Shown here piece after piece: positions 1 through 64,000 of a stretch of 64,000 nt of DNA. Below the pieces are notes generated by a model that saw only the letters and a list, made by a program, of their open reading frames with translations, did no database searches and had not been told where the DNA came from. The translations under genes were made by a program, and so were the position numbers. The stretch is from Blastocatellia bacterium. Its GTDB lineage: Bacteria; Acidobacteriota; Blastocatellia; UBA7656. Location of the stretch: NCBI GenBank assembly GCA_046565505.1, contig JBKHYJ010000015.1, positions 13,600-77,599 of the forward strand, written 5' to 3'. Position 1 is the first letter of the stretch; each line of letters starts with the position of its first letter.

Positions 1-498
1 TGTGGCAATCCTTTGTAAGAAAGCAGAGCAGGAAAGTTGATCCTGTGATGCGCGCAAGCTTATGCGAGCGGGCCGCGCAAGTCAATTACCTCCGCAGCAG
101 ATTCCTGTGCGGTACTATGCGGCACCGCGCATGCGAACCGTAGTTTCGCTTTTACAAATCTGACACATTGCCGGGCCAGGACGGCACGAATATTCAACGC
201 AGGCCGCGCAAATACGCCTCCGCGCCACCCGGCGGGCCGTAAATCGGTAGGGCACAACGATTGCACACCGAGTAAAGTTTGAGCCATGCCCTCCCCGGCG
301 CGCGCGAGGGCTTGCCCTGCTCGCAAGTTTAAGACGCGGGACGTATTCCGCCGCGCCCGGAAAGAAAAGCATCAGGCATCGGATTGTTTGATTACCTCCA
401 GGCCTGCGCCCGGCGCCCGCGGGGCGAAAGGCGCGTGGCTGTGCGAGGGGACGAGGGGTCAGACCCATAGAAAAACGAAGGAAACCAGGGGGAGAAAG

Positions 499-1185
499 AT
501 GAATATGACTAACAAAGTAATGGCGATAACTCTTTGCATCATGGTTGGCCTGCTGGTGCTAGTTACCGCCTGCACAGACCAGGGCGGCGGGGCCAACACC
601 AACGCTACGGCTACGGGGGCCAACAGGAATGGCAGCGCATCGAATGCGAACGCCTCGGGGGGCGCGGGAGACGCGAACGCGCTGAGCAGCGCCGACAGAG
701 ATTTCATGATGAAGGCGGCGGCCGGCGGCATGGCGGAAGTCGAGCTGGGCCGCTTGGCCTCCCAGAAAGGCGCCAGTAACGACGTGAAGACGTTCGGCAA
801 GCGCATGGTTGATGACCACTCGAAGGCCAATGACGAGCTTAAGCAGTTGGCCTCACAGAAAGGCGTCACGCTCCCGGCAGACATGGGCGCGCAGCACAAA
901 GAGACGATGGACCGGCTGTCGAAGCTCAATGGCGCCGCTTTCGATAGCGCTTACGTGTCAGAGATGGTGAAAGACCACACGGAAGACGTTTCGGACTTCG
1001 AGCGGCAGGCCAGCCAGGGCCAGAACTCGGACGTGAAGGCATGGGCCGCCAAGACGTTGCCTACGCTCAGGGATCATTTGCAGATGATTAGGGACACCGA
1101 AACGAAGGTGAGGGGCGGGAGGCCGGCGAACGGTAACAGCGGCAGGCCCGCGAACGCTAACACGGGCAACAGCAACAGGCGCTGA
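499..1185 (+). CDS. DUF4142-family lipoprotein (signal peptide plus lipobox LVTAC; N/G/A-rich low-complexity N- and C-terminal segments)
   Basis: ORF 286..1185, trimmed to the ATG at 499 that follows a GGGGGAGAAAG RBS. It has a hydrophobic signal with LVTAC. The motifs DFMMKAAAGGMAEVELGRLA...GKRMVDDHSKANDEL...MVKDHTEDV are typical of DUF4142. Confidence 0.7.
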   Translation: MNMTNKVMAITLCIMVGLLVLVTACTDQGGGANTNATATGANRNGSASNANASGGAGDANALSSADRDFMMKAAAGGMAEVELGRLASQKGASNDVKTFGKRMVDDHSKANDELKQLASQKGVTLPADMGAQHKETMDRLSKLNGAAFDSAYVSEMVKDHTEDVSDFERQASQGQNSDVKAWAAKTLPTLRDHLQMIRDTETKVRGGRPANGNSGRPANANTGNSNRR

Positions 1186-1378
1186 AGCTCCCTCCTCGCG
1201 CGCCGCCGCGGCTCGATTCCGGCCGCGGAAATGAGACGGCCGGGCGAGGCGTGCGGGGCGTTTAAGGCGGCGACGAACGCGGGCCGGGCGGGCCGTCACG
1301 GAGTCTTATGACCGAAGCGGTCTTCAGTCTATCCGTGGCAATCCGTTCGGCCCGTGTCACGCTCTCATGAAGCCTGGC

Positions 1379-2173
1379 CTAAGGCGTATCGATAATCTCG
1401 ATGGTCGAATCGAATGGCGGGCGGCCGAATGATTCCCATGCATTACCGCCGCGCAGGAATAGCTCCATCCACCTGATCTCTTCGCCCTCTCGATTGGTCC
1501 AGCCGCTGCTGCCGGGCGCGAAAGCCAGTTGACCGGGCCTGACGGAAAAGCTGCCATCGCTCACTATTGCTTCCCGCTCCGCGTCCCTGATTCGCAGGCG
1601 AAGCGCGGAGCCGGGGCGGGCCTTTATCTTACCCGCCTTGAAGGTAGTCTTCAGGTTGCCATACCCGTCGATGTAAGCGATACGGTTCTCCGGCACGTCG
1701 GCTATCTGCGAGCGGTCTACCTCCTCGGCCAGCGCGTCAGGTTGCCCGAGCGCGATGGCGCCAGCGGCTTTGGGGAAAAGGTCGCGCGAGCGAAACTGTG
1801 ACCCCTCGGCAGGCACGGCCGCCCACCTCAACTCTTCGGCCGCGTCGCGGACGAACGAGAACGCATGGCCGGCGCTGACCCCTATGACGCGCACGCCCGT
1901 GGGCAAGCGCGCGAAAGCGAGGCGCTCGCCGGCATTCTCTTCGCGCGCACGTTCGTCATCTTCGCGCGGGGCCACGTTGTGGTAAATGATCGTCCCCGTG
2001 GGCGCTTCATTTAGCCCGAGCTGCGCGACGCAGAATCCGGCGGCAAGCGTAGAGAACGCGGGCACGGGCGTCAGCACGGGCTCGGCGTCCGGCACGTAAA
2101 GATTTATGCGCTGCACGACCTCCGCGAAGGCGAGGTCGCCAGGCCCGTAATCGGCTATGATGTGGATTAACAT
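1379..2173 (-). CDS. SAM hydroxide adenosyltransferase (DUF62, fluorinase/chlorinase-like fold)
   Basis: ORF 1379..2296, trimmed to the internal Met (MLIHIIADYGPGDLAFAEV) that is preceded by a CCAGGAGG RBS. N-terminal and C-terminal conservation is typical of the DUF62/SalL/FlA family. Confidence 0.7.
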   Translation of the reverse strand: MLIHIIADYGPGDLAFAEVVQRINLYVPDAEPVLTPVPAFSTLAAGFCVAQLGLNEAPTGTIIYHNVAPREDDERAREENAGERLAFARLPTGVRVIGVSAGHAFSFVRDAAEELRWAAVPAEGSQFRSRDLFPKAAGAIALGQPDALAEEVDRSQIADVPENRIAYIDGYGNLKTTFKAGKIKARPGSALRLRIRDAEREAIVSDGSFSVRPGQLAFAPGSSGWTNREGEEIRWMELFLRGGNAWESFGRPPFDSTIEIIDTP

Positions 2174-2468
2174 TTCGCCTCCTGGTCGTTCAAAGGTACG
2201 CGGGCTTGTGGCCGCGCGTCCGAGAGACTTGATTGGCAGCAAGGGGCGAGCCAAAGCCATGGAGGCATGAGATTGGCCGGCGCCGGTGACGGTCAACCGG
2301 CGAGGCGAGCCCTGAAAACGGGTAACGCTCAGGCGCGGCTACTGCACGCTTCCAGGGCTTACGGTGATGACGCCGCGTTTCCCGATGTCACTCTCGGTGC
2401 ACGGCCCGAGGCTTGTTGACCATGCCCCAGGAGGCTTCTTAAATGGCCCCGAGGTCATCGGCGGCGGC

Positions 2469-3023
2469 TTATTCCTGCCCCTTTTCAAACTTCAAAGCGG
2501 CGGAGTTCATACAGTAACGCAGGTGCGTGGGCTTCGGGCCGTCCTCGAACACGTGCCCGAGGTGTGCGTCGCACCTGCTGCACAACGCTTCCACGCGGCG
2601 CATGCCGTAGCTGTTATCCGTCTTCTCCGTGACTCTCTCTCTATCGAGCGGCGCATAAAAGCTGGGCCATCCGGTCCCGGAATCGAATTTCGTGTCTGAG
2701 CTGAATAGCTCCTGGCCGCAGCATACGCACTTGTAGAGACCTTTCTCGTGCGAGTCCCAGTATTCACCCGTGAAAGGTCTCTCGGTCCCATGAAGGCGCG
2801 CGACCTCGTACTGCTCCGGCGTAAGCTCCTCGCGCCACTCCTCGTCGGTCTTCACAACTTTATCGGTCATCTTTGATCCTTTCCGTTCGCTTGAATGATT
2901 TGCCCCCGGTGTTTGAATGCCCTTCTCGCCTGAATCCGCCCCGCGACCGCCGGCGCCCATTCGTACGGCGGCGGCGACCGAGGCCATGATTAAGCACGCC
3001 ATCAGCGCGGCGATAAGTCTCAT
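2469..3023 (-). CDS. msrB: peptide methionine sulfoxide reductase MsrB with N-terminal signal peptide
   Basis: Carries the two CxxC pairs (CVCCGQELF ... [12 protein letters not shown]) and the RYCMNSAAL active site. A hydrophobic N-terminus suggests export. Confidence 0.85.
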
Positions 3024-3143
3024 CCGTTCTGCTCCGTCTTCATTTTGGAACTTCTTCTAAAGGGGCGGCCGCCCCCTACGGGCGAAGCCTGTTCCGTCGG
3101 GGAGTCGGATAGTGCGACGGGCGGCGTTTCCGCACACCGCGCA

Positions 3144-5027
3144 TCAAGCGAACTCCGCGAGCTCCGCCCAACGATCCACGTCATTATCCAACTGCTGCTT
3201 GAGCAGCCCCAGTTCCGTATAGAGGGCCTGTACGACTACGAAATCGCTGGCCGATTCCGCCAGCCGGCGCTCTAGCTCGCCCTTCTTCCTTTCGGCCGCC
3301 TCGATCCTCTTCTCTAACTCCTCGAACTCCCGGCGCTCTTTGTAAGAGAGCTTGCGCGCGCCCGCCGATTGCCTTGCGGCCGTGGGCGGTTTCGACGCCC
3401 TCCCCGCTTCGCCCGCCCCGGCCCCGTCGAGCGCCCGCGCTTCGAGGAACGCGCTGTAGTTGCCGGGGTACTCCCTCACGCTGCCGTCGCCGTCGAGGCG
3501 GAAGATGTGCTCGGCCGTGCGGTCGAGAAAATAGCGGTCGTGGCTCACCACTATTAAACACCCGGCGAACGAGTCGAGGTATTCCTCCAGCCGGACGAGG
3601 GTATGAATGTCGAGGTCGTTGGTCGGCTCGTCCAGCAGCAAGACGTTCGGCGCGCCCATCAGAATCCTGAGCAGGTAGAGCCGCCGCCGCTCGCCGCCCG
3701 ACAGCCGCCCTATCACGTCGTACTGTGTCGAGGGCGGGAACATGAACTTCTCTAACATCTGGCTCGCCGTGACGTACTGCCCGTCGGCGGTCTCGACCCT
3801 TTCGGCCACTTCGCGTATGTAATCAATCACGCGCCCGGCGGCGTCCAGCTCCCTGTTCTCCTGGTCGTAGTAGCCGATGACGATTGTCTGCCCCTTCTCG
3901 ACGCGCCCCCCGTCGGGCTCGACCCGGCCCGCGATCATGTCGAGCAGGGTCGTCTTGCCCGACCCATTCGGGCCGATGACGCCTATGCGGTCACCGCGCT
4001 TGAGGCTGTAGCTGAACCCTTCGACCAGCTTTTTATCGCCATATGATTTAGAGACGCGGTCGAGTTCGAGAATCTTCTTGCCCATCCGGCTGAAGCCCAC
4101 TGAGATGTCAAGCTCCTGCCGGGATGACTCCGCCGGCTGTCTCATGAGTTCTTCCGCGCGCTCCACGCGGGCCTTTTGCTTCGTCGTGCGCGCCTTCGCC
4201 CCGCGCCTGAGCCAGGCAAGCTCGCGCCGCATCAGCGCCTCACGTTTCTCGCTGGCCGCCGCGCGCGCGGCCTCCTGCTCCTCTTTCTTTTCGACGTAGT
4301 AGGCGTAATTGCCCGCGAAGCTCTGCACCCTGCCCCTGTCGATTTCGACGATGCGTCCCGTCACCCGGTCCAGGAAGTAGCGGTCGTGAGTTACGAGCAG
4401 CAGCGCGCCCGCGTGTCGCGCGAGGTACGTTTCAAGCCACGCGACTGTGTCCGCGTCGAGGTGATTCGTAGGCTCATCGAGTATGAGCAGGTCCGGGGCC
4501 GAGACGAGCGCGTGTGCGAGCGCAACCCGCTTGCGCTGCCCGCCGGAGAGAGCGCCCATCGGCGCGGCGGTGTCCGTGATGCCGAGTTGGGTCAGGACCG
4601 TCTTGGCATTCGTTTCAAGGCTCCAGCCCCCCGCGGATTCGAGCTGGTGGGCGAGCTTCGCGACGCGGTCGAGCAGCCGCGCGTCGCCCCCGCCGCCCGC
4701 CGAGAGGTCGCGGCAGGCCGCCTCGTAATCATGCAGCAACCGCATGGCCTCGTTGCTGGCGGTGAACACCCTGTCGAGCACGGTCTCGTTCGGGTCGAAC
4801 GGGGGGTCCTGCGGCAGGTAAGCCACCACGCGCTGGCTCGCCATGACGGCCCGCCCCGTGTCCGGCTGCTCGCGCCCGGCGATTATGCGTAACAGCGTAG
4901 ACTTGCCCGAGCCGTTTATGCCGATGATGCCGACCTTCTCGCCATCGTCGAGCCCGAAAGTCACGCCCTCAAACAGCGGCCTGACGCCGTAACTCTTGCT
5001 GACATCTTCGAGAGAAATAATATTCAT
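3144..5027 (-). CDS. ABC-F family ATPase (two tandem ABC domains, no transmembrane domain)
   Basis: Two Walker A motifs (GINGSGKST, GPNGSGKTT) and two LSGG signature motifs. The inter-domain linker is rich in Arg/Glu, and there is a C-terminal coiled coil. Confidence 0.85.
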   Translation of the reverse strand: MNIISLEDVSKSYGVRPLFEGVTFGLDDGEKVGIIGINGSGKSTLLRIIAGREQPDTGRAVMASQRVVAYLPQDPPFDPNETVLDRVFTASNEAMRLLHDYEAACRDLSAGGGGDARLLDRVAKLAHQLESAGGWSLETNAKTVLTQLGITDTAAPMGALSGGQRKRVALAHALVSAPDLLILDEPTNHLDADTVAWLETYLARHAGALLLVTHDRYFLDRVTGRIVEIDRGRVQSFAGNYAYYVEKKEEQEAARAAASEKREALMRRELAWLRRGAKARTTKQKARVERAEELMRQPAESSRQELDISVGFSRMGKKILELDRVSKSYGDKKLVEGFSYSLKRGDRIGVIGPNGSGKTTLLDMIAGRVEPDGGRVEKGQTIVIGYYDQENRELDAAGRVIDYIREVAERVETADGQYVTASQMLEKFMFPPSTQYDVIGRLSGGERRRLYLLRILMGAPNVLLLDEPTNDLDIHTLVRLEEYLDSFAGCLIVVSHDRYFLDRTAEHIFRLDGDGSVREYPGNYSAFLEARALDGAGAGEAGRASKPPTAARQSAGARKLSYKERREFEELEKRIEAAERKKGELERRLAESASDFVVVQALYTELGLLKQQLDNDVDRWAELAEFA

Positions 5028-5030
5028 TCT

Positions 5031-6272
5031 TCAGAACGGGGCCTCGATGGATCGGGCCTGCCCCGTGAACAGCTCCGCGCCGTTTTCCGTGATCGCCATT
5101 ATGTCTTCGAGGCGCACGCCGAACTCGCCCGGGATGTAAATGCCCGGCTCATCGCTGAACGTCATCCCCGGCTCCAGCTTCGTCTTGTTGCCGCGCACGA
5201 GGTAAGTCCATTCGTGGCCGTCCAGCCCTATGCCGTGGCCCACGCGGTGCGTGAAATATTTGTAGCCGGGGCCGAAGCCCGCGTCCACGATCACCTTCCG
5301 CGCGGCGGCGTCAACGTCTTCGCAGGCCGCGCCCGGCCGCGCCGCTTTCAGTGCCGCCGCCTGCGCGCGCTTCTCGACCTCCCACACCTTCCGCTGCCTG
5401 TCGGTGGGCTTGCCGAAGACGGTCGTGCGCGTTATGTCAGACTTGTAGCCCAGCACGTCGCACCCTCCATCTATCAGCACTACGTCGCCTTCGCGGAGCC
5501 TCTGCGCGGTGACCGTCCCGTGAGGCAACGCCGAATACTCGCCGAACAGGACCAGCGCGCCGCCCTGCGCGCCAAGCTTCTGGTGCTCTTGAGCTATCTT
5601 CGCCCCCAGCTCGAAATGCGTCATCCCCTCGCTTAATGTCTTGACCGCGTTCTCGAACGCCTTCAACGTGATTTGATTCGCGAGGCGAATGATCTCAAGC
5701 TCGTGCGCGGATTTCACGCGGCGGCAGCGCGCCGTCACGGGGTCCGCGCTCGTGATGCGGACGGAGGGGGCGGCCTTCGCGACCCCATCGAAGAATCGGT
5801 AATCGACCGTTTCTTCCACGCCGAGCCTGCCCGAGGCGATGCCGCGGTCCCTCAATATGCCTGCCACGACCTCGTAAGGGCTTTCGTCTTCTTCCCATGT
5901 CCGCACGTCGTTGCCGAACTTTATTTGCTCTAGCGCGCGCCCCTTCTCGAAGGCCGGGGCGACGTAGGCTAGCTCGCCTTTGGCGGGGAAGACCGCCGCG
6001 AACATCCGCTCGCTCTGCCCCCACTGCGCGCCGGTGAAGTAATACATGCTCGACCCGCCCATGACGAATATCGCGTCCAGGCCGGCGTCGCGCATGTAGC
6101 GCCGCGCCGTCTCCTGGCGCTGTAAGTATTCTTCCCGCGTGATCGGCTTCGCCTGCCGCGCGTGGGGTGACGCGGGCGAGTCCTGGTCCGCCAGCGCCCC
6201 GGCCGGCTTGAGCGCGGCTGCGAGCGAGGAGAGAGCGCCAATCTTCATGAAGTCTCTTCGGTCAATAGACAT
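5031..6272 (-). CDS. M24 family Xaa-Pro aminopeptidase/prolidase-like metallopeptidase, Tat-exported
   Basis: Twin-arginine motif SIDRRDFMKIGALSSLAAA. The C-terminal half shows the M24 pita-bread fold (HGIGLDGHE, GMTFSDEPGIY). An ATG at 6272 is preceded by GGAGG; the ORF track starts at 6284 with GTG. Confidence 0.8.
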   Translation of the reverse strand: MSIDRRDFMKIGALSSLAAALKPAGALADQDSPASPHARQAKPITREEYLQRQETARRYMRDAGLDAIFVMGGSSMYYFTGAQWGQSERMFAAVFPAKGELAYVAPAFEKGRALEQIKFGNDVRTWEEDESPYEVVAGILRDRGIASGRLGVEETVDYRFFDGVAKAAPSVRITSADPVTARCRRVKSAHELEIIRLANQITLKAFENAVKTLSEGMTHFELGAKIAQEHQKLGAQGGALVLFGEYSALPHGTVTAQRLREGDVVLIDGGCDVLGYKSDITRTTVFGKPTDRQRKVWEVEKRAQAAALKAARPGAACEDVDAAARKVIVDAGFGPGYKYFTHRVGHGIGLDGHEWTYLVRGNKTKLEPGMTFSDEPGIYIPGEFGVRLEDIMAITENGAELFTGQARSIEAPF

Positions 6273-6308
6273 CGTTACCTCCACGTTTGCCGGCCCGGCA
6301 CGCGGGCC

Positions 6309-6527
6309 TCAAGGTCGCGCCTGATTTTCATCGCGCGCGAAAACTTCCTGCACCCTCCCGACCTCTCCGCTCTGCAACCTGACTTTTATTCCGTGCGGGT
6401 GGAACGAAGAGCTTGTAAGAATATCCTTAACAACGCCTCTCGTCCTTTTGCCGGAGCCTTGATCTTTCTTTAATACTATATCCACCTCGACGCCCGGGCG
6501 AATATCTTTTCGGTTCTGACCGTTCAT
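6309..6527 (-). CDS. YwbE/DUF2196-family small protein
   Basis: 72 aa. The GVEVDIVLKKDQGSGKRTRGVVKDILT pattern is typical of the YwbE family. Confidence 0.5.
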   Translation of the reverse strand: MNGQNRKDIRPGVEVDIVLKKDQGSGKRTRGVVKDILTSSSFHPHGIKVRLQSGEVGRVQEVFARDENQARP

Positions 6528-6738
6528 AGTGATGTTACGGCGCGGCGCTTCTCCTTTGCGTTAGTGCGAGCCTCATTCATGATAGCGTCTTCGGGCCGGT
6601 ATGTCAGCGCGACGAGAGGCGGTTGCCTCCACGGGCGGTCGCTCACTTCCGTCGGTCGCGAGGCTAGACATATAACCACGACAGTAGTATCGTCAGCCGA
6701 AACACAAGCCTTGAAATGAAATCGCTGAGGGGCAAATC

Positions 6739-7518
6739 ATGGAGCTTCGCAATAGAGTCGCAGTCGTTACAGGGGGAGGGAACGGCATAGGGCGCGCCCT
6801 GTGCCGCCGCTTCGCGGCCGAAGGCGCGGCGGGCGTGGTCGTCGCCGACCTCGACGCGGACGCGGCGGCGCGCGTGGCCGAGGAGATCAATGGCCTGGCC
6901 GTCACCACGGATGTGAGCGTCGAAGCAGACATCGCTCGCCTTGTAGACGGCGCGACGACGCGCTATGGCCGCGTGGACCTCTTCTGCTCGAACGCGGGGA
7001 TAGGCGTCGATGGCGGCGCGGAGGCGAGCGATGCGGACTGGCAGCGGATATGGCAGATAAATGTCATGGCTCACGTCTACGCCGCGCGGGCCGTGCTGCC
7101 CGCGATGATCGAGCGCGGGGAGGGCTACCTATTGCAGACGGCGTCGGCGGCTGGGTTACTTTCGCAGATCGGTTCCGCGCCTTACTCCGTCACGAAACAT
7201 GCCGCCTTAGCCTTTGCCGAGTGGCTCGCCATCACGCACGGCGGCGCGGGCATAAGGGTCTCGTGCCTGTGCCCGCAAGGCGTCCGCACGGAGATGCTGG
7301 AAAAGGCGCGCGGCGGGGCATTCCTGAGAGACGGCGCGCTCGAACCGGAACAGGTCGCCGATTGCGTGGTCAAAGCTTTAGCCGAGGAGCGCTTCCTTAT
7401 ACTGCCGCACGCGGAGGTGGCCGAATACTTCCGCCGCAAGGCTGACGATTACGACCGCTGGATTCGCGGCATGCGCCGCCTCCAGGAGAGGATACATGGG
7501 TTGCTGGAAACGGATTGA
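6739..7518 (+). CDS. short-chain dehydrogenase/reductase (SDR) family oxidoreductase
   Basis: Carries the TGGGNGIG Rossmann motif, NAG, and the catalytic Y/K region ([11 protein letters not shown]). Confidence 0.8.
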
Positions 7519-7601
7519 GTTTGGCTTATTGTGAAGGCTCTGCGGCTCATGCCTCGCGCCGCGCGAGAGCGCCCGCAAACTCACCCGACAGTCGAGCGCG
7601 G

Positions 7602-8210
7602 TCATGCGCTTGCCGCTTTGCGCCGCACGTTGCGAGCCCTCGCGGCCACGCGGAGCAGCATCGCCCCCATCACCACGGCCGCGAACGGAATGTAGAGAAC
7701 CGAGTTTAACGCCCGGGTCACGTAGGCGAGCGCAAAGACCACCCACAGCAAATACATTCCCGCCGAGTGGACCAGCCGCCACGCGCGCGGCCCTAGCCAC
7801 CTGGCAGACCTATCGAACGAAGTGACCGCCATCGCCAGAATTATTGCGTAAACAACCGACCCCCCGGCGAGCGACGACGGGCTCAGCGACGCACCCGAAG
7901 TAATGACGGCGAGCGCGATGATGGCCGCCCCATGACAGGCGTGCGACACGGCGAACGACACTCCTAAGTAGCGCCTGTTCGCCCGCAGCCACCGGGTCGC
8001 CGCCGCAGGCCATAGCTTCAGGAGAGGTGACGCCACGAAGGCGGCCGTGAAGAGGACGAATGAACTCTGGGCAGTGGAGCGGATGACCAGATGAAGCCCC
8101 CTTTCGCCCGCGCCGAACGCCGCGAGGATCGACGCGATCATTAACGCAATCGCGAGCGCCGCCCACGCCGTTATCATCCACCTGTCAAAATAGGTCCTGG
8201 CCCGAGTCAT
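7602..8210 (-). CDS. polytopic membrane protein, possibly ferric-reductase-like/MsrQ-like TM domain
   Basis: About six predicted TM helices, with conserved His residues inside helices (SHACHGAAI). There is only loose architectural resemblance to YedZ/MsrQ. Confidence 0.4.
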   Translation of the reverse strand: MTRARTYFDRWMITAWAALAIALMIASILAAFGAGERGLHLVIRSTAQSSFVLFTAAFVASPLLKLWPAAATRWLRANRRYLGVSFAVSHACHGAAIIALAVITSGASLSPSSLAGGSVVYAIILAMAVTSFDRSARWLGPRAWRLVHSAGMYLLWVVFALAYVTRALNSVLYIPFAAVVMGAMLLRVAARARNVRRKAASA

Positions 8211-8242
8211 TTCCGCAAGCCTCGCTATGTTGAGTCCGGTCG

Positions 8243-8719
8243 TTAGATCACCCCCGTCACGCGCAGCAGGAATAAGAGCAGCAAGGCCCCGCTCAACACG
8301 AAGGCGAGCGCGCTCAGAACCAGTCCGGCCATCGCGCGCTTGCGCGTGTCTCGCCAGTCCGGGTCGTCCCTCCCGACGGACGACAGCGTGCCGAGTATGT
8401 CAAACGCCTTGAAGGCTATGCCGCCGCTCAAAACGATGGGCGCTAAGAAGGTGAACGGCGCGAGCAATATGCCAGCGACGCCGAGGGCGATGGTGGCGAT
8501 GCCGAGCACGCGATAATAGCGCGTACGGCCGAATCCCAGGACGGCCATCCCGATCCCTATCGCCACGGCCCCGCTAATGAAGGCTAATATAGACCCGGCC
8601 AGCGCAACCCCGCCGAAAGTCCGCACGAACTGAGAGTCGTTAACTGCGTCCGTGTATTCGGGCGCGGTACAATACGCGCCGGACGCGCCCGGCACCCTGT
8701 CGTTCAGGTTCAAGCTCAT
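8243..8719 (-). CDS. hypothetical integral membrane protein (4 TM)
   Basis: Hydrophobic profile only. It overlaps nothing better. Confidence 0.4.
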   Translation of the reverse strand: MSLNLNDRVPGASGAYCTAPEYTDAVNDSQFVRTFGGVALAGSILAFISGAVAIGIGMAVLGFGRTRYYRVLGIATIALGVAGILLAPFTFLAPIVLSGGIAFKAFDILGTLSSVGRDDPDWRDTRKRAMAGLVLSALAFVLSGALLLLFLLRVTGVI

Positions 8720-8804
8720 ACGCGGCCCCTTTCATGTGGTGATCGCCAGTCGGCTCGAAAGCTAGGCGCGGATCAAACCGCTTTTAGTGCTACTTGTTTT
8801 AGTG

Positions 8805-11800
8805 CTACCGGACTCTTTCGGCCGCCGTCGCAGGCCTGCCCTTAGCCGGGTCTGCCCGGATGGGGTCGAGCCTCCTTTCGTCGAGCAGCTTGTTGAAGCG
8901 CGACAGGTCGATCTTAATCGTTTCGTTCAGCCTGCCGTGGAGCTTCTCCAACTGCGCCGAAAGCTCGCGAAAAACGACGTAGGATTGATCCGTGGGCCGG
9001 CCGTCGCCCGTCTCTATGGACCGCCTGAGCGCCGCCATCTGGTTGTTGAGCTTGATGGGGAAATTCAATGGGTCCTGACTGCTCTGGTTGCGGACCTGGT
9101 AGACCTCTTCCTCGACCTCGCTGAGCTTGCGCGCGAGCGCGTCGCCGGCTTCGGTGACAGTCTTATCGCCTGCCTTTGCCTTATCCGAGCGGTCTTTTAT
9201 CTGCTTCTTGATGTCGCGAATGAGGATGACCATTTCGTTCGCTTCGCTCGTCTTGTCTCGAACCTTAATCGCGAGGTCGAACTGTTTCGCAAGGTCGTCT
9301 TCCGTCACGCCCGTGAGCCGCGGGTCTTTCTTCACGACGAGGGTGCGGGTCTGCGTCTGACCGTTCGCCGTGAGCCGCACCTGGTAAGTGCCCGGCGGCG
9401 CGAGCGGCCCCGCCTCCGCTCGCGCGCCCCAAAGAATCATCCCCGGAAACGTCGCGGCCCCGGCGTAGCGTAAGTCCCAGGTGAAACGGTTCGCGCCCGC
9501 CTTTCTCGATGGCGGGCGCGGAGCAGGCGGCCCGAACGATTCGCCCCCGGCGTCTTCCGGGGCCTTCTTGTCGTCGCCGGCCGCGCCCGTGAAGGTCGAA
9601 ACGGTCTGACCCTTTGAGTCAAGGATCTCTATCGTAACTTTGTCGGCCGGCTGCTTCAGGTAATAGTCTATGACGGCTTGATCGACGGACCGGACCGCCG
9701 CGCGCGGCTGGAAGAGATGGACGGCGGCCGCCGCCACCTCCGGCGTAAGCTGCCTGAGCGTCGCTATGTCGTCGAGTATGTAAAAAGACCGCCCGTGCGT
9801 GGCGATAACGAGGTCATTTTCTTCGACCACCAGGTCGGGCACCTGCGTGTCGGGCAGGTTGAGCGCGAGCGTCTGCCAGTTGGCCCCGTCGTCGAATGAA
9901 ACGTAGATGCCATGCTCCGTGCCCGCGTAGAGTAGCCCCACGCGTTTCGTGTCCTCGCGCACGGCGTGGACGTAATCGTCCGCGCCTATGCCGTTGACGA
10001 TCTTTTTCCACGTCTTGCCGTAATCATCCGTCTTGTATAGGTAGGGCGCGCGGTCGTCCAACTGATACCGCTTTGCCGCGAGGTAGGCAGTGCCCGCTTT
10101 ATGCGGGGAGGCTTCGATCAGGCTTACGCGGCTGAATTCGGGCAGGCCGGGTGGTGTGACCTTCTCCCACCGCCTGCCGCCGTCGCGCGTGATGTAAACG
10201 AGTCCGTCGTCGGAGCCCGTCCAGATGGTGTTGGCGTCGTGTTTCGACGGCGCGATGGTGAAAATGGTCCCGTAGATTTCGGGCCCGTTCTGGTCTTTGG
10301 TGATCGGGCCGCCGGAATCGCCGAGAGTCTTCGGGTCGGCGCGCGTCAGGTCGGGGCTGATCCGCTCCCAGCTCTGCCCGTCGCTTGTCGTCTTCCACAG
10401 GTGCTGCGACGAGGTGTAAAGCGTGTTGGGGTCGCGCGGCGAAAAAACTATCGGGAACGTCCACTGCCACCGCTCCTTGAGCGCGCTCGCGGGCATCCCC
10501 GAAAAGAATAGGGGATAAACCTGTATGTCCCGCGTGTGCCCCGTCGTCCGGTCGAACCGCGTCAGCAGCGCGCCCTGGCTCCCCGCGTAGAACAGGTTCG
10601 GGTCGGTAGGGTGCGGGGCGATGTAGCCGCTCTCGCCGCCTCCGACCGCGTACAGTGAGGGCACGGCGCGCTGGCCCCGCCCGCCATCGCTCGGCACGCA
10701 GACAGTCGAGTTGTCCTGCTGCGCGCCGCACACGTGGTAAGGGAAATCCCTGGTCGTCGCGACGTGGTAAAGCTGAGCCGTCGGGTAGCCCTGGCCGGTC
10801 CAGGATTCCCCCCCGTTGATTGATACGTTCGAGCCTCCATCGTTGCTGTTAATCATTCGCCTGGGGTTGTCCGGCGCGATCCACAGGTCATGATTGTCCC
10901 CATGAGGGACCCGTATGGTCGCGTAGGTCTTCCCGCCGTCGGTCGATTTGTAGAAGCCCGTGTTGAGAACGTAAACGGTGTCGCGCGCCTTCGGGTCCGC
11001 GTATATGCGCGAGTAGTAGAACGCGCGCTGCCGCAAGCGCCGGTCTTCGCTCACCCTCTTCCACGTTGCGCCCGCGTCATCCGAGCTGAAAACGCCTCCG
11101 TCTTCGGCCTCGACTATCGCGTAGACGCGGGCGGAATCGATTCCCGAAACCGAGACGCCTATCTTGCCGACGACGCCTTTCGGTAGCCCCGCGTTGCGGG
11201 TTATCTCCGCCCAGTTGTCGCCGCCGTCGGTTGATTTGAACAGGCCGCTTCCCGGCCCGCCGCTCGATAGCGTCCAGGGGGTGCGGTACGCGTCCCAGAT
11301 GGAGGCGAACAGCACCTGCGGGTTTTGGGGGTCGAAGCACAGATCGACAGCCCCCGCGCGGTCGCTGCGAAACAGGACCTTCTGCCAGGACTTGCCACCA
11401 TCCCTGGAGCGGAAGACGCCGCGCTCGTCGTTCGGCCCGAACGGGTGGCCGAGGGCGGCCACGTACACTATGTCGGGATTAGTCGGATGAACGCGTACGC
11501 GCGCGACCGCGTGCGTGTCGGAAAGCCCCGCGTGAGCCCACGTCTTGCCAGAGTCCGTCGATTTGTACACCCCTTCGCCTTGCATGATGTTCCCGCGCAG
11601 CGCCACCTCGCCCATACCTATGTAGACGACGTTCGGGTTCGATTGCGAGACCGCGACCGCGCCGACCGAAGAGCTTTTAATCTTGCCGTCAGTCACGGGA
11701 CGCCAGGTCAGCCCGCCATCGTCAGTCTTCCACAGCCCGCCGCCGACCGCGCCGAAGTAATACTCGAAGGGGCGGGCCGCGCTGCCGGCCGAGGCTATCG

Positions 11801-12002
11801 AGCGGCCCCCGCGGTTCGGGCCTACGTTGCGCCATCTGAGCGCGTTGAAAAGCGCCGCGTCATATGTCTTGCGGGCCTCCGGCGAAGTGGGTCGAGCCGG
11901 TGAAGGCGATTGAGCGACTGATGGCGAATTGAGGTTTGCGACCAGCGCGAGCGCCGCGAGGAAGTTCGTCAGGCGCGAGATTTGATTGAAGACGTGACGC
12001 AT
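8805..12002 (-). CDS. exported VPS10/sortilin-domain, BNR (Asp-box) repeat protein with C-terminal coiled-coil extension
   Basis: N-terminal signal peptide. There are multiple S-x-D-x-G-x-T-W Asp-box repeats (STDSGKTW, SRDGGKSW, STDGGDNW, SDDAGATW, STDGGKTY, TRDGGRRWEKV, TDDYGKTW). The last roughly 200 aa are charged and helical. Confidence 0.8.
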   Translation of the reverse strand: MRHVFNQISRLTNFLAALALVANLNSPSVAQSPSPARPTSPEARKTYDAALFNALRWRNVGPNRGGRSIASAGSAARPFEYYFGAVGGGLWKTDDGGLTWRPVTDGKIKSSSVGAVAVSQSNPNVVYIGMGEVALRGNIMQGEGVYKSTDSGKTWAHAGLSDTHAVARVRVHPTNPDIVYVAALGHPFGPNDERGVFRSRDGGKSWQKVLFRSDRAGAVDLCFDPQNPQVLFASIWDAYRTPWTLSSGGPGSGLFKSTDGGDNWAEITRNAGLPKGVVGKIGVSVSGIDSARVYAIVEAEDGGVFSSDDAGATWKRVSEDRRLRQRAFYYSRIYADPKARDTVYVLNTGFYKSTDGGKTYATIRVPHGDNHDLWIAPDNPRRMINSNDGGSNVSINGGESWTGQGYPTAQLYHVATTRDFPYHVCGAQQDNSTVCVPSDGGRGQRAVPSLYAVGGGESGYIAPHPTDPNLFYAGSQGALLTRFDRTTGHTRDIQVYPLFFSGMPASALKERWQWTFPIVFSPRDPNTLYTSSQHLWKTTSDGQSWERISPDLTRADPKTLGDSGGPITKDQNGPEIYGTIFTIAPSKHDANTIWTGSDDGLVYITRDGGRRWEKVTPPGLPEFSRVSLIEASPHKAGTAYLAAKRYQLDDRAPYLYKTDDYGKTWKKIVNGIGADDYVHAVREDTKRVGLLYAGTEHGIYVSFDDGANWQTLALNLPDTQVPDLVVEENDLVIATHGRSFYILDDIATLRQLTPEVAAAAVHLFQPRAAVRSVDQAVIDYYLKQPADKVTIEILDSKGQTVSTFTGAAGDDKKAPEDAGGESFGPPAPRPPSRKAGANRFTWDLRYAGAATFPGMILWGARAEAGPLAPPGTYQVRLTANGQTQTRTLVVKKDPRLTGVTEDDLAKQFDLAIKVRDKTSEANEMVILIRDIKKQIKDRSDKAKAGDKTVTEAGDALARKLSEVEEEVYQVRNQSSQDPLNFPIKLNNQMAALRRSIETGDGRPTDQSYVVFRELSAQLEKLHGRLNETIKIDLSRFNKLLDERRLDPIRADPAKGRPATAAERVR

Positions 12003-12366
12003 CGTATGACCCTCGGTTGTTTTTCAGCTCATGCCCGGTTGTGAATTGAACGCCCAGAATAGAGAACCTTCGACGCGCGGTAGCTTATTCGAGCGTAGAA
12101 GAGAAGTCAATTACGGGGCGCGCCCTGATACACGCGCGGGCTGATCCGTAGAATCTCGATGGCGTACTTAACAAGATGATCGCGGAATAAAGTTGAGGCG
12201 GCCGGGCCGCGGCCGGGGATAAGCATTGCCCCTAGACCGAAGGAACGGTCGCCGCGCGCTAATTTACTTTCTAACTTCTTCGCGTTATCTTTCGAGTGTA
12301 TAGTGCCGGGCGGCCCGCGACGGGCTGAACGCTCGCAGACGATTCTTTACTACAAGGAGACGCTAG

Positions 12367-13575
12367 ATGGACGCATCCTTCGGCGCGATGACTGCGGCGA
12401 GGCCCGCCGCCGCGACCCGACCGCTCGCCATCCCCTGGTTCGTTTACGCGGCCCTGTTCGGCTCGACCAGCATCATCATAGGGGGCGAGTGGGACATATC
12501 CTGGCACCAGAGCATCGGCCGCGACACCTTCTGGTCGCCGCCGCACTTAGCCATCTACCTCGGCGGAGTCGTAGCGGGGCTGGCCTCGGCCTGGGTCGTG
12601 CTAAAGACGACTTTCAAAGGCAGCGCCGAAGAGCGCGCTGAAGGGGTGCGGCTCTGGGGGTTCACCGGGCCGCTCGGCGCGTTCCTCTGCATATGGGGCG
12701 CGCTCGCCATGCTCACATCCGCGCCGTTCGACGACTGGTGGCACAATGCGTATGGCCTGGACACGGAGATTCTAAGCCCGCCTCACGTCGTGCTCGCGCT
12801 CGGCATCGGCGTGATACAGCTCGGGGCGATAGTCACCGCGCTCGCACTCCAGAACCGGAACGAGCGGCAAGCCGAGGCCGGGGACGCGGCAGCCATGCGG
12901 CGGCGCACTCTGCTGCGGCTGATGTACGTCTACGCAGCGGGGATGTTGTTGAAGAGCGCGTTCGTCATGGCATGGTCTTATATGAATCGCGTACTCATGC
13001 ACAGCTCGATCTTTTATGAAGTGGGCTGTCTCGTGCTCCCGCTCTTCATCATCCCCGCGGCCCGCGCTTCGAGGCTGCGCTGGCCGGCGGCGGCGACCGC
13101 CGCCGTCTACATGTCCCTGTCGCTGGCGCTGGTTTGGGTTCTGCCTCTGTTCCCGGCCGAGCCGAAACTCGGCCCGGTCAGGCAGCACGTCACGCACCTG
13201 ATACCGCTGGAGTTCCCGCTGCTGCTCGTGATCCCGGCCTTCGCAATCGATTTGGTGATGCGCCGCCTGGGCGAGAAGCGCGACTGGCTGCTGTCGGTCG
13301 CCCTGGGGGTGGCGTTCTTCGCCGCGCTGCTCGCCGCGCAGTGGCCGTTCGGGGATTTTTTGATGTCGCCGCTCTCGCGCAACTGGGTGTTCGCCACGGA
13401 CCAGTTCGGCTATTACGTAAGCCCCGACTGGTACAACTTCCGCCACGCCTTCTACCCCTGGGACGCCAGCCGTTCGGCCCTGGTAGTCGGCTTGCTCACG
13501 GCCATACCGCTCGGGGTCGTGTCGGCACGAATAGCGCTGTGGTGGGGCAACTGGATGAGGAGTGTTAAGAGATGA
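12367..13575 (+). CDS. hypothetical polytopic membrane protein (about 10 TM), first gene of a 2-gene operon
   Basis: AAGGAGA RBS. Hydrophobicity pattern. Its stop overlaps the next start (ATGA at 13572-13575). Confidence 0.55.
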   Translation: MDASFGAMTAARPAAATRPLAIPWFVYAALFGSTSIIIGGEWDISWHQSIGRDTFWSPPHLAIYLGGVVAGLASAWVVLKTTFKGSAEERAEGVRLWGFTGPLGAFLCIWGALAMLTSAPFDDWWHNAYGLDTEILSPPHVVLALGIGVIQLGAIVTALALQNRNERQAEAGDAAAMRRRTLLRLMYVYAAGMLLKSAFVMAWSYMNRVLMHSSIFYEVGCLVLPLFIIPAARASRLRWPAAATAAVYMSLSLALVWVLPLFPAEPKLGPVRQHVTHLIPLEFPLLLVIPAFAIDLVMRRLGEKRDWLLSVALGVAFFAALLAAQWPFGDFLMSPLSRNWVFATDQFGYYVSPDWYNFRHAFYPWDASRSALVVGLLTAIPLGVVSARIALWWGNWMRSVKR

Positions 13576-15179
13576 GGCGTCGCTTATTCCCGTGCGTAGC
13601 GTTGGCGCTGGCGCTCGCGGGCGGCCCGGCCGCGCTCGCGCACGTCGGCAGCCCCGACATTTTATTTGAAGGTAAAGCCGGGCCTTATAACCTGCTGGTC
13701 AGCATCCAACCGCCCGACGTCGTGCCGGGCATCGCGCGGATTTCCGTCCACGCCGAAAGCGGCGACCTCAGCCGCGTGACGGTCCAGCCCATCTACTTCC
13801 GCACGGGGGGCGATGGCGCCCCGCGCCCCGACGAGGCCGAGCGGGCTCATGGGGACCCCCGCCTTTTCGATGGCAAGCTGTGGCTGATGGAGTTCGGCTC
13901 GTCCAGCGTGAGGGTGCGCGCGGAGGGCGCGGCCGGGTCAGGCGAAGTGATCGTGCCCGTCCCGGCGGTCGCAACTGCGCGGCGCGGAATTGATACAAAG
14001 CTCGGCGTGCTGCTCGGCTGTCTCGGCCTGTTTCTGTTCGCGGGAGCCGTCGCCGTCGTCGGCGTCTGCGCACGCGAAGCCATCCTGCCGCCCGGCTCTG
14101 TGGTGACGAGGGGCGACCGCGCCCGCGCGCGAAAAATCATGCTCATCGCCGTCGCGTTGATCGCCGTCGCGATAATCTTCGGCGGCAAATGGTGGCGCTA
14201 TGTTGATGGCCGCTACCTTGAACATATGTACAAGCCCATCGGGCTGAGCGCGACCGTTCGGGCGGAAGGCCTGAGCCGGGCGCTGCGGCTGGAGATGAAT
14301 AACACGGAGTGGCTCGACCGCCAGTCGGGAGATTTGATTCCAGATCATGGGAAGCTGATGCACCTGTTCCTGGTGCGCGAACCGTCGCTCGACTCATTCG
14401 CGCACCTGCACCCGACCAGGTCGGACGCGGACGCATTCGAGATCGCGCTGCCGCCGATACCCGAAGGCCGGTACAGGGTTTATGCGGACGTGGTCCACAG
14501 GAACGGGCTGACAGAAACGCTCACGGCGGAGACGGACCTGCCGCCCGCTTCGGGCGTTCAGCAATCGCCCGCTTCCGCTTACAGCAGCGCCGACCCTGAC
14601 GATTCATGGCTAGTTTACGGCGGCGGAGCGCAGGCGGAGCAGAGACTGGAGGATGGCTCGACAATGACGTGGGAGCGCGATGGCGGCCGGCCGCTCGTAG
14701 CCGGCCGTTTAGAGTCGTTGCGCTTCTTTGTGAAGTCGCCCGGGGGGGAGCCCTCCGCGCTTGAGCCTTACATGGGGATGCTCGGTCACGCCGTCGTCAT
14801 GCGAGATGATGGCGCGGTCTTCGTGCACGTTCACCCCGTGGGCACGGTCTCTATGGCATCTCAACAAGCGTTCGTCGAGCGCGTGGGCGGGGCCGTCACT
14901 GACAAAGGCGAAGGCGGCATGAGCGCGGCAGCCGCCGGCAAGGACGCGGGCGGCGACTCCCGGCATATGAGCGGCATGGAGCATTCGTCTGGAATGAGCG
15001 CGGCGGCCCCTTCGGCCCACGCGGGCGTGCGCGGCCCTTCTGAGGGCGCGGCCGCCGACGCGAGGGGCACAGTCTCTTTCCCATACTCTTTCCCCAAACC
15101 GGGAAACTATAGCATCTGGGTGCAGGTCAAGCGCGGCGGGCGCGTGCTGACGGGCGTGTACGATGTGAGCGTGCTTTGA
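13572..15179 (+). CDS. exported bitopic/periplasmic protein, putative metal (copper)-binding; His at mature N-terminus, Met/His-rich C-terminal tail
   Basis: Signal peptide ...ALALAGGPAALA|HVGSPD. It has two central TM helices, then a second soluble domain carrying the H-x-H motif (SFAHLHP). The tail reads MSAAAAGKDAGGDSRHMSGMEHSSGMSAAAPSAH. Confidence 0.55.
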   Translation: MRRRLFPCVALALALAGGPAALAHVGSPDILFEGKAGPYNLLVSIQPPDVVPGIARISVHAESGDLSRVTVQPIYFRTGGDGAPRPDEAERAHGDPRLFDGKLWLMEFGSSSVRVRAEGAAGSGEVIVPVPAVATARRGIDTKLGVLLGCLGLFLFAGAVAVVGVCAREAILPPGSVVTRGDRARARKIMLIAVALIAVAIIFGGKWWRYVDGRYLEHMYKPIGLSATVRAEGLSRALRLEMNNTEWLDRQSGDLIPDHGKLMHLFLVREPSLDSFAHLHPTRSDADAFEIALPPIPEGRYRVYADVVHRNGLTETLTAETDLPPASGVQQSPASAYSSADPDDSWLVYGGGAQAEQRLEDGSTMTWERDGGRPLVAGRLESLRFFVKSPGGEPSALEPYMGMLGHAVVMRDDGAVFVHVHPVGTVSMASQQAFVERVGGAVTDKGEGGMSAAAAGKDAGGDSRHMSGMEHSSGMSAAAPSAHAGVRGPSEGAAADARGTVSFPYSFPKPGNYSIWVQVKRGGRVLTGVYDVSVL

Positions 15180-15248
15180 CTGTGAAAGCTGGACGCGGGC
15201 CAGGACACAAACGTGTCAACAGACCAGTCGTGATCAGGGGTTAGTAAC

Positions 15249-16022
15249 ATGCAGAGCAACCGCTGGGCGATGGGCGGGAGAATCCGGCTCAACGTCAACA
15301 TAGATCACATTGCCACCATTCGGCAGGCGCGGAGGACGTTCGAGCCCAGCCTCGTCACCGCGGCCGCCCTGGCAGACCTCGCGGGGGCGAGCGGCATCAC
15401 CATTCACCTCAGGGGCGACAGGCGGCACATACAGGACGAAGACGTGAGGACGCTGCGCGCGGTTGTTAAGACTCACCTCAACCTCGAGATGGCCGCTACC
15501 GCCGAGATGGTCAAGATTGCCCGCGACGTGCGGCCGGACGCCGTGACGCTCGTGCCCGAGCGGCCCGACGAGATAACGACCGAGGGGGGGCTGGACTCCG
15601 TGTCTCATGAAGAAGAGATCACGCGGGCGGTCGCCGAAGTGCAGGACGCGGGAGTGCTCGTCAGTATTTTCCTCGACCCGGACATCGCGCAGGTCGAGGC
15701 GGCTCACAGGGCGGGCGCCAGGCAGGTCGAGATATGTACGGCGAGGTACGCAGAGCTGACGGACCCTACGGCGCACGCGGCGGCGGCGGAGGTAGACGCT
15801 GAGCTTGCGCGCATCGCGGAGTGCGCGGGCAGGGCGGGCGAGCTGGGGTTTCAAGTCGCCGCCGGGCACGGGCTGACTTACAGGAACGTGGCGGCCATCG
15901 CGGAGATTTACCCGATGGAAGAACTCAACATAGGCCACAACATCGTGGCCCGCGCGGCGCTGGTCGGCATGGAGCGCGCCGTGCGCGAGATGGTCGCCGC
16001 CATCAACGGCAGGATTCTTTGA
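15249..16022 (+). CDS. pdxJ: pyridoxine 5'-phosphate synthase
   Basis: NIDHIATIRQAR ... HLRGDRRHI ... AGHGL motifs typical of PdxJ. Confidence 0.85.
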   Translation: MQSNRWAMGGRIRLNVNIDHIATIRQARRTFEPSLVTAAALADLAGASGITIHLRGDRRHIQDEDVRTLRAVVKTHLNLEMAATAEMVKIARDVRPDAVTLVPERPDEITTEGGLDSVSHEEEITRAVAEVQDAGVLVSIFLDPDIAQVEAAHRAGARQVEICTARYAELTDPTAHAAAAEVDAELARIAECAGRAGELGFQVAAGHGLTYRNVAAIAEIYPMEELNIGHNIVARAALVGMERAVREMVAAINGRIL

Positions 16023-16068
16023 TGATTGAAAGCGGCGCGAGGGTGTCATAGGCGGGCCGGCCTCGCCG

Positions 16069-17181
16069 CTACTTTTTAATCTCCCTCGGCCGGTAGCTCG
16101 TCAGGTTCCGGGACTTGTCACGGTGGCGCTCGAGCGCGAGCGTGATGAGCCTGTCTATCAATTCCGTATAGGGTATCCCGCTAGCTTCCCACATCTTCGC
16201 GTACATGCTGATCGAAGTGAAGCCGGGCATGGTGTTTATCTCGTTTATGATTATTCTCTCCGTGCCGCGCTCGATGAAGAAGTCCACGCGCGCGAGCCCC
16301 GACCCATCGATGGCCTGGAAAGCCTGAATGGCGCACCGCTGTAGCTGCGAGGTGACCGCCTCCGGGAGGTCCGCGGGCACCTCGGTCCTCGAGGCGCTAT
16401 CCACGTACTTGTCCTCGTAATCGTAAAACTCATGGCCTGTTATTATCTCGCCGGGGAGGCTGGCCGCGGGGCGGTCGTTGCCGAGCACGCTCACTTCGAT
16501 CTCGCGCCCGTTCACCGCGCGCTCGACGATTACCCTACGGTCGTACCGCGCCGCGTCGTTTATGGACTCGCGCAGCCCTTCTTCGTCGCCGGCCTTTGAT
16601 ATGCCGACCGACGAGCCGAGGTTCGCCGGTTTGACGAAGACCGGGAAGCCCAGCGTCGCGCTTATACTTTCGATCACGGCGGCGGGATTCTCTTCCCAGT
16701 GTGACCGCAGGATGCCCTGGTAGTCGGTGACGTTCAGGCCGGCGTGCTGGAATAACTGCTTCATGATGATCTTATCCATGCCGGTCGCGGAAGCCAGAAC
16801 GCCGCAGCCCACGTAAGGCACGCCCGCCATTTCGAGCAGCCCTTGAATGGTCCCGTCCTCGCCATACGTGCCGTGCAGGACGGGCAGCACCACGTCCAGA
16901 GGCTCGCTCACGCCCGCGTCGAGTAAGGTCAGCCCTCGGCGGGTCGGGTCGCCTATGATGGCGACTTGCTCGTGATGGTTTGAAGCCATCACGGCCTGAG
17001 GCAGCATCGCCGCCGCGTCGCCCGAGATGACCCACCGGCCCTCCGGGCTGATGCCGATGGGGACGACTTCGTATCTGGATTTGTCTATAGCGTTGATGAC
17101 CGACTCGGCCGACCGCAGCGACACCTCATGCTCGCCCGACCTGCCGCCGAAGATAACGCCCACCCTCATCTTATTAGCCAA
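16069..17181 (-). CDS. ddl: D-alanine--D-alanine ligase
   Basis: The N-terminus [16 protein letters not shown] plus an ATP-grasp C-terminal region (ARVDFFIE..., [10 protein letters not shown]). Confidence 0.85.
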
Positions 17182-17250
17182 GTGATTTCCCCGCCTGGTC
17201 TCCGGTGTAGGGTCGCGGGGCCTGCGCCGCCAGGGACCCGGAATCCGAAA

Positions 17251-18162
17251 TCATAGAATCTTTTTGCCGAGCGCGGAGAGTATCATCTCGACTCCGAGCA
17301 GCGCGGTCTGGTTGGCCGTGTCGTAAAGCGGGTTGACTTCGGTTAGCTCGACCGACAGCACGCGGCCGGAGTCGGCTATCTTCTCCATAGCGAAGTGGCT
17401 CTCGCGGTAAGTCGCGCCGCCGCGCTCCGGCGTGCCGACTCCGGGGGCGTAAAACGGGTCTATGAAATCCATGTCCATCGTGACGTGAATCCCGGCGGTG
17501 TTTCGTGAGGCGATCTCGACCGCCTCCTCAATCACCTTTGCCATGCCGCGCTCGTCAACTTCCGTCATGGTGAAGACGCGGATGTTGAGATTCTTTAGCA
17601 GCTCGCGCTCTCCCGGGTCAACCGAGCGCGCGCCTATGATGGCCGTGTTTTGAGGGAGGACCTTCGGCGCAAAGCCCGCGACGTGCGTCAGCTCTTTTGC
17701 TCCATAGCCTAGCAGGGCGGCCAGTGGCATTCCATGAATGTTGCCCGAAGGGGTCGTGTCGGGCGTGTTGGTGTCGGCGTGCGCGTCCAGCCAGATGACG
17801 CCGATTCGCTCGTTCCGCTTGCGGCGAAATGACGCGACGCCCGCGACGCTCCCGATAGCGATCGAATGGTCGCCGCCGAGGATGACCGGCATCGCCCCCT
17901 CTTCGAGGGCCGCTTCGACCATCGCGGCCAACTCTTCGGAGGCCGCTGCTATCTCGGGCAAGTAGCGGGCGCGCGTATTAGTCTGGCTCACGGCCTCCGG
18001 CGGATGTACGTGCACGTTGCCCGCGTCCGTAACCTCATAGCCGAGCCGCGTTATCGCCTGGTTCAGGTCGGCGATGCGAATAGCTGATGGCCCCATATCG
18101 ACCCCGCGCCGCCCCGCGCCTAAATCCATCGGCACGCCGATTATCTTAACCTTTCTATTCAT
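17251..18162 (-). CDS. arginase/agmatinase-family ureohydrolase (arginase-like)
   Basis: Mn-binding motifs [15 protein letters not shown] and SVDMDFIDP. Confidence 0.8.
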
Positions 18163-18348
18163 AAGACCTCCTATTCATTCTCCCACTCCACCTGCGGAGT
18201 GGCAAGACAGGCGGCGACCGATGCAGGCGGGCCGCCCCCGCCTGACGCCGCCGCCCATGACGCGGTGTCGCGCGGCGACGCATGCAAATAAAAAGAGGCC
18301 GCCGCCGGCAGCCTCTATGAGGTAGGAGGGTGAAAAATGAAATGGAGC

Positions 18349-19539
18349 TTAACGCCCGATAGAAGCCTGCTCGGGCTCCGCGCCCGGCATAATCCCATAG
18401 CTATCGGCGAGATCAGCCACCTTGATCGCGGCCAAAATCTTAGGCACGTAATCGCGCGTCTCTTTCGGGAGAAGCTGCTTTTCGTATAACTCCCAGAAGT
18501 TCGCGCGGCCGTTCTTGACTATCGCTTCCATCACTCTAGGCTCACCTGAATTGTAGGCGGCCATCGCGAGCGCCCAATCGCCGAAGATCGTGTAAAGGTC
18601 GTGCAGGTACTGTGCCGCCACGCGCGTCTGCTTCGTAGGGTCAGACCTCTCGTCGTTCCCCGCCTCTACGGCAAGGCCATACTCCAGCGCCGTCTTGGGA
18701 ATGAATTGCCAGAGTCCCCCGGCCGCGGCGGGCGACACCGCGTTGGGATTCCAGACGCTCTCGACGTGCGCCAGCCACACCAAGTCTTCAGGCAACCCCG
18801 CCCTGCGGAATTCTGCGCGCGCCATCCTCAAATAAGCGTTGCTGCGTTCGATGCCTATGGTCATCGTCCTGCGCCCGCCCGGCGTTGACGTGTACCAATT
18901 AACCCAGCGTTCGATCGCAGGATTAGTGCTGTAGGCAACGTCGCCGACCGTCAAACGTGATGACCGGGCGGAGATGACCTGCGATATGCCAGCTTCCGCG
19001 GACAGCGTATCTACGTCCGCTCGCGGCTCCGCCTTCGGCGCGGCTTGAGACTCCGCTATCATCGCGCCTTCCGCGAACTGCTTCAAATCCTCCGGCGATT
19101 GCTCGGTGTAAGCTGCCTCCTCGCCCTTCCGGGTCTGAGGCGGGTTGATTTTTCGAGAGGCCTTGACCGGGCGAATGCCCGAGCCATTCTCATGCCTGGC
19201 CGCCTCCCCTTGAATCCGTTTTTGGACTCGGGCGTAATACTCCGCGAGTTGTGAATTATTCTCGGCCCCCTGCGCAAGAATGTTTATCGCCTTCTCGAAA
19301 TCGAGGCGCTGACGTGTGAGGCCGCGCGGGGCTTTCTCTGGGGTCGGCTCTGCCACCGCTCCTTCGCCCGCGGCCGGCATGCCCAATTGCAGTAATGATC
19401 TTTCATGACGCGGCGCGAAAAAGAGCATGGCGGCTCCCATGACGGCCGTGGCGATAACTGTTGAAATCAGTCTCTTTATCAGAGATTTTCCAGAGATTGC
19501 TTTTTCAGAATTCGGGGCAAAAAAATGATTGAGCTTCAT
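18349..19539 (-). CDS. membrane-anchored lytic transglycosylase (SLT domain)
   Basis: Catalytic region LAHVESVWNPNAVSPAAAGGLWQFIP. ORF 18349..19680, trimmed to the Met preceding a signal-anchor (MKLNHFFAP...). There is a long low-complexity linker. Confidence 0.75.
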   Translation of the reverse strand: MKLNHFFAPNSEKAISGKSLIKRLISTVIATAVMGAAMLFFAPRHERSLLQLGMPAAGEGAVAEPTPEKAPRGLTRQRLDFEKAINILAQGAENNSQLAEYYARVQKRIQGEAARHENGSGIRPVKASRKINPPQTRKGEEAAYTEQSPEDLKQFAEGAMIAESQAAPKAEPRADVDTLSAEAGISQVISARSSRLTVGDVAYSTNPAIERWVNWYTSTPGGRRTMTIGIERSNAYLRMARAEFRRAGLPEDLVWLAHVESVWNPNAVSPAAAGGLWQFIPKTALEYGLAVEAGNDERSDPTKQTRVAAQYLHDLYTIFGDWALAMAAYNSGEPRVMEAIVKNGRANFWELYEKQLLPKETRDYVPKILAAIKVADLADSYGIMPGAEPEQASIGR

Positions 19540-20054
19540 CGACACTCCCACCAGGCAGAAACCGGACTCGCCGGGTTGTTTATCGTTAAACTGATGTTCT
19601 TCAGTGGCTTGATTTATGGGATGTAAGCCGAGCTTCGTTAAGGTTGGAGGACGCGATGAAGCTTCGGAGACCCCACCCATGCACCTTGTTCGTTATTTCT
19701 ACATCACTTAACTTCCGAATTAATATTATCAAGGTTACCTTTTCGCGTCGAGATGTGACGCCCGTTTGCAAGGAAAATGCAAGAGAGCGATCCTTGGCAA
19801 TGTCAGGCCCAGTATTGAGCAAGCTTGCCGCAATAGTTCTCAAGGATGTTCGGCGTACTTAAATCAGGTATAAAGTGCGGGGTCAGATGCTTGGTCGCCG
19901 CGGTGCTGATCGTCGGGCTAATAGCAGGGGTGATGTGGTCGTAATTCCGGCGGTCGGAAGCCTCTGGGAAGACGCGCTAGGCGCTGGTCTACTTCTAACA
20001 TCTACCTGCGCGAGTGGGTGCACGTCGTCAGACCGCGCCTCGCCCCGGCTTCAA

Positions 20055-20750
20055 TTACAACTCGCTCAATTCTTTCAAGGCCCTCTTATTAACTATAGAT
20101 ATCCTCTTGCGGCCGATGTCGATGAGCCTTTGTGACCTCATGGAGTCGAGTATGATCGTCACAGTCTCTCTGTAAACCCCTAACCTCTCCGCTATGTCTT
20201 CGTGAGTCACCCCGAGGATTGTAGACCCTTCGCGCGCGAGGTCCAGAAGCAGCGCCGCTATTCTGGAATCTGACGACTGAAAGCATGACCTGTAGTGCTC
20301 AGCCTCAACATCGGCAAGCCTGCGGCCTATCTTCTCGACTATCGGGACGGGCGCGGCCTCTAGCCATTGCTTCACCATATTAACGTCCATCACCGCCACG
20401 GTGGCCCCGGACGTTCCCGTGATCGCCCTGGTCCCCAGCATTGTCTGGCCTAGCAGCGGCATCTCCCCGAACAGCATGCCGATGGTCAGCTCCTTCACCA
20501 TGAAGTCGTGGCGCGTGTGCCAGATTTCAACCAGCCCGTGTCTGAGCAGGAACAATTCATCAGTGCCGCGTATAATACGGTGCGCATTGAACGATTGAGT
20601 CGGTAGTTTTTCAAAGATCCGAGCCTCGGGCAGGTCATCGACGCGGAGGTATCCGACCTTTTGCGCGAGGGCGGCGGAGGCGAGGGCTTTCATTCTTTGT
20701 GTTAGCTCGTGCTTTTTTACTCTGCTCTGTGCCGACGATCTTTTGCTCAT
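20055..20750 (-). CDS. Crp/Fnr-family transcriptional regulator
   Basis: An N-terminal cNMP-binding-like beta-roll and a C-terminal HTH (HEDIAERLGVYRETVTIILDSMR). The gene is lower in GC than its flanks. Confidence 0.75.
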   Translation of the reverse strand: MSKRSSAQSRVKKHELTQRMKALASAALAQKVGYLRVDDLPEARIFEKLPTQSFNAHRIIRGTDELFLLRHGLVEIWHTRHDFMVKELTIGMLFGEMPLLGQTMLGTRAITGTSGATVAVMDVNMVKQWLEAAPVPIVEKIGRRLADVEAEHYRSCFQSSDSRIAALLLDLAREGSTILGVTHEDIAERLGVYRETVTIILDSMRSQRLIDIGRKRISIVNKRALKELSEL

Positions 20751-21099
20751 GGCTGTCTCAGCCCACCTCCGTTTTAGGTGACATCACGCCGGCCGCTTGC
20801 GCGGGCGCTTGAGGGAGGACACCTGTCTCAAACGCCCCTTCTGCCGGGTCCGCCCGGAGCCAAAAAAGAGAGGGGTCGCGCGCAGTTAGGTTTCCCTGGG
20901 TACTTCAACTTTGCTGCGCGCGCCCCTCCCCAGCCGCGAAAGGAGGAATCTACGTCTCAAGGTCTTGAATTTTCGAGGCCGCGGCCTCGTAAGCTCAGGC
21001 TGATGAAAAAATATAGGAGATGTGGAATAGGTAGTGTTACACGATTCCACTCTGCGCCTGCGCCGCCCCGCAACGGCGTGTCCAGGGTTAAGGATAAAA

Positions 21100-21540
21100 C
21101 GGTATAAGTGAGTTACTCACTTCTCGCCAGTAACCTTACCCTGATGCATTCCGCCATTCATTCCGCGCCCCGGCGTCTGACGGTCTGCCGAGCGGTCCTC
21201 ACGGTCCGCCCGGTCCTGGCGGCCATTTCAAACGTTCACGTTCTCGCTCAGTCATGGCTTTTGATGACGAGGGGGCGTAGCGCTTCGTGGCCCCTATCCG
21301 CTCCGCCACTTCGGCAGTACGCTCCCCCTCTCCAGCCGCAGCCCCACCCTCTGCGGCCCGATAACATTTCAAACGAACACACGGCCTGTCAGCACAAGTT
21401 AAGCCGCTCCAGGGCCCCGAGCCGGGGCCGCGCAACTGATAGGCTGTGAGGCGTTGCCGCCTCTGCCCCTCCCGCCTCGGGACCGGGACGCAAGAATGCC
21501 CCGAGGCTTCGGCACCCATCCGCCCAATGGTCATTGAGCC
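21100..21540 (+). other. GC-rich structured non-coding island (candidate ncRNA) inside a 1.2-kb ORF-free, otherwise AT-rich spacer
   Basis: No protein-like ORF. It contains two C(UUCG)G tetraloop-type hairpins on the + strand (ggcTTCGgc, ccaCTTCGGcag) and several other short GC stems. It is flanked by AT-rich DNA. Confidence 0.15.
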
Positions 21541-21964
21541 GCCTTAAAGGGCGAATAAATTAATGGAGTCATGCTTCATGAAAAATCACTTCATGATTGA
21601 GCCGTAACAATCCATGTGATACAAAACCTACTTGAGCGGAAATAGAAGTGAGCGGGACATGATGCTCGCCGCCACACGCCCTCGGTAGATTCGGCGAGCA
21701 CTCGTCCGGCAGGCCATTAGTCGCTCCGGCGATACCTGCCGGCGGTAATGAGGCAGGCATCAGTCTATCGCCCATGTTGTTTTCGGACAGTTGAGGCTCA
21801 CCGTATGCGCGGGCGCGTCGGCGCCGCACGTTAAACGCATATCTTTTGCAGAGATCGAACATACCTGAAAGCAATTTGTCTACTGGATTAATTATTACTC
21901 AAATACCCCGAGCGCAGGCATATTACTGTACAATGATTTTCGTGTCAATGAAAATCTGCAACGT

Positions 21965-21972
21965 TGTATAAT
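21965..21972 (+). promoter_or_regulatory. extended -10 box (TGTATAAT) for the XRE regulator/cobQ transcription unit
   Basis: TGnTATAAT lies 24 nt upstream of the ATG at 21996, in an AT-rich leader. Confidence 0.3.
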
Positions 21973-21995
21973 AACAATGAAAGGCGCGGTCATTT

Positions 21996-22463
21996 ATGGG
22001 CAAGTACGTCAAAGAGAACCTCAGCCAGTTGGTGAGGAGGGTTATCAGGGAGAAGAAGCTTTCGCTCCGCCAAGTTCAAGAACTGTCTGGAGGGCAGATC
22101 GAAAAGAGCTACATCAGCAGGATTATGACGGGCAACGTCAAAAACATCACGCTCGAAAAGCTCGTCGCTCTGGCGCGCGGCCTCGACATGGACCCGCATA
22201 TACTCTTCAGCGCCTACTACTTCGACCCGCGCCCCGCGGCCGGCGAGCCGCTAGACGTGATCGAGTTGAGCCTTACCGAGTTCACCGCTTTGATGCAGAA
22301 GGTCGCGGTAAACCCGAAGTTCGTCGAGATTGTGGAAGAGGTGGTCCAGCTACACCCGGGAGAACAGACGACTGCCATGCTCAACTATGCGATGTACCTA
22401 AACGGGCGCAAGCGAGCCGCACGCCGCGGAAAGGAGAGCCTGCCGCGCCAGGCTACGGAGTGA
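21996..22463 (+). CDS. XRE-family (Cro/CI-type HTH) transcriptional regulator with about 80-aa C-terminal extension
   Basis: The HTH reads LSLRQVQELSGGQIEKSYISRIMTG. It is preceded by a GAAAGG RBS and an extended -10 box (TGTATAAT). Confidence 0.7.
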   Translation: MGKYVKENLSQLVRRVIREKKLSLRQVQELSGGQIEKSYISRIMTGNVKNITLEKLVALARGLDMDPHILFSAYYFDPRPAAGEPLDVIELSLTEFTALMQKVAVNPKFVEIVEEVVQLHPGEQTTAMLNYAMYLNGRKRAARRGKESLPRQATE

Positions 22464-22526
22464 TTCTATGAATTGCAAAAACATCGCTCCCGCCCGCCCC
22501 AACTCAATAGCGTTTAGACTCGGCAG

Positions 22527-23993
22527 GTGCGTATGCGGCCGATCATGATCCAGGCGACAAGCTCGGACGCCGGGAAGACGACGATAGTTGCCGGCCTTTG
22601 TCGTCTCTTCGCAAACAGGGGCTACAAGGTTGCCCCATTCAAGTCGCAGAACATGGCGCTGAACTCTTACGTCACCGAAAATGGCGAAGAGATCGCTCGG
22701 GCGACGGCGGTCCAGGCGTTCGGCGCAAGACAGCAGCCCATCGTTCACATGAACCCATTGCTTCTGAAGCCCAAGGCGGACGATGTTTCACAGTTGATCG
22801 TCCACGGGAAGGCGCTTATGGACGTCACCGCGAAGGAATACTTTCTGTCCGGCGCTCTGCAAGGCCTGAAGCTCGGGGCCATACGCGAATCCATAAGCTA
22901 TCTCAGACAGCACTATGACCTCATCATCGCCGAAGGCGCGGGCAGCTGCGCCGAGCCTAACCTCAGGGAGTTGGATGTTGTCAACATGGGCCTCGCCCAT
23001 GAACTGCGGGCGAGGGTCTTCGTCGTGACGGACATTGACAAGGGCGGCGCCTTCGCCGACATCCTGGGGTCGCTGAAGGTCATGGAGATCGTAAAGCCTG
23101 ATGACATCGGACTGATCGCGGGGTTTATCGTTAACAAATTCCGCGGGGACCTCGACGTGCTGCGGCCCGGCTTGGACTTCATCGAAAGGCACACGAGATT
23201 CCCTGTGCTGGGCGTACTGCCCTTCATAAACGACCTCAGATTAGAGGAGGAGGACCGTGTTAAGAAATACCTGTGCGAACACCCCGAAGTGGACATCGCG
23301 GTCATCTACCTCCCGCACATATCCAACGCCAATGACTTCGATTTTCTGGCCTGCGAGCAAAACGTCCGCGTCCGGTTCGTGAAGTCCGCCGATTCACTAG
23401 GAGTCCCCGACGCGATAATCATTCCAGGGACCAAGAATACGGTATGGGACTTGGATTATATGAGAAGGGTAGGGCTTGAGCGGGCCATTAAAGAATCAGC
23501 TAGCTCGACGCCGGTCGTAGGTATTTGCGGCGGGTATCAGATGCTCGGACACACGCTCCGCGATGACGGTCACCTCGAATCCGGGCTCGGCACGATTGAG
23601 GGGATAGGGCTTCTGGACATCACGGTAGAGTTCCTCCCGAACAAGATTGTCACTAACAGAAAATACAGACTCGCCGATGCCAATATTTTTGGCGCCGTGG
23701 GGACGCTTTCAGGCTACGAAATCCATAGCGGTTCGGTGCGGTATGGGAACTGCGAGCCGATGTTCGTCTATGAGGGCGGGTGCGACGGCGCGATCCATCC
23801 CGAGAGGCTTATCTTCGGGACTTTCATTCATGACGTATTCAGCAACCGTGCGTTCACCCGGGCATTCGTGAATCACCTGCGGCAGAAAAAAGGGCTGCCC
23901 GCGCTCACGGTCGAGATGCCCGGGCCTAGAGACTGCGCGGAGGACAGTTACGAGAGGCTGGCCTCGGTGCTCGAACAGTGCGCCTCATTCTGA
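22527..23993 (+). CDS. cobQ: cobyric acid synthase CobQ/CbiP-like amidotransferase (orphan; no other cob genes in window)
   Basis: An N-terminal CobQ/CobB/MinD/ParA P-loop domain (MIQATSSDAGKTTIVAGLCRLF...APFKSQNM) plus a C-terminal GATase domain (ICGGYQMLG ... H...). Confidence 0.8.
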   Translation: MRMRPIMIQATSSDAGKTTIVAGLCRLFANRGYKVAPFKSQNMALNSYVTENGEEIARATAVQAFGARQQPIVHMNPLLLKPKADDVSQLIVHGKALMDVTAKEYFLSGALQGLKLGAIRESISYLRQHYDLIIAEGAGSCAEPNLRELDVVNMGLAHELRARVFVVTDIDKGGAFADILGSLKVMEIVKPDDIGLIAGFIVNKFRGDLDVLRPGLDFIERHTRFPVLGVLPFINDLRLEEEDRVKKYLCEHPEVDIAVIYLPHISNANDFDFLACEQNVRVRFVKSADSLGVPDAIIIPGTKNTVWDLDYMRRVGLERAIKESASSTPVVGICGGYQMLGHTLRDDGHLESGLGTIEGIGLLDITVEFLPNKIVTNRKYRLADANIFGAVGTLSGYEIHSGSVRYGNCEPMFVYEGGCDGAIHPERLIFGTFIHDVFSNRAFTRAFVNHLRQKKGLPALTVEMPGPRDCAEDSYERLASVLEQCASF

Positions 23994-24322
23994 GCCGCGA
24001 ATGCGGAAGCGGATAAAAGCAGTAAGCGTAGGGGCGAGTGGCGGCCGGGATCAGGCAGACTGAAGCAGTGGCAAGCCGGGCGCCCCCGCTGAGAAGTTTT
24101 GTGGTAATTCAGAGAGCCCAACGACGCATGTACTGAAGGGCCGCGTCGTTGGGCGGGCGGCAGCAGCTTGAGGTTACTTAGTTCGATTTCGCGCACCCCG
24201 GACTTGCCGGGGGTTCCTGACCCAGAGGAATTCGTGTATAATTCCGGTCGCAGGGTATAAGCACTTCGCACCGCACCAAAGATCGAGTAGTTCGAGGCAT
24301 TCTTAACTAACAAGGAGGGGCC

Positions 24323-24535
24323 ATGAAAAATCTACTCTTGCTGGTCGGACTGATTGCCCTGGGCGTCGGAGCCTATTTCCTTTATAACTACCTGTACCAG
24401 CCGATTTCGGGCGAAAAGACGTACCTGGTTTTGGGAGGCGTATTCTCGGCGGCGGGGCTTATCTGCTTTGCCGTTTTCTTCTTCATGAAATTTAGAGAGG
24501 AAGGGGATCAGGACATAAGCATTACCAAGTTCTGA
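24323..24535 (+). CDS. small 2-TM membrane protein, hypothetical
   Basis: A strong AAGGAGGGG RBS 6 nt upstream, with two hydrophobic helices. Confidence 0.4.
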   Translation: MKNLLLLVGLIALGVGAYFLYNYLYQPISGEKTYLVLGGVFSAAGLICFAVFFFMKFREEGDQDISITKF

Positions 24536-24881
24536 CCTCTCACATTCTGGATTGGACACGGCGGGCCGTGAGCTATGCGAGCGCGGCATCGCGGCCGGGA
24601 CCGGCGCCATTTACGTAGCCCGGTCGATGGGCATCAGACTGTTTCACCCGTCTCCACGCCTTCACCTGCGCCCCTTTCCCACACACGACATCGCGCCGAC
24701 GCGACCCTGGCGGCGCCGCGGCGCTACGGGTCAGACAATTTTTTAAAGCCGCGCTCACCGAGTGGTAGAACTTCCAAACTTACTGTTAGAATATCTTCGG
24801 GCGGACGGGATGATTCTAACCGCTCTCCTCTGAGTGGACTGTTGTGGGCTGCCATCGAACTTCATACTGGGATAGGTCTAG

Positions 24882-26900
24882 ATGAAGATTTGCACAAGCT
24901 GCGGCTCACCTGTACCGGCTGCTGACGAACGGTGCCCTCAGTGCGGGGCGCGGTCAGACGGTTTCACCGGCAGGCTCACAGGCACAACCCTCGTAGACAA
25001 ATACCTGATAGAAGAACCGCTCGGGGCGGGCGGAATGTGCGAAGTCTATCGCGCGCGGCACATCGCGATGGATAAAGAGGTCGCCATAAAAATACTCAAG
25101 CCCGAGCTCGCCGCGGACCCCAGGATCGCACAGCGGTTCGAGCAGGAGGCCCGCGCCGCCAGCCGCGTCCGCCACCCCCACGCGATAAACGTGACCGACT
25201 ATGGGATAGGGCAGGGCAACACTCCCTTCCTCGTCATGGAGCTTGTCGAAGGGCTGACCGTGCGCGAGATGCTCAGCCGCGATGGCCCTTTCACCATCGA
25301 GCGGGCCGCGAACATTCTGCACCAGGCCTGCGGCGCGCTGGAAGTGGCGCACTCTGTCGGCGTAATCCACCGCGACATCAAGCCGGACAACATAATCATC
25401 TCCGAATACGACGGCAGGGATTGGGTCGAGGTGGTCGATTTCGGGGTCGCAAAGATTCAGGAAGACGTGAACCGCCGCGCCGCGCTCACGGGGGCGAACT
25501 TCATAATAGGCACGCCGCGCTACATGTCGCCGGAGCAGTGCGAGGAGAAGCCCGTAGACGCCCGCAGCGACATCTACTCGCTGGGCGTCGTGGTCTACGA
25601 GATGCTCGCGGGCGAAGCCCCTTTCGAGGGCGGGTCTTCGACGCGGCTGCTGATGGCACATGTCGCAGAGCCCCCGCCGCCGCTCAGGGAGAAGCGGCCC
25701 GACATCTCGCCTGATGTAGAAGCGTTGGTGATGCGCGCGCTCGATAAGAACCCCGACCGCCGCCCGCAGAGCGCGGCCGAGTTCGCGCGGGAGTTCGAGC
25801 GGGCCGCCGGCGTCTCGCAGCCGGGCGCGGATACCGACCGCGGGGGCGCATTCTCTCGCATCAGCGTGCCATTGGATAATCAAGACGTTGTGCCCATCGG
25901 CGCGTCCCAGCCGCTTGAGGGGGCGGACGTAGAAGACGAAGAGACTCTCGTGAGGCGCAGGATGTCTTCAAGCCCGGAGGCTCTCGCGCCGAGCGACACG
26001 CTTCGAGACCTGGCGGATTTGAACCCGTACAACACGGTCGCCGAGGTGCAAGGCTCGGCCCCCTACAGGGCTGATCTCGGCCGACCCCGCTCTGCCTCGG
26101 ACCGCGACGAAGCGGACCTGCTGCCGGGCGAGCCCGACCCCCACGACCCGCAGATCAGGCCCGCCGCCGCGAGCGGAGAAAATCGCGACCGGACCTCTAA
26201 GAGGGAGGGCGGGTATAGAAATTACGCTCTTATAATCGCGTTCCTGGCGCTGATGCTAGCCCTGGGCTTCATCGGCTACGCAATTTTCGGGCGCCGCCCG
26301 GCCCCCGCGAATCCTACGGGCGAAAATTCAACTCAAGACGCGCGCACGGCCGAATCGCCTGCCGCCAAGCCTGAGTCGCCCGCCGCCTCGCCCGCCCCGC
26401 CGAGCACGAACGCTCCCGCGAACAAGCAGGCCGCCAGCGAGCCCCCCACCCCGACCGTCATCAACAAGCCTAACCCGAGCCCCGCGCCCGACGAGCCTAC
26501 GGAAGAGACTACTAGAGTTGATACCGGCAAGATAGAAAAGCAGGTGACCGCCACGGTGTTCAGGGCCTGGGGGGCGCTCGAGAATGGGAGCTTAAGTAAT
26601 CATATGAGTTACTATGCGCCCCGCCTTCGCACCTTCTATCTGAAGAACGACGTGGACCGGGCCTCGGCCCGGGCGGAGATCGCGGGCGCGATGAAGGCTT
26701 ACGACTCGCTCAAGTTCCGGTTCAGCAACATGGAGGTGCGGGTCGATCCTTCGGGCAGGAGCGCCATAGCCACCTACGATAAGTCATGGGACTTCGACGG
26801 CGACCAGCCGTGGTCGGGCACGGTCCGGGAAAGACTATGGCTCGTCAACAGCGGGGGCCGCTGGCTCATTAATGGCGTGAGAGATTTGAAGGTGTACTGA
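24882..26900 (+). CDS. Ser/Thr protein kinase: N-terminal zinc ribbon, Hanks kinase, TM, extracytoplasmic NTF2/SnoaL-like domain
   Basis: CTSCGSPVPAADERCPQCG zinc ribbon. Kinase motifs HRDIKPDN, DFGVAK and GTPRYMSPE. TM helix YALIIAFLALMLALGFIGYAIF. A Pro/Ala-rich linker precedes a C-terminal domain of about 120 aa. Confidence 0.85.
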   Translation: MKICTSCGSPVPAADERCPQCGARSDGFTGRLTGTTLVDKYLIEEPLGAGGMCEVYRARHIAMDKEVAIKILKPELAADPRIAQRFEQEARAASRVRHPHAINVTDYGIGQGNTPFLVMELVEGLTVREMLSRDGPFTIERAANILHQACGALEVAHSVGVIHRDIKPDNIIISEYDGRDWVEVVDFGVAKIQEDVNRRAALTGANFIIGTPRYMSPEQCEEKPVDARSDIYSLGVVVYEMLAGEAPFEGGSSTRLLMAHVAEPPPPLREKRPDISPDVEALVMRALDKNPDRRPQSAAEFAREFERAAGVSQPGADTDRGGAFSRISVPLDNQDVVPIGASQPLEGADVEDEETLVRRRMSSSPEALAPSDTLRDLADLNPYNTVAEVQGSAPYRADLGRPRSASDRDEADLLPGEPDPHDPQIRPAAASGENRDRTSKREGGYRNYALIIAFLALMLALGFIGYAIFGRRPAPANPTGENSTQDARTAESPAAKPESPAASPAPPSTNAPANKQAASEPPTPTVINKPNPSPAPDEPTEETTRVDTGKIEKQVTATVFRAWGALENGSLSNHMSYYAPRLRTFYLKNDVDRASARAEIAGAMKAYDSLKFRFSNMEVRVDPSGRSAIATYDKSWDFDGDQPWSGTVRERLWLVNSGGRWLINGVRDLKVY

Positions 26901-26990
26901 GATTAACGGCGGGCGGGGCTCACCGGGGCGCATTGGCCGCGGCCATTCGACCGGCCTCTCGTAAAGCCCAAACTCGCGCCGCGGGCGGCG

Positions 26991-28187
26991 CTATCCCTTT
27001 TTCAGCTTCTTCGCGACTTCCGCTATCCTCTTCACGCCCTCGCGAATCATCTCCATAGAGTTCGCGTAGGAAATCCTGACGTAGCCCTCCATGCCGAAGG
27101 CGGAGCCCGCCGTGACGACCACCCTCGCCTCGTCGAGCAAGAGCTTTGCAAACTCTGCCGACGTGCTCGCGCGCTCAGTAAATAAATTCTTCACGCACGG
27201 CATGACGTAGAAGGCGCCCTCGGGCATGGCGCACTCTACGCCCTCGATCTCATTTAAAGCGGGGACGAGCCAATCGCGCCTGCGCTTGTATTCCTCGATC
27301 ATGGAGTGCAGGGATTCCTGCTGCCCCGTGGCGGCCTCAATCGCCGCCATCTGCGTAATCGAATTCGCGTTCGACGTGGAGTGGCTCTGCACCTTGAGCA
27401 TCGCCTGTATCCACTCGCGCGGCCCCAGGCCGAAGCCGAGCCGCCACCCGGTCATCGCGTGCGACTTGGAGAACGACCCGCAAATCATCACGCGCGAGCG
27501 CAGCTCCGGCGGTAGCTGGCCCGCGCTGAATGGGGCTGCCGGCGGGTAGGCGAAGTACAGGTAGCACTCGTCGCTTATCACCCAGATGTCGCGCTCGGCC
27601 GCCGCCTCTACGACCTGGCGGAACTCGTCGGGCGGGATGATTCGCCCCGTGGGATTATTGGGCGAGTTGATGATGAGCAGTCGCGCGCGCGGCCCGGCGT
27701 GCTCGCGCACCATGTCGGCCGTCAGCAAAAACTTGTTCGGCTCCGTGTCTATGAAGACAGGTTTGGCTCGCAGGAACTTCGCGATTTCGGGGAAGGTGAC
27801 CCAGTAAGGCGAGGGTATTAGCGCCTCGTCGCCCGGGTTGAGCAGCGTGGCCATCGCGTTGAAGATGGCCTGCTTCCCGCCCATCGTCACCACCACCTGC
27901 GACGGGTCGTAGTCCGCGCCGAAATCGCGACTCATCATCTCGACGACGGCGGCGCGCAAGGGGGTGATGCCGCCGGCCGAGGTGTACCGCGTGAAGTTCT
28001 TTTCAATCGCCCGCTCGGCGGCGTCTTTAACGTTGCGCGGGGTGTGAAAGTCCGGCTCGCCCGCCCCCAGGTCTACGATGTCTACGCCTTCGGCGCGCAG
28101 CCGCTCGGCCTCCATCAGGACCGCGAGCGTCGAAGATACTTCCATCCCGGACACATGGCTTGATTCGCAAAAGACTGCTTGGCTCAT
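26991..28187 (-). CDS. aspartate/aromatic aminotransferase (class I PLP-dependent)
   Basis: Motifs LGAGEPDF and NSPNNPTG, plus the PLP-Lys region SFSKSHAMTGWRLG. Confidence 0.85.
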   Translation of the reverse strand: MSQAVFCESSHVSGMEVSSTLAVLMEAERLRAEGVDIVDLGAGEPDFHTPRNVKDAAERAIEKNFTRYTSAGGITPLRAAVVEMMSRDFGADYDPSQVVVTMGGKQAIFNAMATLLNPGDEALIPSPYWVTFPEIAKFLRAKPVFIDTEPNKFLLTADMVREHAGPRARLLIINSPNNPTGRIIPPDEFRQVVEAAAERDIWVISDECYLYFAYPPAAPFSAGQLPPELRSRVMICGSFSKSHAMTGWRLGFGLGPREWIQAMLKVQSHSTSNANSITQMAAIEAATGQQESLHSMIEEYKRRRDWLVPALNEIEGVECAMPEGAFYVMPCVKNLFTERASTSAEFAKLLLDEARVVVTAGSAFGMEGYVRISYANSMEMIREGVKRIAEVAKKLKKG

Positions 28188-28317
28188 CTATTCTCCAGGG
28201 ACTCGGGATCTAGTTAAGTGCGACCTCGTTGACGCGGCAAATATGGCTGATGACTCAATTCTTAACCCCCAACCCGCGCCGCGCGCAAGCCCGCCGGGCC
28301 ATCCGCGCCGGGATCCT

Positions 28318-28794
28318 TCACCTCGGCTTCTTCTGCATTCGACTTTCGACCGACTCGGGCACGAGCCCCCTGATGGAGCCGCCCAGCTTGAACACCTCTT
28401 TAATCAGCCGCGAGCTGAGGTAGGAATAGGCTTCGGCGGCCATCAAGAAGACCGTCTCGACCTCCGGCTCCAGCCTGCGGTTCATCAGCGCCATCTGAAG
28501 CTCGTACTCGTAATCTGATATGGCACGAATGCCGCGCACGATCACCTGCGCGTCTTGCTGTTTGGCGTAGTCAACGAGCAGGCCCTGAAACGTCCCCACC
28601 CACACATTCGCCCACGGTATCACCTCCCGTATCATCTCTACGCGCTCTTCGGTAGAGAACATCGGCTGCTTGTCGATATTCAAAAGCACCGCGACGACTA
28701 TTTCGTCGAAGAGCTTCGACGAACGCTCTATGATGTCGAGGTGGCCCATTGTGACGGGGTCGAACGTTCCGGGGTAGATGGCGCGGCGCGTCAA
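28318..28794 (-). CDS. coaD: phosphopantetheine adenylyltransferase
   Basis: [18 protein letters not shown] is the canonical CoaD N-terminus. The start codon read from the sequence is TTG. Confidence 0.85.
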
Positions 28795-29257
28795 TCGGTT
28801 TATCTCCTGAAGACTTCTCCAAGCTGGGGATCGATCAAGTTAAGCGATACTAACATAGATCGCCGGCGAGAGGCCATAGGCGGGGCGAGGCCGCGGCCTC
28901 CTTTCGCGCGTTGTTGCTGAAGCCTCTGCGGGCCTGGTATATCAGTGATTCCCCCCGCCCTCCGGCCCGCGCGCAACGGCGATTTGAGAAGGCGGCTCGC
29001 ATTAAAATGACATGTCGCCGCCGGCGAGATCGGTCATTTAGAAGATAAGACCGGCGATGCGCCGGGGAGTTTGGGGGCCGGATTCTTCGTTTCATGCGAA
29101 TTCTCGCGGCCGGCGGCGCGGCATTATCTTTGCACTTATCAATCGACGAAAAGCCCCCTGCTAAAGGTGTATGCAAGAATCATTGGCAGCCACGAGCAAG
29201 AGCATTAGCACGAGGGATGGGACGCTCATTAACAAGCTACGCAGGCGAGAAAAATTG

Positions 29258-32200
29258 ATGACGCGCGCGCCGATGCCTCCGAAAGAAGAAGCGAGACTTG
29301 AGGCGCTGCGCCAGTACTGCATCCGCGACATCAAGCCTGAGGGGCCGATTGATGAGCTTGCCCGCCTCGCGGCGCAGATCTGCGCCGCACCCGTCGCCCT
29401 GCTAGGCATAGTCGAGGCGGACCGCGTCTGGTACAGGTCGAAGTCGGGCACGAGGTCCGCGGCCGTTGACAGGGATAAGGCATTCTGCTCCTGGGCCATC
29501 CTTCAGCCGGGCCTGTTCGTCATCAAAGACGCATCAAAGGACCCGAGATTCAAAGACAACCCGCTCGTCGCCGGCGAGCCTAAGATTCGGTTCTACGCCG
29601 CCGCGCCCCTCGTGACGCCCGAAGGCCACGCGCTCGGAACCCTGTGCGTCATCGACTATAAGCCTAGAGAGTTGAGCGCGCCGCAGGAGATGGCGCTACG
29701 CACGCTAGCCGGCGCCGCCGTCCACCACCTCGAACTCAGGCGACACGAGAAGGAGCTTCAGCAGGCGAAGGCCGACCACAAGCGGGCGCTCGACGCGCTG
29801 GCTGCCAGCGAGGAGCGTTATAACCTGATAGCGCGCAGCGCCAACGACGGGCTGTGGGACTGGAACCTGGAGACGAATGAGATCCGCTTCTGCCCCCGCT
29901 GGAAGGCGATGCTCGGGTACAAAGAGGACGAGATCGGCGCGCGGCCCGACGAGTGGTTCAACCGCGTTCACCCGGAAGACATTGAGCAGGTGCAGGAAGA
30001 GGTCACGGCTCACCTGCTCGGGCTGCGGCCGCAATTTCACAAAGAGTACCGCATGCGTAGGCAGGACGGCAGCTACCGCTGGATGCTGACGCGGGGCATG
30101 GCCGTGTGGGATTTCGACAGGCAGGTCTACCGCATGGCAGGCTCGGTCACCGACGTGACCGAGAACAAAGAGGCCGAGCAGCGCCTACTGCACAACGCGA
30201 CGCACGACGTTTTGACGGGCCTGCCCAACCGCGCGCTGTTTATGGACAGGCTGAAGCTGTTGTTTGACAGGGCGCGGCAGGACGGCGGCAACCTGTTCGC
30301 CGTCCTCTTCCTCGACCTCGACCGCTTCAAGATAGTCAACGACAGCCTCGGCCACCAGATAGGTGACCAGTTGTTAGTCTGCCTGGCGCGCCGCCTGGAA
30401 GCCTCGCTCCGCCCCGGCGACATCGTGGCGCGGCTGGGCGGCGACGAGTTCGCGATCATACTTGACGACCTCAACCACATCAGCGACGCGACGCAGGCCG
30501 CCGAGCGCATACACAAAGAACTGTGCGCGCCGTTCAACCTGAGCGGGCATGAGGTCTTCGCCTCCGTGAGCATAGGCATCGCCCACAGCGACACGCCATA
30601 CGAGCGCCCGGAAGACTTCATCCGAAACGCGGACACGGCGATGTACCGCGCCAAGGACCAGGGCAGGGGCAGGTTCGAGCTATTCGACAAAGGCATGCAC
30701 GTGCGCGCGGTGGCGCTGCTCGAGCTTGAGACGGACCTGAGGCGTGCGCTCGCGCGCGACGAGTTCTGCCTTCACTACCAGCCCATCGTCTCGATAGAGA
30801 ATTGGAGGATCGTCGGATTTGAAGCCCTGCTGCGGTGGCAGCACCCCGAACAGGGTTTCGTTTCTCCCACCAAGTTCGTCCCCGTGGCCGAGGAGACGGG
30901 CCTGATAAACCAGATCGGCCAGTGGGTGTTTCGCGAGGCCTGCAAGCAGCTGCGCGCGTGGCAGATTCAATTCCCGTCGGACCCGCCGCTGACGGTCAGC
31001 GTCAACCTCTCGGCCAAGCAGTTCTCCCACCCGGCCCTCATCGAAGAGATCGAGCAGGCGCTCGCGGAAACCGGCGTCTCCCCGAGCAGCCTCAAGATCG
31101 AAATCACGGAGGGCGCGATCATAGAGAACGTGGAAGTCGCGACGGACATACTGCGGCAGCTCAAGGCGCTCGGCATACGAATCTCGCTCGATGATTTCGG
31201 GACGGGGTATTCGAGCCTGAGCTACCTGCACCGCTTCCCGATAGACACGCTGAAGATAGACAGGTCATTCGTCACCCGCATGAGCATGCCCAAGAACTCC
31301 GAGATCGTCCGCACCATCATCACGCTGGCGGTCAACCTCGGCATGGACGTGATCGCCGAAGGCGTAGAGACGCGCGAGCAGATAATCCTGCTCACCGGGT
31401 TGAACTGCGAATACGTGCAGGGCTTCTTGCTGTCGAAGCCCGTCGATGGCAAGACCATGATGGAGTTGATAGAGCAGACGTACCAGAAGGGGTTGAATGA
31501 ACATGCGGAAGCGGTCTCGCGCGCTTTCGCGTCGCCGGCCGGGCTCGAAAAGGGGCTCGATTATGAGAAGGGGCTGACTCTAATGACTCCAGACCTGCCC
31601 GCGTTAGAGCCCGAAGGCCCGCTGGAATATCAGCCAGGTCTTGCCGCTGCAAACAGCTCCGGCTACGGGTTGCCCGAATCCCCGGCGCCAAGACGGCAGG
31701 GGCCCGTGCGCGCCGCGGAGCAGCCTGTGCCCGTAGAGTCCCCCGATAGATCGATGAGCAAGAACCGCCGCAGGTGCGAGCGATTCAAGTTGTCGCTGCC
31801 TGCGCGCGTGACGGGGTACGACCGAAAGACAGGAAAGTGGACGGAGACGGGCCAGACGGCCGACGTGAGCCGGGTGGGCGCGACCCTCAGCCTGGGCAGG
31901 CGCGTGCGCCACGGCAGCATAATACATCTGACGTTGCCGCTACCGCCTAAGCTGCGCACGCACGGCCACTCCGAGTCGAGCTACAGAGTCTACGCGATAG
32001 TCAGGCGCGTAGAGCCGCCGCGGGACGGAATAAGAATGATCGGCCTCGAATTCGTGGGCGAAAACCCCCCGGCCGGTTACCAGGAAAAGCCGTGGGCGCT
32101 ATTCCACAGCAGGAGGTGGACCGGGGCCGGGCGCAGGCGAGAGCCCAGGGAAGACAAGATGGAGGCGGTCACGATTGAGTACCTCACCGAGGGCATGGAG

Positions 32201-32431
32201 TCGCTCGGGCAGGAGCCCGCGCTCTCGGAGAACCGCAGCCGGAGCGGCATGCGTATCCTGCTTCAGAACGCGGCCCCCGATTTCGACATGTTGAGGATAT
32301 ACGGCCCGGAGCCTAACGCCGAGAAGATCGCGGCCGTGTGCAACCGCTACACGGGCAGCGACGGCTTCGAGCGGCTGTGCCTTCGATTCACGGGCAGAAG
32401 GGAAGCGGCGGCGGCCGTCTCCGCAGGTTAG
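29258..32431 (+). CDS. multidomain c-di-GMP protein: GAF - PAS - GGDEF - EAL - PilZ(-like) C-terminus
   Basis: An intact GGDEF motif (RLGGDEFAII), an intact EAL motif (GFEALLRWQHPE, plus the DDFGTGYSSL loop), a PAS region (DGLWDWNLETNEIRF) and a C-terminal PilZ signature (RRRCERFKL ... DVSRVGATLSLG). ORF 29171..32431, trimmed to the ATG at 29258. Confidence 0.85.
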   Translation: MTRAPMPPKEEARLEALRQYCIRDIKPEGPIDELARLAAQICAAPVALLGIVEADRVWYRSKSGTRSAAVDRDKAFCSWAILQPGLFVIKDASKDPRFKDNPLVAGEPKIRFYAAAPLVTPEGHALGTLCVIDYKPRELSAPQEMALRTLAGAAVHHLELRRHEKELQQAKADHKRALDALAASEERYNLIARSANDGLWDWNLETNEIRFCPRWKAMLGYKEDEIGARPDEWFNRVHPEDIEQVQEEVTAHLLGLRPQFHKEYRMRRQDGSYRWMLTRGMAVWDFDRQVYRMAGSVTDVTENKEAEQRLLHNATHDVLTGLPNRALFMDRLKLLFDRARQDGGNLFAVLFLDLDRFKIVNDSLGHQIGDQLLVCLARRLEASLRPGDIVARLGGDEFAIILDDLNHISDATQAAERIHKELCAPFNLSGHEVFASVSIGIAHSDTPYERPEDFIRNADTAMYRAKDQGRGRFELFDKGMHVRAVALLELETDLRRALARDEFCLHYQPIVSIENWRIVGFEALLRWQHPEQGFVSPTKFVPVAEETGLINQIGQWVFREACKQLRAWQIQFPSDPPLTVSVNLSAKQFSHPALIEEIEQALAETGVSPSSLKIEITEGAIIENVEVATDILRQLKALGIRISLDDFGTGYSSLSYLHRFPIDTLKIDRSFVTRMSMPKNSEIVRTIITLAVNLGMDVIAEGVETREQIILLTGLNCEYVQGFLLSKPVDGKTMMELIEQTYQKGLNEHAEAVSRAFASPAGLEKGLDYEKGLTLMTPDLPALEPEGPLEYQPGLAAANSSGYGLPESPAPRRQGPVRAAEQPVPVESPDRSMSKNRRRCERFKLSLPARVTGYDRKTGKWTETGQTADVSRVGATLSLGRRVRHGSIIHLTLPLPPKLRTHGHSESSYRVYAIVRRVEPPRDGIRMIGLEFVGENPPAGYQEKPWALFHSRRWTGAGRRREPREDKMEAVTIEYLTEGMESLGQEPALSENRSRSGMRILLQNAAPDFDMLRIYGPEPNAEKIAAVCNRYTGSDGFERLCLRFTGRREAAAAVSAG

Positions 32432-32804
32432 CCCCCGCCGCCCGGCAAGAGGTGTCGGGAGGAAGATAGAAAAAACTCGCGCCCTGTCACCACCACATCA
32501 TCCAGTAGCCTTCCCGTTACGCCTTCCCAACTAATCCGGCAGTCACGCGAGGCACGCCGGCAAGCGTCGGCCCCGCCTCATTCTTTGTCGCCGCCCGCGG
32601 GGGTAGCTCCGCGCGGCGTACGGCCGGTGGCCCCGCGTAACTTTAAGCTGTATGATTGAATCAATCGGGCCATTTACTGATCCGTGCCCGAGGTGGACGC
32701 GCATCATAATTGAAGCGATGAGACGCTACCCCATTCGGCCGCGCCCGGCCGCATCAAGTGGCACCCGCCACGTCCCGGATAATTCTCACCCGAGGCTAAT
32801 CGAT

Positions 32805-33665
32805 ATGGTTGAAAAAAAGAAGGAGACAGACTCCGCCCCCCACGGGCCGAGCCTCGACGAGCGCCAGGAGCGAATGGCCGAAGAGCGCAGCTCGGCCAAC
32901 GCGCACATCATTCACGAGGTGATACGAAAAGACGGCGAAGAAGAGTTACGCCGGACGACTTCAAGCCTGGCCTGGTCCGGCTTGGCCGCGGGACTCTCGA
33001 TGGGTTTTTCGCTCGTCGCCGAAGGCTTAATTCACTCGCACCTGCCGGACGCGCCCTGGCGGCCCATGCTCACGAAGCTCGGCTATAGCGTAGGGTTCCT
33101 CATCGTCGTGCTCGGGCGGCAGCAGTTGTTCACGGAGAACACGCTTACCCCCATAATACCGCTGCTCTCCCGGCGCGACGCCGCCACTTTCAAAAACGTC
33201 TTGAGGCTCTGGGGGGTCGTCCTCGCGGCCAACCTCGTGGGCGCCGCCCTGTTCGCGTGGGTGATAGGCCGCACGGAGGCCTTCAGCCCGGAGGCCCGCC
33301 ATAGCTTCGGCGAAATAGGGCGCGAGGCGATGGAAGGCGGCTTCGGAAAGATAATGCTGGAAGGCGTCTTCGCAGGGTGGCTGATAGCCCTGATGGTGTG
33401 GCTGCTCGCCGGCGCGAAATCGGGCCTCGTATCGATCATCGTCATAATAACATATCTTGTGGGGCTGGCAGGCTTGAGCCACATCATAGCCGGCTCAGTC
33501 GAGGCGATTTACCTCGTGGTGACCGGGGCCCAGTCCGCGGCCCGCGCCGCGCTCGGCTACATCATCCCCGCGCTTCTGGGCAACATCCTGGGCGGCGTGT
33601 CGCTCGTCGCCGCGCTCAACCATGCGCAGGTCGTCGCGGGGGGCGGCAAGAACGAAGAGGGCTGA
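32805..33665 (+). CDS. formate/nitrite transporter (FNT) family channel
   Basis: FNT signature LGRQQLFTENTL and six TM helices. ORF 32652..33665, trimmed to the Met before a charged N-terminus. Confidence 0.75.
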   Translation: MVEKKKETDSAPHGPSLDERQERMAEERSSANAHIIHEVIRKDGEEELRRTTSSLAWSGLAAGLSMGFSLVAEGLIHSHLPDAPWRPMLTKLGYSVGFLIVVLGRQQLFTENTLTPIIPLLSRRDAATFKNVLRLWGVVLAANLVGAALFAWVIGRTEAFSPEARHSFGEIGREAMEGGFGKIMLEGVFAGWLIALMVWLLAGAKSGLVSIIVIITYLVGLAGLSHIIAGSVEAIYLVVTGAQSAARAALGYIIPALLGNILGGVSLVAALNHAQVVAGGGKNEEG

Positions 33666-33914
33666 GGTACGCTCTTTGATACCCGGTCGTCGTGCGGTCG
33701 TGCTAGAGGCCAACAGCGGGTTCAGCGTCATGCCGCGCGCAGGTAGCGAGTCGAACTCGGCGCTCGCCCATGTCGCCGAGCGCGAATCGCGGGCGGATTA
33801 ACCACACACTTCAAAGCCATTATGTCCCAGCTATCTTGTCCCATCGGTCAGGCAATATTACGCATAAAGTCGGCATGGACGGCACAATGAGGTGTTGAAA
33901 TGCGTGTCTCACCC

Positions 33915-33930
33915 CGGCACAAAGGTTGCA
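33915..33930 (+). promoter_or_regulatory. sigma-54 (RpoN)-type -24/-12 promoter element upstream of xoxF
   Basis: cGGCACaaaggTTGCa matches TGGCAC-N5-TTGC(A/T) with the correct GG/GC spacing. It lies about 200 nt upstream of the xoxF start. Confidence 0.45.
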
Positions 33931-34126
33931 AAGCGCAAATCATGCATCACAACACTACTCTTGGTTTAATTCAGAGCGGTACGATACCTGGCGTATGAGC
34001 GCAGATATGGCTGACCGGCTGGCCGGGCGATTCGCGGTCAAAGTAAACATCTCCGTCCGAGGGTGATTCGCGCCGACGCATTGAATGATAGCCAAGGGGC
34101 CGGGTGTCTGCTATGAGAGCCGCGTT

Positions 34127-35998
34127 ATGAAAAGAATAAGGCTGGCTTCGTCTTTGACCTGTAATCTGTTCCTTATCACCGCAATCCTGTGCGCGCTTTT
34201 ATTGCCTATGGCGTGCTCGGACAAGCCTTCCGCGCAGCAGGTGCAACAGCAGCCGCCGACCGGCGCGCCCGCCGAGCAGCGGGCCGGGATGCCGCCCGGC
34301 TCGGCGGCCGAAGATGGCCAGTGGGTCATGCCCGCGAAGGATTACGCGAGCACGCGCTACAGCGGGCTTGACGAGATCAACGCGGATAACGTGAAGAACC
34401 TGAAAGTCGCCTGGACGTTTTCCACCGGGCTGGTGAACGGGCACGAGGCGGCCCCGCTGGTCGTGGGCGATACGATGTATGTCGTCACGCCGTTCCCGAA
34501 TTACCTCTACGCCCTGGACCTCACGCAGCCGGGCGCGCCCGTGAAGTGGAAGTACGACCCTAAGCCCGCCGCGGCCGCGCAAGGCGTCGCCTGTTGCGAC
34601 CTCGTCAACAGGGGGTGCGCCTACTCCAACGGCAAAATCTATTACAACACGCTCGATAATCACACGGTGTGCGTTGACGCGGGGACGGGCAAAGAAGTCT
34701 GGAAGACGAAACTGGGCGACATCAACCTGGGCGAGTCGATGACCATGGCGCCGCTCGTCGTGAAGGATAAGGTCCTGGTCGGCAACAGCGGCGGCGAATT
34801 CGGCGTGCGTGGCTGGCTCACGGCCGTCGACGCCAACACGGGCCAGATTGCCTGGAGGGCATACCACACGGGGCCCGATTCGGATTGCCTGATAGGGGCG
34901 AACTTCAGGCCGTATTACGAGCAGGACCGCGGGAAAGACCTGGGCGTTTCTTCCTGGCCCCCGGACGCCTGGAAGACGGGCGGGGCCGGGACATGGGGGT
35001 GGATTTCTTACGACCCGCAGATGAATCTGATCTACTACGGCACGGCCAACCCCGGCCCCTGGAACCCGGACCAGCGGCCCGGCGATAACAAGTGGACGTC
35101 GGGCATCTTCGCCCGCAACCCGGACAACGGCGAGGCCGTCTGGTTCTACCAGTGGAGCCCGCATGACTTGCACGATTACGATGGCATCAACGAGCAGATA
35201 CTGGTCGAGCTGCCTATCAACGGGCAGACTCGCAAAGTGCTGCTCAGGCCCGAGCGCAACGGTTACGTGTACGTGCTCGACCGCGCCACGGGCGAGGTGC
35301 TTTCGGCCACGCCTTTCGCCTACATCACTACGTCGAAAGGCGTGGACCTGAAGACGGGGCGGCTGATCTACAACGAAGAGACGAAGCCCGAAGTCGGCAA
35401 GGTGGTCCGCAACATCTGCCCCTTCTCGCCGGGGGCGAAGGACTGGCAGCCGTCCGCCTTCTCGCCCAGGACCGGGCTGCTCTACATCCCCGCGAGCAAC
35501 TGCTGCGAAGACGTCGAAAGCGTCGAGGCAAATTACATAGCGGGGACCCCGTTCGTCGGGATGAACGTGAAGATGTACGCGGGGCCGGGCGGCAACCGCG
35601 GCGAGTTCATCGGCTGGGACCCGGTGGGGCAGAAAAAAGTCTGGGGGATCAAAGAGAACTTCCCCGTCTGGAGCGGGGTGTGCGCGACGGCCGGCGACGT
35701 CGCTTTCTATGGCACTATGGACGGCTGGTTCAAGGCGGTCCATGCGCGCACGGGCGACGTGCTGTGGCAGTTCAAAGTCGGCTCGGGCATCATCGGCCAG
35801 CCGATCACCTACCGCGGGCCGGACGGCAAGCAGTACGTGGCGGTACTTTCCGGCGTCGGCGGGTGGCCCGGCGCGATTGTTTCCGTAGGGCTTGATCCGC
35901 GCGATCAGACGGCCGGCCTCGGGTTCGCGGCCGCGATGTCTGACCTGCCGGATTACTCGACCAGGGGCGGCATGCTTTACGTCTTCTCGCTGCCCTAG
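34127..35998 (+). CDS. xoxF: PQQ-dependent alcohol (methanol/ethanol) dehydrogenase, lanthanide-type (XoxF/ExaF/PedH-like)
   Basis: An eight-bladed PQQ propeller with the vicinal Cys pair (VACCDLVNRG), the catalytic Asp, and an additional Asp two residues later (HDLHDYDGIN, the DYD motif). Signal peptide. Confidence 0.85.
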   Translation: MKRIRLASSLTCNLFLITAILCALLLPMACSDKPSAQQVQQQPPTGAPAEQRAGMPPGSAAEDGQWVMPAKDYASTRYSGLDEINADNVKNLKVAWTFSTGLVNGHEAAPLVVGDTMYVVTPFPNYLYALDLTQPGAPVKWKYDPKPAAAAQGVACCDLVNRGCAYSNGKIYYNTLDNHTVCVDAGTGKEVWKTKLGDINLGESMTMAPLVVKDKVLVGNSGGEFGVRGWLTAVDANTGQIAWRAYHTGPDSDCLIGANFRPYYEQDRGKDLGVSSWPPDAWKTGGAGTWGWISYDPQMNLIYYGTANPGPWNPDQRPGDNKWTSGIFARNPDNGEAVWFYQWSPHDLHDYDGINEQILVELPINGQTRKVLLRPERNGYVYVLDRATGEVLSATPFAYITTSKGVDLKTGRLIYNEETKPEVGKVVRNICPFSPGAKDWQPSAFSPRTGLLYIPASNCCEDVESVEANYIAGTPFVGMNVKMYAGPGGNRGEFIGWDPVGQKKVWGIKENFPVWSGVCATAGDVAFYGTMDGWFKAVHARTGDVLWQFKVGSGIIGQPITYRGPDGKQYVAVLSGVGGWPGAIVSVGLDPRDQTAGLGFAAAMSDLPDYSTRGGMLYVFSLP

Positions 35999-36847
35999 AT
36001 GGGGTGGGACACATTGCCGTATAGCAACAGGCGGGCGCGGGCGGCCGTTTCGCTATTCGCGCTGACGACGTTCTTACTCTCTACCCCTTCGTGCGCTCAC
36101 AAAGGGCAGGTCGGCGCCGCGCGGCAGCTGCGCGTGTGCGCGGACCCGAATAACCTCCCGTTCTCCAACGAGCGGATGGAAGGGTTCGAGAACAAGATCG
36201 CCGACTTATTAGCTCATGAAATGAACGCGGGGGTCGCCTACACGTGGTGGGCGCAGCGGCGCGGCTTCATCAGGAACACGCTGAAGGACTGCAAGTGCGA
36301 CCTCGTGATGGGCGTGCCGAGCAGCTTCGAGCTTGCGCTCACGACCAGCCCCTACTACCGCTCCACCTACGTCTTCGTCTACAGGAAAGACCGCGGGGTG
36401 AGCGTGCGTTCTTTCGACGACCCCATCCTGCGCAAGGTCAAAGTGGGCGTCCAGATGATCGGCGACGATTACGCGAACGCGCCGCCCGCGCATGCGCTCT
36501 CGAAGCGCGGGATCATCCAGAATGTGAAGGGCTACACGGTGTATGGCGACTACTCGCAGGACAACCCCCCCGCGAGGATCATAGACGCGCTCATCAACGG
36601 CGAGATCGACGTGGCTATCGTGTGGGGGCCGCTCGCGGGCTACTTCGCGAAGCGCGCCGCCGTGCCGGTCGAGATCGTCCCGGTCTCGCCGCAGATCGAC
36701 CGGCCGTTCCTCCCCTTCGTCTATGACATCTCTATGGGGGTCAGGCGGGGGGAAGACGCATTCAAGGAGGAGCTGGAGAGCATACTAGAGCGGAAGCGGC
36801 CGGAGATCGAGAGCATACTCGACGAATACGGAGTGCCGCGACTTTAA
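35999..36847 (+). CDS. xoxJ: quinoprotein dehydrogenase-associated periplasmic substrate-binding protein (XoxJ/MxaJ-like, SBP family 3)
   Basis: Directly abuts the xoxF stop. It has a signal peptide and SBP3 fold motifs (RVCADPNNLPFSN ... IDVAIVWGPLAGYFA). Confidence 0.7.
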   Translation: MGWDTLPYSNRRARAAVSLFALTTFLLSTPSCAHKGQVGAARQLRVCADPNNLPFSNERMEGFENKIADLLAHEMNAGVAYTWWAQRRGFIRNTLKDCKCDLVMGVPSSFELALTTSPYYRSTYVFVYRKDRGVSVRSFDDPILRKVKVGVQMIGDDYANAPPAHALSKRGIIQNVKGYTVYGDYSQDNPPARIIDALINGEIDVAIVWGPLAGYFAKRAAVPVEIVPVSPQIDRPFLPFVYDISMGVRRGEDAFKEELESILERKRPEIESILDEYGVPRL

Positions 36848-37005
36848 GGGACGGTGAGCGCGGAACGATGAACGACGAGGCGGAAGACGATGAGCCGGGA
36901 GGGCGTGGGTTTCGAATCGCTAACCGCGAATCGGAAACAGGGGGGCCGCGGCCCCGCCATCCCGCTCCCGTCGCCGCGCTTTCGCCGTCCGATTCGGGGG
37001 AGAAG

Positions 37006-37560
37006 ATGCGTTTTACAAGAAGTGTCTCGGTAACGCTGTGCGCCCTCTCGGTCGCCCTGGCCTTCGCTTCCTGCGAGAGGGAGCGGCGCGAGTTCAAAGG
37101 GTCGCCCCCGCCGGTCACCCCGGTCAACGACGTGCGGCAGAGCGAGCTGCGGCCCGGGCCGCCCATGCCCGACAACAGGGCCGAAGCCCCCTACGTGGAC
37201 AACGCCTACGCCATGTCTGAAGGCAAGCGGCTCTTTGAATCGATGAACTGCGTGGGGTGCCACGCGCACGGGGGAGGGGCCATCGGGCCGCCGCTGATCG
37301 ACGAGAAGTGGATTTATGGCGCCAGCCCGGAGAACATCTACGCCACCATCGTGGAGGGCCGGCCCAACGGCATGCCCGCATTCGCGGACAAGATCCCGAA
37401 TGATCAAATCTGGCAGATCGTCGCCTACGTGCGCTCTCTGAATGGGATGGCGTCAAAGGACGCCGCCCCGAGCAGGAGCGATCACATGCAGGCAAAGCCC
37501 GCCGAGCAGTCCACCAAACAAGAGCCCCTCAGGACTCAGAGGGCCGAGCACAAGCCGTGA
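37006..37560 (+). CDS. lipoprotein class-I c-type cytochrome (candidate electron acceptor for the dehydrogenase / donor to caa3 oxidase)
   Basis: CVGCHAHGG heme-binding site with a downstream Met ligand (NGMPAF) and a lipobox (LAFASCE). ORF 36868..37560, trimmed to the ATG at 37006, which follows a GGGGGAGAAG RBS. Confidence 0.7.
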   Translation: MRFTRSVSVTLCALSVALAFASCERERREFKGSPPPVTPVNDVRQSELRPGPPMPDNRAEAPYVDNAYAMSEGKRLFESMNCVGCHAHGGGAIGPPLIDEKWIYGASPENIYATIVEGRPNGMPAFADKIPNDQIWQIVAYVRSLNGMASKDAAPSRSDHMQAKPAEQSTKQEPLRTQRAEHKP

Positions 37561-37563
37561 ACG

Positions 37564-38646
37564 TTGTCTGTGACCACAGATGAGCGGAGGGAAGAGATGA
37601 AGGCGGACGATCACAACTCATGGAGGGGCCGCGGCGGGCGGGCGGCTTGTGGGCCGGGGGCGACGCACCTGTGTTTACCGCCCGCGGCTTGCCTCCACCT
37701 GTGGCCCCACTCCGCGCTCGACCCCGCCGGGCCGCAGGCGGGCAGGATCAGCCACGTCTGGTGGGTGATGTTCGTCGTCAGCGTAATCGTTTTCGCCCTG
37801 GTGATCATGTTTTTATTCTTCGCCATCTACCGCGCGCGGCGCAGGGAAGCGCCCGCCGCCGAGCCGGAGGCCCGCCGAAAGATGACGCGGGCGGTGGTGG
37901 CCGCGACCGTTTTGACTACGGTCATCTTGTTCGGGCTTCTGGTCGATGATGTCATAGTGGGGAGGGCGCTATCTTCGCTGCCCGCCCATAACGACCTCGC
38001 AATCGAAGTGGTAGGGCACCAGTGGTGGTGGGAAGTGAGGTACCCTCATGAGGACCCCAGCCAGAGCTTCACGACGGCCAACGAGATACACATCCCCGTC
38101 GGCAGGTCCGTCATGCTGACGCTCACGTCGCGCGACGTTATTCACAGCTTCTGGGTGCCGAACCTGCACGGCAAGAAAGACCTCATCCCAGGTCACATGA
38201 ATACCATGTGGGTTCAAGCCGACAGCCCCGGCGTCTATCGCGGCCAGTGCGCGGAATTCTGCGGATACCAGCACGCGCACATGGCGCTGGTCGTCGTGGC
38301 CGAACCGGAAGAGCAATTCGACGCCTGGTACGACCGGCAGCGCTCGCCGGCGGTTCAGCCGACAGACCCTCAGCAGGCGAGGGGGCAACAGGTCTTCCTA
38401 TCGTCGCGCTGCGTCATGTGTCACAGGGTCGTGGGCACGCCGGCGGGCTCTATCGTCGGGCCCGACCTCACGCACGTCGGCGGCAGGCAAGAGATTGCCG
38501 CGGGCGCGTTACCTAACACGCGCGATCACCTGGCCAGGTGGGTCGTAGACTCGCAGGAGGTGAAGCCTGGCAACCGGATGCCCCCTAATAACTTCAGCCC
38601 CGAAGACCTCGACGCGATGCTAGCTTACCTGGAGGGCTTGAAATGA
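37564..38646 (+). CDS. coxB: cytochrome c oxidase subunit II with C-terminal cytochrome c domain (caa3-type)
   Basis: A CuA site (H...CAEFCGYQHAHM) and a C-terminal CVMCH heme c site. The true N-terminal start is uncertain. Confidence 0.8.
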   Translation: MSVTTDERREEMKADDHNSWRGRGGRAACGPGATHLCLPPAACLHLWPHSALDPAGPQAGRISHVWWVMFVVSVIVFALVIMFLFFAIYRARRREAPAAEPEARRKMTRAVVAATVLTTVILFGLLVDDVIVGRALSSLPAHNDLAIEVVGHQWWWEVRYPHEDPSQSFTTANEIHIPVGRSVMLTLTSRDVIHSFWVPNLHGKKDLIPGHMNTMWVQADSPGVYRGQCAEFCGYQHAHMALVVVAEPEEQFDAWYDRQRSPAVQPTDPQQARGQQVFLSSRCVMCHRVVGTPAGSIVGPDLTHVGGRQEIAAGALPNTRDHLARWVVDSQEVKPGNRMPPNNFSPEDLDAMLAYLEGLK

Positions 38647-40598
38647 GCCTGGACACGAAAGTCATGTCGCCCGACGAGGCGCGTGCGGCCGACCCGGCCG
38701 AAGAGCGCGAGCGCCGCAAGCTAGAAGAGACCTGGCGCACGCCCCCGGGGCTGCTCGGGTGGTTTATGACCACCAACCATAAGTCCATCGCCAAGCGCTA
38801 CATCGTCACCGCTTTCATCTTCTTTCTCCTCGGCGGGCTAGAGGCCGCGGCGATGCGCCTTCAGCTGTCGCGGCCCGAGAACCGATTCCTGGGGCCGGAC
38901 CTCTACAATCAGATTTTCAGCATGCATGGCACGACGATGATGTTCCTGTTCGCGGTCCCGATCATGGAGGCGATGGGGCTCTACTTCGTGCCGCTGATGA
39001 TAGGGACGCGCAACGTCTCCTTCCCGCGCATGAACGCCTATGGCTATTACGCCTACCTGATCGGCGGGCTGTTGCTGTACGTCGGCTTCGTGCTCGGGAT
39101 AGGGGTGGACACGGGCTGGTTCAGCTACGTGCCGCTCTCGGGGCCGGATTTTTCGCCCGGCAAGAGGGTCGATTTCTGGGCGCAGATGATAACCTTCACG
39201 GAGATAGCGGCGCTGGTGTCGGCCGTGGAGATAATCGTCACGGTGTTCAAGCAGCGGGCGCCCGGCATGTCGCTCAATCGCGTCCCGCTGTTCGTGTGGG
39301 CGATGGTCGTGACATCTTTCATGGTGTTGTTCGCCATGCCCGCCATCATGCTCGCAAGCTCGATGCTGGCGATGGACAGGCTCGTCAGCACACACTTCTT
39401 CAACCCGGCCGAAGGCGGCGACGCGATACTGTGGCAGCACCTCTTCTGGTTCTTCGGCCACCCGGAAGTCTACATCATCTTCATACCCGCGACGGGGATG
39501 GTTTCGACCATCCTGCCCGCGTTCACGCGCCGCGGCGTCTTCGGGTACACGGCCCTCGTGCTGTCGCTCGTGGCGACGGGGTTCATAGGCTTCGGCCTGT
39601 GGGTTCACCACATGTTCGCCACGGACGTGCCGCAGCTCGGGCAGAGCTTCTTTACGGCCGCCAGCGTAATGATCGCCGTCCCGAGCGGGATACAAATCTT
39701 CTGCTGGATAGCGACGCTGTGGGGCGGGAAGCTTCACCTGAAAACGCCCCTGCTGTTCGTGCTCGGGTTCGTCGCGCTGTTCGTGCTGGGCGGGCTGACG
39801 GGCGTGATGCTGGCGGCGGTGCCGCTGGACCTCCAGGTGCACGACACGTATTTCGTGGTCGCGCACTTCCACTACGTGCTGATAGGGGGCGCGGTCTTCC
39901 CGCTCTTCGGGGCTTTCTATTACTGGTTCCCGAAGTGGACGGGCCGCATGCTCGACGAGCGAATGGGCAGGTGGAATTTCTGGCTGATGTTCATCGGGTT
40001 CAACGTCACTTTCTTCCCCATGCACCAGCTCGGGCTCAGGGGAATGCCCCGGCGGGTCTACACCTACCTCGAAGGGAACGGGTGGGACGGCATGAACCTG
40101 ATCGCGTCAGCGGGCGCGGCCATCATCGCCGCGAGCGTGCTGGTTTTTCTCATCAATGTTTTCAAGAGCCGCGGCGGCGGCCTCGCGGCGGGGGGGGACC
40201 CCTGGGGTTCCGACACGCTCGAATGGGCCACGGCCTCGCCCCCGCCGGACTATAACTTCCAATACATCCCGACGGTGAACGGGCGCGAGGCGCTGTGGAC
40301 CCGCGACGAGGAGACGCCGGTCGTCACAGGGCTCCGCAGCGAGTGCCGGGAGGTGCTGATTACCAAGACGCTCGACGCGGAGCCCGACCACAGGCACGAG
40401 CTGCCCGGCCCGTCCATCTGGCCGCTGGTGCTCGCGCTCGCGACAGGCTTCACGTTCATCGCCGGCATATTCACCCCGTGGGCCTTCCCCATCGGCGCGG
40501 TCTTGAGCCTGGCGGCCCTCGTCGGGTGGTTCTGGTCAGGCAACGAAGCGAAGAATTACCCGCCGCACGAAGGCGGGCCATCGGAGAGCCCGACATGA
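38643..40598 (+). CDS. ctaD: cytochrome c oxidase subunit I (heme-copper oxidase, type A) with C-terminal extension
   Basis: GHPEVYIIFIPATGMVS, WVHHMF and HFHYVLIGG motifs. Its start overlaps the coxB stop (ATGA). Confidence 0.9.
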   Translation: MSLDTKVMSPDEARAADPAEERERRKLEETWRTPPGLLGWFMTTNHKSIAKRYIVTAFIFFLLGGLEAAAMRLQLSRPENRFLGPDLYNQIFSMHGTTMMFLFAVPIMEAMGLYFVPLMIGTRNVSFPRMNAYGYYAYLIGGLLLYVGFVLGIGVDTGWFSYVPLSGPDFSPGKRVDFWAQMITFTEIAALVSAVEIIVTVFKQRAPGMSLNRVPLFVWAMVVTSFMVLFAMPAIMLASSMLAMDRLVSTHFFNPAEGGDAILWQHLFWFFGHPEVYIIFIPATGMVSTILPAFTRRGVFGYTALVLSLVATGFIGFGLWVHHMFATDVPQLGQSFFTAASVMIAVPSGIQIFCWIATLWGGKLHLKTPLLFVLGFVALFVLGGLTGVMLAAVPLDLQVHDTYFVVAHFHYVLIGGAVFPLFGAFYYWFPKWTGRMLDERMGRWNFWLMFIGFNVTFFPMHQLGLRGMPRRVYTYLEGNGWDGMNLIASAGAAIIAASVLVFLINVFKSRGGGLAAGGDPWGSDTLEWATASPPPDYNFQYIPTVNGREALWTRDEETPVVTGLRSECREVLITKTLDAEPDHRHELPGPSIWPLVLALATGFTFIAGIFTPWAFPIGAVLSLAALVGWFWSGNEAKNYPPHEGGPSESPT

Positions 40599-41203
40599 AG
40601 CAGAGGCCGGCCATAGACGTTTCACACTTGCCGCTTCACGCCTACGGCAGCCACACGACGCTCTGGTGGGGCAACGTGCTGATGTGCGTCATCGAAGGGA
40701 CGATGTTCGCGATAGTCGTCGCGTCCTACTTTTACATCCGCAAGGTGTTCCCCCACTGGCCGCCGCTTAACACGCCGTTCCCGGACCTGCTGCCCGGGAC
40801 CGTTAATACTGTCATCCTGCTTGTGAGCTGTGCGCCGATGGTGTGGGTGCACAGGCTCGCCGTGGGTGAGGGGAGCCAGCGCGCGATTCAGGCCGGGGTC
40901 TTGATATGCATCGCCCTCATGCTGACGTCAATCGCGCTGCGCTGGTTCGAGTTCCCGCGGATGTTTTCTCAGTGGGACTCGAACGCTTATGGGTCGATCA
41001 CCTGGACGGCGCTCGGCTTACACCTCGGCCACCTGCTTGCCGCCACGGCGGAAGCCTCCGTGCTCGCCGCATGGATGTTCACGCATGAGCTTGACGAGAA
41101 GCACAGGCTGGACCTCAACATGCTGGCTCTCTACTGGTATTTCGTGGTCGGCGCGTGGGCTATACTTTACCCCGTCCTCTATTTCGGGCCTCGCCTGCTG
41201 TAG
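40595..41203 (+). CDS. cytochrome c oxidase subunit III-family membrane protein
   Basis: Its start overlaps the ctaD stop (ATGA at 40595-40598). It has 5 TM helices. The HAYGSHTTLWWGNVLMCVIEG pattern is typical of subunit III. Confidence 0.65.
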   Translation: MKQRPAIDVSHLPLHAYGSHTTLWWGNVLMCVIEGTMFAIVVASYFYIRKVFPHWPPLNTPFPDLLPGTVNTVILLVSCAPMVWVHRLAVGEGSQRAIQAGVLICIALMLTSIALRWFEFPRMFSQWDSNAYGSITWTALGLHLGHLLAATAEASVLAAWMFTHELDEKHRLDLNMLALYWYFVVGAWAILYPVLYFGPRLL

Positions 41204-41222
41204 CGCCGCGGAGGGATCAGAA

Positions 41223-41600
41223 GTGACGGCCGAGACGAAAAAAGATACCTCGAATGGCGGAAGGCTCTTGAACCTGTGGGCGGGGCTGTTCGCCGCGCCT
41301 GTCGCATGGCTGGTCGAGCTACAGCTCCACTACATGCTGGTCCCGTGGGCCTGCTCGACCGGGCGTCACTTCGTCTTGCACCTGATCACAGTCGCGGCCC
41401 TGCTGGTCGCCGTGGTAGGGGGCGTACTGGCCTGGCAGGGTTGGCGGCAGTCCGGGCCTGGGTGGCCCGATGGCTCCGGCGGCCCCGCGCCGCGCAGCCG
41501 GTTTATGGCCGTAACGGGGCTGCTGCTCAGCGCGCTCTTTTTCTTCGTAATACTGGCGCAGGGAATCCCCATCTTCGTCTTGAACCCATGTCAGCAGTGA
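41223..41600 (+). CDS. small 3-TM membrane protein, possible caa3 oxidase subunit IV-like
   Basis: A GTG start follows a GGAGGGA RBS. The call rests on position within the oxidase operon and on hydrophobicity only. Confidence 0.35.
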   Translation: MTAETKKDTSNGGRLLNLWAGLFAAPVAWLVELQLHYMLVPWACSTGRHFVLHLITVAALLVAVVGGVLAWQGWRQSGPGWPDGSGGPAPRSRFMAVTGLLLSALFFFVILAQGIPIFVLNPCQQ

Positions 41601-42556
41601 CCAGGAAAATGCCGCGCCCTTCGCCCCGCCGGCCGGCGCTCGCCCTCTCCTTCGTTGCGGCGCTCGCGGGCGACGCGCTGGCGCACGGGGGCAAGCCGCA
41701 CGGGCCGGGCGACCTCCTGACGACCTGGGGCCTGGAGCCGGTCGTGCTGGTGGGGCTTGCGCTCGCCGGCTGGCTTTACGTACGAGGCGTGAGGCGGCTG
41801 TGGCGGGAGTCTTCCGCGGGCCTCGGCATTCGCAGGTGGGAGGCCGCGTGTTACGCGGCCGGGTGGCTCGCGCTGTTCGTCGCGCTCGTGTCCCCGCTCC
41901 ACCCGATGGGGAGCGTGCTGTTCTCCGCGCACATGACTCAGCATGAAGTGCTGATGCTGGTCGCCGCGCCGCTACTGGTGCTGGGCCGCCCCCTGATCGC
42001 TTACCTGTGGGCGCTGCCCGTGCGGTGGCGGCGCAAGGCGGGCCGTGTCGGGAAAGTCGGCTGGGTGGGGGCGAGCTGGCATGCCGTCACGAACCCGCTC
42101 GCGGCATGGGCGATTCACGCGGTGGCGCTGTGGGTGTGGCATGCGCCGGCGCTCTTTCAGGCGACGCTCAAAAGCGAGCTGGTCCATACAACACAGCACC
42201 TGACCTTTCTACTTTCCGCGCTGCTGTTCTGGTGGGCGCTCATACACGGGCGCCACGCGCTGATGGGGTACGGCGCGGCGGTGCTCTACATGTTCACCAC
42301 GTCCGTACACAGCGGGGTCCTGGGGGCGCTGCTGACGTTCGCCTCTTCGGTGTGGTATCCGGCTTACTCGGCGACGACCGAGTCGTGGGGGCTCACGCCC
42401 CTCGAAGACCAGCAGCTCGGCGGGCTGATAATGTGGGTGCCGGCGGGCCTGGTCTACCTCTTCGCGGGCCTCGCGCTGTTCGCCGGGTGGCTGCGCGAAT
42501 CGGAGCGCAGGGTCTTGAGGCGCGAGGGCCGGCCCGGGTCATACAGTGAGGGTTAA
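41588..42556 (+). CDS. ctaG: cytochrome c oxidase assembly factor CtaG (caa3-type, PF09678-like)
   Basis: A multi-TM protein with a conserved HMTQHEVLM segment, downstream of the oxidase subunits. ORF 41276..42556, trimmed to the ATG at 41588. Confidence 0.6.
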   Translation: MSAVTRKMPRPSPRRPALALSFVAALAGDALAHGGKPHGPGDLLTTWGLEPVVLVGLALAGWLYVRGVRRLWRESSAGLGIRRWEAACYAAGWLALFVALVSPLHPMGSVLFSAHMTQHEVLMLVAAPLLVLGRPLIAYLWALPVRWRRKAGRVGKVGWVGASWHAVTNPLAAWAIHAVALWVWHAPALFQATLKSELVHTTQHLTFLLSALLFWWALIHGRHALMGYGAAVLYMFTTSVHSGVLGALLTFASSVWYPAYSATTESWGLTPLEDQQLGGLIMWVPAGLVYLFAGLALFAGWLRESERRVLRREGRPGSYSEG

Positions 42557-42562
42557 AACAAA

Positions 42563-43567
42563 ATGCGAGTGACGCGCCGATTCGTCCTGGCCTGCTGCCT
42601 TGCGGCGGCCGTCTGTGCACAAGCCCTGCCGGCCGCCGGCCGTCAGAGGGCGCCCGCGTTCGCCTACGTGAGCAACGAGCGGGATGGGACGGTAACGGTC
42701 ATCAACACGGCTACCGACGCGGTGGTCTCTACGATCCGCGTGGGCGGGCGGCTGCGCGGCATACAACTGAGCCCGAACGGCAAGAGGCTGTACGTCGCGA
42801 TGACTTACCCGTCCAATCGCAGGGAGAGCGAGACCGACAAGATCGTCGCCATCGACGCGGCGAGCGGCAGCGTGATCGCGAAGTACGACGCGGGCAGCGA
42901 CCCCGAACAGTTCGCGGTCAGCCGGGATGGGATGCGGCTCTACACTTCAAACGAGGACGCGGGGACGGCGTCGGTGACGGACCTGCGTACGGGCCGCGTC
43001 ATCGCCACGCATGTGGTCGGGATAGAGCCCGAGGGGGTCGCGCTCAGCCCGGACGGCCGCTGGGTCTACGTGACGGCCGAGAGCAGCAGCAACGTCACGG
43101 TGATAGACACGCGGACGAACAAGGTGAAGGCCACGTTCCCCGTAGGCGCGCGGCCGCGTTGCGCCGCCTTCTCGCCCGACGGGCTGCGCGCCTACGTGAC
43201 GGCCGAGAATGGCGGGACGGTGTCGGTCGTCAACACGGCTACGCACAAGGTTATCGACACGATCGAATTGCCGCGCGGGCAGGTCAAACCCATGGGCATA
43301 GCGGTGTCGCGCGATGGCAGGCGCATCTACGTCACCAATGGGCGGGGGAATTCGGTGGCGGTCATCGACAGCAGGAGCCGCAAGGTCATGGCGATGGTCC
43401 CGGTGTCGCAGCGCCCCTGGGGCATCGCCATCACCCCCGACGGCAGGAAGATTTACACGGCCAACGGGCTGTCGAACGACGTGGCCGTTATAGACGCGGC
43501 CACCAACAGAGTAATCACGACCGTCAAGGCGGGTGACGGGCCGTGGGGGATCGCGATGAGCCATTGA
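42563..43567 (+). CDS. YVTN-family beta-propeller repeat protein (PQQ-dependent catabolism-associated beta-propeller type)
   Basis: A signal peptide plus seven repeats of about 40 aa ending in YV(T/A) (AYVSNERDGTVTVINTAT..., LYVAMT..., VYVTAESSSNVTVIDTRT..., AYVTAENGGTVSVVNTAT..., IYVTNGRGNSVAVIDSRS..., IYTANGLSNDVAVIDAAT). Confidence 0.75.
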   Translation: MRVTRRFVLACCLAAAVCAQALPAAGRQRAPAFAYVSNERDGTVTVINTATDAVVSTIRVGGRLRGIQLSPNGKRLYVAMTYPSNRRESETDKIVAIDAASGSVIAKYDAGSDPEQFAVSRDGMRLYTSNEDAGTASVTDLRTGRVIATHVVGIEPEGVALSPDGRWVYVTAESSSNVTVIDTRTNKVKATFPVGARPRCAAFSPDGLRAYVTAENGGTVSVVNTATHKVIDTIELPRGQVKPMGIAVSRDGRRIYVTNGRGNSVAVIDSRSRKVMAMVPVSQRPWGIAITPDGRKIYTANGLSNDVAVIDAATNRVITTVKAGDGPWGIAMSH

Positions 43568-43596
43568 CGCTCCGCGTCGCCGGCCGAGGGGGCACT

Positions 43597-44145
43597 GTGT
43601 CAAGAAATAACGGGCCTTGGGTCATAAACGAAACGACTCTGAAATACCGGAACGATTTCATAGAAGTTAATGAAGACCGCGTCATCAGGCCCGACGGCGA
43701 GCCCGGCACTTACGCGACGGTTGACATGAAGGCGGGGCTTGCCGTCCTTCCCGTGGGTGAAGACCGCAGCGTATACCTGACCAGACAGTTCCGCTACGCC
43801 ATAGGGAGGGAGAGCATAGAGGTCGTAGGCGGGGCCATAGATGAGGGCGAGGACGCGGAGGCGGCGGCGAGGCGGGAGCTTCGAGAAGAGGTCGGGATCG
43901 AGGCCGGGGAGTTGACCCCGATGGGCGTTATCAACATAGACACTTCAATAGTTGACGGGGCCGTGAGTCTGTTCCTCGCCAGGCGGTTGAGATTTACCGA
44001 GCCGGACCGGGAAGGCACCGAAGTCATAAAGCCCCTGAGGGTGACTCTCGACGAAGCCGTGAATATGGTTATGAGCGGAGAGATAAACCAGGGCACGAGC
44101 TGCGTCCTGATACTGAAGGCCGGCAATTACCTGGGCGCGCGGTAG
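43597..44145 (+). CDS. NUDIX hydrolase
   Basis: Nudix box GGAIDEGEDAEAAARRELREEVGIEAG. ORF 43543..44145; a GTG at 43597 follows GAGGGGG and avoids overlapping the upstream stop, but the start is uncertain. Confidence 0.65.
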   Translation: MSRNNGPWVINETTLKYRNDFIEVNEDRVIRPDGEPGTYATVDMKAGLAVLPVGEDRSVYLTRQFRYAIGRESIEVVGGAIDEGEDAEAAARRELREEVGIEAGELTPMGVINIDTSIVDGAVSLFLARRLRFTEPDREGTEVIKPLRVTLDEAVNMVMSGEINQGTSCVLILKAGNYLGAR

Positions 44146-44266
44146 CGGGCGTTCTTGTCCTGGTTTTAATTCGGCGGCTTTTAACCCTTTGAGGTGTTTA
44201 TTACTTACCCTGCTATGCCCTCTATCGCCGTGCGCGGCAGATTGATCGCGGGCGAAAGCCCGCGCC

Positions 44267-46942
44267 TCAGACGGCCCTCCCGGCCGCCACGTCCATCCTG
44301 ATGTTATCATCCCTAAGCGTCGGCACGGGTGCCGCGTCGTAGTGCTTGAGCAGCTCCAATATCGGCTCGAGCTTGTCATAAAATACGACGACGATCTCGC
44401 CCTCATCCATGCTCCGAATCGCGTATTCGATGGCCTCCGTTTCATTAAGCACGATGGAGCATTCGCGCTCGGGCGCTTCGCCCTTGACCGCCTCGCATAG
44501 CAGCCCGGCGACCTCCCCCTTGGCTCGGCCGCGCAGGTCCTTGTCTTCCTTAATGATGATGCGGTGGAGGCCCTTTGCCGCCACCTGGCCCGCCTGCCTG
44601 ATGATGGAGTCCGCCCTGTCGCCGGGCACGCCTATCACGCCCGTGACTTTTCGCCCGCGCCAGAGCGACGCCATGCGACAGACGGATTTAAACGCGTCGG
44701 CGTTGTGGCCGTAGTCCAGCATGAGGTGGCCGGGGCCCACGCGGAAGACGTTGGCCCTGCCGGGGTTCTGCGCGTCGTTCCTGAAGCCCGCGATTGCGGA
44801 AGCCGCCTGCTTTCTTGTCACGCCGTAGGCGCGGCTGGCCGCCATCGCCGCGAGCACGTTCGCGACCTGAAATTCGGCCGTGCCCTGCATCGTCACGGGA
44901 ACGTCCGACACCTGGATGATCCTGTGCTCCGCCCTGTGCGCCGACTCTATGATCCAGCCATTCTTAACGAAATATGCGGTGCCGCCCGCCGCCGTGTGCC
45001 TCTTAATCAAGAGGTGATTATTGCGCGTCGAAAAATAGACCACATGTTTTTTGATGGCGTTAACGCGGGGGTCTTCGGCCAGCCGCGCGAGGCGTTCGTC
45101 GTCGGCGTTGAGCACCAGCGTCCCGCCTTCTCTCACGCGCTCGGCCACGAGCGACTTTATGCGCACCAGGTCGTCCACGGATTTGATCCCGTCCTGCCCT
45201 ATGTGGTCCGGCTGTACGTTGGTCATCACGGATACGTCCGACCAGTCGTAGCCGAGCCCCCTGCGCGCGATGCCTCCGCGCGCGGTCTCAAGCACGGCCA
45301 CCTCGACGGCCGGGTCGCACAGAATCGTCCTCGCCGAGTGCGGGCCGGTCGTGTCGCCTTTAACGACGCGCTCCCCGGCGATGTATATGCCATCGGTGGT
45401 CGTCACCCCGACCGCGCGCCCCGACTCGGCTATGACATGAGCGATCATGCGGGTCACGGTCGTCTTGCCGTTCGTGCCCGTTATCGAAATGATGGGGATT
45501 CTCGCGGGCTCGCCCGGCGGGTATAGCATGTCCACGATGGCGGCGGCCACGTCGCGGCTGCGCCCTTCGCTCGGGTAATGATGCATGCGCAGCCCCGGGG
45601 AGGCGTTGACCTCTATCACGCCGCCGCCTTCTTCCGGCGGCTCGATAATGTCTCTCAGGACCAGGTCCACGCCGCAGATGTCCAGGCCGATGACTCGCGC
45701 GACCCTCTCGCAGAGCCGCCTGACCTCCGGGTGAACGACGCCCGTAACGTCTTTGGCCGTGCCGCCCGTCGAGAGGTTTATCCCCTCCCTCAGGAACACC
45801 ACCTCTTCTTTCTTCGGGATGTGGTCCAGGCTGAGCCCCGCCTTACGCAGGTGCGCCAGCAGTATCGGGTCCGCCTTGATGCGCGTGAGCGGCTTTTCGT
45901 GCCCATCGCCGCGGCGCGGGTCTTCATTCGTAATGTCGATCAATTGCTTTACCGTGTGCCGCCCATCGCCGGTGACGTGAGCGGGAAGCCGCTCGCTGGC
46001 GGCGATCATCTCGCCGCCGACCACTACCACCCTGTAGTTCCGCCCGACGAATAATTCCTCGACCAGGACGCTCGGGGATATCTCGCGCGCGATCCTGTAG
46101 GCCTGGGCCACTTCCCCCGGCGTCGTGAGGTTGAGCGAAACGCCCTTCCCCTGGCACCCGTCGAGCGGCTTCACGACGACGGGTGCGCCGAGAATTCCCA
46201 GGGCCCGTAACGCCTCGGCCTCCGACCCGGCCACCATGCCGCGCGGGACCGGGATCGAAGCTGCCTCCAGAATGGACTTGGTCAATTCCTTGTTCCCGGC
46301 TATCTCCATCGCGATTGCGCTCGTCTGCTCTGACATGGCCGCCTGTATGTACTTGCGGTTCTTCCCGTAGCCGAGTTGCACGAGGCTGTCGCCGTTGACG
46401 CGGACCCACGGGATGCCGCGCCGCGCGGCGGCGTCTACAATCGCTTTCGTGGTCGGGCCGAACTCCGTCCTGGCGACGATGCGGCGGGCCTCTTCCACTT
46501 TTTCGTCGAGCGCGAACGGCTCGCCCTTTATGACGGCTTCGACGAGCCTGACGGCGGCCTCAAGGAGGTGGCGCGTGCCTTTCTCCGCCTCGTACTCCAC
46601 GACGACGTTATAGCAGCAGGGCTCGTCGGCCTCACTGGTCCTGCTGTGACGCGCGGCGATACCCGCGCGGCCGGCCATCTCCACCGCGACATGCTCGACG
46701 ACATGGCCCACGTGCGTGCCTCCGTTGAGCAGCGCGACGAAGCCGCCCGGCTCGCCCGTGTCGCACCGGTGGTCGGCGAGGCCCGGCAGCAGGTCGAGCA
46801 GGCGCGCGACGAACCCATCAATCTCGTGGCTCTGTCTTTCGCACAGGTCGCCGAGGCAGAGCCGCATCACGAGCGCGGGTTTATGACTGTAGATATTCGG
46901 GCCGGCCAGCGTCCGCATCCTTTCGATCCTCATCGCGATCAC
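44267..46942 (-). CDS. cphA: cyanophycin synthetase
   Basis: 891 aa. An N-terminal ATP-grasp domain and a C-terminal Mur-ligase domain (ISITGTNGKTT). Long stretches closely resemble cyanobacterial CphA (MRIERMRTLAGPNIYS..., VLETARGGI..., DYGHNADA...). Confidence 0.9.
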   Translation of the reverse strand: MIAMRIERMRTLAGPNIYSHKPALVMRLCLGDLCERQSHEIDGFVARLLDLLPGLADHRCDTGEPGGFVALLNGGTHVGHVVEHVAVEMAGRAGIAARHSRTSEADEPCCYNVVVEYEAEKGTRHLLEAAVRLVEAVIKGEPFALDEKVEEARRIVARTEFGPTTKAIVDAAARRGIPWVRVNGDSLVQLGYGKNRKYIQAAMSEQTSAIAMEIAGNKELTKSILEAASIPVPRGMVAGSEAEALRALGILGAPVVVKPLDGCQGKGVSLNLTTPGEVAQAYRIAREISPSVLVEELFVGRNYRVVVVGGEMIAASERLPAHVTGDGRHTVKQLIDITNEDPRRGDGHEKPLTRIKADPILLAHLRKAGLSLDHIPKKEEVVFLREGINLSTGGTAKDVTGVVHPEVRRLCERVARVIGLDICGVDLVLRDIIEPPEEGGGVIEVNASPGLRMHHYPSEGRSRDVAAAIVDMLYPPGEPARIPIISITGTNGKTTVTRMIAHVIAESGRAVGVTTTDGIYIAGERVVKGDTTGPHSARTILCDPAVEVAVLETARGGIARRGLGYDWSDVSVMTNVQPDHIGQDGIKSVDDLVRIKSLVAERVREGGTLVLNADDERLARLAEDPRVNAIKKHVVYFSTRNNHLLIKRHTAAGGTAYFVKNGWIIESAHRAEHRIIQVSDVPVTMQGTAEFQVANVLAAMAASRAYGVTRKQAASAIAGFRNDAQNPGRANVFRVGPGHLMLDYGHNADAFKSVCRMASLWRGRKVTGVIGVPGDRADSIIRQAGQVAAKGLHRIIIKEDKDLRGRAKGEVAGLLCEAVKGEAPERECSIVLNETEAIEYAIRSMDEGEIVVVFYDKLEPILELLKHYDAAPVPTLRDDNIRMDVAAGRAV

Positions 46943-47811
46943 CTCTTCTTTGGCTGCCTCCGCGCCTTCTTCGCCTTGGAGGGCTTGTCGTCGGTGGGGG
47001 ATTCTTCGGTTGCGATAGGCCTCCGGGTATTCAGGTCGAACCGGGACCCGGCCGGCAGGACGTGGACCTTCACGTCGAACAGGGCGAGAGAGCCGCCCTC
47101 TTCGAGGTCGGGTAAATTCGTATGCGAGATGGCTCCCGCATCTATGACGGTGACCGCGCCCTCGCCGATCACGTCGAAGTGGCTGTCGGTGATGACCAGG
47201 GCCGTGTTCTCGTCAATGCCGAGCCCGAGGTCCTGCGGGAAGTGAGCCACGCCTGTCAGCAGGCGCCCGAGGCGGCCTCGCTGCGAGAAGTGTGTGTCGA
47301 TGATCGTCCCGATCAGGAAGTCCATGCCGGGCCCGATCTCGACGCGGCCGAAGCGCGGGGTCTCGTCGCGGTCCCCGCTGATTATCATTGAATTGCCCAT
47401 CATAGAGGCCCCGGCGCTGGTCCCCGCGACGACGACCCCCTTTTGGAATTTCCGAAAAAGCGACTGGTGCAGCCTGCTGCCACCGAGCAGCGCCGTGATG
47501 TGTAGCTGGTCGCCGCCGGTGAAGAATATCCCCGTCGCGTCCTCGACCGCTTTGATGCCCGCCTCCGACTGCGCGTCCTCTCTTTTGGACACGTCTACGA
47601 TTCGTACGTCATCTACCCCGAGCTTCTTGAACGCTTCGGTATATTCGCGGCCTAGCTCTTCGACAAGGTTCGTGGCGACCGTCATGACGACGATCCTGGC
47701 TTTCGGCCCCTTCGCAAGTCGGAGGAATTCTTTGAGAATCACGCAGTCGTTCTCCCTGTCTTCCGCGCCGCCTATGGCTATTAACTTTCCGTCAGTCCGT
47801 ATCAGTTCCAT
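46939..47811 (-). CDS. cphB: cyanophycinase (S51 peptidase)
   Basis: LIAIGGAEDRE and the catalytic Ser region AGTSAGASMMG. Its stop overlaps the cphA start by 4 nt. Confidence 0.85.
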   Translation of the reverse strand: MELIRTDGKLIAIGGAEDRENDCVILKEFLRLAKGPKARIVVMTVATNLVEELGREYTEAFKKLGVDDVRIVDVSKREDAQSEAGIKAVEDATGIFFTGGDQLHITALLGGSRLHQSLFRKFQKGVVVAGTSAGASMMGNSMIISGDRDETPRFGRVEIGPGMDFLIGTIIDTHFSQRGRLGRLLTGVAHFPQDLGLGIDENTALVITDSHFDVIGEGAVTVIDAGAISHTNLPDLEEGGSLALFDVKVHVLPAGSRFDLNTRRPIATEESPTDDKPSKAKKARRQPKKR

Positions 47812-47914
47812 ACCGATCCGATGCTCCTGTTGTCGCCCGCCCGCGCCTCACCCCCTGCGGGCTCCCGAGTCATTAAGAGCGCCCTTGCCACCGCTCTCTA
47901 TGCTTCTATCTATC

Positions 47915-47936
47915 CAGGTTGATTTCGCAGGTTGAT
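47915..47936. promoter_or_regulatory. direct repeat CAGGTTGAT x2 (13-bp register) upstream of cphB
   Basis: Two exact 9-bp copies about 100-125 nt upstream of the cphB start codon, inside the cphB/iadA divergent spacer. Confidence 0.3.
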
Positions 47937-48803
47937 GCCGCAGACGGTTCCGATGAATGTGAGTCTTGATCGTGCGGGGCCAAATATGTCTAGCGCCTGG
48001 GCCATGCAGGTTCAGAAACGTCAGCTCGTCTGCAATAATTCGGCCCGCTTATTTGTAAACACAATCCGCGGATGACCGTTGATTCCCGCCTCTCTCCCCG
48101 CACGGCTATCCGTCGTCAACCGTGCAGAGGCTTGATTGATCCCCTCCTGATGTCTTTGCCAAACAACTCCTGTATGCGCATGGGCGCTAACGTAAACGGC
48201 AACTCCCGTACCAATTCCCGCGCGCGCCATGCCCTTATTCTCAAACCGGGCCGCGCGCAAAGGGCTCGCGAAAAAAATGCTGTGATTTCGCACGTTTATC
48301 ATCCGCCCGTTAGGGCGATTCGGGCGCGCCGTCGCGTTGTGAATGTGAACCTTTTTGATGTCTATGTCGAAAAGGTGCTCTCGTATGAGACGTTAAAGTC
48401 GTGGGAGCACCAGTCCCGTACGACTTCGCCTGCGCGCGTGGGGATGCGGCCTCTCGGCTGGCGCGGGGTGAGAGCGAATCGAGGGCGGTGCGTGGCACAG
48501 TTTGCCTCATCGCGTTACCATTTCGCCACTGCCCGTCCGCATGAAGCGGCCTTGCGCGCCTCCTGATGCTCATAACGAGCGGCATACTTTCTGCTCTTGG
48601 AATCGGAGTAATGCTTACCCATTGCGAGGGAGCGAGGCGTAGTATTCTTAGGCCCGCGTTATCTGAACGGTCTTCTCTGTACTTTGTCTTTCTACTTGCT
48701 GTGTTCCTCCTCTTCTTCATAGGGCCGTGGGGGCGGTTGCTCGCCCCCCGGCCCATTTTTGCGCGCCCGGCTAAGCGACGGGGTGACTGCTTAGGAGACG
48801 GAC

Positions 48804-49958
48804 ATGCTGACCTTAATCGAGAATGGCGAAATCTATGCCCCCGAGCCTCAAGGGCGGGATACGATCCTATTGGCGGATGGGAAGGTGGCAAAAATAGGCG
48901 GCGTTGACCGGCGCGCTTTGCAGCCCCTGGGGCTCGAAGTCGAGGTCATAGACGCCGCGGGCTGCGTGGTCACGCCGGGCTTCATAGACCCTCACGAACA
49001 CCTCCTCGGCGGCAGCGGCGAGAAGGGCTTCAGCACCCAGACGCCGGAGATATATTTGAGCGAGATCGTCTGCGCGGGCATAACGACGGTCGTCGGCTGT
49101 CTTGGCGTGGACACTACGATGAAGACCATGCCGGGGCTGCTCGCCAAGGCGAAGGGCTTGAAAGAAGAGGGCGTGTCCGCCTTCATATGGTCCGGGGGCT
49201 ACACTGTGCCGCCTACGACTATCATGAAGACGATCCGCGACGACATCCTGTTCATAGAAGAAGTGATAGGCGCGGGCGAGGTCGCAATCTCCGACGAGCG
49301 CTCCACGGAGCCTCGCCTGCGCGAGCTTGCCAGGCTCGTGTCGGACGCGCACGCGGGTGGCATGCTGAGCGGGAAAGCCGGCGTCACGCATTTTCACACG
49401 GGAGGGGGGAGCGAACGTCTGTCACTGCTGCGCGACCTGCTTGACGGGTACGAGATAGAGCCCGGCTGGCTTTACGCCACGCATGTCGGGCGGAGCCAAT
49501 CATTAATGGAAGAAGCGATAGGGCTCGCCCACAGAGGGTGCTTCGTCGATGTGGACACGGTCGAGGAGGACTTGCCGAAGTGGCTCGGGTTCTACCTGGA
49601 GCGGGGCGGAAACCCCGACCAGCTCACCGCCTCTTCGGACGCCTCCATCACGAGCCCGCGCAACCTGTACGAGCAGGTGCGGGCCTGCGCCGTAGGGCAT
49701 GGCTTCCCGGTCGAGCAGGTGTTGAAGCTTGTAACGTCGAACACCGCGCGGGCGTTGAGGCTGGAAAATAAGGGCAGGCTCGAAGCGGGCAAGGACGCGG
49801 ACGTGCTCGTGCTGAAGAAAGGCTCGCTTGAGGTCGTGGACGTGATCGCGGGCGGCAGGCGAATGGTCAGTCGCGGGGAGATCGCAATCACAGAGAAATT
49901 CCTGGAGGACAGCAACCGCTCCATTACGCTCAGGGGTAGGAAAACGGGGCGCGGTTGA
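48804..49958 (+). CDS. iadA: isoaspartyl (beta-aspartyl) dipeptidase, amidohydrolase superfamily
   Basis: GFIDPHEHLLGG metal-binding motif, and overall conservation to IadA across the full length. Confidence 0.85.
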   Translation: MLTLIENGEIYAPEPQGRDTILLADGKVAKIGGVDRRALQPLGLEVEVIDAAGCVVTPGFIDPHEHLLGGSGEKGFSTQTPEIYLSEIVCAGITTVVGCLGVDTTMKTMPGLLAKAKGLKEEGVSAFIWSGGYTVPPTTIMKTIRDDILFIEEVIGAGEVAISDERSTEPRLRELARLVSDAHAGGMLSGKAGVTHFHTGGGSERLSLLRDLLDGYEIEPGWLYATHVGRSQSLMEEAIGLAHRGCFVDVDTVEEDLPKWLGFYLERGGNPDQLTASSDASITSPRNLYEQVRACAVGHGFPVEQVLKLVTSNTARALRLENKGRLEAGKDADVLVLKKGSLEVVDVIAGGRRMVSRGEIAITEKFLEDSNRSITLRGRKTGRG

Positions 49959-50165
49959 GAGCGCCGGTTTAGTGCGTCAGCTCGCACGGAGGCCATCAAG
50001 ATTTCGGATCAGGGCGGACCGTCGCATAGCCCCCGCCCCGGTAGAGACGAGCCGGCCTCGCCCGGGCCTAACCTTAGTGTGCAAGAGAACAGGGGAATGG
50101 CGTTCGATTAATACAGCCCGGTAGATTGCTTCTGGCAACCATCACTCACATCCCGGAGTTGTTAG

Positions 50166-50744
50166 ATGCGAACTACGGTATTGATCCTTGTGCTCCTTCT
50201 CTTGCCCCTGACCGCCGCGGCCCAGCAGACGCCTAAAGTCGAGTTATTCGGCGGCTATTCTTACTTCCGCAACGAGGGCGGCTCGGGCCTTCATGGGTGG
50301 AACGGCTCGGTCGCGGCCAACCTTAACAAGTGGTTCGGACTTGTAGCGGACGTTTCGGGCCATTACGACTCCAGGTCATTTCGGTTCACGGACGTGCGCG
50401 GCAACGTGGGCCTGTTCGATGGCAGAACTAACAGGCACACGATTCTGATCGGGCCGCGCTTCTCTTACCGCAACAGCAGCCGCTTAGTCCCATTCGCCCA
50501 TGCGCTGGTCGGGGTGACCCGCGTGCATGAAGAAACGACAAACCTCGCGACTGATTTCTCCGCAGTCTTTAGAGGGAATAATTCTGGCTTCGCGATGGTC
50601 GCGGGCGGGGGGCTGGACGTGGGAATGAGCCGAAACCTGGCCCTTCGAGTAATACAGGCCGATTACTTCGTGACTCGCATTTTCGGGACGCAACACAACA
50701 CGCGCATATCCGTAGGGCTCGTGTTCCGGCCCGGCTCAAGGTAA
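50166..50744 (+). CDS. outer-membrane beta-barrel protein (OmpW/opacity-like porin family)
   Basis: A signal peptide ending AAAQQ, alternating amphipathic beta-strands, and the C-terminal aromatic residues F-x-F/V-F. Confidence 0.7.
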   Translation: MRTTVLILVLLLLPLTAAAQQTPKVELFGGYSYFRNEGGSGLHGWNGSVAANLNKWFGLVADVSGHYDSRSFRFTDVRGNVGLFDGRTNRHTILIGPRFSYRNSSRLVPFAHALVGVTRVHEETTNLATDFSAVFRGNNSGFAMVAGGGLDVGMSRNLALRVIQADYFVTRIFGTQHNTRISVGLVFRPGSR

Positions 50745-51099
50745 GAAGGCGCTATGCGTCGCCATATCCTCATAACCCCTACGGTAATTTTCACGGCATT
50801 CGGGCGAGCACCGTCACGCCCTGCCCCTAGCCCGCGGGCCGCACGCCCGCAGGCTTTGCCTGAGGTGCTCGCCCGAATTAGTCTTGTCGCCCCGCCGCTC
50901 GACCGGGCTCCTTCGCCGACCGAGCTTTAATACCATGTTTTGAATGCGCCTGCCTCGCGGGGCCGCGGACGGCCCATTCTTCTCCGCCCCCTGTTTTATC
51001 TTTTGCCTGCCGCGGCGGGCGGAGTAATATTTCAAATCTAAAACGAGATTCGAATAGAATTCGTAAACGCTTTAGCTTCGGCCCGGCGGGCGAGGGGGT

Positions 51100-53502
51100 G
51101 TGGGGATGCGAAGATTCAGGAGCTTTCGGAACACAGTTTTTAATGCCCTGCTGGTGAGCTTCGCACTGATACCGGCTTTCAATCACTCTGTGATCTCGGC
51201 GGGCGTCCAGCGGCCGCGCGCGGATGGCCGCGCGGGCTACGGGCCTGTGATTGAAATGCTTGAGCGTTTCATCGAGCGCGAGATGGTCGATAAGCAACTA
51301 CCCGCGCTTTCGATAGCGCTCGTCGATGACCGTCAGACCGTCTGGGCGAAGGGTTTTGGCTTCGCCGACCCGAAAGATAAAACGCCCGCCACGGCCGATA
51401 CTGTTTACCGCGTGGGGTCCGTGTCGAAGCTCTTCACGGACATCGCCGTCATGCAGCTAGTGGAGCGGGGAAACCTAGACCTGGACGCGCCCGTGAGCAG
51501 GTACCTCCCGGACTTCAGCCCGCGCAACCCTTTCGGCAAGCCCGTCACGCTGAGGCAGCTAATGTCGCACCGCTCGGGCCTCGCCCGCGAATCGCCCGTG
51601 GGCAGCTATTTTGACCCGACGGAGCCTTCGCTCGCGCGCACGGTCGCGAGCCTTAATAAGACTTCCCTCGTTTACGAGCCTGAGACGCGCAGCAAGTACT
51701 CGAACGCCGCCATCGCGACGGTCGGCTACGTGCTTGAGCGCACGCAGGGGCAGCCGTTCGCCAGATACTTGAAGCGCGCCGTGCTCGACCCGCTCGGCCT
51801 CGCGCACAGCAGTTTCGAGCCTTCGCCGGAGGTCAATGGCAAGCTCGCGAAAGCTTTCATGTGGACCCTCGATGGCCGCGTCTTCGACGCGCCGACCTTT
51901 CAGCTCGGCATCAGCCCGGCCGGGAGCATGTACACTACAGTCACGGACCTGGCGCGCTTTATGAGCGCGTTGTTTGCCGGGGGCGAAGGCGCGAACGGGC
52001 GGATTCTCAATCCGGCTACGCTCGAGCAGATGTGGACGCCGCAGTACGCGGCACGAGGCCAGAAGGCCGGCTTCGGCATAGGCTTTCATGTGGCGGAGGT
52101 TGACGGGCACCGACAGGTCGGGCACGGCGGGGCCATCTATGGGTTTGCCACTTCGCTTGAGGCCCTGACCGAAGACAAGCTCGGCGTCGTGGTCGTCACC
52201 ACGAAAGACTCCGCCAACGCGGTGACGAATCGAATAGCCGGCATAGCTTTGAAAGCCATGCTCGCGGCCCGCGAAGGCAAGGCCGTCGCGCCGCCGGAAA
52301 TCAATCCGCCCGTAGAGCCCGCACTCGCGCGCAGGGTCGGCGGGCGGTACGTGAGAGGCGATAAAGGAATCGACCTGATCGAAAGCGGCGGCGGGCTCTC
52401 CGCGCTCGCGATGGGCGGCGGCGAGCCCGTGCGGCTTCGGGCGGCCGGGGCCGCGCTCATAGCCGACGACCTGCTCGGCTACGGCGCGACGATTACTGTG
52501 CGCGGCGACGAGCTGGTCGCCGGCGGCGAGACGTTCAAGCGAGTCCCCGTCGTCAAGCCCGCGCCCGCGCCGAAGCAGTTTGAAGGGCTGATAGGCGAGT
52601 ACGGATGGGACCACGACATTCTGTATATACTTGAGAAGGACGGGAAGCTCTGGGCGCTGATAGAGTGGTTTGAATTCGACCCTCTCGAACAAGTTTCGGA
52701 GGATGTCTTCAGGTTCCCGAGCCGCGGGCTTTACGATGGCGAGCGGCTCGTTTTCAAGCGAGACGCGAGAGGCCGCGCGACGGAGGTCGAGGCGGCGAAC
52801 GTCGTATTCAAGCGCCGTGCGGTGGGGCCGGAGGATGGCGCGCCGCAACTACGAGTCGCGCCCCTGCGGCCCGTCAGCCTGTTGTTAAAGGAAGCCCTGG
52901 CGGCCTCGCCGCCGCGAGAGAGCGGCGATTTCCGCGAGCCGGAGCTTGTGGAACTCGCGCGGCTCGACCCGACCATCAAGCTGGATATTCGTTACGCGAC
53001 CACGAATAATTTCCTGGGCAGCGCCTTCTACTCGGAGGCGCGCGCCTTCATGCAGAGGCCGGCGGCGGAGGCGCTCGTTCGCGCGCACCGCAAATTGAGA
53101 GGGCAAGGATTCGGGCTGCTCGTACACGACGCCTACAGGCCGTGGTACGTGACGAAGGTTTTCTGGGACGCGACGCCGGACGACAAGAAGGTTTTTGTGG
53201 CGGACCCCGCGAAAGGCTCGCGGCACAACCGCGGCGCGGCGGTCGACCTCACGCTTTACGATTTGAAGACGGGCTCGCCCGTCGAGATGGTTAGCACTTA
53301 CGACGAGACGACCGACCGCGCCTACCCGGATTACCCGGGCGGCACGTCGCTGCAACGGTGGCACAGGAAACTGTTGCGCGACGCGATGGAGGCCGAAGGG
53401 TTCACGGTGTATGAAGCCGAGTGGTGGCACTTCGATTACAACGACTGGCGCAAGTACCGAATCGGCAACGTGCCCTTCGATAAGATAAGAGCCGCTAGGT
53501 AA
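51100..53502 (+). CDS. fusion protein: serine beta-lactamase/DD-peptidase-like (PF00144) domain - middle domain - C-terminal VanX-type D-Ala-D-Ala dipeptidase (M15D) domain
   Basis: The N-terminal domain carries S-x-x-K (SVSKLF), Y-S-N and HGG motifs. The C-terminal 200 aa carry the VanX zinc and catalytic motifs SRHNRGAAVDLTL and EWWHFDY, plus LDIRYATTNNF. Signal peptide. Confidence 0.8.
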   Translation: MGMRRFRSFRNTVFNALLVSFALIPAFNHSVISAGVQRPRADGRAGYGPVIEMLERFIEREMVDKQLPALSIALVDDRQTVWAKGFGFADPKDKTPATADTVYRVGSVSKLFTDIAVMQLVERGNLDLDAPVSRYLPDFSPRNPFGKPVTLRQLMSHRSGLARESPVGSYFDPTEPSLARTVASLNKTSLVYEPETRSKYSNAAIATVGYVLERTQGQPFARYLKRAVLDPLGLAHSSFEPSPEVNGKLAKAFMWTLDGRVFDAPTFQLGISPAGSMYTTVTDLARFMSALFAGGEGANGRILNPATLEQMWTPQYAARGQKAGFGIGFHVAEVDGHRQVGHGGAIYGFATSLEALTEDKLGVVVVTTKDSANAVTNRIAGIALKAMLAAREGKAVAPPEINPPVEPALARRVGGRYVRGDKGIDLIESGGGLSALAMGGGEPVRLRAAGAALIADDLLGYGATITVRGDELVAGGETFKRVPVVKPAPAPKQFEGLIGEYGWDHDILYILEKDGKLWALIEWFEFDPLEQVSEDVFRFPSRGLYDGERLVFKRDARGRATEVEAANVVFKRRAVGPEDGAPQLRVAPLRPVSLLLKEALAASPPRESGDFREPELVELARLDPTIKLDIRYATTNNFLGSAFYSEARAFMQRPAAEALVRAHRKLRGQGFGLLVHDAYRPWYVTKVFWDATPDDKKVFVADPAKGSRHNRGAAVDLTLYDLKTGSPVEMVSTYDETTDRAYPDYPGGTSLQRWHRKLLRDAMEAEGFTVYEAEWWHFDYNDWRKYRIGNVPFDKIRAAR

Positions 53503-53599
53503 CCGCCGCGCAGGGCTCGCGCGCCTTCCGCGGCCGCGCGACCCGGCGGCGGGTTTTTGCGGCGCGGCATGTAGATCATGTTTTAGAGGAGAAGTTACG

Positions 53600-56500
53600 A
53601 TGAAGAGAGCGGTGTTGTGGACGATCACGTTCTTATTGGCCCTGGCGGGGGCGAGCCACGGGCAGACGGGAAAGCTTCTGCTGTTGCAAAAGCCCACGTT
53701 GAGCAAGACTCACGTAGCGTTCGCTTACGCGGGGGACTTGTGGATAGTGAGTAGGGAAGGCGGCGACGCCGCGCGCTTGACGACGGGAACGGGCGTCGAA
53801 ACCGACCCGATCTTTTCGCCCGACGGCAGCCTGATAGCCTTCACGGGGGAGTACGATGGCAACGTAGATGTTTACGTCGTCGCGGCCGGCGGCGGCATAC
53901 CGAAGCGATTGACTTATCACCCCGGCGCCGACGTCGCGGTCGGCTGGACGGCCGACGCCAAGCAGGTGCTATTCCGCTCGGGCCGCAACAGCCCGTTCCC
54001 CGTCCCGCGCCTCTTCACCATGCCGGTCGATGGAGGGTTCCCCGCGGAGGTGCCTCTGCCGATGGCCGACAGCGGGAGCTATTCGCCCGACGGGACGCGG
54101 CTCGCCTACGTGCCGACCACGCAGTGGCAGCAGGCGTGGAAGCGTTACCGCGGCGGGCAGACGAGCCCCATCTGGCTGGCTAACCTTTCGGATTCGAGCG
54201 TCGAAAAGATACCGCGCGAGAACTCGAATGATTCATACCCGATGTGGGTCGGCGACCGCGTCTACTTCCTCTCCGACCGCAATGGGCCGACGACGCTGTT
54301 CGGTTACGACATCGCGACGAAAAAAGTCACGCAGTTGATCCGCAACGAGGGCCTGGACATCAAGTCGGCGTCGGCGGGACCGGGCGCGATCGTCTACGAG
54401 CAGTTCGGCTCGCTTCATTTATACGATCTGAATTCGGGGAAGGCGCGGAGGCTGGACGTACGCATAGCCGGCGACATGCCTGGCGTCCGCCCGCGGTTCG
54501 AGAAGGTGGCGGCCCGCATAGCGTCGGTGGGCCTTTCGCCCACGGGCGCGCGGACGGTATTCGAGGCGCGCGGCGAAATCTTGACGGTCCCTGCGGAGAA
54601 GGGCAGCGCGCGCAACCTAACAAACACCTCCGGGGTGGCGGAGCGCGACCCCGCCTGGTCGCCCGACGGCAAATGGATAGCTTATTTCTCCGACGAGTCC
54701 GGCGAGTACGAGCTACACCTTCGAGACCAGACAGGGATGGGCAACGTGCGAAAGATCAACCTGGGCAACCCGCCCTCGTTCTATTACTCGCCCACCTGGT
54801 CGCCCGACAGCAAAAAGATCGCTTACACGGACAAGCGGTTGAACCTCTGGTACGTCGACCTGGATAAGGGCGCGCCCGTGAAAGTAGACACCACAGCCTA
54901 CGAGAACCCCTGGCGGGTCTTCGACCCCGTGTGGTCGCCCGACAGCCGTTGGCTGGCCTACACGAAGCAGCTCGATAATCACCTGGGCGCGGTCTTCCTC
55001 TACTCGCCCGAAACGGGCAAGAGCCACCAGATTACGGATGGCCTGAGCGACGCGCGCTTCGCGACTTTTGATAAGGGCGGAAAATACCTCTACTTCACGG
55101 CGAGCACGGACATAGGCCCCACCACGGGGTGGCTAGACATGTCCAGCTTCAATCACCCGGTCACGCGCAGCGTCTACGTGGTCGTGCTCAGGAAAGACTT
55201 GCCCTCCCCGCTCGCGCCCGAAAGCGACGAGGAGAAGGTGCAGGAGGCGCAAAAGGCTGCGGACGCCGCCGCACAGCCGGGGGCGGGCGGGGATAAGCCC
55301 GCCGAGAAGAAAGAGCCCGTCACGGTGACGATTGACCTGGATAACATCGGGCAGCGCGTACTCGCTCTGCCGATCCCCGCGCGGAACTACACGGGGATGG
55401 AAGCGGGGAAGGCGGGCATACTTTACCTGCTCGAAGTCGCGCCGGGCGTGGGCGACCTGTTCGGCGGCGGCCCCCAGACGCTACACAAGTTCGAGCTTGA
55501 GAAGCGCAAGATGGATAAAGTCATTGAAGGCATCAACGCCTTTCTACTCTCGGCCAACGGCGAGAAGATGCTCTACCGCCAGGGGCAGGGGTGGTTCATC
55601 GCGGCGACCGCCCAGCCCATTCAGCCCGGCCAGGGCGCGCTCAAGCTCGACGAGATGGAGGTCTACGTGGACCCGCGCGCCGAATGGGATCAGATGTACC
55701 GTGAGGTGTGGCGCATACAGCGGGATTTCATCTACGACCCTGGCCTCCACGGCCTCGACCTCAAGTCCGCGCAGGCGAAGTACAAGCCATACGTGGAGGC
55801 GATAGCTCATCGCGCGGACCTCAACTACCTGTTCACGGAGATGCTCGGCGAGCTTACGGTCGGGCACATGTTCATAGGCGGGGGTGACGCGCCCGCGCCC
55901 AGGAGGGTGAAGGGCGGTTTGCTGGGGGCCGATTTCCGGGCGGAGAACGGGAGGTATCGCTTCGCACGAATCTACAATGGCGAGAACTGGAACCCCGGCC
56001 TGCGCGCGCCCCTGACGCAGCCGGGCGTGAACGTCCAGGCGGGCGAATACCTCCTCGCGGTAAACGGCCGCGAGGTGCGGTCGGCGGACAACGTCTACAG
56101 CTTCTTTGAAGGGACGGCGGGCAAGTCCGTTGTGATAAGAGTCGGCCCGGACCCGGGCGGGGCGGGGGCGCGCGAGGTGACGGTGGTGCCGGTCGAGAGT
56201 GAAACGGGGCTGCGAAATCTCGCCTGGGTCGAAGACAACCGCCGAAAGGTGGACCAGATGAGCGGCGGCCGGCTGGCTTACGTCTACCTGCCTAACACGG
56301 CCGGCGAAGGGTACACGAATTTCAACCGCTATTACTTCGCGCAGATCAACAAAGAGGGGGCCGTCATCGACGAGCGATTCAATGGCGGCGGGACGGCGGC
56401 CGATTACATCATCGATTATATGCGGCGGCCGCTGATGAATTACTGGCAGACGCGCGAGGGCAAGACCTTCACGACCCCCGTCGGCTCGATCTTCGGGCCG

Positions 56501-56899
56501 AAAGCCATGATCATCAACGAGTACGCGGGCAGCGGCGGCGACGCCTTGCCGTGGTACTTCAGAAAGGCGGGCGTCGGGCCGCTGGTAGGCAAGCGCACCT
56601 GGGGGGGGCTGGTCGGCATATATGATTACCCGCAGTTGATAGACGGCGGGTTTGTGACCGCGCCGCGCGTGGCGTTCTGGAGCCCGAAAGGCGACTGGGA
56701 TGTCGAGAATCATGGCGTCGCGCCCGACATCGAAGTCGAGTACGACCCGCAGGCATGGCGGGCGGGCCGCGACCCCCAGCTTGAAAAAGCTGTCGAAGTC
56801 GTTATGGACGCGCTCAAGAAGAACCCGCTGCCCAGGCACGAAAGGCCGGCTTACCCGAATTACCACAACCCGAACCGCGCCTCGACATCGGGCCGCTGA
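53600..56899 (+). CDS. tricorn protease homolog (S41 family) with TolB-like beta-propellers and PDZ domain
   Basis: 1099 aa with a signal peptide. Its N-terminus (VAFAYAGDLWIVSREGGDARLTTG...DPIFSPDGSLIAFTGEYDGN) is typical of tricorn. The C-terminal S41 catalytic region is AGSGGDALPW. Confidence 0.85.
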   Translation: MKRAVLWTITFLLALAGASHGQTGKLLLLQKPTLSKTHVAFAYAGDLWIVSREGGDAARLTTGTGVETDPIFSPDGSLIAFTGEYDGNVDVYVVAAGGGIPKRLTYHPGADVAVGWTADAKQVLFRSGRNSPFPVPRLFTMPVDGGFPAEVPLPMADSGSYSPDGTRLAYVPTTQWQQAWKRYRGGQTSPIWLANLSDSSVEKIPRENSNDSYPMWVGDRVYFLSDRNGPTTLFGYDIATKKVTQLIRNEGLDIKSASAGPGAIVYEQFGSLHLYDLNSGKARRLDVRIAGDMPGVRPRFEKVAARIASVGLSPTGARTVFEARGEILTVPAEKGSARNLTNTSGVAERDPAWSPDGKWIAYFSDESGEYELHLRDQTGMGNVRKINLGNPPSFYYSPTWSPDSKKIAYTDKRLNLWYVDLDKGAPVKVDTTAYENPWRVFDPVWSPDSRWLAYTKQLDNHLGAVFLYSPETGKSHQITDGLSDARFATFDKGGKYLYFTASTDIGPTTGWLDMSSFNHPVTRSVYVVVLRKDLPSPLAPESDEEKVQEAQKAADAAAQPGAGGDKPAEKKEPVTVTIDLDNIGQRVLALPIPARNYTGMEAGKAGILYLLEVAPGVGDLFGGGPQTLHKFELEKRKMDKVIEGINAFLLSANGEKMLYRQGQGWFIAATAQPIQPGQGALKLDEMEVYVDPRAEWDQMYREVWRIQRDFIYDPGLHGLDLKSAQAKYKPYVEAIAHRADLNYLFTEMLGELTVGHMFIGGGDAPAPRRVKGGLLGADFRAENGRYRFARIYNGENWNPGLRAPLTQPGVNVQAGEYLLAVNGREVRSADNVYSFFEGTAGKSVVIRVGPDPGGAGAREVTVVPVESETGLRNLAWVEDNRRKVDQMSGGRLAYVYLPNTAGEGYTNFNRYYFAQINKEGAVIDERFNGGGTAADYIIDYMRRPLMNYWQTREGKTFTTPVGSIFGPKAMIINEYAGSGGDALPWYFRKAGVGPLVGKRTWGGLVGIYDYPQLIDGGFVTAPRVAFWSPKGDWDVENHGVAPDIEVEYDPQAWRAGRDPQLEKAVEVVMDALKKNPLPRHERPAYPNYHNPNRASTSGR

Positions 56900-57242
56900 A
56901 TGGGCGGCTGACGTGGTCGAGCGCGCGGCTGCGGCGGTGACCGCGGGGGCGCGGGCGGAGACGTAGAGCTAACGCCCGACGTTCCTCTGCGGCCCCGCGG
57001 TCAGGCTTTCGTTAACGCCGCGGTGGCGCCCCTCGTTCACGCGAGCGGTGAGTTTCGGGGCCGGCCGATTGACCGCCTTAAATCCAGCCCTCAGTGCGAC
57101 TGCGTACCGACGCCCCGCGCGTTTGCCATTAGAATAAAGGCATCCTCACTTGACGGTGGACGAATAGGGATCGCGCGGGGAATGACCTACGGCGGCGAGC
57201 CTCCCGGCACCATCCTCCGAATCTTTACTCTCGTTACATGCT

Positions 57243-57971
57243 TTGACATCTCATCAGCCTTATAACAGGAGCCAAATTCTAAACGCTCTGCCCGCTGCCG
57301 AGCGGTCGCGCCTGCTCACAATGTCTAAGTCGGTCTCGTGCGGCTTCAAACAGGTCATATATGACTGCGGCGACCCTACCGAGTTCGTCTACTTCCCGGT
57401 CCAATGCGTGGTCTCTGTGATGTCGGTGGCGGAGAACGGCACGGGCGTCGAGGTGTGCATGGTGGGCAACGAAGGCGTCGCGGGGGTGTCGGCGCTGCTC
57501 GGATGCGACAGCACGCCTGATCGGGCCAGGGCGCTGGTCGCCGGGGACGTCATCAGGGTCGAGGCTCGCGCGGTTAAGGAGGAATTCAGGCGCGTCGGGC
57601 TCTTTCATGAAATCTTACTCCGCCACATGCAAGTGATAATGACGCAGTTATCTCATATCGCCTGTTGCAATCGCGTGCACTCTATTGATAAGCGACTCTC
57701 GCGGTGGCTGCTGATGATATGTGACAGGGCGGAATCGCTTGAGTTCTCGCTGACTCATGAGTTCATTTCGGATTTGCTGGGGGCGCGCAGGGCGGGCGTG
57801 ACCGTGGCGGCCGGCCTGCTTCAGAGGAGAGAGATAATACGTTATTCGCGCGGCCGAATCGTCGTGCTCGACAGGCGGAGGCTGGAAGAGGGCGCCTGCG
57901 ATTGCTACAGGGCCATCAAACAGGAATACGACCGCTTTGCCCACTTCCTCGGAAGCGACTCCCGTCCATAG
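57243..57971 (+). CDS. Crp/Fnr-family transcriptional regulator
   Basis: A cNMP-binding beta-roll (FKQVIYDCGDPTEFVYFP) and a C-terminal HTH (HEFISDLLGARRAGVTVAAGLLQRREIIRYS). The annotated start is a TTG without a clear RBS, so the start is uncertain. Confidence 0.7.
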   Translation: MTSHQPYNRSQILNALPAAERSRLLTMSKSVSCGFKQVIYDCGDPTEFVYFPVQCVVSVMSVAENGTGVEVCMVGNEGVAGVSALLGCDSTPDRARALVAGDVIRVEARAVKEEFRRVGLFHEILLRHMQVIMTQLSHIACCNRVHSIDKRLSRWLLMICDRAESLEFSLTHEFISDLLGARRAGVTVAAGLLQRREIIRYSRGRIVVLDRRRLEEGACDCYRAIKQEYDRFAHFLGSDSRP

Positions 57972-58032
57972 GCCCCCGCCCGGCAAGAGTCCCTGTTGTA
58001 CAGGCGGACTGTCGGGAGGGCCCGGCCGAGGC

Positions 58033-58977
58033 TCAAGCGGCGTTCTGCTTGGAGATGCGCTTCCGGAAGTAATCAATCGTCGCGGCCAGCCCCTCTTCGA
58101 GGGAAATCTTCGGCTCCCAGCCGAGGTATTCGCGCGCCAGCGTGATGTCAGGCTTCCGCCGCCGAGGGTCGTCGGAAGGCAGCGGGCGGTATTCTATCTC
58201 CGACTCGCCCCCCGTCATCTCTAACACTTGTCGCGCGATCTCAACCACGGTCTTCTCGCAGGGGTTGCCGAGGTTGATAGGCCCGGTATGCTCCGAGTTC
58301 ATCATCCGTATCAGCCCATCGACGAGGTCCGACACGTAGCAGAACGAGCGCGTCTGCGACCCGTCCCCGAACACCGTCAGCGGTTGGCCGCGCAACGCCT
58401 GGACGATGAAGTTTGACACCACCCTGCCGTCGTCCGGGCACATCAGGGGGCCATAGGTGTTAAATATCCGCACGATCCGCACCTTCACGTCGTTCTGCCT
58501 GTGGTACTGCATCGTCAGGGCCTCGGCCACGCGCTTGCCTTCGTCGTACATGGACCGCTCGCCTATCGGGTTGCAGTTGCCCCAGTAAGTCTCCGGCTGC
58601 GGGTGCACGTCCGGGTCGCCATAGACCTCCGACGTGGACGCGAGCAGGAAGGGCGCGCCCACGCGCTTCGCGATTCCCAGCAGGTTGTAAGTCCCGAGGA
58701 AGTTCGTCTTGAGCGTCTTGATGCCATTGGATTGATAATGAATGGGCGAGGCGGGGCTGGCGAGGTGGTAGACCTGATCGACCTCCAGCAGCAGCGGCTC
58801 TATGACGTCATGCCGCCTGAACTCGAAACGTGAGTCGGCGATCAAATCCCGAATGTTCTCACGGCGTCCCGTGACGAGGTTATCAACGCAGATTATTTCG
58901 TTGCCTTCTTCGAGCAGCCTGCGGCAAAGGTGCGAGCCGATGAAGCCCGCGCCCCCGGCTACGAGTATTCGTTTCAT
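58033..58977 (-). CDS. UDP-glucuronate decarboxylase (UDP-xylose synthase), SDR-type NAD-dependent epimerase/dehydratase family
   Basis: [10 protein letters not shown], and YxxxK within a YDEGKRVAE context. Confidence 0.85.
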
Positions 58978-59156
58978 TCTTGCTATGCCCTCGATGAAAC
59001 CGATTTTTGACTCCTTGCTTTCAGGCAGCCGATTCTAGCACAGATCAATAAGTTTATCCCCCGTTAAACGCTTGTTCACGCGGCACGCGATGAATCGCGC
59101 ACCGGCCCGGCCCCGACGGGGCGGGAGGCCCGCCCCCGGCCATTCTTTAACAACTC

Positions 59157-59645
59157 TCACCTGGAGCCCGCGCCGACTACCGCGCCTTCCGGATAATGCG
59201 TCGGCGGCCCGAGGTCTATCCCTTCGTCCTGTCGTTCGGGCTGCTGGCCTCGCAGTTGTTCGGCCATGCCCGCCCCGCGCCGTCCGCGTTGCGCCTGCGC
59301 GTTATAATCCGTCATGGCTACGACGCCCAGCGTAGCCAGCCCGCTAATCACATGAGTCCACGTCGCGGGTTTATTGCGCGAAAATCCCATCAGCCAGGGC
59401 GCGGCCGCGGTGGCGGCCCCCGCCACGGCCTCGATCACGCCGTGGGTCGGGAACGAGATCATCTTGACGGCTCCGAGCGGGTAATTCGTCATCAAGCTCA
59501 GACCCAGAATCGCCCCGCCGGAAGCGACGGAATTGACGGTCGCCGTCTTATTCTTGCTGAAGCCGAATAACCACGGCGCGGCTATCATCGCCCCCGCCCA
59601 GGCGTAATCCATCACGGCGTGCGGCAGCGGTTGTAGTTTCTTCAT
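59157..59645 (-). CDS. membrane protein with internal tandem duplication (SPW-repeat-like family)
   Basis: Two copies of an AAPW(L)(F/M)GFS(K/R)NK(T/P)AT...G...LG...MT(N/D)Y unit, each spanning two TM helices. Confidence 0.5.
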   Translation of the reverse strand: MKKLQPLPHAVMDYAWAGAMIAAPWLFGFSKNKTATVNSVASGGAILGLSLMTNYPLGAVKMISFPTHGVIEAVAGAATAAAPWLMGFSRNKPATWTHVISGLATLGVVAMTDYNAQAQRGRRGAGMAEQLRGQQPERQDEGIDLGPPTHYPEGAVVGAGSR

Positions 59646-59880
59646 GTCTGTTGCCTCCTGTTTGAACTAATCTCGAAAATTGTCCGGCTCACTGCATGGC
59701 CGGCCGCTACGGCAGATTAATGGCAATCAGCGGGCCAGCGGTCGGCGCCCCGAAGCTTGCCTTCGGCCGGCCCGCGCCGAGCGATGCGCGGCATTCATGG
59801 CCGGCCCGCGAGCAAAGTTTGTAGCCGCTCGATTGCCCGCGCAGGTCGCGGCCCGGTCCGCTCGGTCGCGGGCCGCAGGC

Positions 59881-60762
59881 TCAGCCGACTCGCCTTCTTA
59901 CCTCGGCGTCGGCCCCCACCTCGAAGTTGTAGGTGTCGCCGTGTTTCAGGTAGACGACCTGCATTTCGAGCCCGGCGGACTTGACCGCCTGCATGAAATC
60001 TTCAAGCGGCGATTTGAACACAGTGTAGTCGTTATAGTGAATGGGTATGGTCGTGCGCGGTTTTATGATCTTCATCGCCTCGACCCCCTGCCTGGCGTTC
60101 ATCGTCACCGTGATGCCGAGTATTTTCGTGCCCCCGAGGTGCATCAGGGCCAGCTCTATGACAGGGTATCGTTTCGGTATCTCTCTCAGGTCGTCGTGCA
60201 CGAGAGTATCGCCTGTGATGTAGAGGTGCAGCCTCGTATCACCGGCCCCGTCCTGGAATTCGAGCATGCTGCCCATCACGGGCGGGAGCAGGGCGTTCAT
60301 CAGGCCGGGCCCGTGCTTGCCGGGCATCGAAGTTATGCGCAGCCGGCCCCCCCCTTTTACAACCGAAAGCGATTCCCAGGTGTCGAGGCCATGCGTCGCC
60401 GTGAACCCTTTACCCTTCAGCGAGGACGCCGCATGCCGCGTCGTGATTATAGGCAGCGACTTATCGAGCTTCTCTTCCGCGATGCGGTCGAAGTGGTCTC
60501 CGTGCAGGTGCGAGAGCACGCATAAATCGAGCGGCGGCAGCTCGTGGATGTCTATCGCGGGGTTCGTCAGCCGCTTCGACGTAAGCCCATAGCCGAGGTG
60601 CACATGGTCCCCGCTGTGCAGGAAGTTAGGGTCCGTCAGGATCGTCAACCCGCCATAGCGCAGGATCACCGTCGCCGTCCCGACGAAGAAGATCGACCCG
60701 CGCGCGAAGTCTAGCCTCTCCCGCCCCGAGTCTTGAAGCGTAAGCGTTCGCTCCTCGCTCAT
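59881..60762 (-). CDS. metallo-beta-lactamase fold hydrolase
   Basis: HLHGDHFD (HxHxDH) motif and downstream His/Asp ligands. Confidence 0.75.
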   Translation of the reverse strand: MSEERTLTLQDSGRERLDFARGSIFFVGTATVILRYGGLTILTDPNFLHSGDHVHLGYGLTSKRLTNPAIDIHELPPLDLCVLSHLHGDHFDRIAEEKLDKSLPIITTRHAASSLKGKGFTATHGLDTWESLSVVKGGGRLRITSMPGKHGPGLMNALLPPVMGSMLEFQDGAGDTRLHLYITGDTLVHDDLREIPKRYPVIELALMHLGGTKILGITVTMNARQGVEAMKIIKPRTTIPIHYNDYTVFKSPLEDFMQAVKSAGLEMQVVYLKHGDTYNFEVGADAEVRRRVG

Positions 60763-60837
60763 AACGTATTCCCCTCTTTTATTTGCCGCGTCCGCCCTGT
60801 TTTCACCCTCAGCGTCGAAGGCATGCGGGTCGCCCCG

Positions 60838-62235
60838 TCAGTTGCGCCGCGCCGCCACGTCGCTGCCCATCGCCTGTTCGGCCGGGACCCCTCCGACCAT
60901 CTGTTGCGCGACTATCAGTTGACGCGCTTCGGCCCTCAGCCCCGGCAGGCGCAACGCGAAGATTGACGCGCCCAGTATGCAGACGGCGCCGCCCGCCGCC
61001 ACGGTGGCTGGCGCGCCGAGCCGCCCGGCCAGCACGCCGGCCAGCAGCGACCCCACGGGAGCCATGCCCATGAACATCATCGAGTAGACGGCCATCACGC
61101 GGCCTCGCAAATGATCCGGCACCATCGTCTGGATCAGCGTGTTTGAGGAAGCCATCTGCACCATCATAGACAGTCCCACCGGGACCAGCAGCGCCGCCGA
61201 TAACCAGAACGTGCGCGACAGTGAAAACAGTATCAGCCCGACGCCGAATCCCGCCGACGAGAAGGCCACCCACCGGCCGAGCCCCGCCACCCCCTTGCGG
61301 CCCGCGAGGGTCAACGCGCCCGCCAGCGCGCCTACCCCTGAAGCTCCCATCAGCACTCCGAGGCCGCTCGGGCCGCCGCGCAAAATGCGGTCTGCGATGA
61401 TGGGCATCAGCACGGCGTAAGGCATCCCGGCCAGGCTCACGACCCCCAGCAATAAGAGCAACGCGCGGATAGGCCCGGTCTGCCCGGCGAACCTGAAGCC
61501 CTCGACGACATCCGCCAGGGGCGAGCCCCCGTGCGCCGCGCGCGGGCGAATCGCGACTTTCATCATAAGCAGCCCCGCGATTACCGCCACGTAGCTCGCT
61601 CCATTGGCGAAGAAGCACCACCCCTCGCCTATGGCCGCGACCAGCACGCCCGCGACCGCCGGCCCGATGATGCGCGCCCCGTTGAACATAGACGAGTTCA
61701 GCGCGATGGCGTTTATCAAATCCTCCTTACCTACCATGTCGACGATGAACGCCTGGCGCGCGGGGATGTCGAAGGAATTGATGACGCCGAGCACCGCCGC
61801 GAAGGCGAATATATGCCCCACCTTGATAAGCCCTGACAGCGTCAGCGCGGCCAGGGCGAAGGCGAGCAGCATCGCCACCGTCTGCGTGATTATGATTATG
61901 CGCTGGCGGTTCTTCCTGTCCGCGACGATGCCGCCGATGGGCGCGAGCAGAAAGACAGGTATCTGGCTCGAAAACCCTACCAAGCCCAGCAGCACGGACG
62001 AGCCTGTCAGGCGATAAACGAGCCATGACTGCGCCACGGATTGCATCCACGTCCCCACCAGCGATATTAGCTGCCCGCCGAAGAACAGTTGAAAGTTGCG
62101 ATGCTTGAGCGCGCGTATGGCCGCGGGCAGACGGCCCCGATTGCCGCCCGCCGCGGGCTCATGCGAATCTTTGTGTTGCGTTGGTGAGGGGCTCGCGCTC
62201 GCTTCGCTTTCTGCTACTACGTTATTGCGCTTCAT
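60838..62235 (-). CDS. MFS transporter (12-14 TM)
   Basis: Hydrophobic repeats with MFS loop motifs. ORF 60838..62307, trimmed to the Met at MKRNNVV. Confidence 0.7.
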   Translation of the reverse strand: MKRNNVVAESEASASPSPTQHKDSHEPAAGGNRGRLPAAIRALKHRNFQLFFGGQLISLVGTWMQSVAQSWLVYRLTGSSVLLGLVGFSSQIPVFLLAPIGGIVADRKNRQRIIIITQTVAMLLAFALAALTLSGLIKVGHIFAFAAVLGVINSFDIPARQAFIVDMVGKEDLINAIALNSSMFNGARIIGPAVAGVLVAAIGEGWCFFANGASYVAVIAGLLMMKVAIRPRAAHGGSPLADVVEGFRFAGQTGPIRALLLLLGVVSLAGMPYAVLMPIIADRILRGGPSGLGVLMGASGVGALAGALTLAGRKGVAGLGRWVAFSSAGFGVGLILFSLSRTFWLSAALLVPVGLSMMVQMASSNTLIQTMVPDHLRGRVMAVYSMMFMGMAPVGSLLAGVLAGRLGAPATVAAGGAVCILGASIFALRLPGLRAEARQLIVAQQMVGGVPAEQAMGSDVAARRN

Positions 62236-62459
62236 AACAATAAAGGTAAGCGCACGGGCGCGGCCTGTCCATCCGCGCGGTGATCGCCGGGAGGGCGCGG
62301 CCGCCAATGACCTAGCCTGTTAAGGGAAGGCCGCGCGCTTCTCATATAAATGAAAGAGGGGGCCATAGCCCCCTCTTCGTCACAATCATCTTTAGCTCCA
62401 CCACGCTGTTTTAATAATAGTATTCAATAAACGACCGTGTGAGCTGTGGACGCTTGTGA

Positions 62460-62483
62460 GTGTTTGAATACCTTTTCAAACAC
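62460..62483. promoter_or_regulatory. perfect 9-bp inverted repeat (GTGTTTGAA-N6-TTCAAACAC) in an AT-rich segment
   Basis: Read directly from the sequence. It could be an operator or a hairpin. Confidence 0.3.
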
Positions 62484-62881
62484 GTCTATTTCCTATTCAA
62501 TTTGCGTGCTAAAGATTTCGCCATCCCTCTAATCTTATCGAATCCGGGCTAAGTCATATAACTAGAGAAGAAATGCGGCTGCCATCGGGCATGCGTTTTC
62601 CGCGTAGTCAGTTCTTACTTCACATTAGTTTCACATAGCTGGGTCAAGATTGTGTTTATTAACGAACCGTCATTCAAGCAGAGATCATCTCCGCGAGCGG
62701 CGAGGGCATCAAGAGTGGCGCCGCGCGACTCAAGGGTGGTCAGGTAAATGATTTCAGTGTACGCGCCCGTACATATCTCCAGCACATATATTGTTATGGT
62801 TTTAGAAATATGGTTGCGCACATCGCATCAAACGAGCCAGGCGCAGGTATAGAGTCGAACCCTAATAAGGAAGGGACGCAC

Positions 62882-63085
62882 ATGTTCACTCAGCGCCAGG
62901 ATGCGGCGATCAATCTGCTCGCGACCGGCTACAGTGTTGCCGATGCGGCGGCCGTGCTCGGCGTGTCGCGAAGCATCCTGGACAAGTGGCGGAATCGCAA
63001 TCCGGTCTTCGAGCAGGAGATAAACAGGCGACGCCAGGAGATAGGAGTGCCCGCCAAAAGGGCGCCGCGTCATAAGAGCGTCTAA
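62882..63085 (+). CDS. small helix-turn-helix protein (orphan, 67 aa)
   Basis: An AAGGAAGGGA RBS. The HTH reads GYSVADAAAVLGVSRSILDKWRNR. It lies at the edge of an AT-rich segment. Confidence 0.4.
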   Translation: MFTQRQDAAINLLATGYSVADAAAVLGVSRSILDKWRNRNPVFEQEINRRRQEIGVPAKRAPRHKSV

Positions 63086-63306
63086 TCGCCCGGCAGTGGC
63101 TCGGCCAATTCGACACGCGGCCCTCACCAGATTAATCCGTCAGAAATGTTAGAGTGGACCTGCCTCGTGCGGCAAGGTCGGCCTGTGAATCGCTTTCATT
63201 GCGCCGGCCGTCTTCGCGCGGATGAAGGGCCGTTTCGGTTCCAAGTCGTATGGCGGCCGGCGGAGGGGCGGGCAGCGCCCGCCCCCGTACTTTCGGCCAT
63301 CGCCTT

Positions 63307-63630
63307 CTACGAAGTCGGTCCGGTGTTGGTTGCGCCCCCCGTTGAAGCGGCCGACAACTCCACGTCTCCGCCGCCCGCGTTGCGCCCCGAGCCGCCCTGT
63401 TGTGACAGGAGCCTGCCGAGGTGCTGTTGGAGTTGTTGGATCGTCTGCCGGTCCTGTTGCATGACCTGTTCTATGACGCGCGCAATTTCCTGATCGCCCT
63501 TCGCGTCGTCCAGGTACTTCTGGTACGCCTCAATGCCCTTAGACTTTTCGTGCAGGATAGTGATCAGGTCGAACGTGAGATCATCGAGCGGAAAATTCCC
63601 GCCCTGCTTTGAACCGCTCTGACTCGACAT
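63307..63630 (-). CDS. hypothetical helical protein (possible stress-associated four-helix bundle)
   Basis: A strong AAGGAGGA RBS before the ATG at 63630. The C-terminus is Gln-rich. Confidence 0.45.
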   Translation of the reverse strand: MSSQSGSKQGGNFPLDDLTFDLITILHEKSKGIEAYQKYLDDAKGDQEIARVIEQVMQQDRQTIQQLQQHLGRLLSQQGGSGRNAGGGDVELSAASTGGATNTGPTS

Positions 63631-63732
63631 CGTGCTTTCCTCCTTAGTAATTGATCGGTCATTAAGATTCGGCGCCAACCGCGCGGCCCGCCGAAGTGAG
63701 CCGCTGTTGTTTCCGCGGCCGGCGGTTCGCGG

Positions 63733-63993
63733 CTAGCGCCGCCGAGAATTCTCTACTTGCAACTCGTTGGTGACCGCGAACAGGCCGGGCACGCCGCGCG
63801 CCCTGATGTAAGCTATGTTCTTGTCCGCCTCCGTGGCAACGACCCCTTTCAACGTCGCCCTGCCCCTGTTCACTATAATGTGAATGGGGGGGACGGAGCG
63901 CGTGGCGTAGCGAAACAGCGGCGAGTTCCAATTGAATATGGCGCGGTACACGGCCAGCCGCAGGCGGTCATCGGCGGGCGACACGGGCAGCAC
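63733..63993 (-). CDS. BON-domain protein (OsmY-like), probably truncated by window edge
   Basis: The segment IVNRGRATLKGVVATEADKNIAYIRARGVPGLFAVTNELQV matches the BON-domain pattern. The ORF runs to within 7 nt of the window end. Confidence 0.45.
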   Translation of the reverse strand: MLPVSPADDRLRLAVYRAIFNWNSPLFRYATRSVPPIHIIVNRGRATLKGVVATEADKNIAYIRARGVPGLFAVTNELQVENSRRR

Positions 63994-64000
63994 CTCTATT

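Follow-up and report, generated by a model that had tools for sequence, protein, structure and literature searches.

What do two overlapping genes do when neither of their products belongs to a described family? This question is raised by a locus in a 64,000-nucleotide stretch (the window) of contig JBKHYJ010000015.1 of a Blastocatellia bacterium. In the ORF list for the window, ORF A (positions 12367..13575, plus strand) encodes a polytopic membrane protein of 402 aa with ~10 transmembrane (TM) helices, and ORF B (13572..15179, plus strand) encodes a protein of 535 aa that comprises a signal peptide, three periplasmic beta-sandwiches and a TM hairpin. The genes share the sequence ATGA (13572..13575, plus strand), in which the start codon of ORF B (ATG, 13572-13574) runs into the stop codon of ORF A (TGA, 13573-13575), as pointed out in the sequence-only reading of this DNA, which proposed a copper-handling pair. 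Of 73 related loci that were scored, 32 allow the 4-nt overlap; most of the remainder have their nearest candidate start of ORF B no more than ~25 nt from the stop of ORF A. There is no terminator above background between the two genes, and a scan of the upstream region for a promoter, terminator or operator yielded a single weak sigma-70-like site and no inverted repeat. The genes are co-transcribed or coupled.

Neither protein has an above-threshold match in Pfam or NCBIfam, and phmmer searches against the PDB sequences returned zero matches for both. The two families are large and consist entirely of proteins named 'hypothetical', with 7444 homologs of ORF A (~2800 clusters at 50% identity) and more than 3395 homologs of ORF B, not one of which contains a Pfam domain. 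The literature search retrieved no PmoC-like or AmoC-like family and no survey of His-brace proteins that would cover them. The family is represented in at least 580 species, and the adjacency of ORF A and ORF B is kept in 76 of the 79 informative loci, from Acidobacteriota, Gemmatimonadota and Bacteroidota, so that the check on co-occurrence across genomes suggested along with the sequence-only reading came out in favor of the pair: the two genes are inherited together in three phyla. The carriers include hundreds of species and are soil bacteria; culturable isolates with the family are Flexithrix dorotheae DSM 6795, Marivirga lumbricoides, Mucilaginibacter sp. dw_454 and Telluribacter. No conserved third gene was found beside the pair at the related loci: the next-ranked neighbor 'families' consist of antisense shadow ORFs, and a generic histidine-kinase cluster occurs in 11 loci. 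Genes for supplying reductant or oxidising a product are not conserved beside the pair, an unusual situation for a catabolic monooxygenase.

The AF2 model of ORF A has a pLDDT of 91.6 and a pTM of 0.89. The odd-numbered loops of the protein are richer in Lys and Arg, and the predicted topology is N-in/C-in. The first four TM helices (residues ~24-170; 12436..12876, plus strand), delineated by hhalign, PDB profile search, Foldseek and the AmoC HMM, are a remote homolog of the metal-binding bundle with the CuC and CuD sites of PmoC and AmoC, the C (gamma) subunits of particulate methane and ammonia monooxygenases. This homology is a new result that supersedes part of the sequence-only reading, according to which the 10-TM protein had no recognizable family: above-threshold matches are indeed lacking, but four of the ten helices align to AmoC/PmoC. 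The Pfam AmoC profile (PF04896) matches residues 29-67 of ORF A with 11.8 bits (E 0.16), short of the gathering threshold of 26.7 bits, and gives sub-threshold matches in 13 of the 81 ORF A homologs, the best with E 8.7e-5. When the profile of the 81 homologs was compared with all PDB sequences, the sole match was AmoC 9cl6_C (E 0.0014), with the ORF A segment DisWhksiGRDtfwspph placed opposite DASWHQVIIRDTSFTPSH. Foldseek produced local matches to AmoC 9pxf_G and 9leg_C (probability 0.87 and 0.84; rmsd 4.5-4.8 A; 21-22% identity), the only ones that exceed a probability of 0.8 with low rmsd; PmoC 9cl2_Ba was matched with probability 0.47 and rmsd 8.1 A, there was no global match to any structure, and a viral library gave zero matches. 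In hhalign, ORF A residues 40-155 align with 34 C subunits of copper membrane monooxygenases (CuMMO) over 104 columns (probability 87%, P 4.1e-6), with both metal triads in register. Eight checked positions, including the Asn of CuD, are invariant across these C subunits, which came from canonical C-A-B operons collected by a degenerate DNA pattern scan that forced H160, R165, D166 and H173, so that the invariance of the latter residues is partly by construction. Finally, when an AmoC/PmoC HMM was run against 3140 six-frame ORFs from 80 loci, ORF A homologs filled at least the first 40 ranks, and 77 of the 80 were recovered.

The correspondence extends to the individual ligands, except for the Asn of CuD. 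In PmoC, CuC is coordinated by Asp156, His160 and His173, with Arg165 nearby, and CuD by Asn227, His231 and His245 (PMC12576850); the pocket formed by these two sites is the active site of pMMO (PMC12576850, PMC11725843). The CuC residues, including Arg165, align with motif 1 of ORF A, WDISWHxSIGRDTFWSPPH (D43, H47, R52, D53 and H60; 12493..12546, plus strand), and the CuD residues with motif 2, FDDWWHNAYGLDxxILSPPH (D122, H126 and H140; 12730..12786, plus strand). ORF A has an invariant Asp or His at each ligand position (D43/H47/H60 and D122/H126/H140), and the second-sphere Arg-Asp (R52/D53) is likewise invariant; all eight residues are unchanged in 81/81 homologs. The CuC pattern, Asp-x3-His-x12-His with the second-sphere Arg-Asp, is in register in both hmmsearch and hhalign. 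As in PmoC/AmoC, the two triads belong to a four-helix transmembrane bundle and, according to the predicted topology, lie at the periplasmic leaflet. The motifs D-x3-H-x4-R-D-x6-H (CuC) and [N/D]-x3-H-x13-H (CuD) have the same internal spacing in both proteins, and are separated by 79 residues in ORF A vs 71 in PmoC.

There are also differences. PmoC and AmoC are proteins of ~250-290 aa with six TM helices, whereas ORF A, with 402 aa and ~10 helices, cannot be aligned with them over the whole length, lacks the N-terminal helices of PmoC and carries six unrelated C-terminal helices. The Asn of CuD is replaced by an invariant Asp (D122), and the gene lies outside any C-A-B operon, in heterotrophic Acidobacteriota, Gemmatimonadota and Bacteroidota, as opposed to the methanotrophs and nitrifiers that harbor PmoC/AmoC. 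The CuMMO gene set is incomplete: just two genes are conserved among the 80 loci, where neither a PmoA-like subunit nor a PmoB-like sequence was detected by HMM or hhalign. These negative results led us to drop two ideas, namely a PmoC-PmoA fusion in ORF A (ORF A itself was negative against PmoA by both methods) and homology of ORF B to PmoB.

In ORF B, the N-terminus, MRRRLFPCVALALALAGGPAALA followed by HVGSP, displays an n-region, an h-region and an A-x-A site. The predicted signal peptide (residues 1-23; 13572..13640, plus strand) would be cut after ALA in agreement with the -1/-3 small-residue rule among 85 homologs, where the residue preceding the His is Ala in 78, Gly in 6 and Ser in 1, position -3 is A, L, V, S, G or T, and the median pre-His length is 24. 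Position +1 is His in 85/85 homologs, so the proposal that processing leaves a His as the first mature residue (His24) has held up at the level of predicted cleavage. The AF2 model (pLDDT 84, pTM 0.80) drops below 50 in confidence at residues 17-23 and reaches ~95 from residue 30 onward. The alignment and the AF2 strands define an N-terminal beta-sandwich that starts at the invariant His24 (codon 13641-13643; domain 13641..13976, plus strand) and includes seven strands (residues 30-132); its only invariant candidate ligands are H24, W104 and M106. This domain is followed by the TM hairpin (AF2 helices 142-169 and 180-218; 13995..14225, plus strand), with a K/R-rich cytoplasmic turn (mean K+R count of the loop, 4.35), and by two more periplasmic beta-sandwiches, with AF2 strands in residues 224-323 and 345-534: D2 (14241..14540, plus strand), supported by alignments and AF2, and D3 (14604..15176, plus strand), recognized as an internal repeat of D2 (hhalign probability 78%, P 1.9e-5) and by its invariant columns. 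D2 and D3 each contain an invariant H...HxH cluster and further conserved His or Met: PDHGKLMH...FAHLHP in D2 (nt 14343-14411; invariant D258, H259, H264, H278 and H280) and PYMGMxGH...FVHVHP in D3 (nt 14772-14834; invariant M403, H406, H419 and H421, with M401 at least 90% conserved). The order described in the sequence-only reading, with two TM helices preceding a periplasmic domain that bears an H-x-H motif, is borne out by the AF2 model and by the invariance of H278 and H280. The Met/His-rich tail described there is enriched as claimed (13% Met+His vs 4.7% in the rest of ORF B) but, instead of ending the protein, forms a disordered internal loop of D3 (residues ~448-495, pLDDT <50; 14913..15056, plus strand) that includes RHMSGMEHSSGMSAAAPSAH and is followed by ~35 highly conserved residues forming the last beta-strands (VSFPYxFPxPGxYxxWVQVK). 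The loop varies in length from 10 to 88 aa, contains at least two Met/His in 85/85 homologs, and includes H480, which is at least 90% conserved.

With the homology of ORF B to PmoB dropped, an architectural resemblance is all that is left. The Pfam families listed for ORF B do not include PmoB/AmoB (PF04744), hhalign of the full-length protein against PmoB gave a probability of 2.6% and no single domain exceeded 10.7%, and a PmoB HMM showed no enrichment for ORF B in the 80 loci. Both proteins have a His directly after the signal peptide, which in PmoB contributes its amino group and imidazole to CuB; both share the order beta-sandwich, two TM helices, beta-sandwich, with all sandwiches periplasmic (AF2); both possess an H-x-H motif; and the ORF B gene, too, adjoins the gene of a C-like subunit. 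Whereas the H-x-H of the CuB site belongs to the N-terminal cupredoxin domain of PmoB, that of ORF B (H278/H280) is in the post-TM domain D2, with no other invariant His in the N-terminal domain, and ORF B differs from PmoB further by the third, repeated beta-sandwich, the extra His/Met clusters and the Met/His loop.

We consider it probable that ORF A and ORF B form a copper complex. The periplasm-facing copper-handling module proposed in the sequence-only reading is supported by the invariant His24, the H-x-H and His/Met clusters and the Met/His loop of ORF B, as well as by the conservation of the pair across phyla and the alignment of ORF A with the copper sites of PmoC/AmoC. On balance, we slightly favor the more specific view that the complex is a two-subunit, periplasm-facing membrane assembly distantly related to the catalytic core of pMMO/AMO and so far undescribed. 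In such a complex, the two Asp/His/His triads of ORF A would lie at the periplasmic boundary of the membrane and, like those of PmoC, hold one or two copper ions separated by a few angstroms. The mature His24 of ORF B would chelate copper via its imidazole and amino group. Periplasmic Cu(I) or Cu(II) would be taken up by the Met/His loop and the His/Met clusters of D2 and D3, and these sites would load or stabilise the copper site of ORF A, onto which ORF B would be docked by its TM hairpin, in the manner of PmoB on PmoC/PmoA. That the complex is an enzyme and does more than handle copper is, in our analysis, somewhat doubtful; Met/His-rich loops and multiple His/Met sites, which are encountered in copper trafficking proteins more typically than in enzymes, speak against it. 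If it is an enzyme, our guess is that the loaded center of ORF A would use O2 for redox chemistry on a substrate that is small or soluble in the membrane and that the six extra helices of ORF A would stand in for PmoA. Only tentatively, then, do we suggest a minimal, two-subunit branch of the CuMMO superfamily, with an O2-activating center of the PmoC CuC/CuD type and six novel helices in place of PmoA; in this suggestion, a PmoB-like subunit with an N-terminal His would service the center. The pair is widespread in cultivable aerobic heterotrophs (Bacteroidota, Acidobacteriota and Gemmatimonadota).

The sequence-only reading placed the N-terminal domain of ORF B close to CopC, YcnI/DUF1775 or the cupredoxins. 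If ORF B were a His-brace protein of this kind and ORF A an unrelated, novel membrane partner, the invariant His after the signal peptide, the beta-sandwich predicted by AF2 and the sub-threshold matches to CopC (PF04234) in 9 of 85 ORF B members (best E 0.02) would be accounted for, but we regard this as very improbable. CopC, DUF1775 and cupredoxin were not matched in Pfam, at E up to 10, by the ORF B query or by its isolated domains, which (from the query and homologs) yielded noise only, such as PKD, FKBP and DUF2271, and DUF1775 (PF07987) is not among the 25 families listed for ORF B members. The ORF B profile produced only spurious matches in the PDB (E >0.5), with no such protein among them. 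Foldseek with the whole chain found only generic tandem Ig/FN3 matches in the PDB (TM <0.2), which say little because the query has several domains. The ligand set of CopC is His1 with Asp and His. YcnI binds the metal through His1, Glu and Trp, a mono-histidine brace with a conserved Trp nearby (PMC8424229), to which the invariant H24 and W104 can be compared, but the N-terminal domain of ORF B has no second invariant His or Glu that would fit either set. Furthermore, profile, hhalign and HMM comparisons all relate ORF A to AmoC/PmoC, which argues against an unrelated partner. The combination of an N-terminal-His beta-sandwich protein with a polytopic one is common to this pair, CopC/CopD and YcnI/YcnJ, but neither ORF A nor ORF B has a Pfam membership, ORF A is not CopD-like (PF05425), and ORF B, unlike CopC and YcnI, has three domains and a TM hairpin. 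Given the homology of ORF A to AmoC/PmoC and the failed CopC/YcnI assignment, the copper membrane monooxygenase is the closest known system, through PmoC and a PmoB-like architecture, and not CopC/CopD or YcnI/YcnJ.

A more serious competitor, although in our estimate unlikely, is copper capture or trafficking without catalysis, in which ORF B would be a tethered metallochaperone that uses His24, the Met/His loop and the D2/D3 sites to collect copper in the periplasm and passes it to ORF A, which would import or export it or supply cuproproteins, such as cytochrome oxidase. The arrangement of an N-terminal-His beta-sandwich with a polytopic protein is that of CopC/CopD and YcnI/YcnJ (PMC8424229) and of the Ang-1/Ang-2 'anglerase' domains, which are Ig-like, are joined to HupE/UreJ-2 permeases and bind Cu(II) with nanomolar affinity via a mono-histidine brace (PMC12537917). 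The Met/His enrichment of the disordered loop, the several His/Met clusters, the weak sub-threshold CopC and YtkA matches in a few ORF B members and the stand-alone character of the module, without metabolic neighbors and in aerobic heterotrophs, also fit. Like an anglerase, ORF B is a membrane-attached beta-sandwich protein with an invariant His after the signal peptide, but it has only a TM hairpin and no HupE/UreJ-2 domain (PF13795, no match), shares no detectable sequence similarity with anglerases, and comes from other taxa, anglerases being found in Pseudomonadota and Actinomycetota. Trafficking is disfavored by the position of ORF B outside CopC/DUF1775 and by ORF A: CopD, HupE/UreJ and CtaG are not among the 25 families listed for the ORF A family at E up to 1, similarity to any permease is lacking, the sole detectable relative, PmoC/AmoC, is no transporter, and the conserved polar residues appear to gather at the periplasmic face and not along a transmembrane path. 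Less probable still are sites for a metal other than copper (Zn, Ni, Fe or Mn) or a non-redox complex that would, for instance, sense metal, act as a zinc-dependent membrane hydrolase or give structure to the envelope. Asp/His/His triads, which also bind Zn, Ni or Fe and to that extent count against a copper complex, and HxH clusters are not copper-specific, the N-terminal-His proteins identified through signal-strapping include Ni binders (PMC12537917), and the surroundings of the pair yielded no copper regulator, chaperone or operator. In contrast, the homologous CuC/CuD-type sites of pMMO/AMO hold copper in native membranes (PMC12576850, PMC11725843). The N-terminal His together with Met-rich loops also points to copper, and the conserved Met401 and invariant Met403 suggest Cu(I).

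We return, then, to the copper membrane complex related to the pMMO/AMO core. Copper membrane monooxygenases, which hydroxylate methane, ammonia or short alkanes in a copper-dependent manner, control methane and nitrogen fluxes. Their fragility, their multiple subunits and their confinement to slow-growing specialists make them hard to study. ORF A and ORF B, which may together constitute an undescribed copper membrane complex, retain both copper triads, although the setting is another and, with two genes, a simpler one. With this analysis, two large families of 'hypothetical proteins' gain names and testable residues. The family could serve as a tractable model of the PmoC-type copper site, could reveal the role of the ancestral PmoC-type center, and could expose, in abundant soil bacteria, a copper-dependent activity or a route of copper acquisition that has so far gone unnoticed.

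The membrane protein ORF A (window positions 12367..13575, + strand; 402 aa in the ORF list) and its partner with a predicted signal peptide, ORF B (13572..15179, + strand; 535 aa), are encoded by adjacent genes that, as the sequence-only reading had claimed, share an ATGA at 13572-13575, in which the ORF B start codon (ATG, 13572-13574) runs into the ORF A stop codon (TGA, 13573-13575). An exact-sequence look-up identifies the products as MFP5260584.1 and MFP5260585.1 from a Blastocatellia MAG, both named 'hypothetical protein'. Pfam and NCBIfam searches yielded nothing reaching the threshold for either protein, and phmmer matched neither to the PDB sequences. From 8000 scored candidates each, we collected more than 7444 homologs of ORF A and more than 3395 of ORF B, all with 'hypothetical' source names and none carrying a Pfam domain. 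An exhaustive profile search with ORF A (E up to 1e-3) produced 2795 clusters at 50% identity, and when a single genome of each species was scanned, a relative turned up in at least 580 species. The best 80 loci come from Acidobacteriota (Blastocatellia, Vicinamibacterales, Bryobacteraceae, Terriglobia, Thermoanaerobaculia), Gemmatimonadota/Longimicrobia and Bacteroidota. Isolates represented among them are Flexithrix dorotheae DSM 6795 (pair WP_020527702.1 / WP_020527701.1), Marivirga lumbricoides, Mucilaginibacter sp. dw_454 (pair WP_214072336.1 / WP_214072335.1) and Telluribacter, in which the RefSeq names are likewise 'hypothetical protein'. No description of the family was found in Pfam, NCBIfam, source annotations or searchable literature.

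The flanking genes are unrelated to the pair: pdxJ lies downstream, and upstream, on the opposite strand, a divergent gene (8805-12002, - strand) encodes a secreted Sortilin-Vps10/BNR-repeat protein of 1065 aa that is not kept next to the pair elsewhere. Further along the window, positions 18001-24000 have a G+C of 0.565-0.577 vs ~0.63 in the remainder and may differ in origin. About 19 kb from the pair, a cluster at 34085-43567 encodes a PQQ-dependent alcohol/methanol-type dehydrogenase (34085-35998), an SBP_bac_3 protein, a cytochrome c, a COX2-cytochrome c fusion, COX1, a Caa3_CtaG copper-insertion factor (41276-42556) and a beta-propeller protein. In make-up, this region is similar to a xoxFJG-like cluster with caa3 oxidase genes, and no such cluster is linked to the pair within 6 kb in other genomes.

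ORF A, a ten-TM protein for which the sequence-only reading saw no recognizable family, is a remote homolog of the copper-site bundle of PmoC/AmoC, the C subunit of the copper membrane monooxygenases (CuMMO; pMMO/AMO), as indicated by five results that are partly dependent on each other. The Pfam AmoC model weakly matches ORF A, exactly over its first conserved motif, and also matches 13 of the 81 homologs (best E 8.7e-5). When the ORF A family profile was compared with all PDB sequences, the sole match was AmoC (9cl6_C, E 0.0014). The confident AF2 model (pLDDT 91.6, pTM 0.89; about ten helices) has no global match in Foldseek; just two matches, 9pxf_G (0.87) and 9leg_C (0.84), combine a probability above 0.8 with a low rmsd. 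Both were confirmed to be AmoC chains and align over 124-139 columns at 4.5-4.8 A and 21-22% identity, and the list also includes a confirmed PmoC chain, 9cl2_Ba (0.47). Against the C subunits of 34 canonical C-A-B operons, retrieved from metagenomes by a degenerate motif scan that forced H160, R165, D166 and H173 and left D156, N227, H231 and H245 free, the ORF A family aligns by hhalign with a probability of 87% (P 4.1e-6, 104 columns). Finally, when an HMM of these C subunits was run against the 3140 six-frame ORFs of the 80 loci, ORF A homologs made up at least the first 40 matches, and 77 of the 80 were recovered among 90 matches (best E 8.2e-7).

The alignment register places the invariant residues of ORF A on the known copper ligands. 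In PmoC, the CuC site consists of Asp156/His160/His173 with the hydrogen-bonding Arg165, and the CuD site of Asn227/His231/His245 (PMC12576850); the pMMO active site is a pocket containing both, ~5.7 A apart (PMC11725843). The first invariant motif of the family, WDISWHxSIGRDTFWSPPH (D43, H47, R52, D53, H60), sets D43/H47/R52/H60 on Asp156/His160/Arg165/His173, and the second, FDDWWHNAYGLDxxILSPPH (D122, H126, H140), sets D122/H126/H140 on the CuD triad. Both motifs have the same internal spacing as in PmoC; 79 residues separate them in ORF A and 71 in PmoC. The charge distribution supports an N-in/C-in topology, which would place both triads at the periplasmic boundary, where they are also found in PmoC. 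In its C-terminal half, notably around window positions 13173-13392 (residues ~270-342), ORF A has further invariant residues on the periplasmic side, namely, H212, Y217, the LPLFPAEPKLGP loop, D295 and N339.

The AF2 model of ORF B, built on an 85-sequence alignment, is confident as well (pLDDT 84, pTM 0.80). In it, a signal-peptide helix is followed by a beta-sandwich of seven strands (residues 30-132), then by two long TM helices (142-169 and 180-218), a second beta-sandwich (D2, 224-323) and a third one (D3, 345-534), which is interrupted at residues 428-443 by a helix and at 448-495 by disorder. The turn between the TM helices is rich in K/R, and all three beta domains are therefore placed in the periplasm. 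Predicted cleavage of the signal peptide at ALA|H, which would expose a histidine as the sequence-only reading proposed, is well supported because position -1 is A, G or S and position -3 is small or aliphatic across the 85 homologs, and His occupies +1 in all 85. Invariant candidate ligands are H24, W104 and M106 in the N-terminal domain; D258, H259, H264, H278 and H280 in D2; and M403, H406, H419 and H421 in D3, where M401 is also conserved in at least 90%. D2 and D3 form an internal repeat (GKLMHLFLV..FAHLHP vs GMLGHAVVM..FVHVHP; hhalign probability 78%, P 1.9e-5). The Met/His enrichment attributed earlier to a C-terminal tail is genuine (13% Met+His vs 4.7% elsewhere), but the segment is a disordered loop inside D3, 10-88 aa long across homologs and followed by conserved terminal strands. 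The suggested affinity to CopC or YcnI was not supported: membership of ORF B in the CopC, DUF1775, cupredoxin or PmoB families is not demonstrable, and a Foldseek search with the whole chain gave nothing but generic Ig/FN3 tandems.

The two genes travel together, as the sequence-only reading required: an ORF B homolog lies directly 3' of ORF A on the same strand in 76 of the 80 loci. Among the other four, one stops at a contig edge, and three MAG loci (L135, L168 and L176; one Cytophagales, two Bryobacteraceae) lack an ORF B homolog within the retrieved sequence, which reaches up to 6 kb to either side of ORF A, so ORF A can exist alone. Of the 73 loci scored, 32 permit the 4-nt overlap; in most of the rest, the distance between the ORF A stop and the closest candidate start is ~25 nt or less. 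All-against-all clustering of the flanking ORFs in the 80 loci revealed no third conserved gene; the clusters ranking next are antisense shadow ORFs, and the one after those, present in 11 loci, consists of generic histidine kinases. A sensor histidine kinase directly 3' of ORF B in some Gemmatimonadales (L169, 8699-11067; L170; L173, 3301-4818), followed in L169 by an OmpR-type response regulator, may regulate the pair specifically in this lineage. In two loci (L003, 9311-9970; L004, 7794-8450), a 219-aa ORF B-like gene situated downstream of the ORF A homolog (P0236, 51% identity) lacks the signal peptide and His1, the TM hairpin and D2, and retains strands of the N-terminal domain fused to D3 motifs; it looks like a deletion derivative.

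The pair falls outside the CuMMO family in its defined sense because only four of the ten helices of ORF A align to the C subunit, the protein falls below the Pfam AmoC threshold, the CuD asparagine is replaced by an invariant aspartate, no PmoA-like sequence is detectable near the pair or within the C-terminal half of ORF A itself (hhalign probability 2.8%; no enrichment with a PmoA HMM), and ORF B has no detectable relationship to PmoB. A segment of ORF A, FPLLLxxPAxAID, gives a weak, non-significant hhalign match to PmoA (P 0.016). ORF B mirrors the order of elements in PmoB (signal peptide, His, beta-sandwich, two TM helices, beta-sandwich), but its H-x-H follows the TM hairpin instead of lying in the N-terminal domain. 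Thus, the pair combines a homologous metal-binding core of the C subunit with an analogous B-like partner, and we class ORF A as a distant copper membrane protein of the PmoC type whose architecture and partner are both new. One metagenome contig (L079, Ga0209345_10003456, 428-3756) encodes three tandem amoC/pmoC-like genes of 260-264 aa each, with an A/B-like pair after the third only.

At the level of a copper complex, the pair is probably a two-subunit, periplasm-facing membrane cuproprotein. In ORF A, Asp/His/His sites of the PmoC type would bind one or two copper ions; ORF B, docked through its TM hairpin, would supply an N-terminus of the His-brace type together with two repeated His/Met clusters and the Met/His loop, and these sites would capture copper and then load or stabilize the site in ORF A. 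The Met/His loop and the many sites in ORF B, along with the absence of metabolic neighbors beside the pair, would also fit copper trafficking, with the ORF A center as a way-station, for which CopC/CopD, YcnI/YcnJ and 'anglerase'-permease fusions are precedents; we regard this as rather unlikely. On the other side, the sole detectable homology of ORF A is to a catalytic core, the first-shell and second-shell residues are fully kept, and the conserved polar residues are grouped at the periplasmic face, features in favor of catalysis; of the two readings, we tentatively prefer the one in which the loaded center of the cuproprotein is that of an enzyme. The pair would offer a tractable, possibly ancestral, model of the contested copper site of pMMO/AMO and could represent an unrecognized copper-dependent function in abundant soil heterotrophs.

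Follow-up and report, generated by a model that had tools for sequence, protein, structure and literature searches.

A probable Blastocatellia copy of the XoxF3 system, with a linked caa3-type oxidase of altered proton-channel residues

We analyzed a stretch of 64 kb (the window) from a soil member of Blastocatellia (Acidobacteriota). Positions 32805-44145 carry eleven genes, all co-oriented on the plus strand, and the gene calls behind this initial observation proved correct. The genes and associated elements are listed in Table 1.

Table 1. Genes and elements of the locus (window coordinates)
Feature	Coordinates	Strand	Evidence
FNT-family channel, 286 aa	32805..33665	+	PF01226, 172 bits
Predicted sigma-54-type -24/-12 promoter element CGGCACAAAGGTTGCA	33915..33930	+	Consensus match, conserved in relatives
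xoxF, predicted lanthanide-type PQQ methanol dehydrogenase, probable XoxF3 kind, 623 aa	34127..35998	+	TIGR03075
xoxJ-like periplasmic binding protein, 282 aa	35999..36847	+	TIGR03871; start abuts xoxF stop
Monohaem class I cytochrome c (cytc), XoxG position, 184 aa	37006..37560	+	PF13442, 58 bits; PF00034, 41 bits
coxB, subunit II, CuA and C-terminal fused cytochrome c (caa3 type)	37597..38646	+	TIGR02866, PF00116, PF00034
ctaD, A-family subunit I, 651 aa	38643..40598	+	TIGR02891
coxC, short subunit III, 202 aa	40595..41203	+	PF00510, 53 bits
Conserved three-helix membrane protein, 125 aa	41223..41600	+	Invariant Cys C44, C123; position kept in relatives
ctaG, Bacillus-type caa3 oxidase assembly factor	41588..42556	+	PF09678
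YVTN beta-propeller, PQQ-dependent-catabolism-associated kind	42563..43567	+	TIGR03866
NUDIX hydrolase	43564..44145	+	PF00293, 50 bits; overlaps YVTN stop
Weak terminator-like hairpin with T-run	44147..44170	+	5-pair stem; consensus match only

The original prediction described all the intergenic gaps as tiny or overlapping, which holds for ten of the genes. Reading the junctions off the sequence confirmed that the xoxF stop codon (TAG, 35996-35998) is directly followed by the xoxJ ATG, and that the coxB/ctaD (38643-38646) and ctaD/coxC (40595-40598) junctions are ATGA overlaps. Downstream, 19 nt separate coxC from the small ORF for the 125-residue protein, which in turn overlaps ctaG by 13 nt; 6 nt lie between ctaG and the YVTN gene, and the latter overlaps the NUDIX gene by 4 nt (TTG start at 43564) or 25 nt (GTG start at 43543). 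The spacing between cytc and coxB is 36 nt if the ATG preceded by a ribosome-binding site is taken as the coxB start. That between xoxJ and cytc is 158 nt with the cytochrome start at 37006, a start supported by the length of the relatives' proteins (181-184 residues). The FNT gene, for which an in-frame ATG further upstream (32652) is also possible, is the exception: its distance to xoxF is 461 nt (33666-34126), or 419 nt with an alternative ATG at 34085, the start in Table 1 being the one that agrees with 623-residue relatives. Since this gap also holds a conserved sigma-54-type element, only ten of the eleven genes can be called tightly packed. At the other end of the block, the hairpin lies ahead of a convergent cyanophycin synthetase gene. 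This organization suggests an operon.

The promoter element is located ~200 nt 5' of the xoxF start and differs from the consensus TGGCAC-N5-TTGCW by one mismatch. Its GG and GC dinucleotides, 12 nt apart, are kept in relatives, consistent with a sigma-54 promoter. The sequence CGGCAYA-N4-TTGCA is unchanged in four Blastocatellia loci, in which the rest of the intergenic DNA is 52% identical; the background rate of the motif is 0.026 per 450 nt. One relative (L081) has a divergent sigma-54 activator gene upstream, and no protein with a GAFTGA motif is encoded in the 64-kb window.

XoxF scored 643 bits against TIGR03075 (cut-off 480). Its scores against solved methanol dehydrogenases of both the XoxF and MxaF types range from 473 to 677 bits, the highest being to SolV XoxF (4MAE, an XoxF2 enzyme), with 557-587 bits to solved XoxF5 enzymes; solved ethanol and quinohaemoprotein alcohol dehydrogenases reach only 286-355 bits. 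The alignment with 4MAE retains D-Y-D, the vicinal Cys-Cys and the Glu/Asn ligands: HDLHDYDGINE aligns with wDyDGvne, and GE, NPGPWN and VACCD are all kept. The metal-ligand columns, with the lanthanide-coordinating Asp, and the Cys-Cys columns are invariant in 26 relatives, as is Cys30 of a predicted lipoprotein signal. Close relatives are named lanthanide-dependent methanol dehydrogenase by both NCBI and JGI. The gene context and 67% identity to the probable XoxF3 of Methylocella tundrae T4 suggest that the enzyme belongs to clade XoxF3; its substrate and its lanthanide dependence are predictions from sequence.

The three profile assignments proposed originally, XoxJ, YVTN and CtaG, all scored above their cut-offs. 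The XoxJ-like protein reached 315.2 bits with TIGR03871 (cut-off 212), and 156 bits, below the cut-off of 258, with the MoxJ equivalog TIGR03870. CtaG obtained 211 bits with PF09678 (cut-off 27.7) and 74 with the Bacillus equivalog TIGR02737, the cut-off of which is 279. The YVTN propeller passed TIGR03866 marginally (294.8 bits, cut-off 287.3).

The cytochrome c appears XoxG-like by position only. With the MoxG equivalog TIGR03872 it scored 45 bits (cut-off 148), its nearest solved relatives are CcoP domains, and its match to cytochrome cL is 40 bits. It had been described as soluble; instead, it is a predicted lipoprotein (…LAFASC-ERERRE…), and a lipobox followed by C-x-R-E-x-R was found in the cytochrome c of 77 out of 79 related loci.

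The oxidase genes encode an A-family caa3-type enzyme, as indicated by the subunit I model, six His ligands, the cross-linked Tyr, CuA and the fused haem c. CoxB (192 bits with TIGR02866, cut-off 148) carries the CuA motif CAEFCGYQHAHM and the haem motif CVMCH; its best full-length match is subunit II of the Thermus thermophilus caa3 oxidase (2YEV_B, 192 bits), which likewise combines CuA with a fused cytochrome c. CtaD (720 bits with TIGR02891, cut-off 671) shares with A-family oxidases all the haem and CuB ligands, the cross-linked Tyr and the GHPEVY motif, an A1 signature; Glu242 is also present. Residues H61, H240, H290, H291, H376, H378 and Y244 are conserved in all 61 xoxF-linked CtaD sequences. 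The window enzyme differs from A-family oxidases in a C-terminal extension of subunit I (~100 residues, two helices, a weak PF12270 match of 27.7 bits) and in its short subunit III, which covers only positions 68-255 of the PF00510 profile and has CyoC as its best NCBIfam match. An extended subunit I together with a short subunit III resembles bo3.

The 125-residue protein has no match in Pfam or NCBIfam, and all 16 homologues collected are annotated as hypothetical or unnamed. Their alignment shows invariant C44 and C123 and the motifs RSRF and ILAQGIP. The AF2 model (pLDDT 82) consists of three helices, and a Foldseek search against the PDB returned nothing significant. Possible roles are those of a fourth subunit of the oxidase or of a factor that handles copper.

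The oxidase also departs from the A-family in its proton channels. The canonical D-channel comprises, in P. denitrificans numbering, Asp124, Asn113, Asn131, Asn199, Ser134, Ser193 and Glu278 (PMC3084760). Alignment to solved CtaD proteins and bovine COX1 shows that in the window CtaD the Asp is replaced by Asn124, two of the Asn by Leu113 (bovine Asn80) and Glu196, and the Ser residues by Gly and Ala; the Glu and a single Asn remain. The canonical K-channel is defined by Lys354, Thr351, Ser291 and Tyr280. Here Lys is replaced by Gln351 and Thr by Ser, while Ser and Tyr are kept, and at the entrance of the K-channel CoxB has Ala or Val in place of the subunit II Glu. The changes extend to the linked CtaDs (bovine numbering): K319 is Gln in 61/61, a non-acidic residue replaces D91 in 54, N80 has become Ile, Val or Leu in 57 and S157 Ala or Gly in 55, and a Glu occupies the N163 position in 37. 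Glu242, Ser255, Tyr244 and Arg438/439 are conserved. A second type of xoxF-linked oxidase has Trp for E242 and Ala, Gln or Thr for K319. A literature search found no report of a XoxF3-linked oxidase lacking the usual proton-channel residues. One related oxidase without the K-channel Lys (L105) is placed after genes for a GMC flavoprotein and gluconate-2-dehydrogenase subunit 3.

To see how far the block is conserved, we compared related loci. The core order is xoxF-xoxJ-cytc-coxB-ctaD-coxC-small-ctaG; close relatives show the same gene order, and 58 of 63 related genome loci have a ctaD that follows xoxF on the same strand at a distance of no more than 5 kb. In three further loci the oxidase is immediately upstream of xoxF. 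The hosts belong to at least seven phyla, including Acidobacteriota, Gemmatimonadota, Binatia, Rokubacteria, Verrucomicrobia, Myxococcota and many Proteobacteria. Among 57 long loci, cytc was found in 54, ctaD in 53, coxB and coxC in 52 each, and ctaG and xoxJ in 48 each; a YVTN homologue is present somewhere in 20. The association is reciprocal. A scan of CtaD loci from metagenomes (80 in all) found no xoxF next to any of the 46 that carry the canonical signature NDNNETK, and xoxF is upstream in seven of the eight window-type (Gln) loci that have at least 2.4 kb of upstream sequence; in one window-type locus (L107), xoxF is missing from the 10 kb examined. Across loci, pairwise identities among XoxF proteins correlate with those among CtaD and CoxB proteins (r = 0.72-0.75, Mantel p = 0.001, n = 22).

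The arrangement had been considered unusual for Acidobacteriota. Conservation of the core order across phyla makes it instead the standard layout of the already described XoxF3 system, and the locus is probably a Blastocatellia copy of this widespread, ordinary arrangement. XoxF3 systems are known from Acidobacteria, Gemmatimonadetes and Verrucomicrobia, with Group 4 Blastocatellia among the hosts, and are listed as CoxI-III, CtaG, CytC, XoxG, XoxJ, a small hypothetical protein and YncE (Voutsinos et al., BMC Biol 2024, PMC10875860); the layout also appears in review figures (PMC11845868). PMC10875860 credits a 2014 mini-review with noting cox and ctaG genes within a small number of xoxF3 operons; oxidase proton-channel residues, lipoprotein signals and a sigma-54 promoter are not discussed in the paper. 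The gene context of the published systems is identical to that of the window locus, except that the upstream FNT gene and the downstream NUDIX gene are the window's; an NRAMP module, present in the relative L084, is absent from the window locus. The 2014 mini-review is reportedly that of Keltjens et al. Cultured bacteria carry the arrangement as well. On plasmid pMESCI01 of Mesorhizobium ciceri WSM1271 (RefSeq), xoxF (70% identical to the window XoxF), a substrate-binding protein, a c-type cytochrome, coxB, ctaD, cox3, a hypothetical protein and an assembly protein follow in the same order. Plasmid p1 of M. tundrae T4 (RefSeq) encodes the 67% identical XoxF, a substrate-binding protein, a cytochrome and CtaG, with coxB-ctaD-cox3 adjoining; the position of this xoxF fits the cluster named XoxF3 in the paper on that strain (PMC11102522). 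Both clusters differ from the window in their Proteobacteria hosts, plasmid location, an extra c-type cytochrome at the end and the lack of YVTN, FNT and NUDIX genes; the Methylocella cluster also has its oxidase genes inverted. The canonical xoxFGJ (XoxF5, Methylobacterium extorquens) and mxa clusters likewise combine a PQQ methanol dehydrogenase with a c-type cytochrome of its own and a binding protein of the J type, and the lanthanide-coordinating Asp is another shared feature. Unlike the window, they encode no terminal oxidase (PMC11845868), and the window cytochrome, unlike theirs, is not a cL/MoxG equivalog.

The synteny, which had been proposed as a check on the block, also bears on which genes belong to it. 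Coincidental adjacency of the dehydrogenase and oxidase genes is effectively refuted by the conserved order, with the reciprocal association of xoxF and window-type CtaD and the overlapping start and stop codons pointing the same way. Thus, of the block proposed originally as one functional unit, the dehydrogenase, its partner, the cytochrome, the oxidase, the assembly factor and the YVTN protein stand on profile matches and synteny, whereas the FNT and NUDIX genes drop out. NUDIX is linked to the xoxF locus in none of 80 related loci; in the window it is probably co-transcribed with the block, though not a conserved member. For FNT, the idea would be that it carries formate through the membrane, XoxF being the source of this formate by a four-electron oxidation of methanol. 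The gene adjoins the block in the same orientation, and homologues with 41-56% identity lie no more than 10 kb from xoxF in 6/80 loci of other lineages (Gemmatimonadota, Longimicrobium, Thermoanaerobaculia and Acidobacteriales), two of them (L045 and L062) on the same strand downstream of ctaG. FNT genes typically occur in one or two copies per genome, and 6/80 would exceed a rough expectation based on that copy number. However, the positions vary among the six loci, and in the window FNT is cut off from xoxF by the long gap with its conserved promoter. It is absent at the matching position in L082 and L083 and from Pyrinomonadaceae loci with 10 kb of upstream sequence, and in an 86%-identical relative a GGDEF-EAL gene lies directly 5' of xoxF, FNT being missing between the same flanking genes. 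Moreover, the protein passes only the general FNT Pfam domain: it scores 52.5 bits with the FocA equivalog TIGR04060 (cut-off 290), and although the central His and Thr are retained, its best matches to solved FNTs are just 35-38 bits, so that 'formate' is only a family label. We therefore regard a working role of FNT in formate transport as unlikely. FNT is a local neighbour and is not part of the conserved unit.

We consider it likely, at a probability of roughly 80%, that the region from 33915 to ~44145 is a copy of the XoxF3 system acting as a self-contained aerobic respiratory branch from methanol, or a similar small alcohol or aldehyde, to O2. The substrate would be oxidized outside the cytoplasmic membrane and its electrons passed straight to O2. 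Transcription would start at the sigma-54-type promoter and run through the ten packed genes. XoxF3, with PQQ and the lanthanide-coordinating Asp, would oxidize the alcohol, while XoxJ may aid its maturation or activation. Electrons would pass to the adjacent monohaem cytochrome c, which, given its lipoprotein signal and ~45-residue linker, is probably tethered to the membrane. The next carriers would be the fused cytochrome c domain of CoxB and the CuA site, followed by haem a and the haem a3-CuB centre in CtaD, a route that bypasses the bc1 complex. CtaG, and perhaps also the two-Cys membrane protein, would assemble the copper centres, and the YVTN propeller may be an accessory.

Two alternatives concern the ends of this chain. 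The substrate might be ethanol or other alcohols or aldehydes rather than methanol, which would place the system outside C1 metabolism. XoxF-type enzymes are known to use formaldehyde as well as several alcohols. According to PMC10875860, no member of the XoxF3 group has been characterized biochemically, and in Methylocella silvestris XoxF3 is barely expressed and not lanthanide-responsive (PMC9291206). The 64-kb window holds no genes for PQQ biosynthesis, for the oxidation of formaldehyde or formate, or for C1 assimilation. TIGR03866 and TIGR03871 are tied by NCBIfam to PQQ or quinoprotein dehydrogenases generally, not to methanol oxidation specifically, and in this the window proteins match those of the Pseudomonas ped/exa PQQ-ethanol clusters. 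Those clusters differ, however, as the window has a dehydrogenase of the methanol type, no ABC transporter genes and an oxidase encoded inside the cluster. Judging from the much higher scores of XoxF to solved methanol dehydrogenases and from the names of its close relatives, a non-methanol substrate is rather doubtful.

At the oxygen end, the missing K- and D-channel residues raise doubt that the oxidase works as a normal proton-pumping enzyme. It may instead serve periplasmic dehydrogenases as a dedicated electron sink with low coupling or no pumping, with protons possibly entering by a non-canonical route and the system mainly disposing of, or cheaply harvesting, electrons from trace alcohols. 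The near-uniform substitutions among linked CtaDs and the lost subunit II Glu favour such a sink, as do the second xoxF-linked oxidase type and the gene context of L105. Against it, Glu242, Ser255, Tyr244 and Arg438/439 are kept, the Glu at the N163 position could serve as a new entry point, and B-family oxidases function with a polar, Lys-free K-analogue channel (PMC3084760, PMC11214002). We view the sink as a tenable possibility, yet not the favoured one. Under the preferred reading of a respiratory branch, both canonical pathways of proton uptake have been remodelled in an oxidase lineage that accompanies xoxF3 from phylum to phylum, and the energy yield of this lineage may therefore not equal that of ordinary aa3/caa3 oxidases.

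All eleven genes predicted in the block do run in the same direction on the + strand, and the labels given to them from sequence hold, with profile scores at or above the curated cut-offs (table below). This includes XoxJ, the YVTN propeller and CtaG, which were checked against TIGR03871, TIGR03866 and PF09678. The abutting xoxF stop and xoxJ start (TAG followed directly by ATG) and the ATGA overlaps at coxB/ctaD and ctaD/coxC can all be read in the DNA. The remaining junctions from xoxF to the NUDIX gene range from a 13-nt overlap to a 36-nt gap, except for 158 nt before the cytochrome gene. We placed the start of that gene at 37006 (ribosome-binding site GGGGGAGAAG), which gives a protein of 184 aa; the relatives' proteins have 181-184 aa. 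The FNT-xoxF gap, described as tiny in the original prediction, is actually 461 nt, or 419 nt from an alternative ATG at 34085. A scan for consensus promoters and terminators revealed nothing convincing inside the block and one weak hairpin 3' of the NUDIX gene, and an Rfam scan of the whole window returned no RNA family at gathering score.

Features discussed in the text: window coordinates (or positions in a relative's locus, L number), profile matches of the block genes, and CtaD residues with their bovine counterparts
Feature	Location	Profile or bovine residue	Bits (cut-off) or window residue
Block from FNT to NUDIX, + strand	32805-44145		
FNT channel		PF01226	172
PQQ methanol/ethanol-family dehydrogenase (xoxF)		TIGR03075	643 (480)
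Quinoprotein-associated binding protein, XoxJ-like		TIGR03871	315 (212)
Class I cytochrome c		PF13442	58
CoxB		TIGR02866, plus C-terminal PF00034 cytochrome c domain	192 (148)
CtaD		TIGR02891	720 (671)
Short CoxC		PF00510	53
125-aa ORF	41223-41600		
Caa3_CtaG		PF09678	211
YVTN propeller, PQQ-catabolism-associated		TIGR03866	294.8 (287.3)
NUDIX protein		PF00293	50
GAF-PAS-GGDEF-EAL-PilZ gene	29171-32431		
Second conserved upstream block	33826-33870		
Sigma-54-type match	33915-33930		
Signal peptides of XoxF, XoxJ, cytochrome c	34127-34220, 35999-36095, 37006-37075		
CtaD key residues	38643-40598		L113, R123, N124, E196, S348, Q351
CtaD K-channel Lys		Lys319	Gln351
CtaD Thr		Thr316	Ser
CtaD D-channel Asp		Asp91	Asn124; preceded by Arg instead of Pro
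CtaD Asn		Asn80	Leu
CtaD Asn		Asn163	Glu
CtaD Ser pair		Ser156 / Ser157	Ala
Second oxidase type	L013:1506-3353, L059:6764-8506, L063:2871-4718, L066:6751-8607; also L103, L104, L106, L108, L109		
Genes 3' of ctaG in L084	L084:18627-20935		
K-less oxidase with preceding genes	L105:6152-11881		
Cyanophycin synthetase and S51 peptidase, - strand	44267-47811		
800-aa fusion	51100-53502		
D-Ala-D-Ala ligase and arginase-family gene	16069-18162		
Lower-GC stretch	18000-24000		
Apparently non-coding gaps	~20751-21976, ~23994-24881		

An alignment of 26 XoxF relatives was used to retrieve 80 genome loci, in which XoxF is 61-73% identical to the window protein and onto which the window proteins were mapped by tblastn. 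The nearest XoxF relatives belong to Blastocatellia and Pyrinomonadaceae. Downstream sequence of 4.5 kb or more was available for 63 loci. In 58 of them ctaD follows xoxF within 5 kb and in the same orientation; of the other five, three carry an oxidase immediately upstream of xoxF and two lack one. In the 57 longest loci we found downstream, on the same strand, xoxJ (48 loci), the cytochrome c gene (54), coxB (52), ctaD (53), coxC (52) and ctaG (48). The small ORF between coxC and ctaG was detected in 27 loci, a count limited by the sensitivity of tblastn because the ORF is short and divergent. The YVTN propeller occurs downstream in 13 of the longest loci and, counting any position, in 20; as it lies beyond the oxidase genes, the oxidase is embedded within the quinoprotein gene set. 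The acidobacterial hosts are Pyrinomonadaceae, Blastocatellia, Terriglobales, Thermoanaerobaculia, Vicinamibacterales and Bryobacteraceae. Further hosts include Gemmatimonadota, Binatia, Rokubacteria, Verrucomicrobia and Polyangiaceae, as well as many Alpha-, Beta- and Gammaproteobacteria (Mesorhizobium, Azospirillum, Sphingomonas, Microvirga, Ramlibacter, Inquilinus, Dyella and a Methylococcaceae MAG). Since the gene order is conserved across multiple phyla, the adjacency of dehydrogenase and oxidase represents a conserved module and not a coincidence. A mirror-tree comparison of XoxF and CtaD (r = 0.72, n = 22) fits co-inheritance and shared vertical descent alike.

The FNT and NUDIX genes are outside this conserved unit. 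L082/L083, a relative with 86% identity, has the same upstream genes as the window (Ser/Thr kinase, aminotransferase, CTP-transferase-like and GAF-PAS-GGDEF-EAL-PilZ proteins) but no FNT, and its GGDEF-EAL gene is followed after 275 nt directly by xoxF. Nor does FNT occur in those Pyrinomonadaceae loci whose upstream sequence extends to 10 kb. FNT homologues are present in 6 of the 80 loci, in other lineages and at varying positions, and a loose, facultative link between FNT and xoxF may exist. With 35-38 bits against characterised FNTs and 52 for the FocA equivalog (cut-off 290), the window protein is far from all of them, so 'formate' is a family label only. NUDIX homologues are missing from all 80 loci, and close relatives lack the gene too. 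The idea of a single functional unit thus stands for xoxF through ctaG and the YVTN propeller, but does not extend to FNT and NUDIX. The GAF-PAS-GGDEF-EAL-PilZ protein of the window has 1086 aa and is a possible regulatory partner for the cluster; a similar GAF/PAS protein is encoded upstream in L084 (a 77%-identical relative).

The FNT-xoxF spacer contains CGGCACAAAGGTTGCA, which has one mismatch to the sigma-54 consensus. CGGCAYA-N4-TTGCA does not vary among the four closest loci, where it lies at -120 to -200, although overall identity of their intergenic DNA is no more than 52%. Sigma-54-type matches occur in 13 of 79 xoxF upstream regions (background 0.026 per 450 nt). From the position of this promoter we infer that FNT belongs to a separate transcription unit; the motif also suggests that in this lineage the operon is under enhancer-dependent control. 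In one relative (L081), divergent genes upstream of xoxF encode two PAS histidine kinases and a response regulator of the sigma-54 activator type, while a search of the window for sigma-54 activators (GAFTGA motif) returned none. Some 50-90 nt further upstream lies a second conserved block, ATCTTGTCCCA…GGCAATATTACGCA, which is common to L082 and L084 and could be a candidate activator binding site. A conserved unit comprising the genes from xoxF to ctaG and that for the YVTN propeller, with a sigma-54-type promoter in this lineage, offers a testable point.

Gene context and the pattern of similarity indicate that the window XoxF is probably XoxF3. It scores 677 bits against XoxF2 (4MAE), 557-587 against XoxF5 and XoxF1 structures, 473-557 against MxaF and at most 355 against ethanol dehydrogenases. 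The protein has the lanthanide-coordinating Asp (D-Y-D), two vicinal Cys and both the Glu and the Asn ligand. The window cluster is a further example of the already published XoxF3 kind, and its existence is not new. XoxF3 clusters have YncE-type propellers, and in many cases NRAMP genes, nearby (Voutsinos et al., BMC Biol 2024, PMC10875860); the same paper credits an earlier mini-review with noting cox and ctaG in xoxF3 operons, and states that no XoxF3 member has been studied experimentally or biochemically. A figure legend in a 2024 review places cox, CtaG, a sigma-54-specific regulator and a GGDEF protein among methanol dehydrogenase cluster genes (PMC11845868). RefSeq-annotated examples come from cultured strains. 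Plasmid pMESCI01 of Mesorhizobium ciceri WSM1271 has the same gene order as the window. Plasmid p1 of Methylocella tundrae T4, in which the T4 paper named an XoxF3 cluster (PMC11102522), encodes a 67% identical XoxF, the binding protein, the cytochrome and CtaG, adjoining coxB-ctaD-cox3. The layout being published and present in cultured strains, the claim that it is unusual for Acidobacteriota is unsupported; it is the norm for the XoxF3 clade. The window does differ from L084, where ctaG is followed by genes for a 140-aa protein, an NRAMP transporter and two small proteins without assignment. These correspond to the NRAMP module of Voutsinos et al., which is absent from the window and replaced there by YVTN and NUDIX. 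Genes for PQQ biosynthesis, formaldehyde/formate oxidation and C1 assimilation were not found in the rest of the window. In one metagenomic study of weathered granite and soil, XoxF3 (340 of 411 sequences) was the commonest type of methanol dehydrogenase (PMC10875860), and the window provides a clean, complete example from Blastocatellia.

The signal peptides of XoxF, XoxJ and cytochrome c all end in Cys, which suggests that the entire periplasmic part is lipid-anchored in this lineage. Cys30 of XoxF is invariant in the 26 relatives and precedes a low-complexity linker of ~30 residues; the cytochrome has a long low-complexity linker as well. In 77 of 79 loci, across phyla, the cytochrome carries a lipobox followed by C-x-R-E-x-R. 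The two loci without a lipobox (L059 and L075) are among the five that lack a window-type oxidase, that is, one with Gln in place of the K-channel Lys, downstream of xoxF. Given this conservation, the electron carrier is most likely membrane-tethered, and not soluble as originally proposed. The CuA motif and a haem c domain with CVMCH are both present in CoxB, which over its full length best matches Thermus caa3 oxidase subunit II. Our observations concern residues and gene order; by analogy with methanol dehydrogenase, cytochrome cL and aa3 chains, electrons from the alcohol would pass through XoxF3 (PQQ-Ln) and the lipoprotein cytochrome c to the cytochrome c domain of CoxB, and onward through CuA, haem a and haem a3/CuB to O2. 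Such a route would bypass bc1, with XoxJ as a putative maturation or activation factor and CtaG as the likely copper-centre assembly factor.

The oxidase itself stands out by its channel residues. We aligned CtaD with solved CtaDs and bovine COX1; in the bovine sequence used, the expected residue was confirmed at 23 named positions. No haem or CuB ligand is missing from the window protein, which also keeps the cross-linked Tyr and GHPEVY, but it differs from the bovine one along both proton channels (see table). Among the xoxF-linked CtaDs, the K-channel Lys is replaced by Gln and Arg precedes position 91 in 61/61, position 91 is non-acidic in 54/61, and Ile, Val or Leu occupies the Asn80 position in 57/61. 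All metal ligands, Tyr244, Ser255 and Arg438/439 are kept, as is Glu242 in 60/61. In subunit II, the K-channel-entrance Glu is Ala or Val in the window CoxB. As the A family is defined by its D- and K-channels (PMC3084760, PMC11214002) and both are altered here, the xoxF-linked oxidase lineage is atypical.

We give a probability of roughly 0.35 to the reading that the xoxF3-linked oxidase is a distinct A-family lineage in which both canonical routes of proton uptake have been lost. Combined with the lipid-anchored cytochrome c (and XoxF in Acidobacteria), it would form a membrane-surface 'alcohol oxidase' module with energy coupling unlike that of textbook aa3/caa3 enzymes. Protons may take a remodelled route, either along the polar Ser/Gln, similar to the Lys-free channel of B-type oxidases, or with Glu196 as the entrance; alternatively, the enzyme may be weakly coupled. 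The literature searched contained nothing specific on an oxidase that lacks a K- or D-channel and is linked to xoxF, although specialised oxidase literature beyond it could describe such a case. The Gln-for-Lys signature and the degraded D-channel bear on the amount of energy available to soil bacteria from trace methanol.

A reciprocal scan of metagenome contigs with the CtaD alignment included an internal control: oxidases with the canonical signature N-D-N-N-E-T-K, found in 46 loci, had xoxF in 0/46. Window-type oxidases were preceded by xoxF in 7 of the 8 loci with at least 2.4 kb of upstream sequence, the exception (L107) having a LytS/LytTR two-component system upstream and no xoxF. A third type with Gln, of signature [VI]D[SG]EE[ST]Q, likewise has no xoxF in its locus. 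These two cases rule out that a Gln-type oxidase always implies xoxF. The Gln-for-Lys signature provides a simple sequence marker for the XoxF3 respiratory module in metagenomes. There is also a second oxidase type, in which the gating Glu242 is replaced by Trp (GHPWVY) and Lys by Ala, Gln or Thr, with the D-channel entrance kept. It sits immediately upstream of xoxF (ctaG-coxB-ctaD-coxC-xoxF-cytc-(YVTN)-xoxJ), and in the reciprocal scan xoxF was downstream in 4 of 5 loci. In L105, genes for gluconate-2-dehydrogenase subunit 3 and a GMC oxidoreductase (flavoprotein) precede a K-less A-type oxidase (Lys to Leu). Oxidases dedicated to a periplasmic dehydrogenase may thus form a general class, L105 hinting at other partners.

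The conserved 125-aa ORF between coxC and ctaG is predicted to encode a membrane protein with three helices (AF2 pLDDT 82). The protein has a 100% identical counterpart in a MAG listed at NCBI as 'Blastocatellia bacterium'. Its alignment shows two invariant Cys and conserved RSRF and ILAQGIP motifs; from charge-based topology, we guess that the two Cys are periplasmic. Pfam and NCBIfam gave no match even at E = 10, and Foldseek against PDB returned only generic helical bundles (E > 0.6). The 'vesicle-transport-like' idea found in the literature is unsupported by the fold search, and an identity as 'subunit IV' by the family and fold searches. The slot after subunit III is the place of ctaF, cyoD or qoxD in other oxidase operons; a fourth subunit or a copper-handling role would be plausible.

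Elsewhere in the window, the end of the cluster faces convergent genes for a cyanophycin synthetase (891 aa) and a cyanophycinase-type peptidase of family S51. An 800-aa fusion combines beta-lactamase/transpeptidase-like and M15 D-Ala-D-Ala dipeptidase domains, and a D-Ala-D-Ala ligase gene lies with an arginase-family gene. One stretch has a GC content of 0.565-0.577 compared with ~0.63 elsewhere, and two apparently non-coding gaps occur in it beside a Crp-like regulator.

Follow-up and report, generated by a model that had tools for sequence, protein, structure and literature searches.

The gene at positions 34127–35998 (forward strand) of the 64,000-nucleotide stretch of DNA analysed here (the window) very probably encodes the catalytic subunit of an XoxF-type methanol dehydrogenase that depends on PQQ and a lanthanide. 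The carrier is a Blastocatellia-like member of the Acidobacteriota, and the clade of the enzyme is most likely XoxF3. Metal preference, substrate, electron path and co-transcription of the cluster, as discussed below, are what we infer from the sequence. The predicted protein of 623 amino acids matches the PQQ dehydrogenase profile of the methanol/ethanol family, TIGR03075, with 643 bits (E 3e-193, cutoff 480) over profile positions 16–530 of 530, and the XoxF of Methylacidiphilum fumariolicum SolV (PDB 4MAE) with 55% identity across 561 residues (E 2e-202). Since the whole protein matches both TIGR03075 and 4MAE, the short motifs HDLHDYDGIN and VACCD, found where the first-pass annotation had placed them, are not chance occurrences. 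The top solved relatives are XoxF enzymes with Ce, Eu, La or Nd. An AlphaFold model, used for the fold only (pLDDT is below 50 at active-site residues 346–351 and cofactors are absent), superposes on 6FKW and 4MAE with a TM-score of 0.88, normalised to the target. Alignment and model together give an eight-bladed propeller with a vicinal Cys-Cys pair and the PQQ-contact residues.

The mechanical open reading frame extends from 34085 to 35998 (forward strand) and includes the ATG at 34127. The latter is the preferred start, because the closest homologs begin with MKR or MDR at this point and because the upstream codons vary far more per residue than the propeller: with respect to the nearest relative, 3 of the 14 codons upstream of 34127 carry amino acid changes, as against 3 changes in the propeller of about 560 residues. 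The nearest relatives come from Blastocatellia/Pyrinomonadaceae metagenome genomes, and the closest of them (96.8% nucleotide identity) differs from the xoxF of the window by 49 synonymous and 11 non-synonymous codons, a pattern indicating that the gene is under purifying selection. Four of the 11 replacements lie within amino acids 31–61 and a fifth at residue 28, in the signal peptide.

Residues are numbered from the ATG at 34127, and the alignments were made with HMMER and MAFFT. The features within xoxF are as follows.

34127–34216, forward strand: signal peptide with a lipobox-like L-P-M-A-C end, Cys30 at nucleotides 34214–34216
34217–34309, forward strand: linker rich in Pro, Gln, Ser and Ala (aa 31–61), from Cys30 to the start of the propeller (EDGQW)
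34592–34597, forward strand: vicinal pair Cys156-Cys157, inside VACCD (aa 154–158, nucleotides 34586–34600)
34796–34798, forward strand: Glu224, metal ligand by alignment (Glu172 of 4MAE), in an XoxF-type S-G-G-E context
35048–35050, forward strand: Asn308, metal ligand by alignment (Asn256 of 4MAE)
35162–35191, forward strand: HDLHDYDGIN (aa 346–355)
35174–35182, forward strand: D350-Y351-D352, with D350 as catalytic base and ligand and D352 as the lanthanide-specific Asp

The first-pass annotation had singled out the second Asp of HDLHDYDGIN as the mark of rare-earth-dependent enzymes and had proposed that it be checked against the metal-ligand positions of characterised proteins. In the alignments, the three residues D350-Y351-D352 pair with D299-Y300-D301 of 4MAE, and in the calcium-type MxaF (4TQO) with D303-Y304-A305. 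Thus, D352 occupies the homologous site of the lanthanide ligand Asp301, not a look-alike site, and the corresponding residue in MxaF is Ala305. The complete ligand set E224, N308, D350 and D352 matches E172, N256, D299 and D301 of 4MAE, and all four are invariant in 121 relatives. The vicinal pair, likewise claimed in the first pass, has its counterparts in C104-C105 (4MAE) and C103-C104 (4TQO) and is also invariant in the 121 sequences. In addition to C156-C157, residues E107, R162, W290, R377, W515 and W580 align with their 4MAE counterparts, and S221/G223 and D439 are of the XoxF type (MxaF has A/A and N, respectively). Within the same set of relatives, R377, W290, W580, S221/G223 and D439 are invariant or nearly so. 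Homology, ligand positions and closest XoxF structures therefore support the prediction of a lanthanide-type enzyme. The protein also has a second Cys-Cys pair, which is not conserved.

The gene is the first of a tight cluster (34127–44145) in which genes overlap or are separated by at most 158 nucleotides, and all of it is accounted for. Its members are listed here after the gene that lies upstream:

32805–33665, forward strand: formate/nitrite-family (FNT) channel gene, 461 nucleotides upstream of xoxF (Pfam Form_Nir_trans, E 4e-50; mechanical ORF from 32652)
34127–35998, forward strand: xoxF
35999–36847, forward strand: xoxJ-like periplasmic binding protein (TIGR03871, 315 bits, cutoff 212)
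37006–37560, forward strand: xoxG-like class I c-type cytochrome with heme motif CVGCH and a lipoprotein-type signal, Cys23 (Pfam Cytochrome_CBB3/Cytochrom_C; mechanical ORF from 36868)
37597–38646, forward strand: coxII with a C-terminal cytochrome c domain, a caa3-type subunit II (TIGR02866, 192 bits, cutoff 148; mechanical ORF from 37564)
38643–40598, forward strand: coxI, cytochrome c oxidase subunit I (TIGR02891, 720 bits, cutoff 671)
40595–41203, forward strand: coxIII (Pfam COX3, E 6e-14)
41223–41600, forward strand: small hydrophobic membrane protein of 125 aa (GTG start, GGAGG 8 nucleotides upstream)
41603–42556, forward strand: ctaG, caa3 oxidase assembly factor (Pfam Caa3_CtaG, E 7e-62; start as in the gene call of the relative L082, alternative start 41588)
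42563–43567, forward strand: yncE-like gene, a TIGR03866 propeller (294.8 bits, cutoff 287.3)

The genes downstream of xoxF for XoxJ, XoxG and the cytochrome oxidase had gone unremarked in the first pass. These neighbours constitute the strongest context evidence for the XoxF reading. We compared 80 related loci, drawn from Acidobacteriota, Gemmatimonadota, Verrucomicrobiota, Myxococcota and Proteobacteria; most of them keep the order of the cluster. A Methylocella tundrae plasmid carries the same genes in a rearranged order, and organisms in culture that carry the cluster include Corallococcus exercitus SDU142, Phenylobacterium deserti and Sphingomonas horti. In most of the 80 loci xoxJ follows xoxF, and the small protein lies between coxIII and ctaG, where it corresponds to the hypothetical protein of about 110–130 aa described earlier (PMC10875860); searches of Pfam and NCBIfam gave it no family, even with the threshold relaxed to E 5. 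A TIGR03866-type gene is found near the cluster in many of them. The XoxJ-like protein scores 156 bits with the MoxJ profile TIGR03870, under its cutoff of 258. The cytochrome reaches only 46 bits with the cytochrome cL (MoxG/XoxG) profile TIGR03872 (cutoff 147.8), so that it is not a cytochrome cL equivalog and is called XoxG by position and literature usage only. In CoxII, the Cytochrom_C domain spans aa 272–359; the gene call of L082 is 349 aa long.

As the first-pass annotation had noted, a small MxaI-like subunit is absent nearby: there is no unassigned coding space in 34127–44145, and a permissive tblastn search with an MxaI sequence gave a best E of 1.4, which is noise (a weak negative, particularly outside the operon). 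Among the window ORFs, no gene for PQQ biosynthesis, lanthanide uptake (TonB receptor, lanmodulin, NRAMP) or formaldehyde/formate oxidation was seen. Scans for promoters and terminators in 32300–34300 and 43400–44400 yielded no usable operon boundaries, with only a weak terminator-like site at 44147–44160, and neither Rfam (gathering threshold) nor tRNA scans gave a hit anywhere in the window. An FNT homolog occurs within 10 kb in 13 of the 80 related loci, in varying positions and orientations, and the channel gene possibly belongs with the xoxF cluster.

Regarding clade, for which a phylogeny had also been proposed in the first pass, a neighbour-joining tree places the protein in a tight multi-phylum group of 68–82% identity, including the Methylocella tundrae plasmid copy. 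This group is separate from XoxF1 (7O6Z, 50%), XoxF2 (4MAE, 55%), XoxF5 (6OC5/6DAM, 50%) and MxaF (48%), in a tree whose labelled references were XoxF1, XoxF2, XoxF5 and MxaF, with one other PQQ dehydrogenase as outgroup. By exclusion, gene context and literature, the clade is most likely XoxF3. The neighbourhood of xoxJ, xoxG, coxI/II/III, small hypothetical protein, ctaG and YncE is the one expected of XoxF3. Operons joining XoxF3 with cox/ctaG genes were reportedly first noted in a 2014 review by Keltjens et al. Voutsinos et al. (2024, BMC Biol, PMC10875860) described the same gene set in Acidobacteria, gp4 Blastocatellia among them, under the name 'XoxF3 system'. Among methanol dehydrogenase types, XoxF3 is described as the most abundant in metagenomes of soil and weathered rock, and as of 2024 no XoxF3 enzyme had been purified or assayed and no biochemical data existed (PMC10875860). 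With respect to expression, cerium raises the levels of XoxF3 and its XoxJ in Methylosinus trichosporium OB3b (PMC12482762). In Methylocella silvestris, XoxF3 is expressed hardly at all and shows no lanthanum response, and lanthanum even represses one Asp-bearing XoxF1 of Methylocella (PMC9291206).

A lanthanide- and PQQ-dependent enzyme whose physiological substrate is something other than methanol (ethanol or a similar small alcohol, or an aldehyde such as formaldehyde), in the manner of ExaF/PedH, is an unlikely alternative. XoxF enzymes accept several alcohols and formaldehyde, which counts in its favour, and TIGR03075 spans methanol and ethanol enzymes alike. PedH/ExaF (6ZCW) belongs to the same superfamily and follows the same lanthanide-Asp principle; however, it shares only about 35% identity with the protein (339–343 bits) and has different accessory genes. 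More generally, methanol dehydrogenases score 473–677 bits against 316–343 for the ethanol-type PedH/ExaA. The tree, moreover, puts the protein with XoxF/MxaF, far from the outgroup PQQ dehydrogenase, and its xoxJ/xoxG-type neighbours are typical of methanol dehydrogenase systems. The absence of methylotrophy pathway genes from the window points the other way, as does the finding that only 3 of 38 XoxF-carrying genomes had a pathway for formaldehyde oxidation (PMC10875860).

It is highly improbable that the protein is a calcium-dependent, MxaF-like methanol dehydrogenase with an incidental DYD motif. Identity to MxaF 4TQO does reach 48–49%, and near the N308 ligand the protein reads NPGPW, with a Pro as in the NPAPW of MxaF, where SolV XoxF has Thr (NPGTW). 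Against this stand an Asp352 at the Ala305 position that is invariant in the clade, the XoxF-type S221/G223 and D439, the absence of mxaI and a clade apart from MxaF. MxaF identity was rejected on the Asp at +2 in place of Ala and on the missing mxaI. Hardly credible at all is a cofactor-less or non-catalytic quinoprotein-like protein (such as the acidobacterial 'empty quinoprotein' or a purely regulatory XoxF): every PQQ-contact and metal-ligand residue is retained and invariant, and dedicated cytochrome and oxidase genes lie downstream, although pqq genes are lacking in the window and there is a secondary match to TIGR04528 (acido-empty-quinoprotein group A). This latter identity was rejected, the 330 bits being far under the cutoff of 650.

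The XoxF3-type assignment can also be considered in the light of known systems. The XoxF3 systems of Acidobacteria and Gemmatimonadetes (PMC10875860) agree with the present one in the phylum and class of their hosts, the extra Asp and the gene set; the copy studied here, in contrast, has no adjoining NRAMP or TonB receptor gene. The closest solved structure, the SolV XoxF2 (4MAE, 6FKW), shares with our protein its PQQ contacts, its Cys-Cys pair and all four metal ligands. Our protein differs in its clade and in the Pro noted above; in addition, its lipobox-like signal is followed by a linker of 31 aa, and a cytochrome oxidase operon lies next to its gene. XoxF1 and XoxF5 enzymes (Methylacidimicrobium 7O6Z, Methylorubrum extorquens 6OC5, Methylotuvimicrobium buryatense 6DAM) are about 50% identical, with D-Y/F-D aligned and xoxFGJ-type accessory genes, but form separate clades, and the cytochrome of the present locus is not a cytochrome cL equivalog. 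MxaFI (4TQO, 1W6S) has the same fold and conserves the Glu, the Asn, the catalytic Asp and the Cys-Cys pair; it differs from the present protein in the residues at 352 and 221/223 and in requiring MxaI.

XoxG carries a lipoprotein-type signal peptide followed by a flexible linker, as judged from sequence motifs, and XoxF probably does as well. The signals were assessed with a PROSITE PS51257-type rule: K/R in the n-region, an uncharged h-region, [LIVMFWSTAG]2-[LIVMFYSTAGCQ]-[AGS]-C, and the Cys at position 15–35. The XoxG of the window passes it with Cys23, and its lipobox is kept across phyla together with a C-x-R-E-x-R-x-F motif. The XoxF of the window fails the strict rule solely through the Pro at -3 (PMAC); among XoxF homologs, a Cys is present at the Cys30 position in 103 of 112, and 65 of the 112 pass. 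In the model, the XoxF signal peptide forms a helix at aa 2–25 and residues 30–61 have pLDDT below 50; homologs have similar linkers of 24–43 aa. XoxJ of the window fails the rule, which 19 of 71 XoxJ homologs pass, their N-termini being crudely recovered. A search of the literature for a link between XoxF and lipobox or lipoprotein signals brought up nothing but a paper on a SolV lipoprotein, which is unrelated.

These findings allow us to propose a model in which XoxF would be exported to the periplasm and would bind PQQ next to the Cys156-Cys157 disulfide, with a light lanthanide ion held by Glu224, Asn308, Asp350 and the extra Asp352. Methanol would be oxidized to formaldehyde and probably further, to formate, and the electrons would pass to the XoxG-like c-type cytochrome encoded two genes downstream and from there to the caa3-type oxidase of the same gene string (CoxII with its fused cytochrome c domain, CoxI, CoxIII, the small subunit-like protein and CtaG), reducing oxygen. 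More tentatively, and with doubts outweighing our confidence, the proteins of the XoxF3 module may work as one self-contained respiratory unit that is tethered to the membrane and runs from methanol to oxygen. XoxF (in Acidobacteriota, Gemmatimonadota and some Proteobacteria/Myxococcota) and, in nearly all phyla, XoxG would then be lipoproteins and not soluble periplasmic proteins, and flexible Pro/Gln-rich linkers would keep them at the membrane, next to the caa3 oxidase encoded in the same cluster. Methanol would be converted to formate in the periplasm, and the linked FNT channel would import the formate for a cytoplasmic formate dehydrogenase.

The arrangement of xoxF followed by its own cytochrome and oxidase genes is already described for soil Acidobacteria, and in this regard our assignment is correct but ordinary. 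Existing knowledge is unchanged, as rare-earth-dependent methanol oxidation in Acidobacteria had already been inferred from these sequence features. The window adds one well-preserved, probable XoxF3 example with full accessory and oxidase genes, a possible template for expression. What goes beyond the earlier description (PMC10875860) are the lipoprotein-type signals and linkers, the FNT gene of the 13 loci and the second Cys-Cys pair; neither the signals nor the recurrent channel gene is mentioned there. The lipoprotein-type signals of XoxG and XoxF, together with the recurrent FNT gene, could guide work on the organisation of the electron chain and on the site of formate production.

The best-supported reading of the locus, drawn from comparison with known enzymes and loci, is that it encodes a methanol dehydrogenase that works in the periplasm and depends on PQQ and a lanthanide, as the first-pass annotation had predicted in regard to the metal. 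Homology, ligand identity, conservation and gene order all support that prediction. The gene in question is:

34085..35998, +, xoxF open reading frame, containing the ATG at 34127 used in the first-pass annotation

Counted from that ATG, the protein (XoxF) has 623 residues. It matches NCBIfam TIGR03075 (PQQ-dependent dehydrogenase, methanol/ethanol family; 643 bits, curated cutoff 480) as well as Pfam PQQ, and therefore the two motifs reported earlier, VACCD with its vicinal cysteine pair (aa 154-158, nt 34586-34600) and HDLHDYDGIN (aa 346-355, nt 35162-35191), lie in a true family member and are not chance occurrences. Position 34127 is the preferred start over 34085, since the nearest homologs open with MKR or MDR at that site and since, against a relative with 96.8% nucleotide identity, the upstream codons diverge (3/14 with an amino-acid change) as compared with 3 changes across the ~560-residue propeller. 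Codon differences from the same relative, 49 synonymous and 11 non-synonymous, show that xoxF is under purifying selection.

The top solved relative is the cerium/europium XoxF (XoxF2) of Methylacidiphilum fumariolicum SolV, 4MAE/6FKW (E 2e-202, 55% identity over 561 aligned residues), followed by three lanthanide XoxF structures (6OC5, 7O6Z, 6DAM) and then by the calcium MxaF of Methylococcus capsulatus, 4TQO (48.6%). HMMER alignments together with a MAFFT alignment gave the following correspondence.

Metal- and PQQ-site residues in the query, in 4MAE and in 4TQO
D350-Y351-D352; D299-Y300-D301; D303-Y304-A305
E224; E172; E177
N308; N256; N261
C156-C157; C104-C105; C103-C104
R377; R326; R330
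W290; W238; W243
S221 / G223; S169 / G171; A174 / A176
D439; D388; N393

The aspartate pair thus sits on homologous metal-ligand positions, and the second aspartate, on which the lanthanide claim had been based, holds up: D352 falls on D301 of 4MAE, where MxaF has A305, and is invariant, together with E224, N308, D350, C156 and C157, when the query is aligned with 120 relatives from the databases. The AlphaFold model (mean pLDDT 74.8, pTM 0.79) best matches 6FKW/4MAE (TM 0.88, normalised to target); it was used for the fold only, because the active-site loops are of low confidence. Three residues after the asparagine ligand, the query and its whole clade carry the proline of N-P-G-P-W (aa 308-312, window 35048-35062), like MxaF (NPAPW), whereas Thr or Leu stands there in the solved XoxF structures (NPGTW, NPSTW, NPGLW), Thr in the SolV enzyme. 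A second vicinal Cys-Cys pair (ASNCCED; aa 459-460, window 35501-35506) is common to only 8 of the 121 sequences; C460 is kept in 120/121, while the C459 position is usually Leu. By position, C460 probably matches the second cysteine of the non-vicinal MxaF disulfide, with C431 as partner.

In this regard, a calcium-type enzyme would share the proline of MxaF, but with an aspartate in place of A305 we hold it to be very improbable. A cofactor-less or regulatory quinoprotein is more remote still: TIGR04528 reaches 330 bits, well short of its 650-bit cutoff. That the physiological substrate is another alcohol or an aldehyde appears unlikely; methanol is the substrate we infer, within a family model that spans methanol and ethanol enzymes. 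The lanthanide-dependent methanol dehydrogenase would then pass its electrons to the co-encoded c-type cytochrome, which in turn would deliver them to the co-encoded caa3-type oxidase.

Those partners are encoded immediately downstream of xoxF:

downstream of xoxF, +, XoxJ-like binding protein (TIGR03871, 315 bits, cutoff 212)
downstream, +, class I c-type cytochrome, XoxG by position, scoring only 46 bits against cytochrome cL
downstream, +, coxII fused to a cytochrome c domain (TIGR02866, above cutoff)
downstream, +, coxI (TIGR02891, 720 bits, cutoff 671)
downstream, +, coxIII (Pfam COX3)
41223-41600, +, small hydrophobic protein of 125 aa (GTG start, GGAGG 8 nt upstream)
downstream, after the 125-aa protein gene, +, ctaG
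42563-43567, +, YncE-like gene (TIGR03866, 294.8 bits, cutoff 287.3)
43543-44145, +, NUDIX hydrolase gene, end of the cluster

The genes from 34127 to 44145 abut or overlap (gaps of 0, 158, 3, -4, -4, 19, -13, 6 and -25 nt), and would be co-transcribed. Every stretch of the cluster is assigned, and a permissive tblastn over the whole window with an approximate MxaI sequence returned only noise (best E 1.4), in agreement with the earlier statement that no MxaI-like subunit lies nearby. The 125-aa protein has no Pfam or NCBIfam match; judging by its position between coxIII and ctaG, kept in most related loci, it may be a small subunit of the oxidase (subunit IV-like). The NUDIX gene is probably not a module member, since it is missing in the nearest relative (L082), whose alignment with the window is interrupted for ~600 bp exactly there. 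Among window ORFs scanned against Pfam, no genes for making PQQ, taking up lanthanides or assimilating C1 compounds were seen. Directly downstream, on the opposite strand, lie genes for cyanophycin synthetase (891 aa) and a cyanophycinase-like Peptidase_S51 (44267-47811, -).

Soil metagenomes and Blastocatellia/Pyrinomonadaceae genome bins are the sources of the proteins closest to XoxF (70-99% identity), some already named 'lanthanide-dependent methanol dehydrogenase' by their sources; the 99% relative lies on a 204.8-kb JGI contig (L082) with identical gene order. Scanning one genome per species gave 80 loci, from Acidobacteriota, Gemmatimonadota, Verrucomicrobiota, Methylomirabilota, Myxococcota (Corallococcus exercitus) and Proteobacteria (Phenylobacterium, Sphingomonas horti, Burkholderiales). 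By tblastn with the window proteins, most keep the order xoxF-xoxJ-xoxG-coxII-coxI-coxIII-small-ctaG, often with a YncE-like gene nearby; a Methylocella tundrae plasmid carries the same set rearranged. A neighbour-joining tree places the query with these relatives (68-82% identity) in one tight clade, apart from XoxF1 (50%), XoxF2 (55%), XoxF5 (50%) and MxaF (48%). With those four as tree references, XoxF3 is the name that fits best, going by exclusion, by gene context and by taxonomy.

In the genomes of Voutsinos et al. (2024), every XoxF system of Acidobacteria, group 4 Blastocatellia included, was XoxF3, co-localised with CoxI, CoxII, CoxIII, CtaG, cytochrome c, XoxG, XoxJ and YncE, and with a hypothetical protein of ~110-130 aa between CoxIII and CtaG (PMC10875860). 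The extra aspartate is present in XoxF3, for which no biochemical data existed as of 2024, and cox/ctaG genes in some xoxF3 operons were recorded earlier in the Keltjens 2014 review (PMC10875860). Methylocella strains carry clade 3 xoxFJG operons (PMC6778391). In Methylosinus trichosporium OB3b, cerium raises XoxF3 together with the XoxJ encoded next to it (PMC12482762); the XoxF3 of Methylocella silvestris is scarcely expressed and lanthanum-indifferent (PMC9291206).

Upstream of xoxF, the window holds a gene that the XoxF3 description does not mention (PMC10875860):

32805-33665, +, formate/nitrite-family (FNT) channel gene, 461 nt upstream of xoxF

FNT homologs lie within 10 kb of xoxF in 13/80 loci (L001, L016, L019, L024, L025, L031, L034, L036, L038, L055, L057, L067, L070), in varying positions, orientations and phyla. 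This association would be compatible with oxidation in the periplasm all the way to formate, which the channel may then bring into the cell. Further upstream, in an order identical in L082, are genes for a large GAF-PAS-GGDEF-EAL-PilZ signalling protein (29171-32431, +) and a Ser/Thr protein kinase whose N-terminus carries a zinc ribbon (24882-26900, +). The region 18000-24000, with G+C of 0.565-0.577 against ~0.63 elsewhere, sparse coding and low-GC3 ORFs, contains a 443-aa ORF (18349-19680, -) and two Crp/HTH-type regulator genes, and may be acquired DNA. Three consecutive high-GC3 ORFs at 12367-16049 (402 aa, +; 535 aa, +; 271 aa, -) have no Pfam match at E 1e-5. A D-Ala-D-Ala ligase gene (16069-17181, -) lies away from the gene for an 800-aa fusion protein that joins a serine beta-lactamase-family domain to an M15 D-Ala-D-Ala dipeptidase (VanX-like) domain (51100-53502, +).

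XoxG, and probably XoxF, carries a lipoprotein-type signal. The signal peptide of the XoxG-like cytochrome (aa 1-23, window 37006-37074) passes a PROSITE PS51257-type lipobox rule at Cys23, and in nearly all related loci (L001-L080) a conserved C-x-R-E-x-R-x-F motif and a Pro-rich linker come after this cysteine. In XoxF (aa 1-61 region, window 34127-34309), the hydrophobic signal ends in L-P-M-A-C at Cys30, ahead of a 31-residue Pro/Gln/Ser-rich segment, disordered in the model. Among 112 homologs with complete N-termini, 103 have the cysteine and 65 pass the strict rule, which the window protein misses solely through Pro at -3; ordinary A-x-A-type signals occur in XoxF of Burkholderiales, Sphingomonas, Verrucomicrobia, Methylomirabilota and Terriglobales. 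Within the literature library searched, no paper linked XoxF to a lipobox.

Together, the lipoprotein-type signals, the FNT gene link and the second Cys-Cys pair go beyond the published XoxF3 description, and a membrane-tethered XoxF3 module with formate import is put forward as a tentative, rather doubtful extension. Since gene set and host group match the described systems (PMC10875860), the window most likely holds one more XoxF3 system, a kind already described.
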